64,000 nt of DNA. Source: an uncultured Myxococcales bacterium (GTDB taxonomy: Bacteria > Myxococcota_A > UBA9042). The position numbers were made by a program, and so were the translations under genes. Shown here piece after piece: positions 1 to 64,000 of the stretch (the first letter of the stretch is position 1; every line of letters begins with the position of its first letter). The notes beneath the pieces were generated by a model. It searched no databases. It was not told the origin of the DNA and was given only the letters and a program-made list of their open reading frames with translations. The stretch spans positions 11,665 through 75,664 of the forward strand of contig CAITYF010000197.1 in NCBI GenBank assembly GCA_903896545.1. The letters run 5' to 3'.

Positions 1-1017
1 GTCGCGCGGACGGTTTCCTTGTCGTCAACCTCGCGGGTGTACAAGTGAACGTCGCGCTGCGCGTACGGAATGTCGATGCCCGCGCGGCGGAATGCGTACC
101 AAATCCGCTCGCGCACGATGCTGTCTTTGCTGTGAATATGCTCGTCGATGTCGGCAAAATAGCGCAGGCGATACGCTGCGCCGTCTGGGTCAAACTCTTC
201 GATGATGACCGACGGTGCCATGTCGGTGCGCACGCCAGGCGCTTCTACGATCGCCTTCAGCAGCGTTTCGCGCACGTGCGCGGGCGAGAATTCGTACGGC
301 GCGTGCACCCGAATGCTCCGGCGCACCCACGGCTGCGGCTTGGACAGATTGCGAATCGACGTCTTGGCGAGCACGCCGTTGGGCACAATGATTTCAATGC
401 CGTCGTTGGTCAGCAGTTTGGTCGCCCGCCAGTTGATTTCAATCACCTTGCCCAGCGGTTCGCTCGAATCGACCAACTGCACAAAATCGCCGACCTCAAA
501 CGGCCGCTGTGCTTGGATCGACAAGCCCGCAAAGACGTTGCCGAGGGTGTCCTGCAGCGAAAGACCGATGACGGCGGTGATGAGCGCGGACCCGGCGAGC
601 AGCGAACTCAGCTCCACCCCGGCCGTGCGCGCGGTGACCAGCAACACGAGGAAGTAGAGCGCGACCTGCAGGATATCCCGAAAGATCCGCGGAATGGGCA
701 AGTTCAGCTTGCGGGCGAGCAAGCCGTCCAGAAAGGCCATCGCGCTTGCGTGCGCAGCGGCCGCCCAGAGAAAGAAAATCGACGCCGTCCGCAGCGGACC
801 CACTGGGACGTACGCAGCGGCCGTCGCGCTGACGGTTGCGAACAAAAAGTACGCGGCAAGCAGAAGCGCTGGCGCGCGCAGACGCGATCGTTCCGCGGGC
901 GGCAGCAGTACCAACGCCGCGGCGAGTGACACCAAGGCGATCACAACACCCGCGATCGCCGCCTCATGGGTAAATAACAACTTGTCCAGGAGAGCCTCGC
1001 TCGTTTCTGGCCACATC
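1..1017 (-). CDS. Small-conductance mechanosensitive channel (MscS family); the 3' end lies beyond the window edge
   Basis: No minus-strand ORF is in the supplied track because it has no in-window stop. Translating the reverse complement from ATG ~1017 gives MWPETSEALLDKLLF..., N-terminal TM helices, then LQDTLGNVFAGLSIQAQRPFEVGDFVQL...VIEINWRATKLLTNDGIEIIVPNGVLAKTSIRNLS. This is the conserved MscS pore-helix/beta-domain signature, read from sequence. Confidence 0.75.
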
Positions 1018-1232
1018 GCGCTGTGGCGGCTGCGCGGGCAAAGCTAGCCTCGCCGACACGTGCTGTAAACACCCTGCAAAACGCTCCGGGAATTGTTCGT
1101 GATTCAAACGGGTTGTAAGTAACGCTCAGCGGTTTGAGCCAAGGCACTTGCGCGCGGCGCGATTTGTGCTTACTTCTCGCGTCGCGAACGCGGGATTGCG
1201 CCGTGCACCATTGACGTTTCAGGAGGCTCTAC

Positions 1233-2633
1233 ATGAAGAAGGAACAAGTCATCATCACGCTGATGGCGGCCTTCATTGCCGGGTACATTTGGGGTCGCCA
1301 AGCGATCAAGTCGAGTCCGGCTGGCGCGGCCCTTGTGGCCGGTGAAGCGCCCGCTGCTGGTTCTGCTGCCCCGCCTGTTGCGGTTGAGCCCACGCCGGCG
1401 CCATCCGCAGCGCCGACTTCTGCGCCGCCGTCGGCTCCCGTAGCGGCTCCGCCCGCCCAACCGGCGCAGAACAACGCGCCTGCGGACCCGAATCAGATCT
1501 GGCGCGTGACGATCGACCCGGCTGACGGCCGCAAGGGCCCGGACACGGCGCTCGTCAAGGTCGTGGTGTTCGGCGCGTTTGGCAACCAGGAAACCGTGGA
1601 CTTTGCGCCCGCGCTGAATGACGTGATCAAGACGTTTGGCGACAAGGTGCAGATTCGCTTCAAGCACAAGGTGATCCCGGCACCGCATCCGGACGCGCAG
1701 ATGGCCGCGGAGGCGTCGCTCGCCGCGCAAGCGCAGGGCAAGTTCTGGCCGTTTTTCCAAGCGGCCATGAAGTCGACGGCGATCAGTCGTTCCGCCGTGG
1801 AAGAGGCGGCGCAGGCCGCGGGCTGCGACATGGGCAAGTTGAAGGCCGATCTGGATAGCGGTAAGTGGCGCGGTCAGGCGCTGAAGGACAGCCTGCTGGC
1901 CAATGAAGTCGCGGCGCACAGCTACCCGAACATCATGGTCAACGGCGTTCGTTTGTCGCCGCCCAAGACGTGGGACCACCTGAAGCCGCTCATCGAAGAG
2001 CAACTGAAGAAAGCCGAAGAGAAGGTGAAGGCCGGTACGCCGGTGGCCAAGCTGTACGAGGAAGCGATCAAGGGCGGCAAGTTCTTTGAACAGACTGCCG
2101 GTCCGGCGGCGAAGATCGTGACGGACGGTAGCCCCATCTTGGGCAACGCTTCGGCGAAGATCGAAGTCGAAGTGTATGAGGACTTCCAGTGCCCGTTCTG
2201 CTCCAAGATCGCCCCGTCGATCAAGGAGTTCCAGAAGCGATTCCCGAACGACGTGAAGATTGTCTACAAGCACATGCCGCTCACGGACATCCACGATCAC
2301 GCGCAACAGGCGGCTGAAGCGTCGATGGCGGCGGCGGCGCAGGGCAAGTTCTGGGAATATCACGACATTCTGTTTGCGAACCAGAGCGCGCTGGATTCGA
2401 GCAACCTGGAGACCTACGCGCAGCAAGCTGGGCTGGATGTTGCCAAGTTCAAGGCGGATCTGGCCAAGGGCGTGGGGCGCGACATCATCTCGCGCGACGC
2501 CAATGAAGGTCGGCAGGCGGGCGTATCGGGTACGCCGAGTGTGTTTATCAACGGCTTGAAGTACCAAGGTCCCAAGGGCTATCCGCCGGAAGGTCTGGAA
2601 GCGGTGGCGCGCGCCTATCTGGGCCTGAAGTAG
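1233..2633 (+). CDS. Membrane-anchored DsbA-family thiol:disulfide oxidoreductase with two tandem thioredoxin-like domains; the first lacks the CxxC
   Basis: N-terminal TM helix (VIITLMAAFIAGYIWG), an Ala/Pro-rich linker, then two DsbA-like modules each ending in QGKFW(P/E). Only the second carries the catalytic CPFC (EDFQCPFCSKI); the aligned position in the first reads FGNQETVDF. Confidence 0.8.
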   Translation: MKKEQVIITLMAAFIAGYIWGRQAIKSSPAGAALVAGEAPAAGSAAPPVAVEPTPAPSAAPTSAPPSAPVAAPPAQPAQNNAPADPNQIWRVTIDPADGRKGPDTALVKVVVFGAFGNQETVDFAPALNDVIKTFGDKVQIRFKHKVIPAPHPDAQMAAEASLAAQAQGKFWPFFQAAMKSTAISRSAVEEAAQAAGCDMGKLKADLDSGKWRGQALKDSLLANEVAAHSYPNIMVNGVRLSPPKTWDHLKPLIEEQLKKAEEKVKAGTPVAKLYEEAIKGGKFFEQTAGPAAKIVTDGSPILGNASAKIEVEVYEDFQCPFCSKIAPSIKEFQKRFPNDVKIVYKHMPLTDIHDHAQQAAEASMAAAAQGKFWEYHDILFANQSALDSSNLETYAQQAGLDVAKFKADLAKGVGRDIISRDANEGRQAGVSGTPSVFINGLKYQGPKGYPPEGLEAVARAYLGLK

Positions 2634-2740
2634 CGGTCACATACGCGGACCGAATTCCGACGTCAGAGCCACCGACACCGGAGGAGGGAGCTCGCGTCCG
2701 AGATGCAGCACGCCTGCCCCTGCACGGCAGTCATGATCGG

Positions 2741-3409
2741 TCAGCACGCGTCGCCGGGCTTGTACAGCCCGTCAGCGTCCGCGCCCAGAAGCCCCGCGTC
2801 AAACAGCTTCTTGTCGACCGGGGAGAGCCGCGCGATCATCGCGGGCGTCAGGATCTGCGCATGCTTGACCGCGTCCAGATGCAGCGCGATGCGCTCAAGC
2901 CCCGCGTCTTCGGACATCCAGCCGAGCTGATCAAACTTCCGGAGGTCGACTGCGCCGGAGAATTCGCGCAGCGCTTTCTCGCCGTTCAGATTGTAGTAGA
3001 AGTCGAAGTAGCTCATGACCAACTCGCGCAGCGTCCGGTAGACCGGCTCGCGGTAGCGCAGGACCGTGGTGTTGGACTTGGCAATCGCGCCCCAGTGCCC
3101 GTCGATGCGGAAGATCGCGATGACGTGGTCGTCGTCGTTATGCGCGCGCATGTCCAGAATCAGCGGCGGCTGTTCCAAACGACGCAGTGCGGCGGCGGCA
3201 AACAACGCGCCATCAAAACAGTGGGCACGGCGATCGCGCAGAACGGAGAGGGGCGAACGGTAGATCGGCTCGGTCGAATACGGCGTTTCATCCAGGAAGA
3301 TCTGAATTTTCCATGGCGTATCCAGACGCGACAACGTCTCCAGCGCCACGTCTGGCCACTCCGCGGTGAGCATCGAGAAATCCAGTTCCAGGGCATTTTT
3401 GCGCGACAT
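2741..3409 (-). CDS. Hypothetical protein (possible transglutaminase-like Cys/His/Asp fold)
   Basis: 222-aa ORF with coding-like composition. HCFDGALFAAAAL, DDDHVIAIF and DGHWGAI segments are reminiscent of papain/transglutaminase-like catalytic arrangements. The family assignment is tentative. Confidence 0.4.
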   Translation of the reverse strand: MSRKNALELDFSMLTAEWPDVALETLSRLDTPWKIQIFLDETPYSTEPIYRSPLSVLRDRRAHCFDGALFAAAALRRLEQPPLILDMRAHNDDDHVIAIFRIDGHWGAIAKSNTTVLRYREPVYRTLRELVMSYFDFYYNLNGEKALREFSGAVDLRKFDQLGWMSEDAGLERIALHLDAVKHAQILTPAMIARLSPVDKKLFDAGLLGADADGLYKPGDAC

Positions 3410-3535
3410 GACGGTCTCCGTGGGAAGCGAGGGCGGAGATAGCGGGCGCGGCGCGGGCTGTCAATCTGCGCGCCACGGCTGGACGGGGACCGCGCGACAG
3501 GGCAAGGTTGGCGCGGGCGATTCTTGGAGATCTCG

Positions 3536-4207
3536 ATGAGTGCAAGCGCGACGTCTACGCTTCTGGTGGCGGATCGGGTCAAACCGCTCCTGCGCGGCGT
3601 CTCCCACCAAATCGCGTTCTACCTCAGCCTCGTCGCTGGCGCCGCGCTCACCGCGCTTGCGTCGTCGGGCGTGCCGACGTGGTGCGCGTTGGTCTACAGC
3701 ATCTGCTTGGCGGCACTTTTTGGCATCAGCAGCGCCTATCACCGGCCCAACTGGAGTCCGAACGCGCGGCAGTGGATGCGCCGTCTTGATCACGCGGGCA
3801 TCTTCCTCATGATCGCTGGCACCTACACGCCGGTCTGTTTGCTCGCCGTCAAAGGTGAAACTGGCGAACACCTGCTCATTGCGGTCTGGATCGGCGCGGC
3901 TCTGGGTTGCATCAAGTCGGTCGTCTGGGTCAACGCGCCCAAGGCGCTCTTTGCTCTCTTGTGCGTCATCTACGCGTGGGCGGTGCTTGGACAATGGTCG
4001 GCGGTGCACGCTGGAATCGGCGATCGCGGCGCGTGGCTCCTCCTCGGCGGCGGCGCGTCTTACACCGTGGGCGCCGTCATCTACGCGCTCAAGCGCCCCG
4101 ACCCGTTTCCCGCGACGTTTGGCTACCACGAGATCTTCCACGCGCTGGTCATCGCGGGCGCCGTTTGTCACTTTTTCATCGTCACAGCGCTCGTCCTTCC
4201 GGCCTGA
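3536..4207 (+). CDS. Hemolysin III / PAQR (YqfA) family 7-TM membrane protein
   Basis: Seven hydrophobic segments and the family motif FGYHEIFHALVIAGAVCHF near the C-terminus. The ATG at 3536 is preferred over the upstream TTG at 3524. Confidence 0.8.
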   Translation: MSASATSTLLVADRVKPLLRGVSHQIAFYLSLVAGAALTALASSGVPTWCALVYSICLAALFGISSAYHRPNWSPNARQWMRRLDHAGIFLMIAGTYTPVCLLAVKGETGEHLLIAVWIGAALGCIKSVVWVNAPKALFALLCVIYAWAVLGQWSAVHAGIGDRGAWLLLGGGASYTVGAVIYALKRPDPFPATFGYHEIFHALVIAGAVCHFFIVTALVLPA

Positions 4208-4233
4208 GCGCGCACGCACGCGGGGGAACGCGG

Positions 4234-5301
4234 ATGACCGATTTCACCGACCAAGGCGGCCCGGTTCGCGAGGGCGAGGCGCTTGACGCGCAAGCCGTCA
4301 CGACGTGGCTGAAGCCGCACGTTCCGGAGCTGCAAGGTCTGCCAGAAGTGACGCAGTACGCTGGCGGCGCGAGCAATTGGACGTATCGGCTGCGCTATGC
4401 GAGTCACGATCTGATTCTGCGGCGTCCGCCGGCGGGGACGCGGGCCAAGTCGGCGCATGACATGGCGCGGGAATTTCGCGTGCAAGCGGCGCTGCAGCCT
4501 GTGTTCCCGTGGGTGCCCAACATGGTCGCGCTGTGTCAGGACGAGTCCGTGCTGGGCGTGGATTTCTACGTCATGGAGCGGATTCCAGGGGTGATTGCGC
4601 GCGCGCGCCTACCGGAAGGTCTGCGGTTGGATCGCGATCAAGCGCGGCAGCTGTGTCTGAACTGGGTCGACAAGTTGGCGGAACTCCACGCGGTCGACAC
4701 GCAAACGCCAGGGCTGGCGACGTTGGGCAAGGGCACTGGGTACTGCAAACGGCAAATTGACGGGTGGTCGGACAGGTACGAGAAAGCGCGGACGTGGAAC
4801 GTGCCTTCCTACAAGGGCGTACGCGCGTGGCTGCACCAGCAGATTCCGGCGGACGTCGCGACGTGCGTGATCCACGGGGACTGGCGGCTGGACAACGTGG
4901 TCCTGGATCCGACCGACCCGACGCGTATCATCGGCGTGCTGGATTGGGAGATGGCCACGCTGGGGGATCCGCTGATGGACTTGGGCAACGCGCTGGCGTA
5001 CTGGGTGCAGGCCGACGACGGTCTTCTCATGCGGACCACGCGCCGGCAGCCGTCGCATCTGCCGGGAATGCTCACGCGGCGCGAAGTCGTGGCGCGCTAT
5101 TTGGAAAGGACTGGGCGCAGCGTCGACAACTGGGCGTTCTACGAGGTCTACGGTCTCTTTCGTCTGGCCGTGATCGCCCAGCAGATCTACTACCGGTACC
5201 ACCATAAGCAGACACGCAACCCGGCGTTTCGCAACTTCTGGGTCTTGATTCACTACTTGCACTGGCGCTGCAAAAGTGTCATCGCCAAGGGGCACAGCTG
5301 A
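4234..5301 (+). CDS. Phosphotransferase enzyme family protein (APH / choline-kinase-like fold)
   Basis: HGDWRLDNVV (Brenner HGDxxxxN catalytic loop) and IGVLDWEMATLGDPLMD (DWE metal-binding motif). Start placed at MTDFTDQ; the longer upstream ORF extension is Arg/Pro-rich junk. Confidence 0.75.
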   Translation: MTDFTDQGGPVREGEALDAQAVTTWLKPHVPELQGLPEVTQYAGGASNWTYRLRYASHDLILRRPPAGTRAKSAHDMAREFRVQAALQPVFPWVPNMVALCQDESVLGVDFYVMERIPGVIARARLPEGLRLDRDQARQLCLNWVDKLAELHAVDTQTPGLATLGKGTGYCKRQIDGWSDRYEKARTWNVPSYKGVRAWLHQQIPADVATCVIHGDWRLDNVVLDPTDPTRIIGVLDWEMATLGDPLMDLGNALAYWVQADDGLLMRTTRRQPSHLPGMLTRREVVARYLERTGRSVDNWAFYEVYGLFRLAVIAQQIYYRYHHKQTRNPAFRNFWVLIHYLHWRCKSVIAKGHS

Positions 5302-5993
5302 TGGGCGTGGTGTACCTGATTCGCCACGGTCAGGCGTCGTTTGGCGCGGCCAATTACGACCAGCTTTCACAAGTTGGCGAGCGACAGGCGCGCGTGCTTG
5401 GACAGACGCTGCGGGCGCGCTCGCCGCAACTGGACGCGGCTTACGCCGGCGCGATGCAGCGGCACCGGCAGACCGCGGAGCCTGCGCTGACGGCATGGAC
5501 GTCCGCGCCGCCATTGCAGGTACACGCGGGCTTCAATGAATTTGACCATCAGGAAGTGCTGGTGCGCTTCAAACCCGCGTACGCGAACAGACTGCTTTTG
5601 GCGGCGGACATGGCGCGCACGCTGCAGCCGCGCAAGGCATTTCAAGCGGCGTTTGACGCGGCGGCGGCGCGTTGGCTGAGTGGCGCGCACGATGACGAGT
5701 ACGCGGAGCCTTGGCCAGTCTTTCGCGAGCGGTGCGTGACCGCGTTGCACGACGTCATCGCCGCGCTGGGGCCGTCACGCACGGCAGCGGTGTTCACATC
5801 GGGTGGAACAATCAGCGCGATTTTGCAGCATCTGCTCGGCCTGCCGGACGATCGCGTCTTTGCGCTCAATCGCACATTGGTCAACTGCGGCGTGACCAAA
5901 CTTGTCTACGGCGCGAACGGCACGTACGTTTCCACCTGGAACGAGCACAGCCATCTGGAAGGCGACGCCGGCGCGCTCCTCACCTACCGCTAA
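5301..5993 (+). CDS. Histidine phosphatase (phosphoglycerate-mutase-like) family protein
   Basis: N-terminal LIRHGQASFG (RHG catalytic motif). ATGA stop/start overlap with the upstream phosphotransferase gene indicates translational coupling. Confidence 0.8.
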   Translation: MGVVYLIRHGQASFGAANYDQLSQVGERQARVLGQTLRARSPQLDAAYAGAMQRHRQTAEPALTAWTSAPPLQVHAGFNEFDHQEVLVRFKPAYANRLLLAADMARTLQPRKAFQAAFDAAAARWLSGAHDDEYAEPWPVFRERCVTALHDVIAALGPSRTAAVFTSGGTISAILQHLLGLPDDRVFALNRTLVNCGVTKLVYGANGTYVSTWNEHSHLEGDAGALLTYR

Positions 5994-6005
5994 CGGAGAC
6001 ACACG

Positions 6006-6752
6006 ATGCGCAAGACGATCCTCATTACGGGTGCCAGTTCCGGCTTGGGCGAAGGCTTGGCCCGCGAATTCGCCGCGCATGGGCGTGACTTGGCGCTCTG
6101 CGCGCGGCGGACGGAACGGCTCGAAGCATTGCGCGCGGAGCTGCTGGCCAAGCATCCCGGCATCCAGGTGTCGGTTCGGGCGCTCGACGTGAACGATCAC
6201 GCGCAAGTATTTGAAGTGTTCGCCGCTTTTGCAGCGGAATTTGGCACGCTCGATCGGATCATCATCAACGCGGGCATCGGGGAAGGGCGGCGCATCGGCA
6301 CGGGGCACTTTGCGACGAACTTGAAGACGGCGGAGACGAACTTCATCGCCGCGTTGGCGCAATGTGAGGCCGCGGTCGAGATCTTCCGGCGGCAGAAGGA
6401 CGGGCATCTGGTGGCGATTTCTTCGATGAGCGCGTTGCGCGGCATGCCCAAGCACCTCACGGCGTACGCGGCGACCAAGGCGGGGCTGGCGAATCTGGCC
6501 GAGGGCATTCGCGCGGAACTCCTCAACACGCCGATCCGCGTCAGTACGATCTTTCCCGGCTACATCTCGACGGAAATCAACGCCGGGGCGAAGGGACTGC
6601 CGTACCTCGTCGACGCCGCGACTGGATGTCGGCAACTCTTTGCGGCGATTGAGCGTGAACCCGTGAAGGCGTACGTGCCTGCCTATCCTTGGGCGATCCT
6701 CGGTCTGTGGATGCGGTTTATGCCGCTGAAGTGGCTGGCAAAAATGACCTAG
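6006..6752 (+). CDS. Short-chain dehydrogenase/reductase (SDR) family oxidoreductase
   Basis: TGASSGLGEGLA Rossmann motif, NAG motif (IINAGIG) and YxxxK (YAATKAG). Third gene of the phosphotransferase / phosphatase / SDR trio. Confidence 0.85.
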   Translation: MRKTILITGASSGLGEGLAREFAAHGRDLALCARRTERLEALRAELLAKHPGIQVSVRALDVNDHAQVFEVFAAFAAEFGTLDRIIINAGIGEGRRIGTGHFATNLKTAETNFIAALAQCEAAVEIFRRQKDGHLVAISSMSALRGMPKHLTAYAATKAGLANLAEGIRAELLNTPIRVSTIFPGYISTEINAGAKGLPYLVDAATGCRQLFAAIEREPVKAYVPAYPWAILGLWMRFMPLKWLAKMT

Positions 6753-6760
6753 GCGACTCC

Positions 6761-8989
6761 TCAGAGCGGCGAGTAGAAGAAGCGCAACTGCAAACCCTGC
6801 TCGTAGGCGAACGGGTCGAGCGGATTGACGTTCGGCTGGCGCACGACGTTGAGGGTGTAGGTGACCGATGCGAAGCTGCTCAAGCGCAGGCTCAGCGTGT
6901 TGCGCCACGTCATCTGCGTTGCGGTCAGACCTTCAAACGGCAGGAGCATGTCAAATTCGGTGGAGGCCTGCAGGTAGCGCGACAGACGCGCTTGGCCGAG
7001 GGCGGAGACTTCGACGCCGGTCAGCACAGTGCCGCGGACTTGGCGCATCTCAAACGCGGCGGTGGACGCAGAGTCTGCGGGGACGAGTTGGCCGTTGGTG
7101 ACGTATTGGCGCGAGCCAAGACCGCTGCGGAGGTCGAGGTCCAAGAAAACGTTGTGGAGGACGCGGAAGTTCGCGCCGGCGCCTTGTTTGAGCTGGATGG
7201 GGGCGAACGAGGTGGCGAGCTCGAATTGGGAGACGCCGAGGCCGTCGGAGCCCGAGTGGGTGGAGAGGGTGTTGCCGTCAGCGTCTTGGACAACAACAGC
7301 CGTAGGCTTTGTCATGTATACGTAATGGTTAAACAAACTCGTCTCTCCGCCGATGCGGACGTACGGCCCGATCCACGGCAGGTACTGGTAGATGTAAACT
7401 GAGTTCAGGTACACCCGGTCCTTCGTCGACTGCAGGCGGCCGTCGAGGAGGTTTCCCGGCTTGTTGTCCGCGCCCATGATCGGCGTGAGCGTCTGGCCTT
7501 CTTCGATCTCCAGACGGGTGGTCCACACGTGCTGGTCGGTCTTGTACTGCAAGCGATTGTCGGTGAAGAGGTCGATGCCGAGGCTGCTGCCGGCCGGTGC
7601 GCTGGAGAAGCCTTCGGTGCGGCTGGTGAGCAACACGCTGCCGCCGAGCGATGAGCGGATGCTCCAGTGGCTGTCGATGCTGTGGCCACTTTCCGGTTCA
7701 GCGACGCCCGCGCCGAGGAAGTCGCGGGAGACTTCGTCCTGCACCAGCGTAAACGGAACGGCCATGCCAGCGAGAAGTCGTACCGTAGAGAAATTCGTCC
7801 GGGCCCGGTACGTAGACCCCGACTGAATCAACTTGTGCAGGCCTGGTTGCAGAATCCAGACTTGCGTTTCCTGACCCAACTCTTCGTTCACACCGTAGCC
7901 CACGCCGAGGTACTCGCGGTCGTCCATGCGAATGAGCTCGTAGGTGCCCAAGAATGGAATGAAATTGATGTTGACGACCGACACGTCCAGTGCTGCCCAA
8001 TCTGGCGTCACAATGCTGGTTTCTCCTTCAACCACCGTGACCTCGCGCACGACGTGCTGCGACGCTGGCCCCGAACCAAACTCCACCTGATAGTTGCCCG
8101 GTGAGACCGGGATGCGACGTCCCATCGTCCCTGTGGCGACGCGCTTGCCATCGGCCAGCACGGTCACAGGCGGTTCGCGGTCTGGCTTCTGACTAAGAGC
8201 CGGCAGGAAAATCGCGCCTTGTCCCGCCATCACCGGCGTCGGGTCGGATTGGTACTGCTCCGAGTGCCGCCAGTTCACATGGACACCGTTCGTTCCGTCA
8301 AAAACCTCGTTCGCAAAACTCGTCGGTGGCGGCGCGCTCGCATCGGCCGTCGGCGTGATGTCGTGGGCCATCGGCGTGTGCACCGGCACCGGTTTGCCCG
8401 CGACAACGGCATCCACTTCCGGCAAGGCGATCTGCATCTGCTCGTGCAAGATTTCCGACATCGCACGCACGACGAGTCCGACGTTTTGCTCAGCGAGTGG
8501 CCGTCGCTCGTCAAACGAGAATTGCCAGACAGTGCGGTTGTCCTCAAAACGCGTGAGCCGCAGCGTCATCGCCAGGTGTGCGAACCACTGAGTGCCGCCT
8601 TCCAGTTCCTCAATCGCCTGCACGGATGCGTCCAGCACGTAGTTCGGCGGCTTTTCACCCAAACGCTCCACGACGCTACGGAACGTGCCCGACGCCGTGA
8701 ATGCCTGCGCGAGCAATTGGCCAAGCATGCGCGACGGGCGATCGGCCCAGTTGTTCTGGCGGAAAAACTGCAATTCCTGCGGCGAAATCCGGTAGACGAT
8801 CTGCGGGCGGTTGTACACCGGCGACACATCGACTTCATGCAGCAGCAACTCCGGCCCCTTGCGGGCGGGCGGCGGCGCTGTCACCGGCGGTAGGTTCATC
8901 GTGTAGTAACGTTGCTCGGCGGTGGTCGCACCGAAACAACTGGCCAGCAGCAGCGGCACGCATAGCCACAGGCGTTGGGCGGTTTGCAT
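6761..8989 (-). CDS. Lipoprotein: PqiC/ABC-transport-auxiliary-like N-terminal domain fused to a ~550-aa C-terminal domain of unknown function
   Basis: Lipobox LLLASC. The N-terminal ~200 aa (YYTMNLPP...VYNRPQIVYRISPQELQFFRQNNWADRPSRMLGQLL) resembles the ABC-transport auxiliary lipoprotein (PqiC/YmbA) family. The rest is beta-rich and ends ...QLRFFYSPL. It is the last gene of the mla-like operon. Confidence 0.6.
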   Translation of the reverse strand: MQTAQRLWLCVPLLLASCFGATTAEQRYYTMNLPPVTAPPPARKGPELLLHEVDVSPVYNRPQIVYRISPQELQFFRQNNWADRPSRMLGQLLAQAFTASGTFRSVVERLGEKPPNYVLDASVQAIEELEGGTQWFAHLAMTLRLTRFEDNRTVWQFSFDERRPLAEQNVGLVVRAMSEILHEQMQIALPEVDAVVAGKPVPVHTPMAHDITPTADASAPPPTSFANEVFDGTNGVHVNWRHSEQYQSDPTPVMAGQGAIFLPALSQKPDREPPVTVLADGKRVATGTMGRRIPVSPGNYQVEFGSGPASQHVVREVTVVEGETSIVTPDWAALDVSVVNINFIPFLGTYELIRMDDREYLGVGYGVNEELGQETQVWILQPGLHKLIQSGSTYRARTNFSTVRLLAGMAVPFTLVQDEVSRDFLGAGVAEPESGHSIDSHWSIRSSLGGSVLLTSRTEGFSSAPAGSSLGIDLFTDNRLQYKTDQHVWTTRLEIEEGQTLTPIMGADNKPGNLLDGRLQSTKDRVYLNSVYIYQYLPWIGPYVRIGGETSLFNHYVYMTKPTAVVVQDADGNTLSTHSGSDGLGVSQFELATSFAPIQLKQGAGANFRVLHNVFLDLDLRSGLGSRQYVTNGQLVPADSASTAAFEMRQVRGTVLTGVEVSALGQARLSRYLQASTEFDMLLPFEGLTATQMTWRNTLSLRLSSFASVTYTLNVVRQPNVNPLDPFAYEQGLQLRFFYSPL

Positions 8990-9003
8990 GGTCGCGCTCC
9001 TCC

Positions 9004-9942
9004 TCATTTGCCGATCCGCCGATCGCTTTGTTTGTCCGCGCTAAACATCAGAAGCGTCGGATTTTCCTTCACCGCCTGGCTGAAGTCGCTCAAGTCCGCC
9101 GACGCGTCGCGTAAGTGCCGCAGCGTCACGTCAATGTCCGCTTGGCTGCGCGTGATGACCAGATTCAGACTGTCCACCAGCCGCTCGACCTTGTTGACGG
9201 CGGCGTACACTTCACTGTGTGGACCGACAGACTTGCGCAGGTCTTCGGCAGCGCCCTTCAAGTCCAACACGAGCTCGTCCGCGTGCGTCACAACCAGCGC
9301 GGCGTTGTGCGAAACAATGGCGAGTTCCTCGGACGTCTTGCGTGCGTTCGCGATGATCGCCGCAACGTTCTCGCGGTTGTCCGTCAGGATACCCGCACTT
9401 TGGTCGAGGATCTGTTGCACGCTCGCCTGCGCCTTGGTCCCCGTCATCGCTTGCATGTGCACGAGCAAGTCGTCCAGCTTCTCGCCGATGGACGCCGCGC
9501 GTTCCGAAAGTGAATCGAGGAACGAATCGCCGGGTGGGATGAACTCGCCCGGCTTGCGAAGCCGCATCTTGGGCGACCCGCGCGAGATGTCGACGAACTT
9601 CATGCCCGTGATGCCCTGCGAACCGAGGCTCGCTTTGGAGTCCACGGCGATCGGCGTGTCGTGCGCAACGCTGATGGTGACCGCGATGACGGAGACGTTG
9701 TCGGGAGCGACTCCCAATTCTTCGACTCGGCCGATCTTGATGCCGCTGTACGTGACGTCAGAGCCAACCGAGAGACCTGAAAACGACGCGGCTTTGCTTG
9801 AAAAGCGGATGTGGTACGTGTCGCGTTTTTCCGTCAACGCGCGGCCCGCGAGCGCCAACGTCGCGGCGACGAGCACGGTCAAACCGGCGCCGACGAACAG
9901 TCCTAAGCGGACCTTTTGGCCCTTGGTCAAGTTGGCCATCAC
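9004..9942 (-). CDS. MCE-domain (MlaD-like) substrate-binding protein
   Basis: N-terminal TM helix followed by an MCE fold (YHIRFSSKAASFSGLSVGSDVTYSGIKIGRVEEL). Coiled-coil-like C-terminus. 4-nt overlap with the upstream ATPase gene. Confidence 0.8.
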   Translation of the reverse strand: MMANLTKGQKVRLGLFVGAGLTVLVAATLALAGRALTEKRDTYHIRFSSKAASFSGLSVGSDVTYSGIKIGRVEELGVAPDNVSVIAVTISVAHDTPIAVDSKASLGSQGITGMKFVDISRGSPKMRLRKPGEFIPPGDSFLDSLSERAASIGEKLDDLLVHMQAMTGTKAQASVQQILDQSAGILTDNRENVAAIIANARKTSEELAIVSHNAALVVTHADELVLDLKGAAEDLRKSVGPHSEVYAAVNKVERLVDSLNLVITRSQADIDVTLRHLRDASADLSDFSQAVKENPTLLMFSADKQSDRRIGK

Positions 9943-10745
9943 ACACCTTCCTTGGCGGTTTCCAGCCCAAATAGCGTGGCGACGCTCGTGTCTTGCCGCG
10001 CCATCGACTTCGTCTTCCGGGCGAAGAACTCGTCCACGGCGACGATGCCACGACTGCGGACGTCCTGCATCGGCCCCTCGGCGATCACTTTGCCGCCGCC
10101 GACCATGATGAGCGAATCCGCGACGGCTTCAATGCTGGCGAGCTCATGCGTCACAATCACCACGGTCATCTTCAAGCGGTCGCGCAACGACAACAATAGC
10201 GCGTCGAGTTCCGCGGACGTCAGCGGGTCGAGACCGGCGGACGGCTCGTCGCAAAACAGCACTTCCGGATCGAGGGCCAACGCCCGGGCAAGACCGGCGC
10301 GTTTCTTCATACCGCCTGACAACTCGGACGGATACAGGTTCTCCGCGTGGCTCAAATCGACCTGCGCGAGCTTCAGGCGCACCAACTCGGCGATCGCGCC
10401 TTCTGGAAGCCGACGGTGTTCCCGCAGGGGCAGCGCGACGTTTTCGCCGACCGTCAGCGAGCCAAACAGCGCGCCATTTTGGAAAAGCACGCCGATTCTC
10501 TGCATCAGGGCGCCGCGCTCCTTCTCGCCCAGCTTGGTCAGTTCCTGTCCCAGCAGCGACACCTGGCCGCCCGCGATGTCCGTCAGTCCGAGAATGCCTT
10601 TGAGCAGCGTCGACTTGCCAGAGCCGCTGCCACCGAGAATGACGCGGATCTCGCCTTGCCGAACGGTCATATCGACGCCGTCCAGAATCGTCCGCGCGCC
10701 GTAGCGCACGATCATGCCGCGGACTTGGAGGATCACTTCGTTCAT
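9939..10745 (-). CDS. ABC transporter ATP-binding protein (MlaF-like)
   Basis: Walker A GGSGSGKST, ABC signature LSGGMKKR, Walker B LFCDEPSAGLD. Confidence 0.9.
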   Translation of the reverse strand: MNEVILQVRGMIVRYGARTILDGVDMTVRQGEIRVILGGSGSGKSTLLKGILGLTDIAGGQVSLLGQELTKLGEKERGALMQRIGVLFQNGALFGSLTVGENVALPLREHRRLPEGAIAELVRLKLAQVDLSHAENLYPSELSGGMKKRAGLARALALDPEVLFCDEPSAGLDPLTSAELDALLLSLRDRLKMTVVIVTHELASIEAVADSLIMVGGGKVIAEGPMQDVRSRGIVAVDEFFARKTKSMARQDTSVATLFGLETAKEGV

Positions 10746-11923
10746 CCCATGACCACGTAGAAAATGATGCTGAAGATGCTATCGGCGACGATGATGAAGA
10801 AGATCGCGCTGACGACGGACGCCGTGGTGGCCTTGCCGACTTCTTGCGCGCCGCCGCGGACGCCCATGCCGTGGTAGAGGCCGATGAGCGCGATGCCCCA
10901 GGCGAAGACGACGGACTTGAAGAGGCCGGTGACGAGGTCCTTGGTGACGAGCGCGTCGATCGTCTTTTGCAAGTAAGGCTTGGGCGCGATATCGAGGTAG
11001 ACCATGCCGACGATCCAGCCGCCGAGGATACCGAGCAAGTCCGCGAGCATCGTGAGCAGAGGGACCATCGTGACCATCGCGAGGACTTTGGGAACGGCGA
11101 CGAAATCGACAAACGGGATACCCATGACCTGCATGGCGTCGATTTCTTCGCCGACCTTCATGGTGGCGACTTCGGACGTTATCGACGAGCCAGAGCGACC
11201 TGCAACAAGGATGGCTGTGATGAGGGGGCCCATTTCACGGACCATCGAGATCGCGGTAAGTGACGCAACGTAGATGGCCGCGCCAAACTGGCGGAGTTGG
11301 TAGGCCGATTGAAAGGCCAACGTGAGACCGATGAGGAATGTGATGAGGCCGACGATGCCGAACGCCTGCGAGCCCATGAGGCTGGCTTCGCGAAAATAGG
11401 CCGACCAGCGCATGCGGCCGGGTGTGAAGAAGGACTGGATGCCGCCGATTGTGGTGTCGGCGGCGAGGACGATGAAGTCGCCGAGCGCGTGGATCGCGGA
11501 CCAGATCGTGTCGCCGAAGGATTCAAAGAAGCTGGGAAGAGCAACGGGCGGCGGCAGGTCGACCGTGACGCGGAATTCCTGAAGCCATTGGAGGACGCCG
11601 GGCTGGACTCCTTGGAGTTCGGTCGAGAAGCCGCGGGTCTTGCCCGTGCGCCAGAGGTCGACGAGCGTTGCAGTGCCGGCGCTGTCGATCGCGGTGAGGG
11701 CGGTCAAATCGAGGAGCAGCTTGCCGTCCTTGACGGGCAGACGCTTGCGGACCTGCGTGGCAAACGGGCCCGCGCCTTTGGCATCCAGAACGCCGGCAAG
11801 CACAAGCGCACGGGCGCGCGCGGTTGAATGCGGCGCCTCGGTCACGGTCAATGTCGCGTGCGGGTCGCGGGACGTCTGAACCTCCGTGCGGAGATGCCCG
11901 CCCCACAGGATAGGCGGAAGCAC
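10742..11923 (-). CDS. MlaE-like ABC permease with an N-terminal STAS (anti-sigma-antagonist-like) domain
   Basis: The N-terminal ~100 aa (LLLDLTALTAIDSAGTATLVDLWR) is STAS-like. The C-terminal part is a polytopic MlaE-type permease (IFFIIVADSIFSIIFYVVMG tail). The exact start codon is uncertain. Confidence 0.7.
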   Translation of the reverse strand: MLPPILWGGHLRTEVQTSRDPHATLTVTEAPHSTARARALVLAGVLDAKGAGPFATQVRKRLPVKDGKLLLDLTALTAIDSAGTATLVDLWRTGKTRGFSTELQGVQPGVLQWLQEFRVTVDLPPPVALPSFFESFGDTIWSAIHALGDFIVLAADTTIGGIQSFFTPGRMRWSAYFREASLMGSQAFGIVGLITFLIGLTLAFQSAYQLRQFGAAIYVASLTAISMVREMGPLITAILVAGRSGSSITSEVATMKVGEEIDAMQVMGIPFVDFVAVPKVLAMVTMVPLLTMLADLLGILGGWIVGMVYLDIAPKPYLQKTIDALVTKDLVTGLFKSVVFAWGIALIGLYHGMGVRGGAQEVGKATTASVVSAIFFIIVADSIFSIIFYVVMG

Positions 11924-11948
11924 GGGGATGACAAGAAGCTGCGCGCGG

Positions 11949-12515
11949 CTAAGGCTTCGCGCCGCCCGCGATCCAGTCGTGGACCGCTGTGAGTTGCTCG
12001 GCGGTCAGCGGGACAGCTGGCATCATCTCGAATTTGGCTGGCATGCGGTTGCCAGAACAGGGTGTGTCGGATGTGAGCTTGATCCACAGGTAGCTCTCGT
12101 CGGGCTTGCCGGGGACGACGAGCGTGCCGCCGCAGTACTCGGTGGAGGGCTTGCCGACCAGCGTCTTGAACGAGACGTCGCTGGTGAGCGGCAACGCGGC
12201 GTAGCCTGGGAGGCCAAGCGCTGTGACGGAATGGCAGTTGGTGCAGCGCGCATCAAAGACGGTCTGAACCGCAGCGAAAGGGGCCGCGGCAGACGTGTCC
12301 GCCGGAACCATGTCAGCGACGGCGGCGTCGGTCGTTGCGTCAGTGGAAAACACATCCACGGTGCCGGTGTCGGCGGGCGTGTCTGCCGAGGTAGCGTCCG
12401 TTGCGGCGGAATCATCGGTGGCGTCCCCGGTTCCGTCGCTTCCGGACGATGGTGTGCCACAGGAGAGCATCCCGAAGGTGAGAAGAGCAGTAAGCCACAC
12501 GCGGGTTGGTGTCAT
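11949..12515 (-). CDS. Lipoprotein with a single c-type heme-binding motif (CTNCHS) and an acidic low-complexity N-terminal region
   Basis: Lipobox MLSCGT, a D/T/A-rich linker, then FAAVQTVFDARCTNCHS (CxxCH). Confidence 0.55.
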   Translation of the reverse strand: MTPTRVWLTALLTFGMLSCGTPSSGSDGTGDATDDSAATDATSADTPADTGTVDVFSTDATTDAAVADMVPADTSAAAPFAAVQTVFDARCTNCHSVTALGLPGYAALPLTSDVSFKTLVGKPSTEYCGGTLVVPGKPDESYLWIKLTSDTPCSGNRMPAKFEMMPAVPLTAEQLTAVHDWIAGGAKP

Positions 12516-12572
12516 GTTGACCTCGGTTGGTGCACATCGCGGGGTTCATCGTGCGGGGCACGCAGCGGTCCG

Positions 12573-13022
12573 TCAAGGAGCCCAGCGACCGAGGACGACT
12601 CGCCTGCGTCCGGTGATGTTCAGGTCGATCTCTGTGACGGCGAATCCCGCATCGCGGGCGATGTCACCGACGTGCCGGAGCCAAGGCTTGTACGGCATCG
12701 AGTTGTCGCTGCAGCACGGAATGACGGCGAACGGCAGGCGGTGGCGCGCGGCGTAGTCGATGATGATGCGAGTGGCGCCGTCGGGGTGAAGGCCGACGAT
12801 GAGGTCCGTGGCGCAAGGTTCGTCGAGTGTGAGCAGGCGCTCGGCGAAGGGCACCGGCAAGTGTTTGGCGCGAGCGTCAAACGTAAGCACGGTTCGCCCA
12901 CGGGCGGTAAGCGCAGCGTTGAGTTTGCCCATTCCGCCCGCGATGTCCCAGACGCATGCGGCGGTGGGGAATTCGCGAACGAGGAGGTCGGCGAAGCGGT
13001 CGAAGCGTTGGAGGTCGCCCAT
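12573..13022 (-). CDS. Small SAM-dependent methyltransferase-like protein (hypothetical)
   Basis: 149 aa. VWDIAGGMGKLNAAL followed by TFDAR resembles methyltransferase motifs I and II. Confidence 0.4.
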   Translation of the reverse strand: MGDLQRFDRFADLLVREFPTAACVWDIAGGMGKLNAALTARGRTVLTFDARAKHLPVPFAERLLTLDEPCATDLIVGLHPDGATRIIIDYAARHRLPFAVIPCCSDNSMPYKPWLRHVGDIARDAGFAVTEIDLNITGRRRVVLGRWAP

Positions 13023-13090
13023 GTTGCGTCCGGGCGCGTGAATGCGCGGGGGCGAGTTTGCATGGATCGGCGGGCGAGGGGAAGGGCGAT

Positions 13091-13109
13091 CAAAGCCTTA
13101 GGCATTGTC
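13091..13109. repeat. REP-like ~20-bp palindromic motif copy (CAAAGCCTTAGGCATTGTC)
   Basis: Same GCCTNAGGC-centred motif as at 13907-13929, 19931-19952, 22121-22139 and 25891-25910. Confidence 0.5.
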
Positions 13110-13243
13110 TACCGTCTGATTTTATGCGGTTTTGTGGTGCAAGTGCTCAGGATCTTCCGCCGCGCGGTCTCCATTCCCGCGGCAAAAGGCTTCAACCCAC
13201 GAATACCTCCTTAGGGCGCCACTTGTCCGCCCCCGGAGCTACC

Positions 13244-14311
13244 ATGACCGCAATTCGGCATTTCGACCCCGACCTACTTCACGAGGTTTCGCAGCGCGTC
13301 ATCGGTGGCGCGTTCTGTCTTGACCCGAACAACCTCGCACTTCGCGAGGCGTTTCTTGGCGCCCTGACGAAGTCGCTCCATCGATATGGCGTTCAGGTCC
13401 TCGCATTCCACTTCATGAGTAATCATTATCACGCGTTGTACAAGATTCCGTCCGCCGAAAAATTCTCCCGGTTTCTGGCGCATTTTCATTCTGGCCTTAC
13501 GGCGGCCTACCACCGAATCTGTCGGACTGATGGGAAGCTTTGGGGATATGCGAAATGGAATCCGGTCGCGAATGACGAAGCGTCGGTGTGTTTACGCCTG
13601 AAGTACATCATGGGGCAGGCTGTGGCAGCGGGGATTGTTGACCACCCAGCGCAATTTCCGGGCGCGTCGTCGGTCGATGCCATGCTTGGACTGTCCGCCT
13701 CGGTCGGTCGGGTATTCGATGCGACGCGCAAGTGTCGCGACAGGCGGAAGAAAAATGGTGCCGCGCCCGATTCGGAGTACGAGTCGGAGCATCTGCTCGT
13801 CGTGACGCCTCCCGACGCGTGGAGGCAGTGCAGTGTCGCCGAACGACTTCACCGGTATTGGAAGTTAGCCGACGAGGTGGCGCGAACGCCCTTGCATGGC
13901 GTGTGGAAAAGCCAAAGGCTTTGTCAACGCAATGAAAATACTAATGTACCTGTCCGCTCGCCTCTCGCCAAACGCGCCGTGCGAATGCGCCCGACATCCG
14001 ACGGCTCGCCCTTCCGCGCCGGTCCGGTAAAGCCAAAGCTCTTGGACATTCGACCGACTCGGCGCCCACGCGCGCCGCTCCTTCTCGCAGCGGACCGGGC
14101 AGTTGTTGCAGCGTACGCGCGCCGCTACGCCGATTTGGTTGTCGCCTACCGCGTCGCGAAGCGCGCTTGGCTCGCCCCGCCGCGGCCTGGCGGGCGTCCC
14201 CTCCTCCCGACGGCGCGTCCGTTACCCCTGCACACACTTGCCGGGACGCTCTCGTGCTCCCGTTCGGCGACAGTCTGCCGTCGGCGTGCAAGTCCGAACC
14301 ACTCGCAATGA
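13244..14311 (+). CDS. HUH / Y1 transposase-like protein (IS200-like / REP-associated tyrosine transposase family); the C-terminal third is of doubtful reality
   Basis: HUH motif VLAFHFMSNHYHALY, and a catalytic-Tyr region GKLWGYAKWNPVANDE resembling the RAYT GxxWQxRFYDH block. No in-frame stop until 14311, but the last ~130 codons are Arg/Pro-rich and include an AT-rich patch, so the true end, or a frameshift, is unresolved. Confidence 0.5.
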   Translation: MTAIRHFDPDLLHEVSQRVIGGAFCLDPNNLALREAFLGALTKSLHRYGVQVLAFHFMSNHYHALYKIPSAEKFSRFLAHFHSGLTAAYHRICRTDGKLWGYAKWNPVANDEASVCLRLKYIMGQAVAAGIVDHPAQFPGASSVDAMLGLSASVGRVFDATRKCRDRRKKNGAAPDSEYESEHLLVVTPPDAWRQCSVAERLHRYWKLADEVARTPLHGVWKSQRLCQRNENTNVPVRSPLAKRAVRMRPTSDGSPFRAGPVKPKLLDIRPTRRPRAPLLLAADRAVVAAYARRYADLVVAYRVAKRAWLAPPRPGGRPLLPTARPLPLHTLAGTLSCSRSATVCRRRASPNHSQ

Positions 14312-14417
14312 GAGGAAATTTTGCCGTTCTCGTAGACAACACAACCAGCGTGTGGCCCAATGCGTCGCGTTCCCCGTCCGGCACTTCCGGTCGCGTTTCT
14401 TCCGCCGCCGGAGCTTT

Positions 14418-15434
14418 ATGCGCTTTGAGAACGTTTCCATCTTGTCGCTCGCGCACGTCGATGCACCCCACCGTGTGACGTCGGCCGAGTTGTGCGAGCA
14501 GCTGTCGCCGGTGATGAACCGCCTCGGCTTGCGCCCAGATCTCCTCGCGGGCGCCAGCGGCATCATCGCCCGGCGCTACTGGGACACCGGGGTGCAGCCG
14601 AGCCAGGCCGCGACGTGGGCCGCTCAGGCCGCCATCGCCCAGGCGGGGATTGACCCTGCGAAGCTGGGCATCCTGATCTCGACCTCGGTGTGTCGCGATT
14701 TTATCGAGCCGTCCGTCGCCTGTCTGGTCCATGGCAATCTGGGGTTGCCGCCCGGTTGCATGAACTTCGACGTCGGCAACGCTTGCCTCGCGTTTCTCAA
14801 CGGTATGCAAATCGTTGCGAACATGATTGAGCGCGGCCAAATTGACTATGGACTGGTCGTTGACGGCGAAAGTGCTAGATTTGTTCAAGAAGCGACGATC
14901 GCGCGGCTCAACCGCCCTGAAACGACCGACGCCGAGTTCCGCGCGCAATTTGCGACGCTGACGCTTGGGTCGGGCGCCGCGGCCATGATTTTGGCGCGTC
15001 GCGACTTGGCCCCTGACGGCCACAAGTTCGTCGGCGCCGTAAGCCTTGCCGCGACCCAGCACAATCAGCTGTGCCGTGGGCAGGTCGACAAGATGGAAAC
15101 CGACGCCAAAACGCTGCTCTTCGCGGGGCTCGAACTTGCAGGGCGCGCCTGGGAATTGGCAAAGACAGAACTGGGCTGGGATGCCAAGATGATAGACGAG
15201 TTTGTCTTGCATCAGGTCAGCGGTACACACACCGCGTCGCTGACGCAGGCGCTGGGCCTGCCGATGGCGAAGGTCTTGGCGATCTACCCGGAATTCGGCA
15301 ACATCGGGCCGGCGGCGACGCCGATCGTGCTTTCAAAGGCGGTGGAGGCGGGCCGGGTGCGCAAGGGTTCACGCGTCGCGATGCTGGGTATCGGCAGCGG
15401 CCTCAACTGCAGCATGGCTGAGGTCGTGTGGTAG
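14418..15434 (+). CDS. oleA: OleA, FabH-like thiolase catalysing head-to-head Claisen condensation of acyl-CoAs (olefin biosynthesis)
   Basis: 338 aa. NVSILSLAHVDAPHRVTS, FDVGNACLAFLNGM and C-terminal GIGSGLNCSMAEVVW match OleA rather than canonical FabH. It is followed directly by oleBCD. Confidence 0.9.
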   Translation: MRFENVSILSLAHVDAPHRVTSAELCEQLSPVMNRLGLRPDLLAGASGIIARRYWDTGVQPSQAATWAAQAAIAQAGIDPAKLGILISTSVCRDFIEPSVACLVHGNLGLPPGCMNFDVGNACLAFLNGMQIVANMIERGQIDYGLVVDGESARFVQEATIARLNRPETTDAEFRAQFATLTLGSGAAAMILARRDLAPDGHKFVGAVSLAATQHNQLCRGQVDKMETDAKTLLFAGLELAGRAWELAKTELGWDAKMIDEFVLHQVSGTHTASLTQALGLPMAKVLAIYPEFGNIGPAATPIVLSKAVEAGRVRKGSRVAMLGIGSGLNCSMAEVVW

Positions 15435-16315
15435 CTTCGTTCGATCAACGTCTCTTCCCGTTTGAACGCAATTACTTCGACCGTGGCGACGGCGTGCGAA
15501 TGCACTACGTCGACGAGGGCCAAGGGCCGCCCGTCGTGTGCGTGCATGGCAACCCGACATGGAGCTTCTACTATCGGAACGTCGTGACTGCGTTGATGGC
15601 TGATCACCGAGTCATCGCGCCTGACCATGTCGGTATGGGGCTCTCCGACAAGCCGGGCGGCGATCGATACGGGTACGCGCTGAAAGATCGGGTCGATGAT
15701 TTTGAAAAGTTCATCAATTTCATGGATCTGACAAAGCCTTTGGCTTTGGTTGTCCACGATTGGGGCGGCATGATCGCCCTCGCCTGGGCCGTCCGTCACC
15801 CCTCCCGCGTTGCCAAACTCGTGATCCTCAACACTGCTGCGTTCCCGCTCCCCGAGGACAAGAAGTTCCCTTGGGCCCTCGCTTTGACGCGCACGCCGGT
15901 CGGTTCGCTTCTGGTTCGTGGCCTCAATGCGTTCTCGTGGACCGCGACCCGCGTTGCCATGACCCACAACGCCATGCCCGCCGAAGTCCGCCGCGCGTAC
16001 ACGGCCCCGTACGATTCCTGGGCCAACCGCATCGCGACCCTCCGTTTCGTGCAGGATATTCCGTTGCGCCTCGGCGCCCCCGGCTTCGATATCATCCAAG
16101 AGACCGCCGCGAATTTGCACAAGCTCGCAGCGGTGCCCATGCTCATCGGCTGGGGTGGTCGCGACTTCGTCTTCGACGATGCGTTCTTGCGGGTTTGGCA
16201 ACGCAATTTCCCCACCGCGGAAGTGCTCTATTTCGCTGACGCAGGGCACTACGTTCTGGAAGACGCCGCGCTGGAGCTCATCCCGCGCATCGCCGCGTTC
16301 ATTCGCAACGACTGA
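15428..16315 (+). CDS. oleB: OleB, alpha/beta-hydrolase (haloalkane-dehalogenase-like) beta-lactone decarboxylase
   Basis: VCVHGNPTWSFYYR, nucleophile elbow HDWGG, C-terminal His. Overlaps the oleA stop. Confidence 0.85.
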   Translation: MVASFDQRLFPFERNYFDRGDGVRMHYVDEGQGPPVVCVHGNPTWSFYYRNVVTALMADHRVIAPDHVGMGLSDKPGGDRYGYALKDRVDDFEKFINFMDLTKPLALVVHDWGGMIALAWAVRHPSRVAKLVILNTAAFPLPEDKKFPWALALTRTPVGSLLVRGLNAFSWTATRVAMTHNAMPAEVRRAYTAPYDSWANRIATLRFVQDIPLRLGAPGFDIIQETAANLHKLAAVPMLIGWGGRDFVFDDAFLRVWQRNFPTAEVLYFADAGHYVLEDAALELIPRIAAFIRND

Positions 16316-16321
16316 GGTCGC

Positions 16322-17968
16322 GTGGCTCCACTGGCCAACATCGCATCGTGTCTGCCCCAGATGGCGCGCGAACGTCCGCAGCAGGCGGCGATCGTGGAGA
16401 CCATCGGTCGCGACGCGGTCGGACGCCGTCAGTTCGCCTCGCTCACGTTCGCAGAACTCGACGCGCGCACCGACCAACTCGCCCGCGGATTCATCGGCAT
16501 CGGGATGCCGTCAGGCGCGCGCATCGTGGTCATGGTCAAGCCGAGCAGGGACTTTTTTGCCGTCATGTTCGCACTCTGGAAGGCGGGGCTCGTGCCGGTC
16601 CTGATCGACCCCGGTCTCGGTCGCCGCCAACTCAAGCACTGTCTGGCAGAAGTCGCCCCGGACGGATTTATTGGCATCTCCGCCGCCCACGCCGCGCGCG
16701 TCGTACTTGGCTGGGGGCGCCCCAGTGTCCGATTTTGCGTGACGCTCGGTCGTCGCTGGTTCTGGGGCGGTGTCACGCTCGACGACGTTCTTGTTCGCGG
16801 CCAAGGCTCGTCGCCCATGCTGGCACCGACGACTGCGACCGATCTCGCCGCGATTCTCTTCACCAGCGGCAGCACTGGTATTGCCAAAGGCGTCGAGTAC
16901 CAACACGGCCATTTCCTCGCGCAGGTCGATCTCATTCGCGACACTTATGGCATCCGTCCCGGCGAGATCGATTTACCCACGTTTCCGCCGTTCGCCCTAT
17001 TCGACGCAGCGCTGGGCATGACAACGATTCTCCCGGTTATGGATTTCACGCGGCCCGCCTCGGTCGATCCGCGGGAACTCGCTGAGCTCATCGCACACTT
17101 TCAAGTCACCAACGTCTTTGGCTCTCCTGCCTTGCTGGCGACCGTCAGCCGCAGCGCGCGCGGAAGTGGTGTGCATTGGTCGTCGGTCAGGCGCGTCATC
17201 AGCGCCGGCGCACCGGCATCGGTGCTGACTCTGGATCGGATGCGCGACTTGCTACCGCCCGAAGCGCAAGTATTCACGCCATACGGCGCGACCGAGTGCA
17301 TGCCGGTCAGCAACATTGGCAGTCAGGAAGTGTTGGCGGATACACAGGAAGCCACAGCACGCGGCGCGGGCGTTTGTGTCGGTCACGTCGTCGCCCCCAA
17401 CGACGTTCGGATCATCGCAATCACAGACAAGGCGATCGCGACGTGGTCAGAAGTGCTGCAAGTGTCGGTTGGTGAAATTGGCGAGATTTGCGTTCTGGGG
17501 CCGACGACGACGCGGGCGTATTTCGGTCGGCCAGAAGCGACAGCGCTGGCGAAAATCCGCGACGGCGAGCAGTTGTGGCATCGCATGGGAGACGTCGGCT
17601 ACTTCGACGCGCAAGGGCGTCTGTGGTACTGCGGGCGCAAGGCACACCGCGTGCAGCTGGCCGAGCGGGTGCTTCACACTGCGCCAGTTGAGGAAACGCT
17701 GAATACCCACCCGGCAGTTCGCCGCACGGCGCTTGTGCCGGTGACGATCGGCGGTTTCACGGAGCCGCTGATCTGCGTTGAAAGGGAGTCCGACGCGACG
17801 ATGCCGGACGCGCAGCTCCTCGGCGAGCTGTCGGCGTTGGCGCAGCAATTCCCCGCGACGCGCGGCATCACTCGGTTTCTGGTTCACCCGAAGTTTCCAG
17901 TGGATATTCGTCACAATGCCAAGATCGGTCGTGAAGTGTTGGCGACTTGGGCGCAGGAGCGCGTGTGA
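16322..17968 (+). CDS. oleC: OleC, AMP-dependent synthetase/ligase family (beta-lactone synthetase)
   Basis: AMP-binding motif FTSGSTGIAKGV, YGATE and the other adenylate-forming enzyme blocks. 548 aa. Confidence 0.85.
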   Translation: MAPLANIASCLPQMARERPQQAAIVETIGRDAVGRRQFASLTFAELDARTDQLARGFIGIGMPSGARIVVMVKPSRDFFAVMFALWKAGLVPVLIDPGLGRRQLKHCLAEVAPDGFIGISAAHAARVVLGWGRPSVRFCVTLGRRWFWGGVTLDDVLVRGQGSSPMLAPTTATDLAAILFTSGSTGIAKGVEYQHGHFLAQVDLIRDTYGIRPGEIDLPTFPPFALFDAALGMTTILPVMDFTRPASVDPRELAELIAHFQVTNVFGSPALLATVSRSARGSGVHWSSVRRVISAGAPASVLTLDRMRDLLPPEAQVFTPYGATECMPVSNIGSQEVLADTQEATARGAGVCVGHVVAPNDVRIIAITDKAIATWSEVLQVSVGEIGEICVLGPTTTRAYFGRPEATALAKIRDGEQLWHRMGDVGYFDAQGRLWYCGRKAHRVQLAERVLHTAPVEETLNTHPAVRRTALVPVTIGGFTEPLICVERESDATMPDAQLLGELSALAQQFPATRGITRFLVHPKFPVDIRHNAKIGREVLATWAQERV

Positions 17969-18945
17969 TTGTCGTGACCGGCGGCGGTGGTTTCTTGGGT
18001 GGCGCGGTTGTGCGCCAACTTGTCGAACGTGGCGATCGCGTGCGCAGCGTTCAACGCAGCGACGCGCCGGCGTTGCGCGCGTTGGGCGTTGAGGTCGTGC
18101 GCGCGGACTTGAGCGACGCGGATGCCTGTCTGGAGGCGCTTCGCGGTGCTGACGCGGTGATTCACGTCGCCGCAAAGGCCGGCGTTTGGGGCACGGAGGC
18201 CTCATTTTACGCGGCCAACGTGCAGGCGACGGACAACGTAGTCGCCGCGTGTCGCGCGCTGGGTGTGCGCAAGTTGGTCTACACTTCGACGCCTTCGGTC
18301 GTCCACACAGGCGGCGATGTCAATGGTGTGGACGAGTCCATGCCGGTCGCCACGCACTTCTCAGCCGCCTACCCGCGTACCAAAGCGATGGCTGAATCCC
18401 ACGTGCTCGCAGCGAACGACGCGCGACTGGCCACCGTCGCGCTGCGTCCGCACCTCATTTGGGGGCCGGGCGATACCCAGCTAACCGCACGGGTGTGGGC
18501 GCGCGCCCGTGCCGGTCGTTTGCGTCTGGTGGGCGGCGGTACGAAGTGGATCGACACCACCTTCGTGGAGAACGCCGCAGAGGCACACTTGAGCGCTCTC
18601 GACCGTCTCGCGCCCGATGCTGCCTGTGCAGGCAAAGCGTACTTCATCACGCAAGGCGAGCCGGTGCCGCAAAAGGCGTTCATCGACGGCATGCTTGCGG
18701 CCGGTGGCTTGCCACCCTGTGAAAAGTCGATCCCTCCGGCGCTCGCATGGCTCGTGGGGGCGATGCTGGAAGTCCTGTGGACCGTGCTGCGTCGTCAGGA
18801 TGAGCCGTTGATGACGCGCTTCTTGGCGGAACAACTCGCCACGGCGCACTGGTACAACATCGACGCCGCGCGTCGAGACTTGGGCTATGTGCCGCGCATT
18901 ACCGTGGCTGAGGGACTCCGCCGCTTGGCGGCCTCCCGGTCCTGA
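17947..18945 (+). CDS. oleD: OleD, NAD(P)H-dependent reductase of the 3-beta-HSD / extended SDR family
   Basis: VTGGGGFLGGAVVRQL Rossmann motif, YxxxK (YPRTKAMAE). The start overlaps the oleC 3' end. Confidence 0.8.
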   Translation: MGAGARVIVVTGGGGFLGGAVVRQLVERGDRVRSVQRSDAPALRALGVEVVRADLSDADACLEALRGADAVIHVAAKAGVWGTEASFYAANVQATDNVVAACRALGVRKLVYTSTPSVVHTGGDVNGVDESMPVATHFSAAYPRTKAMAESHVLAANDARLATVALRPHLIWGPGDTQLTARVWARARAGRLRLVGGGTKWIDTTFVENAAEAHLSALDRLAPDAACAGKAYFITQGEPVPQKAFIDGMLAAGGLPPCEKSIPPALAWLVGAMLEVLWTVLRRQDEPLMTRFLAEQLATAHWYNIDAARRDLGYVPRITVAEGLRRLAASRS

Positions 18946-18993
18946 CGGTTCGTCGTGCCGTCGCGGACGCAGATTCGGTGTCTGTTATCGCTG

Positions 18994-19815
18994 CTACGGA
19001 TCGACAAACAGGTCGATGATCGGCTCCCGTCCGGGCGTCACGTCGTACGGCGTGAAATCTGTCACCCCTTCGGCGCGAAGTACGTCTTCGTCGATGAAGA
19101 ACTGCCCAGTCGTCTCGCGGGAGTTGCGCGTCAAGATCGCGTACGCAGCGTCAGCCATGATGCTCGGTGTTCGGCCCCACTCGCCCAGCCCGGCGTTCGC
19201 AACCTGCAGCGCCGCCGTCGCAATGAGCGTTCGCGGCCAGAGCGCGTTCACGCCGACGCCGGCTTTTCGAAATTCCTCGGCCATCCCCATCGCCAACATG
19301 CTCATGCTGTACTTGGAAACTGTGTACGCCGGATGCTCGCCAAACCACTTTGGCGCCATGTTCAGCGGCGGCGACAGCACCAGAATGTGTGGATTTGCAG
19401 CACGTTGCAGGTGGGGAAGGCAAGTCTGTGAGCACAAGAACGTCCCGCGAACGTTGATGTCCATCATGAGGTCGTAGCGCTTCATCGGCGTTTCGAGCGT
19501 GCCCGTGATCGCGATCGCGCTGGCGTTGTTGACCAAAATGTCGATGCCGCCAAAGCGCGCGACGGCCGCTTCAACCGCGGACTGCACCGCAGCATCGTCC
19601 CGAATATCGACAAACAGCGGCAACGCGTGGCCGCCGACAGCCTCAATCTCGGCCGCCGCAGTGAAAATGGTGCCCGGCAGGCGCGGGTTGGTTTCTGTCG
19701 TCTTGGCTGCAATGACGATGTTGGCACCGTCGCGCGCGGCGCGCAGCGCGATTTCTTTGCCGATTCCGCGACTTGCGCCGGAGATGAAGAGGGTCTTGCC
19801 CGCCAGATTGCCCAT
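18994..19815 (-). CDS. SDR family oxidoreductase (HSDL2 / citronellol-dehydrogenase-like)
   Basis: TLFISGASRGIGKEIA, NNAS, YTVSKYSMS (YxxxK). Start taken at MGNLAGK. Confidence 0.8.
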   Translation of the reverse strand: MGNLAGKTLFISGASRGIGKEIALRAARDGANIVIAAKTTETNPRLPGTIFTAAAEIEAVGGHALPLFVDIRDDAAVQSAVEAAVARFGGIDILVNNASAIAITGTLETPMKRYDLMMDINVRGTFLCSQTCLPHLQRAANPHILVLSPPLNMAPKWFGEHPAYTVSKYSMSMLAMGMAEEFRKAGVGVNALWPRTLIATAALQVANAGLGEWGRTPSIMADAAYAILTRNSRETTGQFFIDEDVLRAEGVTDFTPYDVTPGREPIIDLFVDP

Positions 19816-19930
19816 GTCTCGCCTCGCCAGTTGCCGCGCGTTTGGCGCCGACCGTGACTCTGCGCTGGCCCGTGGCCTTTGGTCAAGGGCTAGCGATGTC
19901 TCGCTCGGATTCATGTGTAATATCATGAAG

Positions 19931-19952
19931 TAGACAGAGCCTTAGGCTATTG
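19931..19952. repeat. REP-like palindromic motif copy (GACAGAGCCTTAGGCTATTG)
   Basis: Near-palindrome centred on GCCTTAGGC, lying ~30 nt upstream of conserved leader 1. Confidence 0.5.
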
Positions 19953-19980
19953 CGCACCAACGCGTATAGTACAAACACAC

Positions 19981-20082
19981 CACCCCAAATTGGTGCCACC
20001 GACCCTGCATTTTGGCCAATCGTGCCAATATCGCCCACCGCCATTGGCGCGTACCTTGTGTATCAGGAAGTCCGCTGGACGC
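19981..20082 (+). promoter_or_regulatory. Conserved ~100-nt 5' leader/promoter module of small gene 1 (candidate sigma-54-like element TGGCGCGTACCTTGTG)
   Basis: Near-identical blocks shared with 22234-22335: CACCCCAAATTGGTG (15/15) and TTGGCGCGTA(C/T)CTTGTGTATCAGGAAGTCCGCTGGACGC (39/40). GGAGG lies 6 nt before the ATG. Confidence 0.5.
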
Positions 20083-20134
20083 AGCCACCAACGGGCAGCA
20101 GAACCCACGCGGCAGAAACACTCGGAGGCACATC

Positions 20135-20404
20135 ATGGACACGCACTTCACCAGCCAACTCTTCCTCAGCATCCTCTTCTTCGCGCCGGGCATGGTCCTC
20201 TTCGCGGGCGTCGCGTTTGTCGGTGGTTTGATGCTGCTCGAAAAGGCCTTCGACCACACCGATACGGAACTCGGGTTGGTCGTGCCTCAAGGCGCTGTCG
20301 ACTTCGCCGCGACGGGCAATCCCGGTCCAGGTCGAATCGTCAACGCGCTGAAGACCAGCATGAACCAGACGGACAAAAAGCCGCAGCGCAAGGTCCATAA
20401 CTAG
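20135..20404 (+). CDS. Small protein P1 (89 aa), paralogue of P2; N-terminal hydrophobic segment and a basic C-terminal tail
   Basis: MDTHFTSQLFLSILFFAPGMVLFAGVAFVGGLMLLEK...NPGPGRIVNALK...KKPQRKVHN. It has its own RBS and a U-tract terminator. Confidence 0.7.
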   Translation: MDTHFTSQLFLSILFFAPGMVLFAGVAFVGGLMLLEKAFDHTDTELGLVVPQGAVDFAATGNPGPGRIVNALKTSMNQTDKKPQRKVHN

Positions 20405-20422
20405 CCCGCGCGGTATCTGCTT

Positions 20423-20467
20423 GCAGGCAGCCGCGCACTTCTCCGCGGGTGCCTGCGGCTTTTTTTG
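20423..20467 (+). terminator. Rho-independent terminator after P1
   Basis: GCAGGCAGCCGCG / CGCGGGTGCCTGC stem (12 of 13 bp paired), 8-nt loop, then GGC and a T7 tract. Confidence 0.7.
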
Positions 20468-20857
20468 GCGACAGTTGCTCAGCCCACTGACCAGCCCGCC
20501 GGTTGTCGTCGGCAGGTACGGCGAAAGGTTCGACTGCGGCGCCTACCAGTTCAGTCCCACGTGGAGGTCGGCGCGCGAAGGGTCGGGTTTTCCAACTGCG
20601 CGAGCCATCTGCCCACGCTCCACTGTCGCGAAGCCTTGGCATCGGCCTCCCCCCGTCCGGGTTCGTCGATGAGCGCGACGATGCTCAAGATTCACGTTTC
20701 GCATCACTCCCCTCGATGCGAGGCATATGCGTAGAGCGCTTTTGCTGGCTCTAACCTCTTATGTTTACATGCTATTGTGTGATTTGACGCGTCCAGCCCT
20801 CCGGTTCACACTGGGCGCCAAGTCCCGTGCGATGCCCGTGACGATGCTGGAGAGTCA

Positions 20858-22087
20858 ATGAGCGGCAAGATCGCAGCAGTTGCGCGCCCTGATGGTTTCG
20901 CGCGGACAAAAACGCTGCATGTGCGTACGGGCTACGTGTGCCAAAACGACTGCCTCTTCTGCTGCGATGGCGGCGGTGGTGTACACGGAACAGCGCAGGA
21001 GTCGCCGTTCGTCCGCCAGATGCTGGAAAAGAACGTGGGCTTGGGGTGTGTCGAGTTTACTGCTCACGAACCCACGCTGAATCCCAACTTGCCGCAGTGG
21101 GCGACCTGGGCGCGCGAATTGGGCTACCCGATCGTGTCTGTCGTGACCAATGGCCGGCTGTTGCGCCGCGGCGACCTTTTGCAGCGCCTTCTGGACGCCG
21201 GCATCAACCGCATTCAAATCTCGTTGCACGGGCATTACGCTGGGTTGCACGACCAGATGACGCAGCGCCTCGGCAGTTTTGACGACACTGTGGCGGGAAT
21301 CCGCGCAGTCGTGGCCGCGCGCCTCGATCGCCCCGGATTGACGTTGCACGTGCACACAACAGTGACACAGCACAATGTGCACGAGCTGAGCAACATCATT
21401 CCCTATGTGCTCGCGTCCAAACCGGACACGTACGGGCTCAACTGCGTGTTTTTGACCGCGTCGGCGGAGCACAACATCGGTGAAACGGCGGTCAGCTATG
21501 CGGAGATCGTGGCAGAACTGCTGCGGTGCCTGCCGTCGACGCGTCGTGACCCGATCTTCGTCAGTGAGATCCCAATTTGTCAGGTTGTGGGCAAACTGGC
21601 GCCGGACTATTTTGGCCTGCGGGAAGGCTTTCACCTGTCGCAGGACGCCGATGCCACGGCGCAAGCCGTTGGGCGAGGCTTTGATTTTGGTCCACGCTGC
21701 GGTGAATGTGCGCTGCGCAACGCGTGTGACGGCGTACCACCGGCGTACGTGGCGCGGTTTGGATGGGACGCGTTTCAACCGGTGACGCAGGAAAGTTTGG
21801 CACGTGCGACGGACGACACGCGCCGCGACTTGCGCCATTTGCTGGCCGCACCAGCGGGCGAGTGGACCATCGTTGGATTGGAGCCGCGCGACGGGTACAC
21901 AACAGTCCGTTTGCAAAGTGCTAAGCTTATTCGGGATTTGTCGGTGCAGGTTCGCCCGCGCGACGACGCGTTCCCCGCCTTCGCGCGGACGGAGACGCTG
22001 AACATCACGCTCGCCGGTCCGTACCAAAGCAAGGACGAGATTTTGCTCGCGCGCAAGCTGCTCGACGTGGTGCGTTCGCGGGAGTAG
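20858..22087 (+). CDS. Radical SAM enzyme with a C-terminal twitch / partial-SPASM-like Cys cluster and a ~110-aa C-terminal extension
   Basis: CQNDCLFC (Cx3Cx2C) at residues ~28-35, a TIM-barrel-like core, a later CGECALRNAC (Cx2Cx5C), plus upstream Cys at RCLP and IPIC. Confidence 0.8.
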   Translation: MSGKIAAVARPDGFARTKTLHVRTGYVCQNDCLFCCDGGGGVHGTAQESPFVRQMLEKNVGLGCVEFTAHEPTLNPNLPQWATWARELGYPIVSVVTNGRLLRRGDLLQRLLDAGINRIQISLHGHYAGLHDQMTQRLGSFDDTVAGIRAVVAARLDRPGLTLHVHTTVTQHNVHELSNIIPYVLASKPDTYGLNCVFLTASAEHNIGETAVSYAEIVAELLRCLPSTRRDPIFVSEIPICQVVGKLAPDYFGLREGFHLSQDADATAQAVGRGFDFGPRCGECALRNACDGVPPAYVARFGWDAFQPVTQESLARATDDTRRDLRHLLAAPAGEWTIVGLEPRDGYTTVRLQSAKLIRDLSVQVRPRDDAFPAFARTETLNITLAGPYQSKDEILLARKLLDVVRSRE

Positions 22088-22120
22088 GGCCGTCAATTCG
22101 CCTCAAACGGGTGGCGCGTA

Positions 22121-22139
22121 CATTGCCTAAGGCTTTGTC
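22121..22139. repeat. REP-like palindromic motif copy (CATTGCCTAAGGCTTTGTC)
   Basis: Same motif family, located between the rSAM stop and leader 2. Confidence 0.5.
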
Positions 22140-22233
22140 AGTGCGTTGATCGTAAACACATTTGCACCCATCCGCCGCCTCGCCACGTCCCGCCATGGTG
22201 CATTCGCACCATACGCGTTTGATGCCATCCCCC

Positions 22234-22335
22234 CACCCCAAATTGGTGTCGAAATCCCTACAGATTGGCCATGACGACCACTATTGCCCTGCGGTCTTGG
22301 CGCGTATCTTGTGTATCAGGAAGTCCGCTGGACGC
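22234..22335 (+). promoter_or_regulatory. Conserved 5' leader/promoter module of small gene 2 (paralogue of 19981-20082)
   Basis: Same conserved blocks and the same ~53-nt spacing to the ATG, with a GGAGG RBS. Confidence 0.5.
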
Positions 22336-22388
22336 CGCCGGGAAGCGGCGGCAAGCCCAAGCGGCAAGAAACCCTCTGGAGGCTCATC

Positions 22389-22658
22389 ATGGAAACCAAC
22401 TACACCACTCAACTCGCTCTCAGCATCCTCTTCTTCGCCCCTGGCATCATCCTCTTCGCTGGCTTGGCCTTCGTCGGTGTGCTGATGATTCTGGAAAAGA
22501 CCGTCTTCCAGGCGCAGGCGACGAACGTGCTGACGAACGGTGGCTTGCACATCGAACTGCCCGCGAACGCGAACCCGGCGCCGGGTGCCATCGTCACGGC
22601 GCTCAAGGATGCGCAACAGCCGGTCGAGCAGAAGAAACAGCGCAAAGCGCATCAATAA
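22389..22658 (+). CDS. Small protein P2 (89 aa), paralogue of P1
   Basis: METNYTTQLALSILFFAPGIILFAGLAFVGVLMILEK...NPAPGAIVTALK...QKKQRKAHQ. Identical in length to P1, with conserved N- and C-terminal thirds and a divergent middle. Confidence 0.7.
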   Translation: METNYTTQLALSILFFAPGIILFAGLAFVGVLMILEKTVFQAQATNVLTNGGLHIELPANANPAPGAIVTALKDAQQPVEQKKQRKAHQ

Positions 22659-22679
22659 CAAGTGATTTGTCGCCATACA

Positions 22680-22724
22680 CAGGCCGTCGCGTCTCCTCCG
22701 CGGCGGCCTGTCGCGTTTTTTTTT
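22680..22724 (+). terminator. Rho-independent terminator after P2
   Basis: CAGGCCGTCGCG / CGCGGCGGCCTG stem (11 of 12 bp paired), 7-nt loop, T9 tract. Confidence 0.7.
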
Positions 22725-22728
22725 GCCG

Positions 22729-23712
22729 TCAATTCGGCTCGATTCCGCGCGCTGCGTTGACCTGCGTGCGGGCCACCAGCGCGTTGTCCAGATTGTAGGT
22801 CATGATGACGTCAAAGCCCGCGTCCCAGAGCGCCACGTGGTCGGCGGGCGTCGGCAGGTGAATGGAGGACACGAAGCCGCGCAGCCCCGCGGGATGAATC
22901 TTCTTGCTGAGCAGATCCGCCATCTTCGCGTTCGCTGCTTCCTGATAGTCTACGCCGATCTCCAAGAACGCCACAACTGGCTTCGCGCTGGATTGCAGCA
23001 CGGCGTCCAACTCGGCCTCCGACGACACCGACGCGTTGTACCAAGTCTTTTGCCAGTCCGCCGACTTCGGCACCGCGGTCTGCAGGTCGCCCAAGCCTGT
23101 CTCCAGAAAGACGTAGTCCAGCGCGTTGTGCTCGATCACCGTCTGAATTGCGCGCGGAAAGTCCACCGGTTCCTTGACGGTCAGCATGATGACGACCTTG
23201 CCGCGCGCCCACTCCAGCACTGTATCCAGCCGCTGGAACGTCTGCGTGTCTGACGGGAAAATGTGGCATTTGGTCACTTGGTCGGCAGTCGAATCTTCCA
23301 CGACAAGTCCCGCGCAATCGGTCGTCTCGTAGCCCAAGAGCGGGCTCGAATGCGTCACGACGGCGACGTTGTCTTTGGTCACGTGGACGTCCGTCTTGAT
23401 GCCGTCGGCGCCTTTGTCGGCCGCTCGATGGAATGCGCCCTCCGAGTCGTACGGAAAGTCTTCGATACTCCAGTCGCCGCCGTGGCTGATGACGAACGCG
23501 CGCTTGCAGTTCAAGTCGTTCCAGCAGACTTTGAGCGAGTCGCGCCATGTGGGTCCGGTCGTCGTCGTTGTGTCGCTTGCAGTGTCCACGCTCGTCGTTG
23601 TGTCCGCCGTCGCATCGGCGTTCGCCATTGTGTCGGTTGACGTCGCGGTTGGCCCCGTGCCGCACGCAGCGAGCGCAAACGAGGTTGCAAAGGCAAGGTT
23701 TTGGAAGTTCAT
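22729..23712 (-). CDS. Glycerophosphodiester phosphodiesterase (GDPD) family lipoprotein
   Basis: Lipobox FALAACGT, a Thr/Asp-rich linker, then VISHGGDWSIEDFPYDSEGAFHRAADKGADGIKTDVHVTKDN (GDPD-type His/Glu/Asp motifs). Confidence 0.65.
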   Translation of the reverse strand: MNFQNLAFATSFALAACGTGPTATSTDTMANADATADTTTSVDTASDTTTTTGPTWRDSLKVCWNDLNCKRAFVISHGGDWSIEDFPYDSEGAFHRAADKGADGIKTDVHVTKDNVAVVTHSSPLLGYETTDCAGLVVEDSTADQVTKCHIFPSDTQTFQRLDTVLEWARGKVVIMLTVKEPVDFPRAIQTVIEHNALDYVFLETGLGDLQTAVPKSADWQKTWYNASVSSEAELDAVLQSSAKPVVAFLEIGVDYQEAANAKMADLLSKKIHPAGLRGFVSSIHLPTPADHVALWDAGFDVIMTYNLDNALVARTQVNAARGIEPN

Positions 23713-24053
23713 GCGAATCTCTCGGCGCAGACATCGGTCTGTCACCGAAGCGTAGAATTCCCGTCATCAAAAGGCTACTGCAGGGTCGACCGCGTCATCT
23801 TCATCAGGGCGTGGAACGCGATGGCGTGCCCTCACTTGACGCCGTGATCGTGTGCCGGGAACCGAGTGCCGTGGTGGGGCTGCTGCCCTCGACGCCAAGA
23901 ATTCCAAGCGGTGGTCGCGCTCGTCGCGCGCGAACTCGCTCGTGGCCGGGCAAGCCCCGCGATGCCGACATCTGGCGTGTGACGGGAATTTGACCGTGTC
24001 ATGACAAAACAACGACGATTGTGCTGCGGCGGAGGGCTGCGGAGGCACCAGGC

Positions 24054-24938
24054 ATGGCGCGAAAGACCGTTTGGTTGGGACTTGCAGTGGCGCTGCTGGG
24101 ATGTACGACGACAGCGTCAAAGGCGGCTGTACCACCGGAACCATGCAACGGCGCGGTGGAACTGTGCGAACGGCGCTTGAACGAGGTCGCACTGGCAGGC
24201 GCGCACAACGCGATGTCCAACTTGGATGAAGGCTGGAACTTCGCCAATCAACAGCATGGACTCTTGACGCAGCTGGACGACGGTATCCGCGCATTCCTCA
24301 TTGACGCACACCCGGCTGACGAGAACACGCCGGATCAGCCGGCGGGCAAGGCGATGCTCTGCCACGGTCTCTGCCAACTTGGCTACGAGCCGCTGGACGC
24401 TGCGCTTACCAAGATGAAGAAGTGGCTCGACGCGCATCCGCGCGAAGTGATTGTGTTTGTCATTGAGGACTACGTCTCGGAACAGGCGATCACAGACGCG
24501 CTCACGTCGTCCGGTCTGCTGGCGCTGTGTCTGCACCAGCCGCGCGACCAGCCGTTCCCGACGCTGCAGGCGCTGATCGACGCCAACACGCGCGTGTTCA
24601 TCATGCTGGAGTCGGGCGGCGGGCCTGCCCCGTGGCATCACGGGTACCAGGACTACGCCCAGGACAATCCGTATTCGGCTGAAAAAGTCGCGGATTTTTC
24701 GTGCGATCGGCTGCGCGGCAAGGCGGGCAATCCGCTGTTGCTGATCAACCATTTTCTGACCGCGGGGCTGACCGGGCACGAAGAACTCGCCACGCAGGCG
24801 AACGCTGAGCCCGGACTAAGCGCGCACGTGCAGCAATGTCAGAAACAGTTTGGTCAACTCCCCAACATCGTTGCGCTGGACTGGTACCACGTGGGCGGGC
24901 TGATGCCACTGGTGCGTAAGCTGAACGGCTTGCCGTAG
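24054..24938 (+). CDS. PI-PLC X-domain-like phosphodiesterase lipoprotein
   Basis: Lipobox LLGCTT. LAGAHNAMSN and FLIDAH match the PLC-like phosphodiesterase X-box catalytic histidines. Confidence 0.6.
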   Translation: MARKTVWLGLAVALLGCTTTASKAAVPPEPCNGAVELCERRLNEVALAGAHNAMSNLDEGWNFANQQHGLLTQLDDGIRAFLIDAHPADENTPDQPAGKAMLCHGLCQLGYEPLDAALTKMKKWLDAHPREVIVFVIEDYVSEQAITDALTSSGLLALCLHQPRDQPFPTLQALIDANTRVFIMLESGGGPAPWHHGYQDYAQDNPYSAEKVADFSCDRLRGKAGNPLLLINHFLTAGLTGHEELATQANAEPGLSAHVQQCQKQFGQLPNIVALDWYHVGGLMPLVRKLNGLP

Positions 24939-24953
24939 CGTCCGACGGCGATC

Positions 24954-26480
24954 TTGACCAGAGCGTTGCCGCAACGCACTCTGGGCCTGCAATCGGGACG
25001 CTTCCGCCCCGCGCACGGGATCATGGCCGCTAGCACGCCCTTGCCGTTGCACGATTCACGCGACCGTTGGCCGTTGTGGCTGTTCTGCTTGTTGGCGGCA
25101 CCGCTTCTTGTCAACCGGTTGGGACCAGAATTTCTGGACGCGGACACGCTGCTTTCGTCGCTCATGTCGACGCAAAAGGTCACGCTTTTCTACTGGGGGC
25201 AGGAACGCTTGGCCAACGTGCTGCCGTTTATGCTCGCGCCCGTCACCGATCTGGCGCGGAATCAATGGCTGCAGATGACGGCGAACGCCGCGGCGTACCT
25301 GCTGCTTTTGGAAGCGCTGACGCACGTGGCGTGCCAACTGGACGACGCGCCGCCGCCCCGGCTGTACCGACACGTCCTGTTCGCGCTACTCGTGGCGCTG
25401 CCATTCCTCTTCCTTCGGCCTTTTGCGTTGTACCAATTCACGGTCGCGGCTCAGCCCTATTCGCTGTCCTTTCTGTGTCTGACGTGGGCTGCGCTGGCGT
25501 GGCGTCGCCGCGTCGAACAGCCGCTGTTCTGGGTCGCCTGCGGGCCCGCACTTGTCGTGGCCGTCGGGCTCAATCCCGCCGTCTTGCTTCTTGTCGTCGC
25601 GCTTGTCGCGTGGCAGCACCGGGCGGGAAAAGGCCGCGGTTGGATCGGGTTCTTCGTGCTCACGCTGAGCATTTTTGTTGTCTGGACGTTCTTGTCGGTG
25701 ACCTACCCGCTGCGCTCGCCGGCGTCATTCATGACGTTCGCGCCTCAAGGCGTTCCCGCCGCGCTGCGGGCGTCGGCGGGCGAGATCGCCCACGAAGCGC
25801 TGCGTCTGCGGGTCGTGGCGCTTGGCGGTATCGCGGTGACCGTCGCGTGGCCGCAATTGGGGCTGCAGCAGCGCCGGGCAACCCTTTCTGCAATAGCCTT
25901 AGGCTTTGTCTGGTCGTTGTTTTTCTTGACGAATCTCTGGGTTCAACGCAACTCAGCCGCCTTCCGCTACTTCATGCCGCTCATCTTCGCCCCCGTGGTT
26001 TGCACGGCTCTCGCGCTCGCCCACCTGTGCTTTCAGCGGCGCACCGTGTGGCGCGCGCGAGTCGTCCTTCTCGCCTCCACCCTCGTTTTCGCGGGCTTCT
26101 GCGTACGACCCTGGACGCCGCTCGCCTCGTACCACCTCTTCCGGCCCGCCCGCACACCGTTGGCGACGGCGCAACGCCATCAGATCCGCTACTTCGCGGG
26201 TGACTACTGGACCGTCTGGCCCGTAATTTTCCAACTTCGTCTGCAAGGCCATGACGCTCTCGGCGCGTTTTCGCGCGGGATCGCGATGCAAGCGGAGATC
26301 ATGGCTGCGCTTCACAAGGACCAAATCGTGCAGCCACGGACGCTGGCGCAGTGCATCAGTAAGCCGCTGCCGACCTGTCAGGAGCAGCTCGAGAAGGTGA
26401 CGCGGACGTCCTGGCGTCTGGCCGATGTGCCGCCGGAAGGTGAAAGCATCTTTCTGACCCCGGCCACGCCTCCGCTCTAA
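24954..26480 (+). CDS. Polytopic integral membrane protein (more than 10 predicted TM segments; possibly GT-C-like glycosyltransferase fold)
   Basis: Long hydrophobic stretches throughout. The exact start is uncertain (alternative M at ~25023). The stop codon TAA coincides with the end of the 144-bp repeat. Confidence 0.6.
   Translation: MTRALPQRTLGLQSGRFRPAHGIMAASTPLPLHDSRDRWPLWLFCLLAAPLLVNRLGPEFLDADTLLSSLMSTQKVTLFYWGQERLANVLPFMLAPVTDLARNQWLQMTANAAAYLLLLEALTHVACQLDDAPPPRLYRHVLFALLVALPFLFLRPFALYQFTVAAQPYSLSFLCLTWAALAWRRRVEQPLFWVACGPALVVAVGLNPAVLLLVVALVAWQHRAGKGRGWIGFFVLTLSIFVVWTFLSVTYPLRSPASFMTFAPQGVPAALRASAGEIAHEALRLRVVALGGIAVTVAWPQLGLQQRRATLSAIALGFVWSLFFLTNLWVQRNSAAFRYFMPLIFAPVVCTALALAHLCFQRRTVWRARVVLLASTLVFAGFCVRPWTPLASYHLFRPARTPLATAQRHQIRYFAGDYWTVWPVIFQLRLQGHDALGAFSRGIAMQAEIMAALHKDQIVQPRTLAQCISKPLPTCQEQLEKVTRTSWRLADVPPEGESIFLTPATPPL
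25891..25910. repeat. REP-like palindromic motif copy (CAATAGCCTTAGGCTTTGTC) inside the coding sequence
   Basis: 20-nt match to the motif family, lying within the membrane-protein ORF (it encodes SAIALGFV). Confidence 0.4.
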
Positions 26481-26620
26481 ACATGCCTGCCAACACTGGA
26501 GATCAAATGCTGAACACTTGGTGGGCATGTTTAGGCTGCTAGCAGGGGCGCCAAGCTCGCGTCCGTGCAGGTCGACTCGCGGCGACACAAGATATTGGGC
26601 TCCGAGTCAATGCAGGGATG
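26477..26620 (-). repeat. 144-bp MITE-like repeat, copy 1 (inverted relative to copies 2 and 3)
   Basis: 92-96% identical to 47826-47969 and 60959-61102. It contains a 9-bp stem AAACATGCC/GGCATGTTT, and its terminal CTAAACATGCC supplies the stop codon of the upstream gene. Confidence 0.8.
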
Positions 26621-26735
26621 GAGAGCGTCTGGGGCCCGTACACCCCAATTTGTGCGCGCTTGGCGCGGATTCGTTGACGCTCCGGTTACAAATGCACACC
26701 ATATCGCGGGGCGCGAGGCTGCGCCGCACAGGGCC

Positions 26736-27674
26736 ATGGCTCCAGCGCACGCCACTCATCGACCAGAAACACGCCGGCCCCCGGCCGCTCCGGCGGCTGC
26801 GCCGGTTCGCGCCGAGCGTTCGCCAACCCCGGCAGGCTACGGTGCACAGCGCGAAGCTGTGCGTCCACCGGCTGGGCGAACCGCCGGCGTTGCGCCGGTC
26901 GCGTCTTCCGCGGCTGTTGGCTACGATGCACAGCGCGCAGCGGTTCGTCCTGCTGCCCGCCCCGGTGATCTCGCAGCTGCGACGGCGACGCCACAAGTCG
27001 ACATGCACGACGGATTGCGGCCGGCATTGCACGAAGCCGGTGGCGTTGTGCCGTTCATGAAGGCGATGGCGGGCGGTGGAACGGTAGGCGGCATCGGTCA
27101 CGAGAAGTTCAATACGCTGTGGAACCGCCAGGAAAACGAAGACTGGTTGAAGGACCAGTTCCGCGCCGTCAGCCCGAACATGCACGAGTGGATTCCGTCC
27201 AACCAGATTCAGGCGATCGTGGACAAGGCCAAGACGAGCCACGAAGGCCCGAACTGGATCGACCTGCACAACGAGCTCCGGAGCCCAACGTCCCACGTCA
27301 TCTTCCACCCGGCGGCGTCGAGTCATGAAGCGCCGGACGGGACGCTGGTGCTGCACGGCCACGTGGGCGCGATCTATTTGGGCAGTACGCCCCAGATCAA
27401 GGCGCAAGGCACCTTCCACGACGAGTTGCGTGAGACGTTCCTGAGCGCGCCGGACGTGGCGACCGCGGTGGAAGGGCTGAAGACGGTGATGAAGAAGTGG
27501 GTCTGGGATGGCTCGCCGCTGCCCAAGCCGCTGTCGGGCGCGCTGAAGGACAGCATGGGGCGGCCGATCGACGCACAGGCGCTGATGGCCGATCGCTCCG
27601 CGCACTTCACCGATATGCACACGATGTTCGACGCTTTGAAGGCCAAGTACGGCCAGAAGCGCCCCGGCAAGTAG
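26736..27674 (+). CDS. Hypothetical protein with an Arg/Pro/Ala-rich repetitive N-terminal region and a globular C-terminal domain
   Basis: Coding-like C-terminal 230 aa (GHEKFNTLWNRQENEDWLKDQF...). The N-terminus contains the imperfect repeat PAGYGAQREAVRPPAGR / AVGYDAQRAAVRPAARP. The start is uncertain. Confidence 0.45.
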   Translation: MAPAHATHRPETRRPPAAPAAAPVRAERSPTPAGYGAQREAVRPPAGRTAGVAPVASSAAVGYDAQRAAVRPAARPGDLAAATATPQVDMHDGLRPALHEAGGVVPFMKAMAGGGTVGGIGHEKFNTLWNRQENEDWLKDQFRAVSPNMHEWIPSNQIQAIVDKAKTSHEGPNWIDLHNELRSPTSHVIFHPAASSHEAPDGTLVLHGHVGAIYLGSTPQIKAQGTFHDELRETFLSAPDVATAVEGLKTVMKKWVWDGSPLPKPLSGALKDSMGRPIDAQALMADRSAHFTDMHTMFDALKAKYGQKRPGK

Positions 27675-27692
27675 CCGCACCGGAGTTTCTGG

Positions 27693-28343
27693 ATGGCAAC
27701 CGCTGCGGATTCGTCAAAGACTCACGCCGAGACCACGCTTGAACTGCACGACGTCTCCGAGGCGAGCCTGCCGGACGTTCGTGCGCGACTGCTGGCCAAC
27801 GCCGCGACCCTGCGCCGTGTGTCGCTGGTGCAGCCCGGCTTCGCTCGGCCCCTCGACTTGACCGATCTGCCGTGGCACATGCTGGCGCGCTTGCGCAACC
27901 TGTCGCTCCAGCGGTTTCAGGTGCCAGCGTCGCTTCTCGCGCACCCGACTCTCGAGTCGCTGCGGTTGGTGACGTGCCCGATCGTCGGCGCGGAGTCCGT
28001 GCACGTCGGCCCGTCGCTGACCGCGCTTGAACTGGTCGACTGCAATCCGGAAGTCGCAACGCTGCACGTCGATGGTCCAGCGTTGACGTCGTTTGTGTTG
28101 TCGCAGGACGAGGACGCCGCGGAGAGCAACTTCGCCACGGTGCGTTTTGCGTGTCCGGGACTGCAAGCGCTGCGGTTTCGTGCGGCGCTGGCGGTGGACT
28201 TGGTGTTTGTTGGTCCGTTTCCAGCGTTGGCGGCGGCGAACATCCAGCTTCAGGCCGGCGCGTATGGTGGTCCGGTGGTGGATGTTTCTGCCGCCGAATC
28301 CGCCGCGCTCCTCGCTGCGGTCGCGCCGTTTGCAGCGCCTTGA
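27693..28343 (+). CDS. Hypothetical leucine-rich-repeat-like protein
   Basis: Repeated LxxLxLxxC-type segments (LESLRLVTCPI, LTALELVDCNPEV, LQALRFRAAL). Lies 18 nt downstream of the previous gene. Confidence 0.45.
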   Translation: MATAADSSKTHAETTLELHDVSEASLPDVRARLLANAATLRRVSLVQPGFARPLDLTDLPWHMLARLRNLSLQRFQVPASLLAHPTLESLRLVTCPIVGAESVHVGPSLTALELVDCNPEVATLHVDGPALTSFVLSQDEDAAESNFATVRFACPGLQALRFRAALAVDLVFVGPFPALAAANIQLQAGAYGGPVVDVSAAESAALLAAVAPFAAP

Positions 28344-28344
28344 C

Positions 28345-29400
28345 CTACGCTTGTTGCGTAGCCAGACGCCGCATCGCCGCCAGCACGTCGTCCGCCTGCG
28401 GCACGCTATGCTGCTCGTAGCCCCAAGCCAGACCGACGCCCGGCACATCCAACCCCGCGAGCAACTCCGGCTTCACTTCCAGGCTGTAAAACGCCTCGTC
28501 CATCACCTTGCGGATCACGTGTTCGCCAAAATTGGTCACTTCAGTATCTTCATTGATAACGAGCAGACGCCCGGTCTTCTCCACCGAAGCCTTCACGGTC
28601 GGCAAGTCAAACGGGTAGATCGTCCGCAGATCAATCACTTCCACGTCGATGCCTTCCTTGGCCAGCGTCTCCGCCGCGTTCACGCTCAACGGCAACATGC
28701 GCCCGTAGGTCACCACCGTGAGCGCCGAGCCTTCACGCGCGATCTTCGCCTGACCGATTGGCACGCGATAATCCTCCACGGGCGGCCAGTTCGGCTGCCA
28801 GTCGGAGCGATCCCCCAAGGGCGCGTCGATCATCGTGTGCAAAGTGCGCTCATCGGCGGGCTCGCCTGGAATCAGCTCCGCACCCTTTTGCCGCATCAGC
28901 GCCTTCGGGGCTAAGAAGAGCACCGGATTTGGGTCCTCGATCGCCGAAAGCAAGAGACCGTACGCGTCCTTGGGATTGGACGGCATGACAATCTTCCAGC
29001 CCTGAATGTGGCTCGCCATGCTCTCAAACGAGTGCGAGTGGTACATGGAGCCGTGAATGCCGCTGCCAACCGGCGTCATCAGCACCAGCGGCACGTGGTA
29101 TTCGCCCGCGGACGACCACGTCACGTTGCCGCACAGCTTCAGCAAGTCGATGACGTTGTAGATGTAATCGCAGAACTGGATCTCCGCCACTGGCTTGCCG
29201 CCCGCGTACGCGATGCCCAACGCCGTGCCGATGATGCCACGCTCGTCCAGAGGCGTGTTCCACGCGGTCTTCAGACCCTGCGTCGCCGTGAAGACACCGC
29301 CCAAAGGTGCGCCGACGTCTTCACCAAAAACGTCTGTCACGCCCAGATGGGTCTCGCCGTAGTGCAGCGCCAGTCGAATCGCCTGTGCAAGATTTGCCAT
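28345..29400 (-). CDS. 2-oxo acid dehydrogenase E1 component beta subunit (BCKDH / pyruvate-dehydrogenase type)
   Basis: Transketolase-like pyrimidine-binding and C-terminal domains (EIQFCDYIYN, GSMYHSHSFES). Confidence 0.85.
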   Translation of the reverse strand: MANLAQAIRLALHYGETHLGVTDVFGEDVGAPLGGVFTATQGLKTAWNTPLDERGIIGTALGIAYAGGKPVAEIQFCDYIYNVIDLLKLCGNVTWSSAGEYHVPLVLMTPVGSGIHGSMYHSHSFESMASHIQGWKIVMPSNPKDAYGLLLSAIEDPNPVLFLAPKALMRQKGAELIPGEPADERTLHTMIDAPLGDRSDWQPNWPPVEDYRVPIGQAKIAREGSALTVVTYGRMLPLSVNAAETLAKEGIDVEVIDLRTIYPFDLPTVKASVEKTGRLLVINEDTEVTNFGEHVIRKVMDEAFYSLEVKPELLAGLDVPGVGLAWGYEQHSVPQADDVLAAMRRLATQQA

Positions 29401-29409
29401 GACTCTTCC

Positions 29410-30408
29410 TTAATTGCCCGCTGGGCCTTCATGCCAAACGTGTTGCAGCACGTGCTCTTTGCCCGGCATCGGCTCGGCCGCCACCTTTTGCAGGTCCGCC
29501 GACAGTTGCGCGTTGTGCTTGTCCCACACGGCCTGAATCTCCGCTTGGGTCATCAGGTTTTCGCGGATCAGACGTTGCTCGTACAGGCCGATGCAATCGG
29601 GCTCGTCGTAGCGGTTGGCGCCGGAACTCGACGAGTGACCGTAGAGACGCGATACATTCGCCTGTAAGCAGAAGGGTTTACGTTCGTGGCGCACGTAGTC
29701 CATCGCCTCGGCGATCGCGTGCCAGCTGGCGATCGGATCGTTGCCGTCGACACAAGCGTTGCGAATGCCGAACCCGTTGGCGCGCTCGTTCAGCCGGAGG
29801 TTGTTCTGCGTCTGCGTGGCCGGCGTAGAAATGCCGAACTCGTTCTGCGCGACCAGGATCAGCACCGGCAGTTCGCGTCCCGGACGCGTCGACCAGTTCA
29901 TGCAGGTCCAAAAGTCGCCTTCAGCCGAGCCAGCGTCGCCGCCCGTCACGTACGACAACCCGTCGCCGCCGTGGCGCTGCTGCACAAGGGCCGTGCCGAT
30001 CACCGTCGTGTACTGGGTTTCAATCGTCGGCGTCACCGGCACGATATTCCACGCCTTGATGGCGAAGTGGTTCACAAAATTGCGGCCTTTGGAGTACGGA
30101 TCCGTCGCCGTCGACCGCATTTGCCGCAGGAGGTTGATCGGCTCCGCACCCATCGCCAGCACGGTCGCGCTCGACCGGTAGTGCAGGTGCAAATAGTCAA
30201 AGTCCGGCCCGTGGCCTTTCTTCGTGAGCAGACCGAGGGGCACATTGAAGCCCTCCTCGCCCGGTCCGCCAATCCAGAAGTAGCCGTGACCCGTGCGCAT
30301 CATGCGGATCATCAACTCTTCAGTCGCCCGGCCAAGAACCATCTTGTCGTGGATGGCAATCTTGAGCGTGTCGGTGAGCTTCGGGGCTTTCCAGGTAGTC
30401 GCGGTCAT
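29410..30408 (-). CDS. 2-oxo acid dehydrogenase E1 component alpha subunit (TPP-dependent)
   Basis: TPP-binding region GDGLSYVTGGDAGSAEGDFW...N. Immediately upstream of the beta subunit gene. Confidence 0.85.
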   Translation of the reverse strand: MTATTWKAPKLTDTLKIAIHDKMVLGRATEELMIRMMRTGHGYFWIGGPGEEGFNVPLGLLTKKGHGPDFDYLHLHYRSSATVLAMGAEPINLLRQMRSTATDPYSKGRNFVNHFAIKAWNIVPVTPTIETQYTTVIGTALVQQRHGGDGLSYVTGGDAGSAEGDFWTCMNWSTRPGRELPVLILVAQNEFGISTPATQTQNNLRLNERANGFGIRNACVDGNDPIASWHAIAEAMDYVRHERKPFCLQANVSRLYGHSSSSGANRYDEPDCIGLYEQRLIRENLMTQAEIQAVWDKHNAQLSADLQKVAAEPMPGKEHVLQHVWHEGPAGN

Positions 30409-30702
30409 CGGCGGACTCGACGCGCGTTGCGGGCGCGATGGGCGCGTCAGTCTAGCGCAGGTTTTGGGCGGCGTCAGTACCGACCGCGTGACTTCCTGCG
30501 GTGAAACATCGGGTCCCGCGTCGTGCTACATCGCGTCGCCCACCGCCAGCCCAGTACCGGGACGTCGCGTTGAGCCGTTGGACGGTCTCGAATTGTGAAT
30601 CGGTATCGCCCAGAGGTCGTGTTCGCGGCAGGGCGTCGCTAAGCACGACGTCCCGCCAACGCGTGGCTCTGCAGTCCTGTCCGATGGGAACAAACCCTGC
30701 GT

Positions 30703-31881
<1,179 letters not shown>

Positions 31882-32210
31882 GAGAGTCTCCGGCTACACG
31901 AGCACTGTGGCTCGGCCAAGAAGTCCTTGAATTTGCGAGGACGGTCCGGCATTTCACGGGCCTTCCGGGCGCGGCAGCCTACCACGCACACGGGCGAGCG
32001 GCAATTGCCGGACGCGGTTGGAAGGCGGTCCTGGACGGTCGTGTGACAATTCCATCATGGGCGCGGCAAAAGTCGGCGGGAGGCGAAAACAGAGAGCCCA
32101 CCCTGCTGAGGGCGGGTTCCATCGCGCGGTCGCCGCCGCAAAATCCTCGACCCCCGCGCGTTGCCGCCTTATCCTGCCGACAGCTGCGGCCACTGCCGTG
32201 CGAGGAAACG

Positions 32211-33338
32211 ATGCTGCCGATTATTCAGCCGGTTTTTGGTCCCGAAGAAGAGGCCGCGGTGCTCGCTGTGCTGCGTTCCGGCTGGGTTGCGCAAGGTCCG
32301 CACGTCGCTGAGTTTGAGCGCAAAGTCGCGCTCCGTGCAGGCGCCAAGTACGCGGTTGCCGTGACGTCTGCGACGACGGGGCTCCATCTCGCGCTTGTCG
32401 CAGCGGGGATTGGGCCAGGGGACGAGGTCATTGTCCCGTCGCTTTCGTTCATTGCGTCGACCAATGCGGTGTGGATGGTCGGTGCGAATCCGGTTTTTGC
32501 AGACGTCGACGAGGAGTTGCCGATCCTGACTCCAGAAACGGTCGCAGCGGTGTGGACTCAAAAAACGCGGGCCGTGCTGGCCGTGCACCAACTCGGCATT
32601 CCGTGCGAGCGCGACGTGCTCCGCGCGATGTGCGAAGAACGCGGGGCGCGGCTGATCGAAGACGCCGCGTGCGCGTTGGGCTCACTGGCTGACGGTCGCC
32701 CGGTGACTGAAGGCGCCGATCTTGCGGTTTTTTCCTTTCACCCGCGCAAAGTGCTGACGATGGGCGAGGGCGGCGCGGTCACGACCGACAACGCGGATTT
32801 TGCCGAACGCCTGAAGCGCCTACGCAACCACGGCATGACGGTCGCAGCCGACGCGCGGCACGGCAATGCGGTCCGCGAAGGCTTTGCGGAACCGGCGTGG
32901 AACTATCGGCTGACGGACATTCAGGGCGCCATCGGCAGCGTGCAAATGGATCGCCTCGACGCGATCTTGGCTGAACGGCAGCGGATTTGGCAGGGCTATC
33001 GCGCGCGCCTGCACGCGGCCCTGCCGGAGATCCGCTTGCTGACGCCGCAGCCGCACGTGCAGTGGAACGTGCAGACCGGCTGCGTGCGTATCCCCGACGG
33101 GAAGCGCGATTCGGTGTTGAAGGCCTTGAACGACGGTGGGATTGGCGCACGACGCGGCATTCTCGCGGCGCATCTGGAGCCCGCATGGGCACACTGGCCG
33201 CGGACGCAATTGCCCAACTCAGAAGCCTGGGCGCACGACTCGCTCGCGCTGCCCGTGTTTCACGGAATGACGGGCGCGCAGCAAGATGAAGTCGTCCACG
33301 CGCTAGCCTTGGCGCTTGGTTATTTGGAAACGGTATAG
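32211..33338 (+). CDS. DegT/DnrJ/EryC1/StrS family PLP-dependent sugar aminotransferase
   Basis: LSFIASTNAV, the FSFHPRKVLTMGEGGAV Lys region, and general ArnB/DegT-like architecture. Confidence 0.8.
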   Translation: MLPIIQPVFGPEEEAAVLAVLRSGWVAQGPHVAEFERKVALRAGAKYAVAVTSATTGLHLALVAAGIGPGDEVIVPSLSFIASTNAVWMVGANPVFADVDEELPILTPETVAAVWTQKTRAVLAVHQLGIPCERDVLRAMCEERGARLIEDAACALGSLADGRPVTEGADLAVFSFHPRKVLTMGEGGAVTTDNADFAERLKRLRNHGMTVAADARHGNAVREGFAEPAWNYRLTDIQGAIGSVQMDRLDAILAERQRIWQGYRARLHAALPEIRLLTPQPHVQWNVQTGCVRIPDGKRDSVLKALNDGGIGARRGILAAHLEPAWAHWPRTQLPNSEAWAHDSLALPVFHGMTGAQQDEVVHALALALGYLETV

Positions 33339-33610
33339 ACCGCGCCGCCAATTGTCCCAAAGTACAAGCACTTGTCGTCGACCGCGAGCACGCGTTGGAA
33401 CGGCCAGCCGTCCAACTGGCCCATCTCGTTGTAGAGTTCGGTCTCCGTGGACGTCGTCAGGTTCCAACGCGCCAGCGGTCCATTCAGGATCTTGTAGTAC
33501 GCGTTGTCGCCGTCCATCAGCAGGTTGCGGGGGCTGCCCGACGTCGTCTTCACGTGCGTCAGGTTTTGGCCGCTCGTGTCGACGCGCCACAAGCCCGCGT
33601 CCGTATTGGT
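33290..33610. repeat. Left copy of the ~320-bp segmental duplication (partner at 36139-36466)
   Basis: ~97% identical by eye to 36139-36466. It spans the aminotransferase 3' end and the 3' end of the Cys-repeat protein gene. Confidence 0.85.
33320..33610 (-). pseudogene. 3'-terminal fragment of the Cys-repeat / beta-propeller protein gene; the intact copy is at 36175-38583
   Basis: Encodes ...TSGQNLTHVKTTSGSPRNLLMDGDNAYYKILNGPLARWNL...GGAVYTVSK, identical to the C-terminus of the 802-aa protein, and lacks an N-terminal part. Confidence 0.7.
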
Positions 33611-33834
33611 GAACGGTTGGCCGGCGTGAACGGCTGGGGCACGCAGGCAAGTGGTCGCGGCGCGAGGTGGTGCTGCGGCCGCAACCTCCAAGGCGCAAGA
33701 AGGAACGCGCGAACGATGAAACCGCCTGCGCGCACGCACGGCGAGAGGCGAAGCCGGCCGAGAGCTTCAACCGCTTCGACCGTGGCTTGACCCGCCGGTC
33801 GTACTGGCCCATTGTCGACGTCGGAGATTCCGCG

Positions 33835-35070
33835 ATGCTCGGGCGATTATGGATGTTGAGCCTCGTCTTGTGCGCCTCCTGCGGCACCGCGATTCCGATT
33901 GGTGCGACGGATGCGTCCGCCGCGAACGCGACTGACGACGTCGACCTCGGCCTCGCCGACGCAGGGCCAGACGTCGCATTCACCCCTGACATCCCCGCTC
34001 CCGACGCGGTCAGCCCCGACGCGTGCACGAGCAACTGCGCCTGCGGCAACGGCGTCTGCGATGCAGAAGAAACCGTCACTTTGTGCCCCGCCGACTGCGC
34101 GTTTCTCGCCGCGCATACGGCCGGGTCTTGTAGCCAACCCGGCAGTTGGAACGGCTGTCCGTGGGGCTACATCTGCGCGGGGCGGAGCAAGGCTGGCGGC
34201 GGCAACGTCTGTGTGGCGGATTTCGATACGTGGGGCGTCTTGCCTGACGCGCGGGCTGCCAGCGAGTACGTCGACTTTGGCTGGTCTGTGACGGACAGCC
34301 TGACAGGTCTCGAATGGGCCAAAGAGGCGCTGCCGCCGATGCCGTGGGCGGTGGCGCTGAGCGCGTGCACGACACAGACGATCGGCGGTCACACCGACTG
34401 GCGATTGCCAAGCAACGCAGAGTTGCGGACGTTGCTGGACTACGCCAAGGAGTTTCCAGCGGCTACTGCACCGGGGTTGAGCTGGCCCCCGAACTGCATC
34501 ACCGGCGTGACCGACTACTCCACATGGTGCGGCGACCCGTACTGGAGCGACGTCCCCGGTCCGACCTGGAAAAGCGCTTGGGAGCTCGATTTTGCCGACG
34601 CGAGCAACTTGCCCAGCGATCCGACGGCGACGTGGCACGTGCGCTGCGTGCGCGGGGCCGCCTCCGGAGCCAAGTCCCAAGGCGTCGGGGCGCGTTTTGC
34701 CGCAACCGATCAAGGCCAGGTCGTTCTGGATAGGGTCACCGGGTTGCGCTGGCAGATCGGGGAATCGGTCGGCTGGATAGCCCACGCGGCGGCAGAGACT
34801 TGGTGTGCCACGAACGCCGCCGCAGCGCCGGGGGAGGGCTGGCGACTCCCGTCGATACGCGAGCTGACCTCCATCGTCGACCGCCGCCTCACGCAGCCGG
34901 CGATCGACCCGATCTTTGGCACGACGCAGTATTTTCCGCACTGGAGTACAAGTCTGGTTGCCAGGTCTTACGGCGACGGCACGCCACTGCCTTGTTGGTT
35001 GATGGTCGAATTCGCAGTCGGCTTTTCAGATCTTGCCTGCGGAAGCAGCGTCGCCCGCTGCGTCCGCTAA
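33835..35070 (+). CDS. DUF1566 (Lcl C-terminal domain) lipoprotein with a Cys-rich N-terminal region
   Basis: Signal/lipobox LVLCASCGT. Two DUF1566-like modules with TDWRLPSNAELRTLL and GWRLPSIRELTSIV motifs. Confidence 0.7.
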   Translation: MLGRLWMLSLVLCASCGTAIPIGATDASAANATDDVDLGLADAGPDVAFTPDIPAPDAVSPDACTSNCACGNGVCDAEETVTLCPADCAFLAAHTAGSCSQPGSWNGCPWGYICAGRSKAGGGNVCVADFDTWGVLPDARAASEYVDFGWSVTDSLTGLEWAKEALPPMPWAVALSACTTQTIGGHTDWRLPSNAELRTLLDYAKEFPAATAPGLSWPPNCITGVTDYSTWCGDPYWSDVPGPTWKSAWELDFADASNLPSDPTATWHVRCVRGAASGAKSQGVGARFAATDQGQVVLDRVTGLRWQIGESVGWIAHAAAETWCATNAAAAPGEGWRLPSIRELTSIVDRRLTQPAIDPIFGTTQYFPHWSTSLVARSYGDGTPLPCWLMVEFAVGFSDLACGSSVARCVR

Positions 35071-35405
35071 CCCTCGACCGAGTCGCGGGGCTCGCTGAAT
35101 TCCGGGCGACGGGCGAGCGCTGACGTCGCAGCGGATCTCACTTCAGGCCGCGCTTGAACGCGGGATCAAGCGAGAAGCTCAGGCGTGTAGCAGAAGCAAA
35201 CCACATCTCCGCCCCGCTCGGCCGCTCAGTCATCGCCCCCGCCCGGACCTTCCACGCGCAAACCGACCACTTTGGCCAGTCTGACGCCGCCAGATCCGCG
35301 CATTAAGCGCTCGTTTGTCCCTGATCTTGCGTGAATTTACGCACTTTGGACGCACCGGTCCGCCCGCAGCGCCTTTGCGCCACGTGTATGCGCCCGGTCG
35401 TATGC

Positions 35406-35790
35406 CTATGCCGCGGCCAGTTCCCAATCCGCAAACGACAGGTCAATGTCATCGCCCAGATCCGGATCAAAGTCATCCAAATATTCAGGCGGATCAATCA
35501 GTTCGGGTGGTCCCATGGGCTGTACGATGTCGTTCGGCTCTTGCTGCAGCTTGAGGTGCCGTAGGAACCGCGCCGCCTCCGGGCCCGCCGGGATCACCGC
35601 CAGCAGCTTGAGCCGGTGGTCGCACGCGCGGGTCAGAATATCTATGCAAAACGACAGCTTGAGAGTCTTGCTCCACGTCGGTTTCGTTGCCTTCTCGATC
35701 AGCCCCAGCCGGTCAGTCAGGTCCAGCGGCTGCGGCCTTTCCTCGTTCCGCCTCCCGGGCGCGTGCTCGCCTGCCAGCACCACGCGCGCG
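35406..35790 (-). CDS. Hypothetical small protein with an acidic C-terminus (boundaries uncertain)
   Basis: The C-terminal ~120 aa look coding (…IDILTRACDHRLKLLAVIPAG…ELIDPPEYLDDFDPDLGDDIDLSFADWELAAA). The upstream part of the long ORF is Arg/Pro-rich and derived from the duplicated segment, so the start is unclear. Confidence 0.3.
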
Positions 35791-36138
35791 CAGTGTCTGG
35801 CTACCGCGCCGCCCTCGATCCGCCTCCAGGTATTCGGCGGCGGGCGGCTTGCTGGTTCGGGGCGAACGCGCCGTGGTAGGTGATACCGGGCTTGGCTGGC
35901 TTGGTGGAGGTGCGCATCCTCCACGGTGTTCGTGAGTTTCAGATTTTTTGCCGCGGCGTGCCGCGCACCTTTCTGGCCAGTTGCCGCCCGCTCCGCCTCC
36001 GCCCGGACTCGCCTACCGGATGTCGGCCCAGAAGCTGGACGCGGACGGCCAAGCTGGCGAACTGCCTTCTGCGCAGGACGATTGGCGCACTTCATGTTGC
36101 TTTCGGACAAATCGCTCTCGACTCCATCGTGGTCGTTG

Positions 36139-36466
36139 GGTGGAAGTCGTCCACGCGCTAGCCTTGGCGCTTGGTTACTTGGAAACGGTATAGACCGCGC
36201 CGCCAATTGTCCCAAAGTACAGGCACTTGTCGTCGACCGCGAGCACGCGTTGGAACGGCCAGCCGTCCAACTGGCCCATCTCGTTGTAGAGCTCGGTCTC
36301 CGTGGACGTCGTCAGGTTCCAACGCGCCAGCGGTCCATTCAGGATCTTGTAGTACGCGTTGTCGCCGTCCATCAGCAGGTTGCGGGGGCTGCCCGACGTC
36401 GTCTTCACGTGCGTCAGGTTCTGGCCACTCGTGTCGATCCGCCACAAGCCCGCGTCCGTGTTGGTG
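36139..36466. repeat. Right copy of the ~320-bp segmental duplication
   Basis: Carries a remnant of the aminotransferase 3' end (encoding VVHALALALGYLETV) plus the genuine 3' end of the Cys-repeat protein gene. Confidence 0.85.
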
Positions 36467-38583
36467 AACGACGCGACCCAATAGACGTAGTTGTTGACGT
36501 AAGAAACGCCGTATCGGTGTGAACCGCCGCCTTTGGTCGTGTCGCCCAGCAGCGTGCTCACGACGCCGCCTGCCGAGACCTTCTCCAGCGCTTGTGGCGT
36601 GTATTGGCTTGACGTGTAGATCGCGGTGCCGTCCGTTGCCAGACCGAGATTCGCCTCGGTCAGCGGCAGCGACGTCAGCACATTATTCTGCGCCAGGTCG
36701 TAAAAGCCGATGCCCGCTTTGTTCACGCCAGCGGCGTTGGATGCGTACCACGCGACGAGATCGCCGTACACAATCGCCTCCGTCAGCGACTTGAGGCCGA
36801 AGGCCAGCTGAACGACGTCGACCGCGCAGCCTTGCCCGTCGCAGTCGATCACGTACCCGTCCAGCGCGCCGCTGCCAAACGCGCCCGCGTCGCCGATGAG
36901 GATGCGCGTACCGTGCGGCACCAAGGAAATCGGCGCGATCAGTTGATCGACGATCGTCTTCATGTTCGCGTTGGCCGTGCCGCAGCCCGCCAGCTTCGGG
37001 CAGGAGACGACCTTGCCCCACTTGTTGCCGCCTGGGTCGCGCACGCCAAAGATGACGCGGTCGTCCATGACGGTGACGGCCGAGACCGAGCCGATCGCGT
37101 CGGGGTAATCCAACAGCAGTCGCGGCGTCGCGTTGCACACCGGCTTGGGGCAGCCGTCCACGCCGACGCACTGACCCTGCGCGTTGCACGCGTCCGCGGT
37201 GGTGCAGGCGACGCCGTCATCACACGATGTGCCGAACGTCACGATTTCATTCTTGCACAGACCCGACTTCGGGTTGCACGAATCCGTCGTGCACGGGTTC
37301 TTGTCGTCGCAGTCTTTCAACACGCCAGAGGCGCAGAGACCTGCCACGCACGTGTCCACCGCGGTGCATGCGTCGTTGTCCGTACACGTCGTGCCGTTGC
37401 TGACGTCGGTGTTGATGCAGCCATCGGCCATCGAGCACGTGTCCGTCGTGCACGCGTTGCCGTCGCCGCACGCCGCGTCGCTGCCGACGTGGCTGCACTG
37501 GCCGGTCGCGTCGCAGGTATCGGCGGTGCAATCGAGCTTGTCGTCGCACGTCGCCTTGGCTGGCGTGCAGGAGCCCAAGTCGCAGAATTCGTTTTGGGTG
37601 CAAGGGTCGCCGTCGTCGCACAGTCCAATCTTGTTTACGTTGCCGCAGCCGCTGTCCAGGCTGCACGCGTCGGTGGTGCACTGGTTGCCGTCCTCGCACG
37701 CCGCGTCACTGGCAACGTGGCTGCATTGCCCGGCGGCGTCGCAACTGTCGGTCGTGCACGCCAACTTGTCGTCGCACTTCTGCTTGGCGGGTACGCACGT
37801 CGTGCCGTCGCAGTAGTCACCTTGCGTGCAGCTATCGCCGTCGTCGCACAGGCCGACCATCGGGGCGTTGCTGCAGCCACCGTTGAGCGTGCAGGTGTCG
37901 GTCGTGCACTGGTTGCCGTCGTCGCACGCCGCGTTCACCGCGGTGTGGTCGCACTTGCCGGCGACATTGCATTCGTCCGTGGTGCACGGCAGCCCGTCGT
38001 CGCACTTCGCCGTGGGTCCCACGCACGTGGCGTTGTCGCATGCGTCGTTGATCGTGCACGCGTTGCCGTCATCACAGGGTGTACCGCCCGCCGCCGTTGC
38101 CTTGCCGCACGCGCCGTTTTCGCAGGTATTCCACTGGCACGCCGTGTCGGTCCCGCCGCAATCCGCGGGCGTGATGCACTCGGGCGCGGCCACGTCCGGG
38201 CCCGTGTCTTCTTGCGCGACATCCGGCGGCACGTCCGCTTCCGTATCGGGTCCCGCATCCGGCGCAACGTCGGCCGCAACGTCCGGCTCGACATCTGGCG
38301 CCACGTCAGGTGCGACGTCCGTCGCTGCATCGGGTGCGACGTCCGCATCTTCCTTGGCCGCAACGTCCGCGTCCTGACTGACGACGTCCGAAGGGGGGAA
38401 CTCCGCGCTGGCCACGTCGGTCGTTCCGCTCGCGTCGGTGCCTTCTTGGGCGTCGGCGTCTTCCGTTGCATCGTCCAGCGTCGTGTACTGCGCGAGCGCC
38501 GCGATGTCATTGCCACACGATGAAAGTCCCGTTGCGAGCACAGCGCTCAAGCTCAAGACACACAAAGATTGCGTTTTCCACAT
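36175..38583 (-). CDS. Secreted lipoprotein with D(V)APD acidic repeats, tandem myxobacteria-type Cys-rich repeats (CDDGNxCTxDxC) and a C-terminal beta-propeller-like domain
   Basis: Lipobox LSSCGND. Repeats DVAPDAATDVAPDVAPDVEPDVAADVAPD. At least 8 tandem ~38-aa Cys modules (CDDGNQCTTDTCTLNGGCSN...). The plus-strand ORFs covering it are antisense artefacts. Confidence 0.8.
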   Translation of the reverse strand: MWKTQSLCVLSLSAVLATGLSSCGNDIAALAQYTTLDDATEDADAQEGTDASGTTDVASAEFPPSDVVSQDADVAAKEDADVAPDAATDVAPDVAPDVEPDVAADVAPDAGPDTEADVPPDVAQEDTGPDVAAPECITPADCGGTDTACQWNTCENGACGKATAAGGTPCDDGNACTINDACDNATCVGPTAKCDDGLPCTTDECNVAGKCDHTAVNAACDDGNQCTTDTCTLNGGCSNAPMVGLCDDGDSCTQGDYCDGTTCVPAKQKCDDKLACTTDSCDAAGQCSHVASDAACEDGNQCTTDACSLDSGCGNVNKIGLCDDGDPCTQNEFCDLGSCTPAKATCDDKLDCTADTCDATGQCSHVGSDAACGDGNACTTDTCSMADGCINTDVSNGTTCTDNDACTAVDTCVAGLCASGVLKDCDDKNPCTTDSCNPKSGLCKNEIVTFGTSCDDGVACTTADACNAQGQCVGVDGCPKPVCNATPRLLLDYPDAIGSVSAVTVMDDRVIFGVRDPGGNKWGKVVSCPKLAGCGTANANMKTIVDQLIAPISLVPHGTRILIGDAGAFGSGALDGYVIDCDGQGCAVDVVQLAFGLKSLTEAIVYGDLVAWYASNAAGVNKAGIGFYDLAQNNVLTSLPLTEANLGLATDGTAIYTSSQYTPQALEKVSAGGVVSTLLGDTTKGGGSHRYGVSYVNNYVYWVASFTNTDAGLWRIDTSGQNLTHVKTTSGSPRNLLMDGDNAYYKILNGPLARWNLTTSTETELYNEMGQLDGWPFQRVLAVDDKCLYFGTIGGAVYTVSK

Positions 38584-38738
38584 GGCGCCTCCCCCAACGC
38601 TTTGATGCGGCCAGTTCCCTCACTCGCGAACAGGAACGAGTGTGAGCCGGAGGAAAAGCGCCGTCAAGCGGCAGGAATGCGCGCGGCGCGTCCGATCAGC
38701 GGACAGAATGGGCACGCGTGTTGCGCTGGGTTTCTGCG

Positions 38739-40037
38739 TCAAAATCCGCAGGAACAAGAGCCGACGGTCGCTGTCGGTGAATCAGGCAAGCAAAGGCAGC
38801 CCGACGGTGCGTTGCAGAACGCCGCGACGTTGTCGCACTTCAAACTCTTGTCGTAACAGAGACCGGTCGCGGTCGCGTCGCACGTGAGGTCAAAGGCGGT
38901 GCCGCCGAAGTTCTTGCAGTCGCTGTCCTTGGTGCAAGGTACGCCAGGATCGACTGTGGGCGTTCCGCTGCTGCAGGAAAACGTCTTGGGATTGCACGTG
39001 CCTTTCTTCTGCGCCGCGCAGGTCGCGTCACTTGTGCACTCGACGCACGACCAATTGCCGTTGACTTGGAAGCAATCGGGGTAGGGCGCCACGCACACTT
39101 GGCAGTCGTAGGGAATGGGGATGCACTTGTGCACGCTCACGTCGCACATTTTGCCGGCCTTGCAGTCGGTGTTGACCACGCATTCGCCGCAGGTGCCGTC
39201 GCTCAGTTTCAACGGTGCCTCGGGCGGACAGCCGATGGTGTTCACGCACGTGTGCGTCGTCGTGTCGCAGTGACCGCCGGGGCAGTTGCTGTCCAGGAGG
39301 CATGCGACGCAGCTGCCCAAAATGCACTTGTCGGGGCACTTGGCGCAGCCCGCGTCGGGTTTGCAGTTGCCGTAGCAGCACGCCAAGCCGGTGAACCCGC
39401 AGACGTTGCCGCCGTCGGTCTTTTGGCAGATCGCGCCGCCGGGACACGAGCCGTCCGGGCCGCATTCGGGCATGCAAATCGTTTGCGTGGAGAAGTCGGG
39501 ACTGGCGAGCGCGGCGCACTTCAAACCGGGGCCGCATTCCGTGGCGGTTTTGCACGGGGTGCAGGGCGCTTTGCCGGTGACGCACTTGCCGGTTACGGGC
39601 TGACACACCTGGTCGCTGGGGCAGCCGGTCGCGAGGCAACCCTCGCAGGAGTAGTTGGGCGGAAGGCAATGCGGCGCGGCGTCCTTCACGTCGGCCTTGT
39701 CACACGTGAACTTTGCGGAACAATCCGCCGCCGTCGTGCACTTTGGCGCGCAGAAGCTGCCGTTCAAAAGTGCGATGCAGTCCAGGTTCTCCGCGCAATC
39801 CGCCGTGTTCTCACACGATTGGCATGCGTTGCTGAGCGCCTTGGGCACATCGGCTACCGCGGCGTCCGTGGTGGCATCGCTGGGCGTGTCCAGCTCAAGC
39901 GCTGTGTCGACGGCGATCGCGGAATCGCTGGGAACGTCATCCGAGCCGAGGCCGGTGATTTGTGCATCGTCACCGCAGCTGGCGAGCAACAGCCCGCCGA
40001 TGCAAAAAAGCCAACAAGAAACAGCGCGCGTGGACAT
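38739..40037 (-). CDS. Cysteine-rich secreted lipoprotein (EGF/knottin-like tandem modules)
   Basis: Lipobox LLLASCGDD. ~60 Cys arranged in repeated CxxxxC...C patterns (CAPKCTTAADCSAKFTC, CTPCKTATECGPGLKC). Confidence 0.65.
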   Translation of the reverse strand: MSTRAVSCWLFCIGGLLLASCGDDAQITGLGSDDVPSDSAIAVDTALELDTPSDATTDAAVADVPKALSNACQSCENTADCAENLDCIALLNGSFCAPKCTTAADCSAKFTCDKADVKDAAPHCLPPNYSCEGCLATGCPSDQVCQPVTGKCVTGKAPCTPCKTATECGPGLKCAALASPDFSTQTICMPECGPDGSCPGGAICQKTDGGNVCGFTGLACCYGNCKPDAGCAKCPDKCILGSCVACLLDSNCPGGHCDTTTHTCVNTIGCPPEAPLKLSDGTCGECVVNTDCKAGKMCDVSVHKCIPIPYDCQVCVAPYPDCFQVNGNWSCVECTSDATCAAQKKGTCNPKTFSCSSGTPTVDPGVPCTKDSDCKNFGGTAFDLTCDATATGLCYDKSLKCDNVAAFCNAPSGCLCLPDSPTATVGSCSCGF

Positions 40038-40153
40038 GCGACTCCTGACGACCTCTCCCCGGCTGTGAGTGTAGCGTTTTGCGTGCGCGATAGGGAGCGT
40101 CGCCCCTCGTCGTCGGCTGACGATTGACCTACACTGAACGCCGGAGGTTCGTG

Positions 40154-40498
40154 ATGCGCCGATTCATCGTACCGTGTGTTCTTGCCGCTTCTGGACTGTC
40201 AGGCTGCCAACAGGAAGCCGACGTCCTCGCCACGCAATTCGACCAATCCTGCACGACCGCAAACGACTGCGTACGCGTCGAGGAACTCACGCATTCCGGC
40301 AGCATGTGCGTTTACCACTGCCCCGACGCGGCCATCAACGTCAAAGCCAAGGCCGCGTTTGACGCTGCCAAGACCGCAGCGACGTCGCACTGCACGAGTT
40401 CCGCCATGCCCGGTTGCGTCGCCGGCGGTCCCTTGGCGTGCATAAGCGGGCGTTGCAGCACGGCGCCGGCCGATCAGGACACGTCCAACGCCGACTGA
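40154..40498 (+). CDS. Small Cys-containing lipoprotein (hypothetical)
   Basis: Lipobox LAASGLSGCQQ. 114 aa with 8 Cys. Confidence 0.5.
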   Translation: MRRFIVPCVLAASGLSGCQQEADVLATQFDQSCTTANDCVRVEELTHSGSMCVYHCPDAAINVKAKAAFDAAKTAATSHCTSSAMPGCVAGGPLACISGRCSTAPADQDTSNAD

Positions 40499-40639
40499 AA
40501 GTGCGTGGGCAGGGTGAAGCGTGCGCCCACTGGGGGCGGCGTCTCCACCCTCAGGAGGCGGAGTGGCCGCCCATCAGGGGACGATCGCCTACCCCGGTGG
40601 GGCGGATCGGGTGCCTATTGGGGGTAGTCGGTCCGCCTG

Positions 40640-43339
<2,700 letters not shown>

Positions 43340-43347
43340 TCAACGCC

Positions 43348-44352
43348 ATGCCACGCCGCACCCTCCAAGACCGTTACGCTCGCTTCCAGAAAATCGGTCT
43401 GCAAGCGGCGACGCAACTTCAGGCGTTCGTCGGCGCTGAGCAAGAACGTCCGCTGTGGAAGCAGCTTTCCGAGGAAGCCGGCGAGGCGGCGCAAGACATG
43501 GCGGCGCTGCTGTTGTCCGGCACCTGGCGCACGCCGGATGATGAAGTGGATCGACGCATCGAGCAGCTTTTGCAAGGCCAGCACTTGGGCGAATTCGGCG
43601 TGGATCCGTTTGGCTACGCGCCAGAGTCGCTGCGCGTCATGGTCCCGGTCATGGACTTCATGTTGCGGCTCTGGTTCCGCGCGGAGTGCTTTGACCTCCA
43701 GCGTGTGCCCGCGGGGCGCGTGCTGCTGATTGCCAACCATTCTGGGCAGTTGCCGTTTGATGGCGCGGTCATCGCCTCCGCGATGTTGCTGGAGCACGAA
43801 CCGCCGCGCATGCCGCGCACGATGGTCGAGAAGTTTGCGACCGCGCTGCCCGCATTTGGCAATCTCGTCTACCGTTCAGGCTCCGTGACGGGCTTGCCGG
43901 ACAACTGCCGCCGCCTCTTGGAAAACGACGAGTGCGTGCTGGTGTTCCCTGAAGGCGCGCGCGGCATTTCCAAGCCATTCCGCGAACGTTACCGCATGAC
44001 GGCGTTTGGCCACGGCTTCATGCGTCTCGCTTTGGAAACCAACACGCCGATCGTGCCGATCGCAGTGGTGGGAGCAGAAGAGCAGACGATCAACATGTTT
44101 GATTTCAAGAGTCTGGCGCGCATCCTGCACACGCCGTCGCTCGCGATCACGCCTCTGATGCCGCTCATCGGTCCGCTGGCGATGCTGCCGTCGCCGGTGA
44201 AGTACCGCATCTATTTTGGTGAACCGCTGAAATTTGAAGGCGATCCCAACGACGACGAGGCGATTATTGCGCCCAAGGTCGCTGAAGTGAAAAACGCGAT
44301 TCAGGCCATGATGGATCGCGGTCTGCGTGAACGCCGCGGCTACTTCGTCTGA
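43348..44352 (+). CDS. Lysophospholipid (1-acyl-glycerol-3-phosphate-type) acyltransferase family protein
   Basis: IANHSGQLPFDG (HX4-6D-like acyltransferase motif) and VFPEGARG (FPEG motif). Divergent from gyrB. Confidence 0.65.
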   Translation: MPRRTLQDRYARFQKIGLQAATQLQAFVGAEQERPLWKQLSEEAGEAAQDMAALLLSGTWRTPDDEVDRRIEQLLQGQHLGEFGVDPFGYAPESLRVMVPVMDFMLRLWFRAECFDLQRVPAGRVLLIANHSGQLPFDGAVIASAMLLEHEPPRMPRTMVEKFATALPAFGNLVYRSGSVTGLPDNCRRLLENDECVLVFPEGARGISKPFRERYRMTAFGHGFMRLALETNTPIVPIAVVGAEEQTINMFDFKSLARILHTPSLAITPLMPLIGPLAMLPSPVKYRIYFGEPLKFEGDPNDDEAIIAPKVAEVKNAIQAMMDRGLRERRGYFV

Positions 44353-44357
44353 TGGCA

Positions 44358-45449
44358 TTACGCATTTCCGTCGATCCGCGGCTTACGTCCTCGACGGCCT
44401 CGGTCACGTACGTCAAGTACGCTCCCGTCGGCCGCCTGCGGGCGCGCTCGCGCCTCGCCGGGAACTGCGTGCGCCAGGGATACGTCGCCCCACGTGGAGA
44501 TTTGACTGCGGAACCACGTCACCTGCGCGGCGAGACCCGCGTCCAGCGGCGTGTGCGGCGCGTACCCGAGCGCGGCGGTTGCGCGAGTCAGATCTGCCCA
44601 AGTTCGGTCGACGTCGCCCGCCTGCATCGGTAGCCACTTCACTTTCGCGGGCTTGCCCACGGCGCCTTCGATCGCCGCGACCAGATCACGCAGGGAAATC
44701 GGCCCCGAATTGCCAATGTTGTAGATCGCGTACGTTGGCGCCACGGTCCTGTCGAGCGCGCGCACGATGCCGTCTACGGTGTCCAGCACGAACGTGTAGT
44801 CGCGACTCGACGAGCCGTCGCCGTAGAGGGAAATCGTTTCGCCTTCGTCGATCATGCGAATAAACTTGGCAATCGCCAGATCTGGACGTTGCCGCGGACC
44901 GTACACAGTGAAAAAACGCAGACAAATGACGGACAAACCGTGCAAGTGATGCCACGTGTGGCAGAGCAGTTCGCCCGCTTTCTTGGTCGCTGCGTAAGGA
45001 GAAATCGGCTTGTCCACCGGTTCGTCCTCAGCAAACGGCACGCGCTGGGCGTTGCCATAGACCGACGAACTCGAAGCAAAGACCAAGCGCGAAATCTGCG
45101 CCTCACGCATCGCTTCCAGGAGGTTGAGCGTGCCGCGCACGTTGATGTCCTCGTACACGAGCGGCTCGCGGATGGACGGCTGCACGCCGGCCATTGCCGC
45201 CAAGTGCACCACAGCGTCGATGTCGACAAGCGTTGCCCGCAGCGCCGCAAGGTCGCGCAGATCGGCCCGCACGAGCGTAAAGCGATCGCCGCCGAGGCGC
45301 TGCACTTCTGCGATGTTACGCTCTTTTTGCGCTGGATCGTAAAACGCGTTGAAGTGATCCAGGCCCGTGACTGTGTGACCGTCATTCAGCAGGCGCTCGC
45401 ACAGGTGCGAACCGATAAACCCCGCTGCTCCTGTCACCAGCACACGCAT
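44358..45449 (-). CDS. NAD-dependent epimerase/dehydratase (UDP-sugar 4-epimerase-like extended SDR)
   Basis: VLVTGAAGFIGSHLCERLL, the YAATKKAGE (YxxxK) block. Start at MRVLVTG. Confidence 0.8.
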   Translation of the reverse strand: MRVLVTGAAGFIGSHLCERLLNDGHTVTGLDHFNAFYDPAQKERNIAEVQRLGGDRFTLVRADLRDLAALRATLVDIDAVVHLAAMAGVQPSIREPLVYEDINVRGTLNLLEAMREAQISRLVFASSSSVYGNAQRVPFAEDEPVDKPISPYAATKKAGELLCHTWHHLHGLSVICLRFFTVYGPRQRPDLAIAKFIRMIDEGETISLYGDGSSSRDYTFVLDTVDGIVRALDRTVAPTYAIYNIGNSGPISLRDLVAAIEGAVGKPAKVKWLPMQAGDVDRTWADLTRATAALGYAPHTPLDAGLAAQVTWFRSQISTWGDVSLAHAVPGEARARPQAADGSVLDVRDRGRRGRKPRIDGNA

Positions 45450-45569
45450 GGAACCCCGCGCCGACAAGTGATTCGGCGACGGTAGCATAGGGGTTCACGT
45501 CGTCCGCGCCAAGTTCTGATACTTGCCAGCGCGTGCGGGCTGTGCGATCCATCGGGCGAGGAGGCGCAG

Positions 45570-46574
45570 ATGGCACGCAGGAAGTCGCTCGTGGTCGTAA
45601 CTGGCGTCGGTGGGCGTTTGGGGCAGCTGTTGGCGCGGCGCCTGCATCGTCAGGAAGACATGGAAGTCGCGGGCATCGATCGCCGCGCGTTTCCGCGCAA
45701 ACCGGCGGACGTGGAGCATTTTCGCATCGATATCCGGCGCAAGGCGGCCGAAGACCTGTTCCGGACCCGCCAAGTCGACGTGATTTTCCATCTGGGTCTG
45801 ATGCACGATCCGCGTCAAGGTTCGGGCGAACACCACACGTGGAACATTCGCGGGACGCAGCAGATCCTCGAATTCGCTCACCGCTATGGCGTGCCCAAGG
45901 TCGTGATTCTTTCAACCGGCGACGTTTACGGCCCGGCGGGCGACAACCCGGCGTTCATCACCGAAGACGCGCCGCTTCTGGGGGCCCAGCGGTTTGCGGC
46001 GTTGCGCGATCTCATCGCCGTGGACATGACCGCGCAGTCGTGGTTCTGGAAGCACCCGGAGATTGAGACCGTCGTCCTGCGTCCCGCGCACATCCTGGGC
46101 GCCACGCACAACGCGGTCTCCAATTATCTGCGCCTGCCGCGCCCGCCAGTGCTGATGGGCTTTGATCCGATGATGCAGGTCATCCACGAAGAAGACGTCG
46201 TCGCGGCGCTCTTGGCGGCGGCGACGCCAGGCATTCGCGGTGTGTTCAACGTCGTCGGTCCCGACGCGCTGCCGTTGCGCACGCTCATCGAGGTCACGGG
46301 CAAGCAGCCTCTGGAACTGCCGCATGTTGTGTTGCCCGCAGTCGTCAATCGCCTGTTTCAGATGCGCTTCTCGGAGTTTCCGGCCGCAGAATTGGACTAC
46401 CTTCGGTACGCTGCCACCTTGGACGGTGCGCGTGCGCGCGAAATCCTGCGGTTCAAACACCACTACGGCGTGCGTGAAGCCGTCGCGGCGGCGTTGCGGC
46501 GGGACATTTTTGATGGCGCCGTTGAAGGTCCTCGCAAGAAGGCCCGGCCGCGGGCGAGCGTGCGCGTGGGGTGA
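45570..46574 (+). CDS. NAD-dependent epimerase/dehydratase family protein (atypical)
   Basis: VVVTGVGGRLGQLLARRL Rossmann-like N-terminus and an extended SDR layout. Divergent from the previous gene. Confidence 0.6.
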   Translation: MARRKSLVVVTGVGGRLGQLLARRLHRQEDMEVAGIDRRAFPRKPADVEHFRIDIRRKAAEDLFRTRQVDVIFHLGLMHDPRQGSGEHHTWNIRGTQQILEFAHRYGVPKVVILSTGDVYGPAGDNPAFITEDAPLLGAQRFAALRDLIAVDMTAQSWFWKHPEIETVVLRPAHILGATHNAVSNYLRLPRPPVLMGFDPMMQVIHEEDVVAALLAAATPGIRGVFNVVGPDALPLRTLIEVTGKQPLELPHVVLPAVVNRLFQMRFSEFPAAELDYLRYAATLDGARAREILRFKHHYGVREAVAAALRRDIFDGAVEGPRKKARPRASVRVG

Positions 46575-46577
46575 GCT

Positions 46578-47813
46578 TCAGTCCTGCGGCACCAGCTTGA
46601 ACGACGCGAGCGGTCCCGGCTGGAGGGCAAACACGCGTTTCTCCGCACTTGCTTCGCTTGTGGGCCCCAAGCGGCGAAACGCGCAAGTCAGCTTTTGCAC
46701 CGGCGGGTCGCCTTCACAATCCCAGACGCCCTCCTGTTCCAGCGGCTGGAGCGGGAATTCTACGGCGGTCACCGCGTCTCGCGTCACTTGCCAGAGCGTG
46801 TACCCGGCGTGCGTCCACGCGCGACCTAGCCGCGACTGTTCAGGAGTCGCTGGCAGCGCGACGCGTTGCAGCAGCAGCGTCCGCAGTGGCTCGTCGGTTT
46901 TGGTCTGCGGCAGCGCCAGGTCCCACGCGCCTTCGCGCCAGAGCGGGATCCGTCCCGTCGCGTCAGCCGCTCCATGGAGCAGCGCTGCCCGCGGCGCGCC
47001 ATCCTCACCCAACAGCAGCGTGTAGCGTTGCGCATCGCGGTGGTCCGTCGCCGTGGAAGCCGCGTCTTCCGCCGCGTTCAGGTCTTCAAACCGTGGCAAC
47101 GCGTTCTCCGACTGCCAGGATGCGGTCGACACAGCCTGCAGTTGCGCGAGCCAGCCGCCCGCCGGCAGCGCCACGAGCCAGGTGAAGCGCTTGTCCAGCA
47201 GCGTCGGATGCAGCACAAAATCGGGCGTCGCCTGCGGCTCGGGTTGGGACGTCAGCTGCGTCGGCAACGACCACTGCACGCCAAAAGCCCGCTGGACTTG
47301 GCCCTGTGCCGTCGCTTGGACCAGCAATCGCAGCTGGCGTCGCAGCGTCGGCTTGGCGTCGACGCATGCCAGATCGACGCCGAGCCACGGCGGCGTCGCA
47401 TCGTCGCCGGGGTGCAGCACTTCCACGTGGAGCCGCGGCGGCGCGTCCCGCGGACATGTGAGCGCATCCGTCGGCAAGGGCGCGGCCGCAATGGGCTGGA
47501 ACTGCGGCTTGGTATCTGCGTGCAGGCGCACCACGTTCAGCGACGCGAGGACCAGCGGGTGGTGACTGAGCTTCAAGTCTGGCTTCTGCAGGTCGCGCAG
47601 CAGCATCGCCTGCCACGTCACGAGCCAAGTCGGCGGTGGCTCGTGCTGGGTCAGGCCGGGAATCGTCTCCGCAGCCGCGCCAGGTGCCTCCGCGCCCGTC
47701 AGGAAGGCCAACAGCTTGGCCTGGAGCACGGTTGTCTTGGAAAATGCCGGCGTCTCTTCCGCCGCCGCGTGGCGCGCACAGAGCAGCACCGCCAGCGCGA
47801 CGAAACGCTTCAT
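46578..47813 (-). CDS. Hypothetical secreted protein
   Basis: Signal peptide MKRFVALAVLLCARHAAAEE. No recognisable family. The upstream ORF extension lies within the 144-bp repeat and was excluded. Confidence 0.5.
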   Translation of the reverse strand: MKRFVALAVLLCARHAAAEETPAFSKTTVLQAKLLAFLTGAEAPGAAAETIPGLTQHEPPPTWLVTWQAMLLRDLQKPDLKLSHHPLVLASLNVVRLHADTKPQFQPIAAAPLPTDALTCPRDAPPRLHVEVLHPGDDATPPWLGVDLACVDAKPTLRRQLRLLVQATAQGQVQRAFGVQWSLPTQLTSQPEPQATPDFVLHPTLLDKRFTWLVALPAGGWLAQLQAVSTASWQSENALPRFEDLNAAEDAASTATDHRDAQRYTLLLGEDGAPRAALLHGAADATGRIPLWREGAWDLALPQTKTDEPLRTLLLQRVALPATPEQSRLGRAWTHAGYTLWQVTRDAVTAVEFPLQPLEQEGVWDCEGDPPVQKLTCAFRRLGPTSEASAEKRVFALQPGPLASFKLVPQD

Positions 47814-47825
47814 GGGCAAGCTACA

Positions 47826-47969
47826 CATCCCTGCATTGACTCGGAGCCAAATATCTTGTGTCGCCGCGAGTCGGCCCGCAGGGACGCGAGCTTGGCGACC
47901 CACCTAGCAGCCCAAACATGCCCACCCAGCGTTCAGCATTTGATCTCCAGTCCTGGCAGGCATGTTTAG
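47826..47969 (+). repeat. 144-bp MITE-like repeat, copy 2
   Basis: CATCCCTGCATTGACTCGGAGCC...GGCAGGCATGTTTAG. Its terminal TTTAG supplies the TAA stop (minus strand) of the gene at 47966-48970. Confidence 0.8.
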
Positions 47970-48970
47970 CGGGTCGCGTGCGCGCGGGCCACACGTCCCA
48001 GCAAATCATCGATGTCGTGCTGCAACGTCGCATCCGCGGACGTTCGCACAGCAGCCAGGCGTGCCGGCAGGTCGGGCAGATCCGCCAGCTGCAGCGACTG
48101 CACCACGCGCTCGCGCGACTCGCCCTGCGTTTTGGCCAGAAGCGGCAGCAGGGCGTCCGTCACGCGCTGACGGACGCGCAGGCCGTCCTCCGCGCGCACG
48201 CGACCCAGCGCCTGCCACGACCAACTCGACGCAATCGCGCCCATGGCCTGAACGATCGTCCGCTGTGTCGCGTCATCTTTGGCTGTCGCCAGCGCAGACA
48301 CCAACAACTGCGCGGCATCCGTGCGCTTGCACACCCCCAGACCGGCGATCGCCGCCGTGTACAGCGGGTCGTCCGCGCGGAGGTGCTGCTGCAGCGCCTG
48401 CAGTTCCAGCGCGCCCCCCAGACGCCCCAAAGCTTCCGCCGTCGCACGCGCCACGGTCATTTGCCGACCCAGCGGCGTGAGCAGCTCCTGACGACCGCGC
48501 GCCTGTTGCCACAGCGTGTGCAGAACGCCGCGCGCCCGGGTGTCGCGCAACGTGCCCACAGCCTCGAGGAGACCGACCAACAGCGCGCGCTCTTCCTTCG
48601 CGCGGTTCACCGCGTCCGTCGACAAACCTTGCGGCGACCAATCCAACGCCAGCGCGCTCAACATCGGCAGCAGGCCGGCAGTACCGAGGGCGCGCAATTC
48701 GCGGCTGCAGTTCGGCTCTGGCGTACGCGCCGCCATCCAGCCGTCGGGACGACATCCCTTGGCCACCGCCACGATGTCGTACGCCGCCGGACGCGCCAGA
48801 CGATCCGCCATCACCGCATTTTGCAGCGCCGTGCGGTCCGCAGGTCCCATCTGCGCCGCCTGAATCGCCAACCCTGCGGGCTCGGCTGCCAGCGCCGGTG
48901 CTGCCGCGCTCAGCGAGCCAACCGTCAGCGCCAGGAAAATCATCTTCTGCTTCATCATCTTGTGCCTCAT
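47966..48970 (-). CDS. Hypothetical secreted alpha-helical (HEAT/ARM-like) repeat protein
   Basis: Signal peptide MIFLALTVGSLSAAAPALA, followed by Leu/Ala-rich helical repeats. Confidence 0.5.
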   Translation of the reverse strand: MRHKMMKQKMIFLALTVGSLSAAAPALAAEPAGLAIQAAQMGPADRTALQNAVMADRLARPAAYDIVAVAKGCRPDGWMAARTPEPNCSRELRALGTAGLLPMLSALALDWSPQGLSTDAVNRAKEERALLVGLLEAVGTLRDTRARGVLHTLWQQARGRQELLTPLGRQMTVARATAEALGRLGGALELQALQQHLRADDPLYTAAIAGLGVCKRTDAAQLLVSALATAKDDATQRTIVQAMGAIASSWSWQALGRVRAEDGLRVRQRVTDALLPLLAKTQGESRERVVQSLQLADLPDLPARLAAVRTSADATLQHDIDDLLGRVARAHATR

Positions 48971-49134
48971 TTCCAGAAGTTGCGTCTGCGGTCCGGCTCA
49001 TTCACTCCGACCGAAGTTCGAGATCAAACCTTCTTCATCCGCGGCGTGCCACCGGAGGTGCACGCTCGTGGATCCAGTCCGAAATGCGACAGGTTTGACC
49101 AGATGAATGTGGTGTTGAACATCGTTCACCCTGT

Positions 49135-51345
49135 TTAGTGTTTCACGAGCCACCACTGCCAGGTCGGCTGCGGCGGGCCTTCCGGGTTCGTCCCGCAGTG
49201 CACTTCGCCCTCGTTGATGTGGTAACTCTCGAAGTCGTCGATGAAAAACACCTTCATGCCCTGGCCGTCCGCGCCCAGCGCGTTCACCGGCGTACCCAAG
49301 CGATCCTTCAGGTCCTGGGCAAAGACGTCGACGCCGTTCACCTTTGGACCAAACGGGTTCGGAATTTCCATCGTGTTGCCCACGAGCAGCATGTTCGCCG
49401 TGCCGGGCTGCCACGCGATCTTGCCACCGCCGACTTCCTCGGTCAGGAACGGCATCTCAATGATCTCGGCGTCCGTCAGACCGGTCGCGTCGACAACCGT
49501 CTTGCGGATGCCATCCGCCGCCGCTTGCGCCTCTTGCGACCACTGCAGCAGATCGGAATTGTTCAGCGTCTCCGTCACCGATTTTGCCGCAGGCACCATG
49601 GTGGAATCGGTTTCGTTCTTGTACGTGTTCTTGCCGTCAAAGAGCAGCGCGGCACCGTGGCCGTCGTCCGCCAGCTTCTGCAGCATCTGCTTGGCGAGGT
49701 TGTTCGACGCGACCAGCAGCTTCCAGCCGCGGTCCGTCTTCGCCGGCGAATAGCTGAGCACTTCATCGACGTGACCGACAAGCAGCCAACTCGTATCCAC
49801 TTCCAGCGCCGGCGACTGCGGTCCCTGCGCGTTGTAGAACTGCGACGTCTCGTCCAGGATCCCCGAACCGTGGATGATCCGTCCGACCGGGAACTTGTCC
49901 TGGTTGTTGGAGTAGGCCGGCAGCAAGTCGTGATTGCCGTGGCTGTCGTAGCTCGAACCCGAGTTGGGCGACAGGTAGATGGCGATCGCGGCTTTGTCCT
50001 TGCCCAGATAGCTGGAACGCAGCCACGCGATGGGCAGCAACTTCGGCGAGCACGCGTTGTAACGGCCCCACGGGCGGGCGTTGGCGACGCGCATGCCGTG
50101 GATCTTGGTCTTGCCGTCGGCGTCCTTGCCCTGCGGAATGGAAGTCCACGCGGTCTGGTAGTAATCCTGCGTCCACGCGTCGTTCCATTTGCCGCCCGAC
50201 GAACCGTTGGCATACGTCGTGAACTTCACGTTCGCGCCGTTCGCGCCCAGTGCCGCCTTCAGGTCGGGCACAAACGGCGTGAAGTAGTTCGCCGCGCGCA
50301 CTTCATCAAACGGCGTCAGGTTGCCGTTGAGAATCCACGGCGCGACGTGCAGGAGCACAGACTTCTTGCCATCGACGAGTTCTTTGGTCGGAATCGGCTT
50401 GGCCTTGGCGTCGGTGCCCTGACCGATCCAGTAGGTGATGCGCACGTTGCCGTTCCACGAGTCGTCGCGGCGGAAGTCGCGCCCTTCGATCGCCAGCTTC
50501 ACGCCCTTGCGAAGGTCGTCGGCCGTCAGAATGCCCGCCTTGGCGTTGGTGTCCGCGCAGTCATCCGGCGCGCTGTCGGGGCAAAATGCGAACGTCGGCA
50601 CGCAGTCGTTGTTCACGCCGGCGACGATTTCCCAGCCGTTTGCGCCATTCTTCCACAGGCGCACCTTCTCCGGGTTGTCGATCGAGAGCACGCCCACGTA
50701 GCCGTCAGGCGCGTCCGGCCAAGCGGCGATTGTGATCGGCGCCAGATCGAGTTCGTCGTCTGCGCCGTTGATGCTCGTGTCCAGGACGTCTTCGATCTTG
50801 TCGCCGTCGTCGTCGTCCAAATTCGCGAGGTAGGAAGCGCCAAATTCGCTCGTCCATTCATTGCTGTGCGCCTGATCGTCGGCGTTCTTCAGGTCGGCTA
50901 CGCCGTCGCGGTTCGCGTCCACGACAAGGTCAACGATCGGCGTGGCCAAGGTGCCGTCAGTGCCGTCCGCGCCACCGTCGCCCGACGACGCGTCAGACCC
51001 CGATAGGCACTTGAGGTGCGCGTTGTACACGCAGGATGTCACCGCGCCAACTTGCATCGTGGTTGCCTGATCCGTCAGGCCCTGCACGCATTTGCTGAGG
51101 CACGTCGAGTCAGTCTGGTCGCAGGAGCCCACGCAATTGAGCCAAGTCTGGCAGCCGCCGACGCACTTCCCAATCTCGCTGGAACACGCGGTCTGCTCGC
51201 ACGCGCCGGCAAACTTGCTGTCGGCCGAGATTGTGCCGCCTGGCGTCGACGTGGTTGTGGTTCCGCAGCCCGCAAGCAAGCAAAGCGTTGCCAGTGGCAC
51301 GCCCGAGGCTGACAGGACACGCTTGAAGAACAAGTTATTTTGCAT
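49135..51345 (-). CDS. Protein-arginine deiminase (eukaryote-type PAD) homologue lipoprotein with a Cys-rich N-terminal module
   Basis: C-terminal FFIDDFESYHINEGEVHCGTNPEG matches the PAD active-site Cys block (GEVHCGTN). Acidic Ca-site-like stretches (DLVVDANRDGVADL, LDDDDGDKIEDV). Lipobox LLAGCGTT. Confidence 0.65.
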   Translation of the reverse strand: MQNNLFFKRVLSASGVPLATLCLLAGCGTTTTSTPGGTISADSKFAGACEQTACSSEIGKCVGGCQTWLNCVGSCDQTDSTCLSKCVQGLTDQATTMQVGAVTSCVYNAHLKCLSGSDASSGDGGADGTDGTLATPIVDLVVDANRDGVADLKNADDQAHSNEWTSEFGASYLANLDDDDGDKIEDVLDTSINGADDELDLAPITIAAWPDAPDGYVGVLSIDNPEKVRLWKNGANGWEIVAGVNNDCVPTFAFCPDSAPDDCADTNAKAGILTADDLRKGVKLAIEGRDFRRDDSWNGNVRITYWIGQGTDAKAKPIPTKELVDGKKSVLLHVAPWILNGNLTPFDEVRAANYFTPFVPDLKAALGANGANVKFTTYANGSSGGKWNDAWTQDYYQTAWTSIPQGKDADGKTKIHGMRVANARPWGRYNACSPKLLPIAWLRSSYLGKDKAAIAIYLSPNSGSSYDSHGNHDLLPAYSNNQDKFPVGRIIHGSGILDETSQFYNAQGPQSPALEVDTSWLLVGHVDEVLSYSPAKTDRGWKLLVASNNLAKQMLQKLADDGHGAALLFDGKNTYKNETDSTMVPAAKSVTETLNNSDLLQWSQEAQAAADGIRKTVVDATGLTDAEIIEMPFLTEEVGGGKIAWQPGTANMLLVGNTMEIPNPFGPKVNGVDVFAQDLKDRLGTPVNALGADGQGMKVFFIDDFESYHINEGEVHCGTNPEGPPQPTWQWWLVKH

Positions 51346-51496
51346 GGCAATCTCGCGGGCAAATGCGTAAACGAAGGCACAGCGCACCGCAGCAATCGCG
51401 GTGCGGCATGCACCCTAGCTGTTTTGTGACGACCGTGCAACGACGCAACGCGTCACCCGCAGAAGTTCGTGAGGGTGACGCGCGGCATCAGTGTGA

Positions 51497-54400
51497 CTAC
51501 TTGATCGTGCCGCGGATGTACGTGTAACCGGCGACGTTGGCGATTTCCTGAATGTCCAGACCCAGCGTCGTGCCCGCGGGAATGGCGGGCGACAGCGTCG
51601 ACAAGTCGATCGACGGCAGTGGAATCGCGCCCAGACCGCTGGAGATGCCGCCGACCAGATTCGGCACAAGGCCGGTGATGAGCGACACGAAGATGTCCTT
51701 GAACGGCAGCGCTTCCGAGTTGATCTTCGTCACTTCCAGCTTCAAGGCGATGCTCTTCGGGTCGAGGTTCAAAGAAATCGCCTTGGAGCCCGGATTCTTG
51801 GGATCCGCGACCGCTTCAATCTTCACCTTGGCCGTCACCAGCGCGTATGCGTACATGTCGATCGGCGTGCCGCTGAAGCTCAGCATCGCGTGGATGCCCA
51901 AGTCGCCGATCTGCAGCGTCAGCCATTCGCCGTCCGCGCACGTGTTCAGGATCGGCGGCAGCATGAAATCGGTCTCAACCGACAGATCTTTCACGCCATA
52001 CGTCGACATGTCGATATTGCCCAGCACCGACGAGTCCAGCGCCAGCTGCAACAGGCCGCCGTTCCAGATCGCGTGCAGCAGCTGGTTGACAAAGTCATCC
52101 GCCAAGCCCACTTCCAGACCGTACTTCTCCGTCGGGTTGAACACGACCGGCTTGGCGTTCTCCGCGAGGCAGCCCGCGCGACCGATCGAACCCAACACGT
52201 CGTGCGGCACCTTCTTCTCGGCCGTCATGGACGCCATCAAACCGAACACGATGCCCTGCTTCTTCTGGAACGCGAGCGTGCCCACGTCCGACGTCAGCTT
52301 GAGGTTCGCCGGCGCGCCCTTGCCGATGAACGGCCCGAGCGGGATCGTCGTGTTGATCGCCAGCATGTTGAAGATCGTGCCGAGCTGACCGCCGATCAGC
52401 TGGTCCAATTGCGGCGCGAGCACGGTTGTCAGGAGGTTGGTCAGCGGCGCGAGGATCAGCTTCTCCAACTGGGCGAGGAAGCCCGTCACGTTGATGCCCA
52501 CGTTGTTCAGCTGTTGCACCAGCGGGCCGCTCGGCAGAATCGTCAGGTTCTGCAGCTGAATCGTGGTGTTCTTCGCCGAGCTGACCAGCTTGCCGGTCGC
52601 TGGGTCTTTGGACAGGTAGATGTCCAGGCCAATGTCGATCTCATCCGCGGCGATGGTCGTGACGGTCTTGAACGGCACGAAGCCGAGCAGGTTGATGTCC
52701 AGGTTCAAGTCCGCCGACAGGCCGTAGATTTTCGCCGAGACGTAGATGCCGCCGTCCAACACTTCCATGTCGATAAGCGGGTAGCCGCCGTTCTTCAGCG
52801 GATCGCCGAGCTTCACGTTGCCAATCGACGGCGTGACGGTCGTGCCCAGCACATTGATGACGCCCAAGCTCACGCCGCCGCCGAGTAGGCTGTTCAGGTC
52901 GAGTTTGCCCAACACAATCTCGAGCACCGACACGATGTCCTTCGGGGTCGTGTGGTTGTGCGTGCCGTTGTCCAGGATGTTCTGCGAGAGCCAAATGCCG
53001 ATCGCGTCGTTGATTTCACTGTCCTTGGGCGTGTTGAAGTCCGAGAGGAACCACTGGGTCGAGTAGTAGTACGTCTGCACGCCCTGCGAGATGTTGTCCC
53101 ACTGGTCGTGCGCTTCCCACTCGATCGGGTTCATGCCCCACACGCTCGGAATATCGAAGGTGAACGAGCCGTCGGCCGCGATCGTGACTTCCTGACCGCC
53201 GATGGTGAACGACTTGACCGCGCTGGTGACGTCGATGACGGTGCCCTTCACGTGCACGATCGGGTCGCCGTTGAGCGTTGCGCCGCGCGCGGGCTCGGTG
53301 ATGAGGACGAGCGGACCGACGGAATCGCACGTCAGCGTCGTTTCAGCCGACAAACTCGGGTAGTCAACGCTCGTGCCCACGAAGTGGTAGTGGCCGTCGG
53401 TGTTGAACGAGTAGCTCTTGCCGCCCGCGTTGACCGTCACGCCTTCGGGCGGATCGACCGCGCAGGGCTGCTGCAACGGCATTTCCGGCACGTCGTTGCC
53501 GAACTTGTCCTTACCGAGGCCGAACATCTTGATCGTGTCGTCGATCTTGTAGAACGGCATATTCGGCTTGGGCCACAGCGTCATCGAGACGGGCTTGCCG
53601 GGCGTTACCGTCACCGTGCCGGGCGTGGCGTTTTCCTTCGTGACGTTCGCCATCATGCACTGGATGTCGTACTTGCCCGAAACCGTCGAGGTCAGGCCGC
53701 CGCTGGTGGACGTCAGCGCCTTCGGATACATCAAGGTCGCGCCGGAAGCGTCGACCGTGTTGCCCCACTGGTCGACTGCGGCGCAGGTCACCTGCGTGCT
53801 GCCCGCGCCGGCTTCAAACGTGGCCGGGGTCACCGTCGCCGTCGTCTTGTAGGCAGCGCCAGCCGTAATGACGAGCGGCGCGCCGTCGCTCACCGCGTCG
53901 GGCGACGATTCAAGGGCGCACTTCACGGTCACCGTGCCGGCGAGCCAGCCTGTGACGGAGAGGTCGGTGATCGTGCCTGCGTTTGGCGGGTCGAGCGCGA
54001 GCGACCAAGCGATGCCGTCCTTGCCGACGTCATTGCCGTACGCGTCCTTGCCGGAGCAAGCCGCGCTGGCGACGTCACCGGCGTGAATGGTCTGCGGGTT
54101 GATCGTCGTCGTGAGCGTTGCGGCGGGGCCCGCGCTGACGGACAGGATCGCCGACTTGTCCTTGGGGTTCGCCGCGCGTTCGGGCAGCGTGCACTGCACC
54201 TGGTACGAGCCGACCAACGTTCCCGTCAGGTTCGCCTTGTCGATCGTCACACCTTTGGTCGGCGTCACCGTGTAGGTCGGCTGCGGAATCTTCACTTCCC
54301 CCGGCTGACCGATGCACTGAACCGTCACGACCGTACCCGCGATCACGTGGCCTTCCGACAGTTGCGTGTCGACCGACTCGATGGAAGCGAGCTGACCCGG

Positions 54401-54550
54401 CTGCAGACCCACTGTGAGGCCGAGGTCCTCCGGAGTCGCGTTGGCCTGCGAATCGCCGCAGCCCGTCGTCAGCACGCCGAGCGTTGCGAGGGTCAAAGTG
54501 GCCAGAGCGAAGGGGCGAGTAGCAGCGAACAAGCGTGAGGCGAGGTACAT
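51497..54550 (-). CDS. Large (~1000 aa) surface lipoprotein with N-terminal Ig-like/BIG repeats and a large C-terminal domain of unknown function
   Basis: Lipobox LTTGCGDS. Repeated ~90-aa Thr/Val-rich beta segments (TVTVKC..., TQVTCAAVD...). No catalytic motif recognised. Confidence 0.6.
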   Translation of the reverse strand: MYLASRLFAATRPFALATLTLATLGVLTTGCGDSQANATPEDLGLTVGLQPGQLASIESVDTQLSEGHVIAGTVVTVQCIGQPGEVKIPQPTYTVTPTKGVTIDKANLTGTLVGSYQVQCTLPERAANPKDKSAILSVSAGPAATLTTTINPQTIHAGDVASAACSGKDAYGNDVGKDGIAWSLALDPPNAGTITDLSVTGWLAGTVTVKCALESSPDAVSDGAPLVITAGAAYKTTATVTPATFEAGAGSTQVTCAAVDQWGNTVDASGATLMYPKALTSTSGGLTSTVSGKYDIQCMMANVTKENATPGTVTVTPGKPVSMTLWPKPNMPFYKIDDTIKMFGLGKDKFGNDVPEMPLQQPCAVDPPEGVTVNAGGKSYSFNTDGHYHFVGTSVDYPSLSAETTLTCDSVGPLVLITEPARGATLNGDPIVHVKGTVIDVTSAVKSFTIGGQEVTIAADGSFTFDIPSVWGMNPIEWEAHDQWDNISQGVQTYYYSTQWFLSDFNTPKDSEINDAIGIWLSQNILDNGTHNHTTPKDIVSVLEIVLGKLDLNSLLGGGVSLGVINVLGTTVTPSIGNVKLGDPLKNGGYPLIDMEVLDGGIYVSAKIYGLSADLNLDINLLGFVPFKTVTTIAADEIDIGLDIYLSKDPATGKLVSSAKNTTIQLQNLTILPSGPLVQQLNNVGINVTGFLAQLEKLILAPLTNLLTTVLAPQLDQLIGGQLGTIFNMLAINTTIPLGPFIGKGAPANLKLTSDVGTLAFQKKQGIVFGLMASMTAEKKVPHDVLGSIGRAGCLAENAKPVVFNPTEKYGLEVGLADDFVNQLLHAIWNGGLLQLALDSSVLGNIDMSTYGVKDLSVETDFMLPPILNTCADGEWLTLQIGDLGIHAMLSFSGTPIDMYAYALVTAKVKIEAVADPKNPGSKAISLNLDPKSIALKLEVTKINSEALPFKDIFVSLITGLVPNLVGGISSGLGAIPLPSIDLSTLSPAIPAGTTLGLDIQEIANVAGYTYIRGTIK

Positions 54551-54808
54551 GTTGCACTCCTTGCGCGGTGGCGCGAGCCCGGCTCGTTCAGCCTTCGGCC
54601 CATGGAAACCCACGTAGAACCGAGAAATTCCACGGTCAGCCGACCGGGCGCGCGAATCTTACCAGATTCGTCAAGCCAGTGCGAGTTTGATGTTCGTGTC
54701 ACGTTCTTGTGGCGCAAAATGCCCGTGCCGCTTGCGTTTATGGATTGGCGACCGGCACTTCTGTCGCTACACTCCGTGCTCCCGTCCCGGTGGACGCCGC
54801 GAAACGCC

Positions 54809-57613
54809 ATGCACGTCATCGAAACCCGTGTCTATCAAGGTCCTAATCTTTACGCGCACTTCCCGGTGATGCGGTGGACGGTCCGGCTTGGCCCGTTGGA
54901 GGACAAGCCGTCTGCCGAGATTCCGGGGTTCGTCGATGCCCTTTTGGAACACGTGCCGACGCTCTGGGAGCACACGTGCAGTCCCGGTGTGCGCGGCGGT
55001 TTTGTGCAGCGTTTGAATCAGGAAGGCGGCACGTGGATGGGGCACGTGCTCGAACACGTCGCGATCGAACTGCAGAACTTGGCCGGCGCGCGCGTGAGCT
55101 TTGGCAAGACGCGTGGCTCCGGGCACCACGGTGAGTACCACGTCGTTTTTGAGTATGAAGAAGCGCGTGTGGCGCAGGCAGCGGCGGAGCTCGCCATGAA
55201 GCTGCTGCACCATCTCGTGCCCGCGGAACTGGTTCCCGACGCTGAGCGCGATCCCGATTTTCACTTCCAGACAGAGTTGGACGATCTCATTCGTCAGGCA
55301 CAGCGCCGCGCTCTGGGGCCATCCACGGGCAGCCTGGTGCGCGCCGCGGAAGCGCGTGGCATCCCGTGGATTCGCTTGAACGACCACTCGCTGGTGCAGT
55401 TTGGCCACGGCAAGTTGCAAAAGCGCATCCAAGCGACGGTGACGAGCGAAACCCGGCACATCGCTGTGGAGATCGCCAGCGACAAGCAGGAAACCAACAA
55501 GATCCTCGCCGACCTGGGACTCCCGGTGCCGCGTCAGGAGATGGTCTATTCGGTAGAGGAAGCGGTCAAAGCGGCGCGTTCGATTCGCTATCCGGTGGTG
55601 GTCAAGCCGTTGAACGCGAACCACGGCCGCGGCGTGTCGATCAACCTGACTTCACCCGAACAGGTGGCGACGGCGTTTGAGAAGGCGCAAGAACACAGCC
55701 GCGCCGTGTTGGTCGAGACATTTGTCGCAGGCTTTGATCATAGAATGCTGGTGATCAACGGAGAATTGGTCGCAGTGGCCAAGCGGGTTCCCGGCCACGT
55801 GGTCGGCGACGGCTCGCACACGATCGCGGAGCTGGTCGACATCGTGAACAGCGATCCGCGGCGCGGCATCGGCCACGAAAAAGTGCTGACCCGGCTCGCG
55901 TTTGACCACCAAGCCGAGAGGCTCATGGAGCAGGCGGGCGTGACGCGCGAGTCGGTCTTGCCTGCGGGTGAAATCCTGTATTTGCGGTCGACCGGTAACC
56001 TGTCGACGGGCGGCACGGCGATCGATCTGACCGATCAAGTGCACCCGGACAACGCGGAAATGGCGGTTCGCGTGGCCGGCGCAATCGGTCTGGACGTGAT
56101 CGGTGTAGACTTTTTGACTCAGGACATGACGCGCAGCTATCGCGAAGTCGGCGGCGCGATCTGTGAGGTCAACGCTGCGCCTGGCTTCCGCATGCACGTG
56201 GCGCCGAGCGAAGGCAAACCGCGCGACGTGGCCGGCAAAGTGATCGACATGCTGTTCCCGCCTGGGACGCCGTCGCGCATTCCGATCGCCGCGATTACCG
56301 GCACGAACGGCAAGACGACGACGAGCCGCATGCTCGCGCACATCTTCAAGTTGCGCAGTGAAATCGTGGGTTTGACGACGACGGACGGCGTGTACATCGA
56401 CGGCCAGCGCACCGTGGAAGGCGACATGACGGGGCCGATGAGCGCGCAGATGGTGCTGCGTGATCCGAAGGTCACGGTCGCCGTGCTGGAAACGGCGCGC
56501 GGCGGCATGTTGCGGTCCGGCTTGGGCTACCGCTGGCCGGACGTGGCGTGCTGTCTGAACGTGAGCGCGGACCATCTGGGACTCGGCGGCGTCGACACGC
56601 TCGATCAGTTGGCCGCGGTGAAGCGGATTCCGATCGAAGTGGCGCGTGAAGCCGTTGTGCTGAACGCGGACGATGAACTCTGCCTGGCCATGGCGGATCA
56701 CAGCCAAGCGAAGCACGTCTGGTACGTCACGACGAATCCGAACCACGCGCTGGTCCGCGAGCACATTCGCGCGGGCGGCAAAGCGGTGGCGCTGGAAGCG
56801 GGCGTAAACGGCCAGATGATTGCGCTTTACGATCGCGGCCAGCACCTGCCGCTGCTGTGGACGCATTTGATTCCGGCGACGCTGGAAGGCAAGGCGATCC
56901 ACAACGTGCAGAACGCGATGTTCGCCGCCGCGATGGCCTACGCGATGCACGTGAAGTTGGATGACATTCGCCACGGCTTGCGGACGTTTGACTCGACGTT
57001 CTTCCAGTCGCCCGGACGCATGAACGTCTACGACGCGCTCGGCTTCAAGGTGCTGCTGGATTACGGTCACAATCCGGCGGCGGTCAAGGCGATGTGCACG
57101 CTGGTCGACAATCTGGTGGCGGGCGGCGTGCTCGCAACGGGCGGCAAGCGCGTGTGTGTTCTGGCGGCACCCGGTGACCGACGCGATGAAGATATTTTGG
57201 AAGTCGCTCGCATCGCGGCGCATTCGTTTGACGAGATCATCTTGCGTCGCGACGACAACCCGCGCGGGCGAGGTGACCGTGAAGTGCCCGAGCTCCTGCA
57301 AAAAGGCCTCATCGCCAGCGGTTTCCCGGCGGACAAGCTGACCATCATCACGCACGAAGTGGACGCGCTGCAGGACGCGCTGGACCGCTGCAAGCCCGGC
57401 GACTTGCTGTTGGTGTTCTGTGACAAGGTGACGCGTTCGTGGAAGCAAATCATCTACCACCATCAGCAGCAGGGTGGGCGACCGCCGGTGGAGGACGAGA
57501 CGCCTCAGGCCGTGGCCCAGCAGCCGCAGGAAGATGAAACGCCGCTGAGTACGTCCGGGCTTGTGCGCGATGCGCGTGGCGTGCGGCTGGCGCGTCCTGA
57601 AGAGGCGGATTGA
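54809..57613 (+). CDS. cphA: Cyanophycin synthetase (N domain + ATP-grasp G domain + Mur-ligase-like M domain)
   Basis: N-domain MHVIETRVYQGPNLYAHFPVMRWTVRLG...; ATP-grasp region (VVVKPLNANHGRGV, RMLVINGELVAVAKRVPGHVVGDGSHTI); Mur-ligase P-loop ITGTNGKTTTSRM. 934 aa. Confidence 0.85.
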   Translation: MHVIETRVYQGPNLYAHFPVMRWTVRLGPLEDKPSAEIPGFVDALLEHVPTLWEHTCSPGVRGGFVQRLNQEGGTWMGHVLEHVAIELQNLAGARVSFGKTRGSGHHGEYHVVFEYEEARVAQAAAELAMKLLHHLVPAELVPDAERDPDFHFQTELDDLIRQAQRRALGPSTGSLVRAAEARGIPWIRLNDHSLVQFGHGKLQKRIQATVTSETRHIAVEIASDKQETNKILADLGLPVPRQEMVYSVEEAVKAARSIRYPVVVKPLNANHGRGVSINLTSPEQVATAFEKAQEHSRAVLVETFVAGFDHRMLVINGELVAVAKRVPGHVVGDGSHTIAELVDIVNSDPRRGIGHEKVLTRLAFDHQAERLMEQAGVTRESVLPAGEILYLRSTGNLSTGGTAIDLTDQVHPDNAEMAVRVAGAIGLDVIGVDFLTQDMTRSYREVGGAICEVNAAPGFRMHVAPSEGKPRDVAGKVIDMLFPPGTPSRIPIAAITGTNGKTTTSRMLAHIFKLRSEIVGLTTTDGVYIDGQRTVEGDMTGPMSAQMVLRDPKVTVAVLETARGGMLRSGLGYRWPDVACCLNVSADHLGLGGVDTLDQLAAVKRIPIEVAREAVVLNADDELCLAMADHSQAKHVWYVTTNPNHALVREHIRAGGKAVALEAGVNGQMIALYDRGQHLPLLWTHLIPATLEGKAIHNVQNAMFAAAMAYAMHVKLDDIRHGLRTFDSTFFQSPGRMNVYDALGFKVLLDYGHNPAAVKAMCTLVDNLVAGGVLATGGKRVCVLAAPGDRRDEDILEVARIAAHSFDEIILRRDDNPRGRGDREVPELLQKGLIASGFPADKLTIITHEVDALQDALDRCKPGDLLLVFCDKVTRSWKQIIYHHQQQGGRPPVEDETPQAVAQQPQEDETPLSTSGLVRDARGVRLARPEEAD

Positions 57614-59256
57614 TGAAGGCGAGCAATGCACGGCGCTTGACTGGACCTAGCTGGTGGCTGGATGCGGCGGGCGCGGCGGTGGAAGTTGCTTTTGCCGCCG
57701 ATGACGACCCGGACTGGCTCTTCGCTGATTGGTCTCGGCAGATCTTCGATATTGCTAAGCTTTTGGTTTGGCCGTCGCCGCAATTTGGTCAAACCCGCGG
57801 ATCGGGTGTCGCAACCTGGGCGTTCACCGCACCGCTCGATCAGCTTGGTACGGCAGCGGAATTGGCGGAACAAGCATGCAGTGAGGCCGCGTGGGCTTTG
57901 GTCGCCCCTGCCGAGGCGAATCCGCGCGCGATGGCCTGGATCGCGGCGGCGGAAGCCCACAATCTGCCGTGGCTTTGGGATGAAGACGCGCTGACTTTGG
58001 GCCTCGGCGCACACAGCCAGACTTGGCCGCTCGCCGAAGTGAATGAAACGCTGCCCGATTTGCACGGCCTCGCGACGATTCCGCACGTGCTGATTACGGG
58101 AACCAACGGCAAGACGACAACAGCGCGCATGATCGCGCGAATCCTGCGCCATCACGGGCTTTTTGCGGGCAACACGTCGACCGATGGGTTGATGCTCGAC
58201 GGTCAATTGGTCACACCAGGCGATTGGACGGGACCGGGCGGTGCGCGCCAAGTGCTGCGGAATACCCGCGTGCAAGCGGCGGCGCTCGAGACGGCGCGCG
58301 GTGGGCTTCTGCGGCGCGGATTGGCGTCGCACTGGGCTGACGCTGCGGTTGTGACCAACGTCAGCGATGACCATTTGGACCCGCAGGTTCCGTCTGAAGC
58401 AGCGATGGCCGACGCGAAGCTCGCGATTCGGCGGGGAATTCGTGCCGGAGGCCTGCTGATTCTGAACGCCGATTGCGCGCCCTTGGTCGCCGCCGCGCAA
58501 CGCCTGCGGTTGCCCGATGGCGCCTACGCGCTGGCGTGGTTTGGCGCATCGCGGGCGAGCGCGACCGCGCTATCGGGGGCGCTCCACGCGTGGTCGGAAG
58601 ACTCCGCACTCGTCTTGCGCGACGCGAACGGCGACCACCGCTTCGCGGAACTGGCCGCGGTGCCTTCTACTTTTGACGGACATGCGCCGCACAACGTCGC
58701 CAATGCCTTGGCGTCTGCTCTGGCAGCTCGCGCGATGGCCGTTCCGCTGCCGACCATCGCTGGCGGGCTGCGCGCATTTGGCTCGACGATCGCCGACAAT
58801 CCCGGTCGCGCCAATGTGATGCACCTGAACGGCGCGACGATCCTGATCGATTTTGCCCATAATCCCGATGGTGTGCGCCAAGTTGCCGCGCTGGTCGATG
58901 CGTGGCCATCGGTGTCGCGAACGCTGCTCGTGGGGCAGGCGGGCGATCGCACGGACGACCTGATGCACGCGTTGGTCGTCGCGTCGTTGGCGTTTCGTCC
59001 GGACCGCGTTGTGCTGAAAGACACGGATCACTACCTGCGCGGTCGGCAAAAGCACGAGATCCCCGAAGTGCTGCTGCGGTTTTACCTGCGCGAAGGGGTT
59101 CCCGCGGACGCGATGTCCATCACGCACGATGAGGCGTCGGGCATCGACGCGGCGCTGCAGGACGCGCTGCCCGGACACTTGCTGATTCTGCTGATTCACG
59201 ACGATTTTCCCGCGGCGGTCGCGCAACTGCGCGCGGCGGGGGCGGTGGAACCGTGA
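57610..59256 (+). CDS. Cyanophycin-synthetase-like stand-alone Mur-ligase (M-domain) protein lacking the ATP-grasp domain (cphA'-type)
   Basis: ITGTNGKTTTARM P-loop, and RGGLLRRGLASHWADAAVVTNVSDDHL paralogous to the cphA ARGGMLRSGLGYRWPDVACCLNVSADHL. No ATP-grasp motifs. The start overlaps the cphA stop. Confidence 0.7.
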   Translation: MMKASNARRLTGPSWWLDAAGAAVEVAFAADDDPDWLFADWSRQIFDIAKLLVWPSPQFGQTRGSGVATWAFTAPLDQLGTAAELAEQACSEAAWALVAPAEANPRAMAWIAAAEAHNLPWLWDEDALTLGLGAHSQTWPLAEVNETLPDLHGLATIPHVLITGTNGKTTTARMIARILRHHGLFAGNTSTDGLMLDGQLVTPGDWTGPGGARQVLRNTRVQAAALETARGGLLRRGLASHWADAAVVTNVSDDHLDPQVPSEAAMADAKLAIRRGIRAGGLLILNADCAPLVAAAQRLRLPDGAYALAWFGASRASATALSGALHAWSEDSALVLRDANGDHRFAELAAVPSTFDGHAPHNVANALASALAARAMAVPLPTIAGGLRAFGSTIADNPGRANVMHLNGATILIDFAHNPDGVRQVAALVDAWPSVSRTLLVGQAGDRTDDLMHALVVASLAFRPDRVVLKDTDHYLRGRQKHEIPEVLLRFYLREGVPADAMSITHDEASGIDAALQDALPGHLLILLIHDDFPAAVAQLRAAGAVEP

Positions 59257-60101
59257 ACGTGGATGCGTTGCCGGAGCTCGAAGCGCGCTGGTCCGCCGCA
59301 TTCGCTGCGGGGCAGGAAGCGGTGGGCGAACCCGGCGTCCTGGCCTGCACGTACGTGCTGCGCGGGGCCATGCGGACGGCCGATCGCCGCTGGCGTCAGG
59401 GCGTCCGAACGCCCGTTTTGCCCGTTTCCATTGACGATTTTGCCGTCAGGACGCTCGCCGAACGCCACGTCTATCGGGTTGAATCGCAGGTCGCCGAGTG
59501 CTTGGTTGCCTGGGCGCACCGCAACCGTCGCCTATTTCTACGCTTTGACATCCCGACGCCTGCTGAGCTTTTGGTCTACCAAGCGCGCGGCGAGCGCATC
59601 GTCTCGCTGTTGCCCGAAGGCGTGCCGACGGGACTCGAAGCGAGCAACTTCGAGTTTGCGCTGCACGATCTCTGTCATGCCGAGAAGTTCTTTGCGCCCG
59701 AACACTTCCACGGTCAGGTCGGCTTCTTCGCCACGGTCGAGTCAATGCTGCGCGGTGCCGCGTGGGCCCAACTGACGCGCGATTTTGACGCTGCTTGGCC
59801 AGCCGAAGTGGACCACGTCGTGGCCGACATGAACGGCTCACCGCTCTTTCTTTTTGCCGCGTTGCGGCGCAAGGTCATGAACGCCGCGTTGCGGGTTGGT
59901 CAGGATCAGTTCGCAGCACGGGCGGGGTTGTGTGAGGTATTGAACCTCCCGCCGAACGTGGCGCGGTCCGGAGAACAGTTTTCCGTGCATCCCGACGTCG
60001 ATCCGGTTGAAATCCGCTACCACGCCGACATGCTGCAAGGGCATTTTGAGGCACTTGGGCAGCAGATCATGGCCACGCAGCTCGGCGCGGAACCGCAGTG
60101 A
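59253..60101 (+). CDS. Hypothetical protein co-transcribed with the cyanophycin synthetase genes
   Basis: The GTG start overlaps the previous stop (GTGA). Possible metal site ALHDLCHAEKFFAPEHFH. No confident family. Confidence 0.5.
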   Translation: MNVDALPELEARWSAAFAAGQEAVGEPGVLACTYVLRGAMRTADRRWRQGVRTPVLPVSIDDFAVRTLAERHVYRVESQVAECLVAWAHRNRRLFLRFDIPTPAELLVYQARGERIVSLLPEGVPTGLEASNFEFALHDLCHAEKFFAPEHFHGQVGFFATVESMLRGAAWAQLTRDFDAAWPAEVDHVVADMNGSPLFLFAALRRKVMNAALRVGQDQFAARAGLCEVLNLPPNVARSGEQFSVHPDVDPVEIRYHADMLQGHFEALGQQIMATQLGAEPQ

Positions 60102-60111
60102 AGGAGTTTTC

Positions 60112-60957
60112 ATGACTACACCCCGCAAAATCGTCGTAACCGGCGCTTCGACAGGCTTTGGGCGCTGCATCGCAGAAGCCGCGCTCGCCCAGGGGTGGTC
60201 CGTGCTGGGCACCGTTCGCAAGGACACCGACGCCGCCGACTTGCGCGCCAAGGGCATTGCCGTCGCGCAGTTTGACCTCGCGGTGCCCGAATCGATCGGC
60301 CCTGGCTGCGCGCAAATTCTCGCGTGGTGCGAGGGCAATCTGGACGCGCTGGTCAACAACGCCGGCTCGACTTGGCCCGGTCCCATCGAGCTCGTGACGA
60401 TGGCTGATCTGCGTGTGCAGTTTGAAGTGAACACTTTTGGCCACATCGACGTGACGCAGCGCCTGCTTCCGGCGATCCGCGCAGGGCATGGCCATGTGCT
60501 CTTCATCTCGTCGGACTCGACCACGTTGACGCCGCCGATCGTCGGCACCTACGCGGCGTCCAAGCGCGCCATCGAGGCGCTCGCCGAGTCGCTGGCTCAG
60601 GAAACGGCGGGGCAGGGCATTCACGTGTCGATCGTCGCGCCCGGACCGTATCAGACCGCGATTTGGGGGACCTCGATTCCCCGCGGCGAGGCGTACCTGG
60701 AAACCGCCGATCCGCGGCTGCAGCTTTACCGCACGCTGGCCGAACAGTTGGGCAGAGCGTCCACCAACCGCCCGCTGGGCGATCCGATGGACCTCGCGCA
60801 GGTCGTGCTGAAGCAGTTGAACGACCCGAATCCACCGCTGCGCACGGTGGCGCCGTTTCAGTCGCGGCTGGTCAGCTGGGTGCGTGCGCTCATCGGCCCG
60901 CGGCGCTTCCACAAGCTGCTGCGTTTTGTCATCGCCAAGCAAGGTGCAGCGAGCTAG
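60112..60957 (+). CDS. SDR family oxidoreductase
   Basis: AAGGAG RBS 6 nt upstream. VVTGASTGFGRCIA, NNAG, YAASKRAIE (YxxxK). Confidence 0.8.
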   Translation: MTTPRKIVVTGASTGFGRCIAEAALAQGWSVLGTVRKDTDAADLRAKGIAVAQFDLAVPESIGPGCAQILAWCEGNLDALVNNAGSTWPGPIELVTMADLRVQFEVNTFGHIDVTQRLLPAIRAGHGHVLFISSDSTTLTPPIVGTYAASKRAIEALAESLAQETAGQGIHVSIVAPGPYQTAIWGTSIPRGEAYLETADPRLQLYRTLAEQLGRASTNRPLGDPMDLAQVVLKQLNDPNPPLRTVAPFQSRLVSWVRALIGPRRFHKLLRFVIAKQGAAS

Positions 60958-60958
60958 A

Positions 60959-61102
60959 CATCCCTGCGTTGACTCGGAGCCAAATATCTTGTGTCGCCGC
61001 GAGTCGGCCCGCAGGGACGCGAGCTTGGCGACCCAGCTAGCAGCCTAAACATGCCCACCCGGCGTCCAGCATTTGATCTCCAGTCTTGGCAGGCATGTTT
61101 AG
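60959..61102 (+). repeat. 144-bp MITE-like repeat, copy 3
   Basis: Starts 2 nt after the SDR TAG stop. Its terminal TTTAG provides the TAA stop (minus strand) of 61099-61572. Confidence 0.8.
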
Positions 61103-61572
61103 TTCGCCTCTGCACGGCAGCGGTTGCGCAAGTCGCTGTTGTTGATCGACTCGCAGGCGCTTTTGTTGTGCCCCGCGACGCCGCGGCAGTAGTTGCGCTT
61201 GTCGCTGTCGCCGATCGATTCGCACGGGCTCTTGTCGTGACGCGAAACGGCGCGGCAGTGGTTGCGCGCGTCGCTGTCCGAGATCGACTCGCAGTTGCCT
61301 GAGCTGCTGGAGCCGCCCGCGACGCCGCGGCACTGGTTGCGCAGGTTGCTGTCGCCAATCGACTCACAGTGTGACTTCTCGCCGCTCGCCTCGGCACGAC
61401 AGTAGTTGCGTTTGTCGCTGTTGCTGATCGATTCGCAAGGGCTCTTGTCGTGCTTGGCCACAGCGCGGCAATGGTTGCGCGCGTCGCTGTCAGAGATCGA
61501 CTCGCAATTGCTGGCGTTCGCCGCCGCGTTCACGGTCCACAAAGTCATCGCCACCACAGTCCACTTCCACAT
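61099..61572 (-). CDS. Secreted protein made of about eight tandem ~16-aa CESI(S/G)DSDxRNxCR repeats
   Basis: Signal peptide MWKWTVVAMTLWTVNAAANA, then NCESISDSDARNHCRAV / SPCESISNSDKRNYCRAE / SHCESIGDSNLRNQCRGV and so on, with two Cys per repeat. Confidence 0.6.
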   Translation of the reverse strand: MWKWTVVAMTLWTVNAAANASNCESISDSDARNHCRAVAKHDKSPCESISNSDKRNYCRAEASGEKSHCESIGDSNLRNQCRGVAGGSSSSGNCESISDSDARNHCRAVSRHDKSPCESIGDSDKRNYCRGVAGHNKSACESINNSDLRNRCRAEAN

Positions 61573-61609
61573 GCTGCCCTCCATTGCCCCGTTTCCGGCC
61601 CGGCGCACG

Positions 61610-62293
61610 TTACGCCACGGCGCGCACGACTTCCAGCCACGCTTGCAGCCACAGTCTGCCTGCACCGCAGCCATCATTCCAGCCCATTTCCGGATGAAAT
61701 TGGCTCGCGAGGATGGGCCGCCGACGGTGCGCGATCGCCTCCACCGGAGTCACGGCGCTGTGTCCCAAGGTGACAAACGCGCTTGGCGTCGCTGCGACTT
61801 GTTCGACGTGGCTCTCAAAGCACCGCCCCCCGGATTCTGGCCAACGCAGCAGCGCGCGCCGGGCGGCGTCGGGCAGCCACGAGGGCAACGCGCTTACGTC
61901 CAGCGCCACGGGCAGCGGACCGCGCACCTTACGCAGTCCGTCGTAACTCGCGCCGAGATCTTCGCCAAACGTCGTTTCCAGCTTGCCGCCCCAAGCAAGC
62001 GCCAGCGCCTGCATGCCACCGCAAACGCCCAGCACCGGACCTGGAAACACTTCAACGAGCGCCCGCAACCATGGGAGAAACGCGCGGTCGTAGGCGGCAA
62101 ACGGTGTGCCTTGGGGACCGAGCACCAGCGCGGTCGTCCGGGCGAGCAAGGCGGGATCGCGGCGAATTTCCGCGAAATGCACAAGCGTCACTTCAGCTTT
62201 GGGCAACAGAATCTCAAGCGCTTCGGCAATGCGCTCGCAACCACCCCGTTCGCCGGCTTGCAAGTTCAGATTGCAGATCAAGATCTTGACCAT
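61610..62293 (-). CDS. Class I glutamine amidotransferase-like protein
   Basis: GVCGGMQAL (nucleophile Cys elbow) and SQFHPE (His-Glu of the triad). Confidence 0.7.
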   Translation of the reverse strand: MVKILICNLNLQAGERGGCERIAEALEILLPKAEVTLVHFAEIRRDPALLARTTALVLGPQGTPFAAYDRAFLPWLRALVEVFPGPVLGVCGGMQALALAWGGKLETTFGEDLGASYDGLRKVRGPLPVALDVSALPSWLPDAARRALLRWPESGGRCFESHVEQVAATPSAFVTLGHSAVTPVEAIAHRRRPILASQFHPEMGWNDGCGAGRLWLQAWLEVVRAVA

Positions 62294-62296
62294 CGC

Positions 62297-63232
62297 TCAG
62301 CCATCTCTGCGCTTGGGAATGGGCTCGCCCGGCAGCAGCCCGTCGGGTAGGCAGACACCGGGCGCATTCCACCAAGATTCAAGCAGATGTGCAATCGTTC
62401 CGGGCTGTTCATGGTGCAGGTTGTGTCCAGCGCCCATCAACACGCCCGCGTGGAGCCGCGGCACCACGGCGTGACGCGTTGGCAGATCCGGCGGCAGCCA
62501 TTCACTGTGTTCCGCGTAGACAGAAAGCACCGGCATCGGCAGGTTCGCCCACAAGCGCAGCGCTTCATCGAGGCGAAATGGCCGCGCCGAGGGCGTGCGG
62601 TGCAGCGGATCGTGCCGCCACGCCAGACCGCCGGGAACGCGCTCGGTGTTGGTCTGCGCCAGTCGCAGCGCCATGTCCGCCGGCAGCCGATGATTGGCTT
62701 TTTGCAGCCGCGCAGCAGCGTCCTCCAGCGTTGCCATCGCGCGCCGGTTCGCCTTCCGGTCGTTCGCATCGCCGACCAATCCGGGCTGCAGTTGTGCGTC
62801 CAGCCAGGCCTCCAGCCGCGAAGGCCACGCCTCGACCGGGTTCTCCAGCGGGCCCATGCCGTCCAGCAGGGCGAGGCTTTGGACGCGCCCCGGCCGGACT
62901 GCCAGGAGCGCAGTCGTGATCATGCCGCCCATCGAGTGGCCCACGACGTGATCGGGCGCGTAATGGCACAGGAGTCCGTCCAAATCGTGCCAAAAATCGG
63001 CGAAGTGGTAGAAGCCGCCGGAACCGACCCACGCCGATTCGCCGTGCCCGCGCGCGTCGGGCGCAATCACGTGCCAGCGGTCACACACGCGCTCGGCGAT
63101 TGCCGCAAAGCTTTTGCCGTGGTCCAAAAAACCGTGGTGAAAAAGGACCTTGGGCAGCGCAGGATCGCCCCAACGGTGGACAGCCAGCGGCAAACCGCGT
63201 ACGGAGTGAAAATCAGTCTGGATGGGCGACAC
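62297..63232 (-). CDS. Alpha/beta-hydrolase fold protein
   Basis: LFHHGFLDHGKSF, the nucleophile elbow GHSMGG, and a C-terminal His. The start is uncertain: a GTG at 63232 is preferred because the upstream ATG would overlap the divergent Dam gene. Confidence 0.65.
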   Translation of the reverse strand: MSPIQTDFHSVRGLPLAVHRWGDPALPKVLFHHGFLDHGKSFAAIAERVCDRWHVIAPDARGHGESAWVGSGGFYHFADFWHDLDGLLCHYAPDHVVGHSMGGMITTALLAVRPGRVQSLALLDGMGPLENPVEAWPSRLEAWLDAQLQPGLVGDANDRKANRRAMATLEDAAARLQKANHRLPADMALRLAQTNTERVPGGLAWRHDPLHRTPSARPFRLDEALRLWANLPMPVLSVYAEHSEWLPPDLPTRHAVVPRLHAGVLMGAGHNLHHEQPGTIAHLLESWWNAPGVCLPDGLLPGEPIPKRRDG

Positions 63233-63349
63233 AGTGCTCCTTCGCGGCTGCCGCTTGCGAGCATGGGCGGCGCGAGGCGGAAGTGTCAAATGCCCTTGCA
63301 CCGGCGCGTGGAACGGCCTACGGTGCAGCGTTCTCGACAGCAGGCAACC

Positions 63350-64000
63350 GATGACGCAACTCCCGTTCCCGGACATGATGACGCCCCACGGCTTGATGCC
63401 GAGTGATCCGGTCTTGACCGCGCCGAGTCGGCAAGTGCTGAAATGGATTGGTAATAAGCACAAAGTCGCGGCCGCTATCGCCGCGTCCTTTCCGACCGAT
63501 TTCCGCCGCTACTACGAGCCGTTCATCGGTTCGGCCGCCGTTCTGGGCACGCTGGCACCGCGCGATGCAGTGGCCTCGGACGTGCTCGCGCCGCTCGTCG
63601 CGATTTGGCAGCGTGTGCAAGCCGATCCGCAGGCTGTGTACGCCGCGTATGAAGCGCGCTTTCAAGCGTTCACGACGCAAGACCGCAAGGTCGTTTACCG
63701 CGCCATTTTGGACCGCTACAACGCGACGGGCGACCCGGACGATCTGCTTTTTGTCGCGCGGACGTGTTACGGCGGCGTGATTCGTTTTGACCGCAAAGGC
63801 ACGATGAACACGCCCTGCGGTGTGCACGCAGCGCTTCCGCTCAAGAAGTTCGCGGAGGCTCTGGCCCAATGGCAGCCGAGGCTGGCGGGAACGCGCTTTG
63901 TTGTCGGCGATTTTGAGACGCAGATCGACGACGCGGGACCGGGAGACCTGGTCTACTGCGACCCGCCGTATCAGGACTGCGGCAAGAATCTCTACGGCGC
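63350..64000 (+). CDS. Dam-type (D12 class) DNA N6-adenine methyltransferase; 3' end beyond the window
   Basis: VLKWIGNKHKV (the PxLKWAGGK-like motif I) and DPPY (motif IV). Not in the ORF track because it has no in-window stop. Confidence 0.7.

Follow-up and report, generated by a model that had tools for sequence, protein, structure and literature searches.

The window analysed here, a stretch of 64,000 nucleotides from a contig of an uncultured Myxococcales bacterium, carries on its reverse strand a gene for a protein-arginine deiminase (PAD) that begins with a predicted lipoprotein signal. Immediately downstream lies a gene for a HEAT-repeat protein with a predicted export signal, referred to below as the partner. 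The full open reading frame around the PAD gene spans 49135..51387 (-). The ATG at 51345 is favoured as the start by homologues, of which P0001 is identical at 736 aa and P0002 and P0003 begin MHNK and MQKN, respectively. The protein is thus already present in public databases (as P0001), and a near-identical cluster member bears the automatic JGI annotation protein-arginine deiminase. The genes and features of the locus are as follows.

49135..51345, (-): gene of the PAD, a predicted lipoprotein of 736 aa, coordinates with the stop codon (open reading frame with a PF03068 match, E=8.6e-61)
51265..51345, (-): putative signal peptide and lipobox, aa 1-27, LLAG-C27 (read from the sequence)
51004..51210, (-): Cys-rich four-helix module, aa 46-114, with 10 Cys and three Cx3C motifs
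50365..50943, (-): middle domain resembling PAD_M, aa ~135-327, which holds Cys248/Cys263 and the acidic Ca3/4/5 cluster (profile alignment to PAD4)
49150..50364, (-): PAD_C catalytic domain, aa 328-732 (Pfam stretch 328-732; Foldseek match to PAD4, E=1.7e-45)
49195..49197, (-): codon for catalytic Cys717, the counterpart of PAD4 Cys645
47966..48970, (-): partner gene, encoding a HEAT-repeat protein with predicted export, 334 aa if translated from the first ATG (330 aa in the public annotation)
48725..48727, (-): codon for Arg82 of the partner, its sole residue without variation in either of the two partner alignments
51497..54550, (-): upstream gene for a 1017-aa putative lipoprotein with an Ig-like Glucodextran_B domain and a large domain of no known family
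46578..47810, (-): downstream gene for a protein of ~410 aa with a signal-peptide-like N-terminus and of no known family

No Rfam family was matched anywhere in the window at the gathering threshold. A scan for promoters and terminators was uninformative: it yielded no promoter-like site, and terminator-like sites were fewer than in shuffled sequences. PADLOC defence models matched neither the PAD and its partner nor the two neighbours of 1017 and 410 aa.

The window protein belongs to the protein-arginine deiminase family. Its match to the PF03068 (PAD) profile reached 206.5 bits against a cut-off of 25, far beyond chance, and covered profile positions 5-394 of 395. The PAD family profile aligned to human PAD4 over residues ~107-661 (E=2e-97) and all PDB sequence matches of the protein were to PAD1-6, while PF04371 (PPAD/agmatine deiminase) and the arginine deiminase and amidinotransferase families were not reported at E≤1 in the Pfam search. 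The preliminary description had assigned the C-terminus to the PADs, and not to the agmatine or arginine deiminases, from the block FFIDDFESYHINEGEVHCGTNPEG. This block is present in the reading frame, and the profile search bears the assignment out. The catalytic Asp and His residues, whose loss had been named as evidence against it, are kept: D394, H525 and D527, together with C717 (PAD4 Asp350, His471, Asp473 and Cys645), are invariant in 81 of 81 relatives. Equivalents of the PAD4 residues W347 and V469 are likewise invariant in all 81, and that of R372 is found in 77. The structural comparison with human PADs proposed earlier also agreed, in that an AF2 model of the protein (pLDDT 87, pTM 0.81) retrieved PAD4, PAD2, PAD3 and PAD1; the top 50 Foldseek matches in the PDB were all human PAD1-4, with TM scores of 0.63-0.75 and ~24% identity. 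The fold is that of the PADs, in which an alpha/beta propeller forms the catalytic domain and the middle domain is Ig-like.

The domains upstream of the catalytic region define the type of PAD. The window protein itself gave no PF08527 (PAD_M) match at E≤1, and precomputed matches to this family exist for 15 of 111 relatives. Of the three Pfam domains of the animal and cyanobacterial three-domain PADs, PAD_C was found directly, PAD_M only through the family profile and relatives, and PAD_N was absent. Between the lipobox and PAD_M lies only a linker, to which the helical Cys-rich module is added in the window lineage, and the profile alignment starts at about PAD4 residue 107. Within the middle domain, N175, D177, D179, D186, D189, D197, D200 and E287 correspond to PAD4 N153, D155, D157, D165, D168, D176, D179 and E252. 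In the alignment of relatives the Ca3/4/5 ligands are all kept, nine if PAD4 D388 (Ca4) is counted, the equivalent of which is Asp in 74 of 81. The acidic cluster NLDDDDGDKIEDVLD..DDELD, earlier proposed as compatible with calcium binding, can thus be identified with the Ca3/4/5 ligands of PAD4. The Ca2 switch site is lost, E351 (PAD4 numbering) being replaced by Y or F, D369 by a gap and N373 by variable residues. In the Ca1 region Q349 is kept as Q393, E353 is replaced by Q in 77 of 81 relatives and E411 by D in 74 of 81. His469 and His472 occupy the positions of PAD4 F407 and L410 within a DSHGNHD motif. Q397, H469, H472 and D473 would make up the candidate Ca1 site. Given the absent Ca2 switch site and the altered Ca1 region, metal dependence may differ from that of the human PADs.

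The window PAD is consequently of the two-domain (PAD_M plus PAD_C) bacterial type already surveyed in the literature. The label 'eukaryote-type' in the preliminary description is too strong: the protein is a true relative of the human PADs, but lacks both PAD_N and the Ca2 switch site. The two-domain bacterial and fungal PADI type of Cummings et al. (2021, PMC8826395) shares with it both PAD_M and PAD_C, the absence of PAD_N, the catalytic and substrate residues, a Ca3/Ca5-type cluster and the loss of the Ca2 switch. The window clade differs from that type in the E353 to Q replacement and in the DSHGNHD His pair at PAD4 F407/L410. In the actinobacterial and fungal enzymes the D388 equivalent is reported there to be Gly, unlike the Asp predominating here, a difference that depends on the alignment. 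The paper is silent on export by a lipoprotein signal and on a HEAT partner that is conserved.

The lipobox proposed at the N-terminus is present: taking as lipobox a signal peptide ending in [LVI][ASTVI][GAS]C, the protein has LLAG-C27. The column of Cys27 is Cys in 79 of 81 relatives. Lys at position +2 is the inner-membrane retention signal of Myxococcus xanthus lipoproteins (PMC3222651); the residue at this position is G, S, D, V or T across the relatives and Lys in none. Cys248 and Cys263 are kept in 71-72 of 81 relatives, and this conserved pair suggests a disulfide; Cys255 and Cys432 would form a second candidate disulfide. Together, the lipobox Cys and the conserved Cys pair indicate that the myxobacterial PAD clade is probably exported. 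The Cys-rich module also proved real, with AF2 helices at 46-56, 64-73, 80-92 and 96-114 (pLDDT about 56-82). It had no Pfam match and no convincing second copy within the window. Among PAD relatives it was found only in P0001 and P0003 (locus L002), and a search of 1.84 billion representatives returned 5 weak matches, three of them small lipoproteins sharing the module, which is a lineage-specific add-on.

The gene downstream of the PAD encodes a HEAT-repeat protein with a Sec-type signal peptide predicted from its sequence. HEAT_2 was found in 37 of 45 family members, the family profile matched alphaRep/HEAT structures (E=8.5e-41) and the AF2 model had a pLDDT of 86. The preliminary description had not noticed this gene. 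In 77 of 83 PAD loci the partner gene adjoins that of the PAD and shares its strand, lying downstream in 72 and upstream in 5. An overlap of 4 nt with the stop codon of the PAD gene is the commonest spacing; in the window the genes are separated by ~164 nt without overlap. The family is discrete: about 64 matches have E≤1e-57, and the next ones, generic HEAT proteins, come only at about 1e-6. Distant partner homologues lay beside a PAD gene in 4 of 4 cases. Where one metagenome-assembled genome (MAG) holds paralogous PADs, each keeps its own partner (L016/L049 and L038/L052). Pairwise identities of PAD and partner correlate (r=0.86), a value confounded by shared phylogeny. No partner was detectable at two cultured Myxococcaceae loci, L066 and L069. 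The invariant Arg82 lies in a loop of the partner model (residues 81-83, pLDDT<50) and is flanked in the window subclade by Cys73 and Cys88.

A scan of GTDB species genomes yielded at least 566 PAD relatives, and among the best 79 loci of these nearly all are labelled myxobacterial. PAD identity is 40-80% within records labelled Polyangia and falls to about 31-33% in those labelled Myxococcaceae. The only actinobacterial relative among those retrieved, Kribbella P0111, is 28% identical. PADs occur in 0.1-4% of genomes per bacterial phylum (Harris et al. 2020, bioRxiv 10.1101/2020.07.16.207027), so that the earlier remark that such enzymes are uncommon in bacteria holds overall, but must be set against the number of relatives found in GTDB. 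The other two genes of the run are subclade-specific. The 1017-aa upstream protein (PF09136, E=4.5e-9; no PDB or NCBIfam match) occupies the same position in 10-11 loci, and the ~410-aa downstream gene, whose product had no Pfam, NCBIfam or PDB match, was found in 11. A Ser/Thr kinase/FGE-type cluster was the only other one common to many loci (16) and was rejected as a conserved neighbour, being generic and of mixed position and strand.

A genuine cyanophycin synthetase gene (cphA; 1149 bits to TIGR02068, for which the cut-off is 850) is transcribed divergently, its start ~50 nt away from the upstream gene in the run containing the PAD; a truncated cphA-like gene follows it. The PAD might accordingly act on cyanophycin (multi-arginyl-poly-aspartate) from the neighbouring synthetase, a reading which we hold to be extremely improbable. 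Among 79 loci examined, cphA occurred within 10 kb in only 4, those of the closest relatives (L001, L003, L004 and L005), three of which also have gyrB in common, whereas loci at 42-51% PAD identity keep a 1038-aa gene without cphA. Cyanophycin is moreover cytoplasmic, and the PAD is predicted to be exported. The adjacency is plain local synteny only and the cyanophycin link is largely refuted, as the linkage is not conserved across lineages; for the same reason the synthetase lends nothing to the earlier idea that the enzyme acts on polymer-bound arginine. Free arginine or small guanidino compounds could instead be deiminated outside the cell to scavenge nitrogen. An extracytoplasmic location would suit this role, as would the insecure conservation of Arg374, a residue that in PAD4 binds the backbone of the peptide and whose equivalent falls on R424 or R428 depending on which of two alignments is used. 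We nevertheless judge it improbable, since the protein is a PF03068 member without a match to the free-arginine or agmatine deiminase families, retains the W347, R372 and V469 equivalents and has a dedicated protein-binding partner that scavenging would hardly explain.

PF03068 enzymes of Streptomyces are active as peptidyl-arginine deiminases, and one of them makes the lasso peptide citrulassin from a substrate encoded by a distal gene, no other role of a bacterial member of this family having been established by experiment (Harris et al. 2020, bioRxiv 10.1101/2020.07.16.207027). The window PAD, of the same Pfam family and likewise without a linked substrate gene, might by analogy tailor a natural product or signal of peptide nature that is exported and whose gene lies elsewhere in the genome. 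This appears quite unlikely: no biosynthetic cluster was recognised near the PAD in the window or related loci, the conserved neighbour is a HEAT scaffold rather than a precursor peptide, and a lipid anchor would be unusual on a tailoring enzyme. The genes could also encode an enzyme and its pseudosubstrate inhibitor, in the manner of a toxin-immunity or latency pair. The PAD would then be an antagonistic or predatory effector delivered through outer-membrane vesicles or exchange, and the Arg82 loop would sit in the active site and protect the producer. Myxobacteria are known to deliver lipoprotein toxins through outer-membrane exchange (SitA). The direct adjacency of the genes, often with a 4-nt overlap, the separate partners of paralogous PADs and the position of the sole invariant partner residue in a loop modelled at low confidence, between two Cys in the window subclade, all fit such a pair. 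However, PAD identity follows taxonomy and so resembles vertical descent rather than a polymorphic toxin, the Pfam search of the PAD revealed no delivery or escort domain, the partner gene is sometimes first and PADLOC models were not matched. We therefore regard an effector-inhibitor pair as unlikely.

With moderate confidence, we consider it probable that the window PAD deiminates peptidyl-arginine in the envelope, together with a partner protein dedicated to it. The mechanism that we infer, embracing enzymatic activity, calcium dependence, exact location, substrates and the role of the partner, would be as follows. The two-domain PAD of this Polyangia-type myxobacterium would be made with a type-II signal peptide and would thereby be held by a lipid anchor in an extracytoplasmic position, most likely either on the outer membrane or exposed to the periplasm. 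Its Cys/His/Asp/Asp site would turn peptidyl-arginine into peptidyl-citrulline, with proteins or peptides of the envelope or the extracellular space as targets, an activity for which the Streptomyces enzymes are a precedent. The Ca3-5 cluster would hold the PAD fold in a calcium-rich compartment. The periplasmic HEAT protein, dedicated and co-translated, may present substrates or regulate the PAD, possibly via the invariant loop residue Arg82. Against an exported PAD it must be weighed that the catalytic thiol has to remain reduced despite an oxidising compartment.

Human PAD4, PAD2, PAD3 and PAD1 share with the window PAD the middle and catalytic fold, the catalytic tetrad and the Ca3-5 ligands. 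They are cytosolic or nuclear, in contrast to an enzyme that is predicted to be exported and lipid-anchored, with probable disulfides, and which has a Cys-rich N-terminal module and a partner gene in addition to lacking PAD_N and the Ca2 site. The PPAD of Porphyromonas gingivalis is, like the window PAD as predicted, a peptidyl-arginine deiminase exported from the cytoplasm, but is of the agmatine-deiminase-like PF04371 type, which the window PAD does not match, and is calcium-independent, exported by the T9SS and surface-attached. Whereas the genomic contexts of bacterial PADs were 'highly diverse' in the survey of Harris et al. (bioRxiv 10.1101/2020.07.16.207027), the myxobacterial clade has one near-constant neighbour. 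The enzyme family itself is known in bacteria; lipoprotein export and a HEAT partner of a bacterial PAD appear to be undescribed.

A more far-reaching proposal, which we put forward as doubtful, is that the PAD and its HEAT partner form an unrecognised envelope citrullination module. Arg82 would dock in the PAD site as a substrate or pseudosubstrate lock, and the enzyme would be switched on once the partner leaves or is citrullinated, neutralising arginine charge on envelope proteins of its own cell, proteins of prey or cationic antimicrobial peptides. Should this be true, a corollary would be an extracytoplasmic origin of the PADs, in a compartment rich in calcium; the high calcium demand of the animal PADs, otherwise puzzling, would then be accounted for. 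If the partner is a natural pseudosubstrate inhibitor, it would represent a new protein-based control of a PAD. A probably exported clade with the full catalytic machinery and one constant partner offers a concrete two-protein system in which bacterial extracellular citrullination and its targets could be sought, and PAD carriers are available in culture, among them Labilithrix luteola DSM 27648 and also Polyangium fumosum DSM 14668. An extracytoplasmic setting would, in addition, give a simple rationale for calcium-dependent PAD folds.

The minus-strand open reading frame at 49135..51387 is real. Three close homologues from the protein databases, P0001 (identical to the window protein, 736 aa), P0002 and P0003 (N-termini MHNK.../MQKN...), start where the ATG at 51345 would place the N-terminus, so the coordinates 49135-51345 of the preliminary description are right. 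The C-terminal block, the lipobox and the Cys-rich N-terminus that it reported were all located in this reading frame. The G+C content of the window is ~63%.

Features of the PAD lipoprotein
PAD N-terminus, minus strand: lipobox LLAG/C27, from the sequence
PAD residues 46-114: Cys-rich stretch, 10 cysteines including three Cx3C motifs
PAD residues 467-473, window ~49927-49947, minus strand: family-wide DSHGNHD motif (PAD4: DSFGNLE)
49195-49197, minus strand: Cys717 codon, within the C-terminal block with GEVHCGTN

The sole Pfam match of the protein was PF03068 (PAD; 206.5 bits, E=8.6e-61), over nearly its whole length. The agmatine-deiminase, PPAD and arginine-deiminase families were absent from its Pfam matches, which places it among the PADs and not the agmatine deiminases or amidinotransferases, and a search of NCBIfam yielded no matching model. 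Human PAD1-6 were the only solved structures related by sequence (PAD3 at E=1e-38), and when the 81 relatives of alignment A1 were searched as a profile, human PAD4 aligned at E=2e-97 along its residues ~107-661, a span that takes in the middle domain (PAD_M) and the catalytic domain (PAD_C) without PAD_N. An AlphaFold2 model built on A1 was confident (mean pLDDT 87, pTM 0.81), with disorder at residues 1-45 and 116-129 only and the Cys-rich module modelled as four helices. Structural comparison led to the same family, the best 50 Foldseek matches to this model in the PDB all being human PAD1-4 (top E=1.7e-45; TM 0.63 query-normalised, 0.73-0.75 target-normalised; ~24% identity). By every testable measure of membership the protein belongs to the PAD family and to its two-domain bacterial subtype, and JGI annotates one member of its 90%-identity cluster as protein-arginine deiminase.

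For residue mapping, PAD4 residues 107-661 were taken from the profile alignment and added to A1, using the ligand residues of the PAD4 structure papers. D394, H525, D527 and C717, equivalent to PAD4 Asp350, His471, Asp473 and Cys645, are invariant (81/81). The catalytic Asp and His residues are therefore retained, and the invariance of the tetrad makes a dead enzyme unlikely, judging from the alignment. Equivalents of the substrate-site residues W347 and V469 are likewise invariant and that of R372 occurs in 77/81; the Arg374 equivalent is R424 or R428, differing between two alignments. Acidic clusters had been described as compatible with PAD calcium sites, and every Ca3, Ca4 and Ca5 ligand is indeed kept (N175, D177, D179, D186, D189, D197, D200, E287 and D450). 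The Ca2 'calcium switch' is lost (E351 to Y/F, D369 to a gap) and Ca1 is altered, with Q393 kept, E353 replaced by Q in 77/81 and E411 by D. His469 and His472 of the DSHGNHD motif (76-77/81) stand in place of PAD4 F407 and L410, whose backbone binds Ca1; together with the change of E353 to Q, these histidines may indicate a different metal site. The observation and core interpretation of the preliminary description hold.

The lipobox Cys is present in 79/81 relatives. In the aligned relatives it is followed by Gly, Ser, Asp, Val or Thr; Lys, which keeps lipoproteins in the inner membrane of Myxococcus xanthus when it stands at +2 (PMC3222651), never occurs there. The lack of Lys argues for the outer membrane or a later destination, and by extension across genera PAD is likely a lipoprotein bound for the outer membrane or beyond. 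Besides the catalytic Cys, a Cys248/Cys263 pair in an insertion in PAD_M is kept in 71-72/81, and the nine closest relatives have an extra pair, Cys255/Cys432. Such pairs, as putative disulfides, are consistent with an oxidising compartment. The myxobacterial lipoprotein form of PAD is thus probably exported.

The Cys-rich module is not shared across the family: among PAD relatives it is found only in the window protein and P0003 (locus L002). It matched no Pfam family, and a search of 1.84 billion representative proteins brought up just five weak relatives. Three of these (P0113, P0114 and P0115) are small lipoproteins of 299-336 aa without a Pfam family, having their own lipobox before the module and 37-41% identity to the window PAD over ~70 aa of it; the module is thus one that several lipoproteins of metagenomic origin have in common. 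Another PAD relative, P0110 (768 aa), has Somatomedin-B domains (PF01033, E=6e-16) where the window protein has the module, ahead of PAD_M and PAD_C, an unusual place for an animal-type domain. The N-terminal slot of PAD takes differing Cys-rich add-ons.

A scan of GTDB species genomes yielded at least 566 PAD relatives. The best 79 of these loci have myxobacterial record titles, bar a few broader or evidently mis-binned labels, and their carriers include Labilithrix luteola, Polyangium fumosum, Pyxidicoccus and Archangium; many of the closest come from lake metagenome assemblies. Identity declines with taxonomic distance: the closest metagenome-derived genomes (MAGs) have 67-83%, Myxococcaceae ~31-33%. 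The PAD genes of L006 (labelled 'Enterobacteriaceae', partner also seen) and L073 ('Thermoanaerobaculia') are of myxobacterial type, and these labels are probably binning or labelling errors. Locus L039 apparently holds two tandem PAD genes (PAD matches spanning 3099-7091), and several MAGs carry two paralogues at ~31-45% identity to the query (L016/L049, L038/L052 and L059/L063), most with a partner gene of their own.

In the window, PAD lies in a run of four consecutive minus-strand genes with export-type N-termini, as read by eye from the sequence.

Features around the PAD gene
46578-47810, minus strand: ~410-aa protein of no known family
47966-48970, minus strand: HEAT-repeat partner, 334 aa
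49135-51345, minus strand: PAD, second in the run of four
51497-54550, minus strand: putative lipoprotein, 1017 aa, one Ig-like domain
54602-57613, plus strand: cyanophycin synthetase (cphA; TIGR02068, 1149 bits), divergent from the PAD run
57610-59256, plus strand: truncated cphA-like gene, 548 aa, 4-nt overlap with cphA
47819-47969 (plus), 60952-61102 (plus) and 26477-26620 (minus): ~150-nt intergenic repeat, three copies, 92-95% identical

The intergenic repeat shows a terminal inverted repeat, CTAAACATGCC...GGCATGTTTAG, and a 5' part that contains TTGAC, and one copy abuts the partner stop codon. It had no match in Rfam and did not occur in the best 79 of the at least 566 loci with PAD relatives; it may represent either a MITE/REP-like element or a small RNA gene.

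In 55 of the best 79 of the at least 566 loci, tblastn placed the HEAT gene directly downstream of PAD and in the same orientation. With a profile HMM the partner adjoined PAD in 77 of 83 PAD loci (72 downstream, 5 upstream); the others were mostly contig ends, a fragmented gene or tandem PAD, with real absence apparent only in L066, L069 and perhaps L059. In the commonest arrangement the partner overlaps the PAD stop codon by 4 nt; in the window the two are ~164 nt apart. The partner forms a discrete family (~64 profile matches at E<=1e-57, with generic HEAT proteins following only at ~1e-6) whose members are all nameless or 'hypothetical protein'. All four distant homologues on long contigs sit directly upstream of a PAD gene, so the pair outlasts changes of gene order. 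Where one MAG has two PAD loci (L016/L049, L038/L052), each has a separate partner, and pairwise identities of PAD and partner correlate at r=0.86, a value inflated by shared ancestry. In the distant subclade L080, L081 and L083 (positions ~1-6800; L082 similar) the order is inverted, partner then PAD, the two overlapping or <=7 nt apart. They end a conserved single-strand run of a ~480-aa protein, a PMT_2 glycosyltransferase, a Ser/Thr kinase, a ~115-125-aa protein, partner and PAD, with succinate dehydrogenase genes adjoining.

The partner has a Sec-type signal peptide, HEAT_2 was detected in 37/45 members, and comparison with alphaRep/HEAT structures gave E=8.5e-41. Its model is an all-helical solenoid (pLDDT 86) with structural matches including alphaRep and importin-alpha. 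Only Arg82, which belongs to the motif [F/K]-R-[N/G]-P-x-P, shows no variation in either partner alignment; residues 81-83 are the one internal stretch of the model with pLDDT <50, and Cys73 and Cys88 flank Arg82 in the window subclade.

A complete catalytic machinery, a calcium-type acidic cluster, an export/lipidation signal, kept Cys pairs and a dedicated, exported HEAT neighbour are shown by the sequences. On this basis the likeliest reading is that PAD would be anchored in the cell envelope and would act outside the cytoplasm, deiminating the arginine side chains of proteins or peptides. The partner would either recruit substrates or hold PAD in check, and its Arg82 might act as a PAD substrate or pseudosubstrate. 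It is unlikely that the two instead constitute a toxin-immunity-like pair. Tailoring of an exported peptide is rather improbable; its precedent is the Streptomyces PAD that makes the citrulline of citrulassin (Harris et al., bioRxiv 10.1101/2020.07.16.207027). Scavenging of free arginine by PAD seems more doubtful again.

Cyanophycin is an arginine polymer, and the neighbouring synthetase is genuine and complete, with Cyanophycin_syn N, ATP-grasp and Mur ligase M/C domains. For the 548-aa gene the match is confined to the Mur-ligase half of CphA (298 bits, under the cut-off), and the two look like a cphA/cphA'-type pair in a myxobacterium. Among the best 79 of the at least 566 loci, however, cphA lies near PAD at the four closest only, three of them with gyrB in common, and loci at 42-51% PAD identity lack cphA and keep the 1017-aa gene. 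As the adjacency amounts to local synteny and enzyme and polymer would occupy different compartments, the link was rejected, and modification of cyanophycin by PAD is barely credible.

Bacterial PF03068 proteins are already known, and the window PAD is one of them. Cummings et al. (PMC8826395) reported them in 295 bacterial species, including 69 'Proteobacteria', and defined a two-domain type that fungi, actinobacteria and proteobacteria share, and Harris et al. listed 837 bacterial PADs with 'highly diverse' genomic contexts. Neither paper mentions export, lipoproteins or any partner, and no paper on myxobacterial PADs was found in the searchable literature. The window PAD differs from the three-domain animal/cyanobacterial clade in lacking PAD_N and the Ca2 site. 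P. gingivalis PPAD is likewise an exported deiminase of similar working, although the window PAD falls outside its family. As far as the searchable literature goes, the myxobacterial module is an undescribed variant, set apart by a PAD that is probably exported as a lipoprotein, by a HEAT partner that is nearly always there and by the changes at Ca1 and Ca2. A bacterial PAD alone would not surprise a specialist; the exported PAD-partner pair offers a concrete, testable handle on the purpose of bacterial citrullination.

Follow-up and report, generated by a model that had tools for sequence, protein, structure and literature searches.

In current descriptions, a single enzyme makes cyanophycin, either CphA1 or, from dipeptides, CphA2. 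The locus analyzed here, embedded in a 64,000-nucleotide stretch of DNA from an uncultured Myxococcales bacterium (the whole stretch is hereinafter referred to as the window), raises the question of what a second protein with a Mur-ligase-type (M) domain, the half of CphA that adds arginine, might do immediately downstream of a cyanophycin synthetase gene. A first-pass annotation had read the region as a split cyanophycin synthetase system, in which cphA was followed by a stand-alone M-domain paralogue and by a third, obligatorily co-translated gene. According to our analysis, the locus can be interpreted as an operon formed by cphA, a paralogue in which a reduced N domain (N') is joined to an M domain ("deltaG"), orf3, and an SDR gene (Table 1). 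The explanation that we favour, with a probability of roughly 0.55, is that the product of gene 2 works in trans as a ligase on the polymer together with CphA, and that gene 3 is an independent neighbour specific to this lineage.

Organization of the Locus

Table 1. Features of the cphA locus; positions are those of the window, and domain boundaries within cphA are approximate.
Feature	Position	Strand	Description
cphA (gene 1)	54809..57613	+	Complete cyanophycin synthetase 1, 934 aa
cphA domains			N, aa 1-163; ATP-grasp G, aa 164-490; Mur-ligase-type M, aa 491-880; then a 54-aa acidic/Gln-rich tail
cphA/gene 2 junction	57599..57615	+	Shine-Dalgarno-like GAAGAGG, 57599-57605; cphA TGA, 57611-57613; gene 2 ATG, 57613-57615
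Gene 2, N' region	57613..58074	+	aa 1-154; CphA N domain in reduced form, with the first G-core strand and helix
Gene 2, M domain	58075..59256	+	aa 155-547; Mur-ligase core and lid; full catalytic set; lineage signature xYLRGR
Gene 3 (orf3)	59253..60101	+	282 aa; conserved uncharacterised protein; GTG start; HDxxH...DMNG motif set
SDR gene	60112..60957	+	Short-chain dehydrogenase/reductase, PF00106, 124 bits

Gene 1, which the first-pass annotation had taken for a full-length cphA with all three domains, is a complete CphA1. Indeed, its match to the curated equivalog model TIGR02068 reaches 1149 bits (cut-off 850) and spans positions 2-858 of the 862 in the model, and the protein harbors the Pfam domains PF18921 (Cyanophycin_syn N domain), PF08245 (Mur_ligase_M), and PF02875 (Mur_ligase_C), together with ATP-grasp families. 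The HxxEH motif is present (HVLEH, aa 79-83), and the M domain carries its catalytic residues, i.e., the P-loop K502, E561, D588/H589, R737, and H754. The dN/dS ratio is 0.06-0.08, and the enzyme is probably primer-independent. Since the M domain of cphA is itself intact, gene 2 represents an addition, and the idea of a split system has to be abandoned.

The overlap between gene 2 and the cphA stop codon that had been reported does exist, the two genes sharing one base (TGATG, 57611-57615), with GAAGAGG lying 7 nt upstream of the ATG. The start codon reported at the same time probably does not hold: the list of open reading frames began gene 2 at the TTG in position 57610 (548 aa), whereas the ATG at 57613, from which the protein is 547 aa long and ends at 59256, is the likelier true start, because homologues begin with M-R/Q/K at this point and the 99%-identical sequence P0001 is 547 aa long. 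The 1-nt overlap also occurs in the relatives L005 and L091, and it was found in 6 of the 29 loci measured. At the next junction, the GTG of gene 3 overlaps the gene 2 stop codon (GTGA at 59253), as had been described. The SDR gene is a fourth gene, additional to the three considered previously; its ATG lies 10 nt past the gene 3 stop codon and, as read from the sequence, 5 nt after an AAGGAG motif. It is missing in L005, L091, and the P0002 contig, all of them syntenic relatives, and probably closes the operon only in this genome.

A promoter and terminator scan of positions 54400-61300, which is uninformative on the operon ends, returned no promoter-like site, and terminator-like sites occurred at chance level. 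No match to a cyanophycinase or to an isoaspartyl dipeptidase was found within the 64-kb window. Upstream lies a lipoprotein-like PAD gene, whose linkage was observed in close syntenic relatives only.

Domain Content of Gene 2

Two Pfam domains were detected in gene 2, i.e., PF08245 (73.2 bits, cut-off 24) and PF02875 (38.4 bits, cut-off 28.4). No Pfam ATP-grasp match was obtained, and the match to TIGR02068 (298 bits, cut-off 850) is confined to model positions 477-856. The protein is therefore devoid of an ATP-grasp domain, in agreement with the first-pass annotation, and it is not a CphA1, an assignment which requires a G domain and a TIGR02068 score above the cut-off.

The M domain is 36% identical to that of the neighboring cphA, and its best PDB sequence matches are to CphA1 (E 2.5e-53) versus about 1e-8 for MurE. 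MurE-type models score 74-91 bits on gene 2, and the NCBIfam models for MurE (TIGR01085, 73.8 bits against a cut-off of 257), MurF (52.4/289), MurC (48.3/335), MurD (46.9/212), and FolC (40.8/163) all remain far below their cut-offs. By these scores and PDB matches, gene 2 is a paralogue of the CphA M domain, as proposed earlier, and not a MurE, MurF, MurC, MurD, or FolC enzyme. Using the set of catalytic residues taken from PMC9427784 and PMC9262961, we found that K167, T168, T190, E226, D253/H254, R399, and H416 (numbered from the ATG) align with K499, T500, T522, E558, D585/H586, R731, and H748 of SuCphA1/TeCphA1. All of them are invariant in the 26-member family alignment, except T168 and T190 (90% or more), and they are conserved across 37 deltaG, 11 other M-only, and 68 CphA sequences. 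With these residues, the P-loop GTNGKTT, and both Pfam domains above cut-off, gene 2 belongs to the Mur ligase superfamily; because the M domain has retained all its residues for ATP, Mg, and catalysis, a ligase function is plausible.

The region preceding the M domain had been regarded simply as a short N-terminal region, a description that does not fit our data. From sequence profiles, the first 154 residues can be recognized as a stripped CphA N domain lacking the HxxEH peptidase helix. When the N' profile was compared with the CphA N-terminal profile (hhalign), a probability of 96.2% and an E-value of 2.5e-9 were obtained, residues 2-138 pairing with CphA 1-206 across a deletion of the HxxEH helix, after which N' runs straight into M. 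The N' HMM, on which gene 2 scores 183 bits, also matches the N domains of several CphA1 proteins, and the AlphaFold2 (AF2) model of gene 2 superposes on the whole CphA1 7wae_A with a TM-score of 0.84, versus 0.56 on MurE. In CphA1, the substrate of the M reaction is located between the M core and the N domain (PMC9427784), and gene 2 retains the N-M arrangement, which in that enzyme creates the cleft for binding the polymer. Without a G domain and an HxxEH site, the protein can neither extend the Asp backbone nor cut primers.

The deltaG Family

We defined here an uncurated family, deltaG, whose members combine a complete M domain directly preceded by a CphA N domain in reduced form, the xYLRGR signature, placement in the deltaG clade, and an adjacent full-length cphA, all of which are found in gene 2. 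The deltaG clade, which includes the sequence of the window, has a bootstrap value of 88%, and the clade of the partner CphA proteins one of 100%; the CphA1 M domains form a clade that does not include that of gene 2. Gene 2 is a member of an old N'-M clade, distinct from the CphA1 M domains, that travels with one particular cphA clade. Its ancestor was a three-domain CphA, from which the ATP-grasp core and the N-domain metallopeptidase helix have been lost. A recent duplication of the neighboring cphA was also considered and rejected, because the M domain groups with those of other deltaG proteins rather than with that of its partner. In the literature, "CphA3" proved to denote a beta-lactamase.

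The tight coupling of cphA and an M-domain paralogue, inferred at first from this single locus, turned out to be a conserved two-gene module occurring in many phyla. In the metagenome sample, a full-length cphA adjoins the N'-type gene in 29 of the 30 loci with enough flanking DNA, and it is adjacent in 14 of 15 other M-only loci. It usually lies directly upstream of the N'-type gene (median gap 8 nt, 11 of 29 overlapping). Many clusters, across several phyla, also contain cphB and iadA, often in the order cphB-cphA(-iadA). About one third of the M-only genes are convergent to cphA and not co-transcribed with it, and two loci with ample flanks (L135 and L151) have no cphA nearby. The N'-M gene was found beside cphA in Gammaproteobacteria, Myxococcota, Planctomycetota, Acidobacteriota, and probably Gemmatimonadota. 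Among the carriers of the module are two bacteria that can be cultured, Luteimonas lutimaris JCM 16916 and Plesiocystis pacifica SIR-1. The M-only forms of Actinobacteria and Chloroflexi constitute a sister clade, with no detectable N' match and a usually convergent orientation. Full-text literature searches retrieved no account of a cyanophycin protein of the M-only or N'-M type, the sole trace being the passing mention of a "shorter cphA copy" in Tetrasphaera; the N'-M family is apparently widespread and unstudied.

Within deltaG, sequences diverge to about 40% identity. Gene 2 is under purifying selection (dN/dS 0.21-0.27), and at the protein level it evolves about four times faster than cphA.

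Possible Function of the deltaG Protein

What, then, might the second M domain do? Gene 2 most likely encodes a free-standing ligase for side chains that acts on the polymer together with CphA. As an active ATP-dependent ligase, it would bind nascent or finished poly-Asp/cyanophycin in the N'-M cleft and add an amino acid in trans to free Asp beta-carboxyl groups, either filling positions missed by the M domain of CphA or attaching a different amino acid. It would probably do so in a complex with CphA, matched amounts of the two proteins being assured by coupled translation. Several observations count against this explanation, i.e., the faster evolution of gene 2, the convergent third of the M-only genes, the two loci devoid of cphA, and the lower expression reported for the short copy in Tetrasphaera. 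Moreover, with the M domain of cphA intact, the second one is left unaccounted for.

A bolder version, which we put forward tentatively and consider less likely than not, is that the N'-M protein adds a third type of component to the cyanophycin synthetases, one with a specificity of its own, which might ligate a non-Arg amino acid to Asp or act where the M domain of CphA cannot reach, e.g., on internal bare Asp residues. The loop equivalent to the MurE DNPR loop reads DxxLRGR in CphA1 and xYLRGR, with one extra residue, in deltaG (DHYLRGR in the window), and the GxxGDR loop differs between the two groups as well. No alignment column satisfied a strict specificity threshold (85% in deltaG, 80% in CphA1, with different residues), and differences emerged only with residue classes at 75%. 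A variant cyanophycin or another amino acid specificity, as envisaged by the first-pass annotation, may exist, the one indication in its favour being the lineage-specific change in the DNPR-equivalent loop. If the third-component idea was correct, then the carriers of cphA-deltaG would make a chemically different or more fully decorated polymer than CphA1 alone, and the changes in the two loops would represent a specificity switch.

It seems unlikely that gene 2 encodes a non-catalytic subunit, whether a scaffold, a chaperone, or a regulator, tuning chain length, granule formation, or oligomer state either by docking on CphA, with N' and the M core as its contacts, or by binding the polymer. 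The tight translational coupling, suggestive of matched amounts, the inter-subunit contacts of the CphA1 M core with G cores (PMC9427784), the faster evolution of gene 2, and the precedent of CphA2, in which a CphA domain has become purely structural (PMC10273328), would fit such a role. However, the near-invariance of the ATP, Mg, and catalytic residues in a family so diverged would not be expected in a pseudoenzyme, and the inactive M domain of CphA2 is truncated, whereas that of gene 2 is complete.

We also regard as unlikely an active ligase with a non-polymer substrate, which might, for instance, build beta-Asp-Arg or a similar isopeptide out of free amino acids and so supply or prime CphA, or serve a wholly different pathway. 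Such an enzyme would be the mirror image of CphA2, the polymeriser of ready-made beta-Asp-Arg, and the lost polymer-cleaving site of N', the divergent DNPR-equivalent loop, and the two loci lacking a nearby cphA agree with it; against it stand the retained polymer-cleft arrangement, the lack of any CphA2-type gene in these clusters, and the near-universal adjacency to cphA, plus cphB, which argues for a role in cyanophycin itself.

Coming back to the ligase acting on the polymer with CphA, the almost constant position of the N'-M family beside cphA implies that this storage polymer may be made with an uncharacterised helper enzyme. If so, in many bacteria two proteins would make or finish the polymer, which bears on natural polymer compositions, on the poor performance of some cloned cphA genes when used alone, and on the engineering of cyanophycin for nitrogen recovery and materials.

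The Third Gene

Gene 3 is a real gene. It has homologues in 864 clusters, none of them annotated, and it is under purifying selection (dN/dS 0.08-0.14). As noted at the outset, it has no recognisable family: no Pfam, NCBIfam, or PDB sequence match was found, and its AF2 model (pLDDT 96.4) gave no Foldseek match in a search of the PDB only (best E 0.47), so that gene 3 matched no curated family or solved fold in these searches. A confidently predicted structure without a counterpart among the solved ones (Foldseek, PDB only) is of some small interest in itself. Residues H138, D139, H142, Q155, D192, M193, N194, and G195 are invariant, the first three lying in the ALHDLCH segment. The product is a putative metal-binding protein, of a family otherwise unlinked to cyanophycin. 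One homologue overlaps a gene of the PHA-granule region (PF09650), which hints at a storage-granule context.

Gene 3 is no obligate partner of cphA, since the linkage is restricted to this narrow lineage. Homologues at 44-50% identity have unrelated neighbours (an ADH, TetR/MFS, an RDD-SpoIIM-MoxR cluster), and linkage seen only within one syntenic lineage is indistinguishable from inherited gene order. That the three genes form one three-part system, in which gene 3 would be an obligate metal enzyme further modifying the polymer, is accordingly very improbable, in spite of its purifying selection, its invariant His and Asp residues, the homologue overlapping the PF09650 gene, and the GTGA overlap kept in L091 and the P0002 contig, given the 27-nt gap that replaces this overlap in L005, those unrelated neighbours, and the absence of gene 3 from all 80 metagenome loci and from 9 genome/long-contig loci of other lineages.

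Comparison with Known Systems

Like the Mur ligases (MurC/D/E/F, FolC, and the pseudomurein ligases), gene 2 exhibits PF08245 and PF02875, the P-loop, the DH motif, the lid-domain Arg/His, and the same fold; unlike them, it has a CphA-type N' in place of a UDP-binding N-terminal domain, and its context is cyanophycin rather than the cell wall. The M domain and a recognisable N domain in the same relative position are common to gene 2 and CphA1 (e.g., Synechocystis UTEX2470, 7LG5; Trichodesmium, 7WAE), the group to which gene 1 belongs, but gene 2 has neither G nor HxxEH.

Two adjacent, same-strand cphA-derived genes also occur in the tandem cphA/cphA' pairs of Betaproteobacteria (Nitrosomonas europaea, Acidovorax), which we found in L021, L026, L030, L034, L035, L037, L045, L056, and L061, the last one coming from a Polyangiaceae MAG. 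In these pairs, both copies possess N and G, and the first one has a shortened M; none lacks the ATP-grasp domain, unlike gene 2. In Tetrasphaera MAGs, the "shorter cphA copy" lies beside the long one with cphB and is reported to be expressed, less than the long copy; it was mentioned in passing, with no domain or function analysis (PMC10687191). This copy probably belongs to the Actinobacteria/Chloroflexi M-only clade.

Another reduced CphA paralogue is CphA2, with an inactive N domain and one catalytic activity left, defined by an active G and a truncated, inactive M, which polymerises ready-made beta-Asp-Arg (PMC10273328). Gene 2 is not a CphA2, and the two proteins represent opposite reductions: CphA2 keeps G, whereas gene 2 has lost G and keeps a complete M; CphA2 is cyanobacterial and acts alone on dipeptides, whereas the gene 2 family adjoins a full cphA in many non-cyanobacterial phyla.

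The reduced CphA encoded by gene 2

All three genes of the first-pass annotation were found at the positions it described, and gene 1 is an ordinary CphA1: as claimed, it is a full-length cphA with all its domains (the Cyanophycin_syn N domain, ATP-grasp families, Mur_ligase_M and Mur_ligase_C). Its HxxEH motif, which in the Synechocystis UTEX2470 enzyme (SuCphA1) is the primer-generating peptidase site (PMC9262961), reads HVLEH (residues 79-83).

Features of the window around the cphA operon
Feature	Position	Strand	Remarks
Dispersed repeat (~155 bp), third copy	26569-26608	-	diverged
Dispersed repeat (~155 bp)	47818-47970	+	~95% identical to the copy at 60957
Protein-arginine deiminase family protein (PAD), 750 aa	49135-51387	-	PF03068, 206 bits; lipoprotein-like N terminus (LLAGC)
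Secreted-looking protein, 1038 aa	51497-54613	-	Glucodextran_B domain; adjoins the PAD gene
cphA (gene 1), 934 aa	54809-57613	+	TIGR02068, 1149 bits (cut-off 850)
Gene 3, 282 aa	59253-60101	+	GTG start, overlaps the gene 2 stop as GTGA
SDR gene (fourth gene)	60112-60957	+	10 nt after gene 3; strong AAGGAG site
Dispersed repeat (~155 bp)	60957-61110	+	~95% identical to the copy at 47818
Cys-rich protein, 192 aa	61099-61677	-	about eight CESIxDSDxRNxCRA repeats; signal-like N terminus
Class-I glutamine amidotransferase (GATase)/Peptidase_C26-like gene	61610-62293	-	
Alpha/beta hydrolase gene	62297-63463	-	

The ORF listing starts gene 2 at TTG 57610; ATG 57613 matches its homologues better, since these begin with M-R/Q/K there and one that is 99% identical (P0001) has 547 aa. 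The cphA stop and this ATG share one base (TGATG), with a GAAGAGG motif 7 nt upstream. Two Mur-ligase domains are the only Pfam domains in the product; TIGR02068 matches it (298 bits) along the M-domain part alone, the MurE, MurF, MurC, MurD and FolC models all score far under their cut-offs, and no NCBIfam model specific for the family was matched. Thus, the proposal that gene 2 is a CphA M-domain paralogue, and not a MurE, MurF or FolC, withstood the test put forward with it. Among solved structures, those of CphA1 are closest to it in sequence (E 2.5e-53, versus ~1e-8 for MurE), and the M domain shares 36% identity with that of the adjoining cphA.

The "short N-terminal region" previously noted is indeed only 154 residues long; it is, however, no random leader but a conserved CphA N-type region (N'), with the motifs RRLTGP...PGAxxEV, TAPxDxL and LPxLxD...SLGLG recurring across the family. 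Its profile matches that of the CphA N-terminus (96.2% probability, E 2.5e-9), residues 2-138 corresponding to CphA 1-206 with the segment of the HxxEH helix deleted. The AlphaFold model (pLDDT 93.8) superposes on whole CphA1 chains with a query-normalised TM of 0.84 (0.56 on MurE), so that N' and M are placed as N and M are in CphA1, where the substrate of the M reaction sits between the N domain and the M core (PMC9427784). On the basis of the M-domain residues described below, the N' profile match and the superposition, gene 2 is a reduced CphA (N'-M, or deltaG), lacking the ATP-grasp core and the peptidase site and keeping the side-chain-adding half.

When gene 2 was mapped onto SuCphA1/TeCphA1 numbering, its M domain proved to retain all the residues reported for ATP/Mg binding or M-domain activity, namely K499, T500, T522 and E558 (PMC9427784) and D585/H586 (PMC9262961), and likewise R731 and H748. 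The catalytic set is invariant in a 26-member family alignment reaching down to 39% identity, except for T500 and T522 (90% or more); across 37 deltaG, 11 other M-only and 68 CphA1 sequences, K499, E558, D585/H586, R731 and H748 are at least 90-95% conserved.

Distribution, age and selection

The best 120 database matches to gene 2 are proteins of 350-630 aa (mostly 520-600, a few being fragments from short contigs) with Mur-ligase domains only, named "Mur ligase family protein", "UDP-N-acetylmuramyl tripeptide synthase" or "cyanophycin synthetase". Among reference genomes, a full-length cphA is followed by an N'-M gene in Steroidobacteraceae, Gammaproteobacteria and Lysobacterales MAGs, in Luteimonas lutimaris, in Plesiocystis pacifica SIR-1 and, after a 2-kb gap, in a Planctomycetaceae MAG; in a Thermoanaerobaculia MAG the two genes are convergent. 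Of the degradation genes, cphB occurs in all seven of these loci and iadA also in three. Long metagenome contigs show three orders: iadA-cphB-cphA-deltaG, cphB-cphA divergent from deltaG, and cphA-deltaG-MFS.

A metagenome scan with patterns specific for the M-only lineage yielded 80 loci. Among 47 of N' type, cphA lies directly upstream in 27, is convergent in two and absent from one, 17 being cut by a contig end; among 32 other M-only loci, it is convergent in 14 and absent from one (17 cut). Hence cphA is adjacent in 43/45 determinable loci (29/30 for the N' type). Between the cphA stop and the start of deltaG the median distance is 8 nt; of 29 loci, 22 have at most 30 nt and 11 an overlap, so that tight coupling as in the window is the rule.

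In a neighbour-joining tree of 121 M domains (100 bootstraps; a distance tree only, with weak deeper nodes), deltaG (88%) and an M-only clade of Actinobacteria/Chloroflexi (87%) group together (66%), whereas the cphA genes having a deltaG partner (100%) group with actinobacterial cphA (100%) at 57%. These clades rule out a recent copy of the adjoining cphA and make gene 2 an old partner, diversified alongside one cphA branch. Compared with the syntenic relatives L091 and L005, dN/dS is 0.06-0.08 for cphA (protein identity 88-91%), 0.21-0.27 for gene 2 (66-72%) and 0.08-0.14 for gene 3, rough ratios since dS is near or beyond saturation; all three genes are kept by selection, gene 2 under looser constraint than cphA.

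Gene 3 and the surrounding genes

As first reported, gene 3 has no recognisable family (nothing matched in Pfam or NCBIfam). The gene is real: the lack of homologues considered earlier is contradicted by 864 homologue clusters (50% identity, E 0.001 or better), the named matches being from Polyangiaceae, Polyangia and Minicystis. H138, D139, H142, Q155 and D192-M193-N194-G195 are invariant in the family, and a putative metal site is plausible. The model is very confident (pLDDT 96.4); neither Foldseek against solved structures (best E 0.47) nor PDB sequence profiles gave a match, and longer family members carry no Pfam domains.

Gene 3 is linked to cphA only in the lineage of the window (L005, L091 and the P0002 contig), in the common order PAD - 1020-aa protein - cphA - deltaG - gene 3 - GATase - hydrolase. 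It was found in none of the 80 metagenome loci nor in genome loci of other phyla, and homologues with 44-50% identity adjoin alcohol dehydrogenase or TetR/MFS genes, while others lie beside an RDD-SpoIIM-DUF4129-MoxR cluster, one of them with an overlap with a PHA_gran_rgn gene. The claim of an obligate partner can therefore not be maintained, and gene 3 falls outside the conserved module. In that one case (L003/L004, 8681-9840), a 49% identical homologue overlaps the stop of the PHA_gran_rgn (PF09650) gene by 4 nt, which hints that the family may be more generally tied to storage granules.

The PAD and 1038-aa protein genes are divergent from cphA, an order kept in all three relatives; it is curious to find an arginine-modifying enzyme next to the operon of an arginine polymer, but the linkage is seen in this lineage only. 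With respect to these relatives, the SDR and Cys-rich genes (the latter without a Pfam match) form an insertion between gene 3 and the GATase gene; in L005 and L091 the GATase and hydrolase genes directly follow gene 3, convergently. A Mur-type ligase near a GATase recalls MurT/GatD, but here the two genes differ in orientation and are paired in this lineage only. The two plus-strand repeat copies flank a 13-kb block from a HEAT-repeat gene to the SDR gene, with the cphA operon inside; the repeat, for which Rfam gave no match, contains an inverted repeat, GACTCG...CGAGTC.

Proposed function

Gene 2 combines a complete M-type active site and the retained N-M architecture with an obligate-looking closeness to a complete cphA, often together with degradation genes. 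We infer that its product would be an ATP-dependent side-chain ligase, free-standing as a protein, that works on the polymer of CphA and probably forms a complex with that enzyme. The retained polymer-binding architecture speaks against a ligase of small molecules such as free Asp, and the invariance of the catalytic residues against a non-catalytic partner.

Three lineage-wide differences in the M domain may bear on what gene 2 adds, and where. In the loop leading up to the invariant RGR, CphA1 has DxxLRGR (D or E in 65/68), which aligns with DNPR of a MurE-like outgroup, whereas deltaG and the actinobacterial clade have xYLRGR, one residue longer and without a conserved acidic position; GQAGDR replaces the G(G/A)PGDR of CphA1. 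Judging from MurE structures, both loops presumably line the pocket of the incoming amino acid, so that an altered specificity is possible. Thirdly, 34/37 deltaG sequences carry Arg, Lys or His at the position of SuCphA1 E607; E607 touches polymer that occupies the peptidase site of the N domain (PMC9262961), and its change may only mirror the loss of that site from gene 2.

The earlier interpretation thus stands in part, as a CphA M-domain paralogue coupled to cphA, and not as a three-gene set; the object of interest is the two-gene cphA-deltaG module, which is conserved, catalytically equipped and widespread and has apparently not been characterised.

Comparison with known systems

A full-text search, with subscription journals largely outside it (so that an earlier mention is possible), found no description of the N'-M family. 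The nearest published remark concerns Tetrasphaera MAGs, whose second cphA copy is "shorter" and less expressed than the long one (PMC10687191); it probably represents the Actinobacteria/Chloroflexi M-only clade. These paralogues (11 loci: L022, L023, L025, L027, L039, L051, L052, L067, L076, L077, L078), whose M domain is sister to the deltaG clade, have an N-terminal extension of ~160-190 aa without an N' profile match; cphA lies 0.3-7.5 kb away in 8/11, on the opposite strand in seven of these eight.

Unlike gene 2, both copies of the betaproteobacterial tandem cphA pairs keep the ATP-grasp domain (G), the first with a shortened M domain. The same arrangement, a shortened-M cphA followed by a full one, occurs in a Polyangiaceae MAG (L061, 845-5997), so that both kinds of two-gene cyanophycin module are present in Myxococcota. 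The best description of gene 2 is as a mirror image of CphA2, in which G is kept and the M domain is truncated and inactive (PMC10273328).
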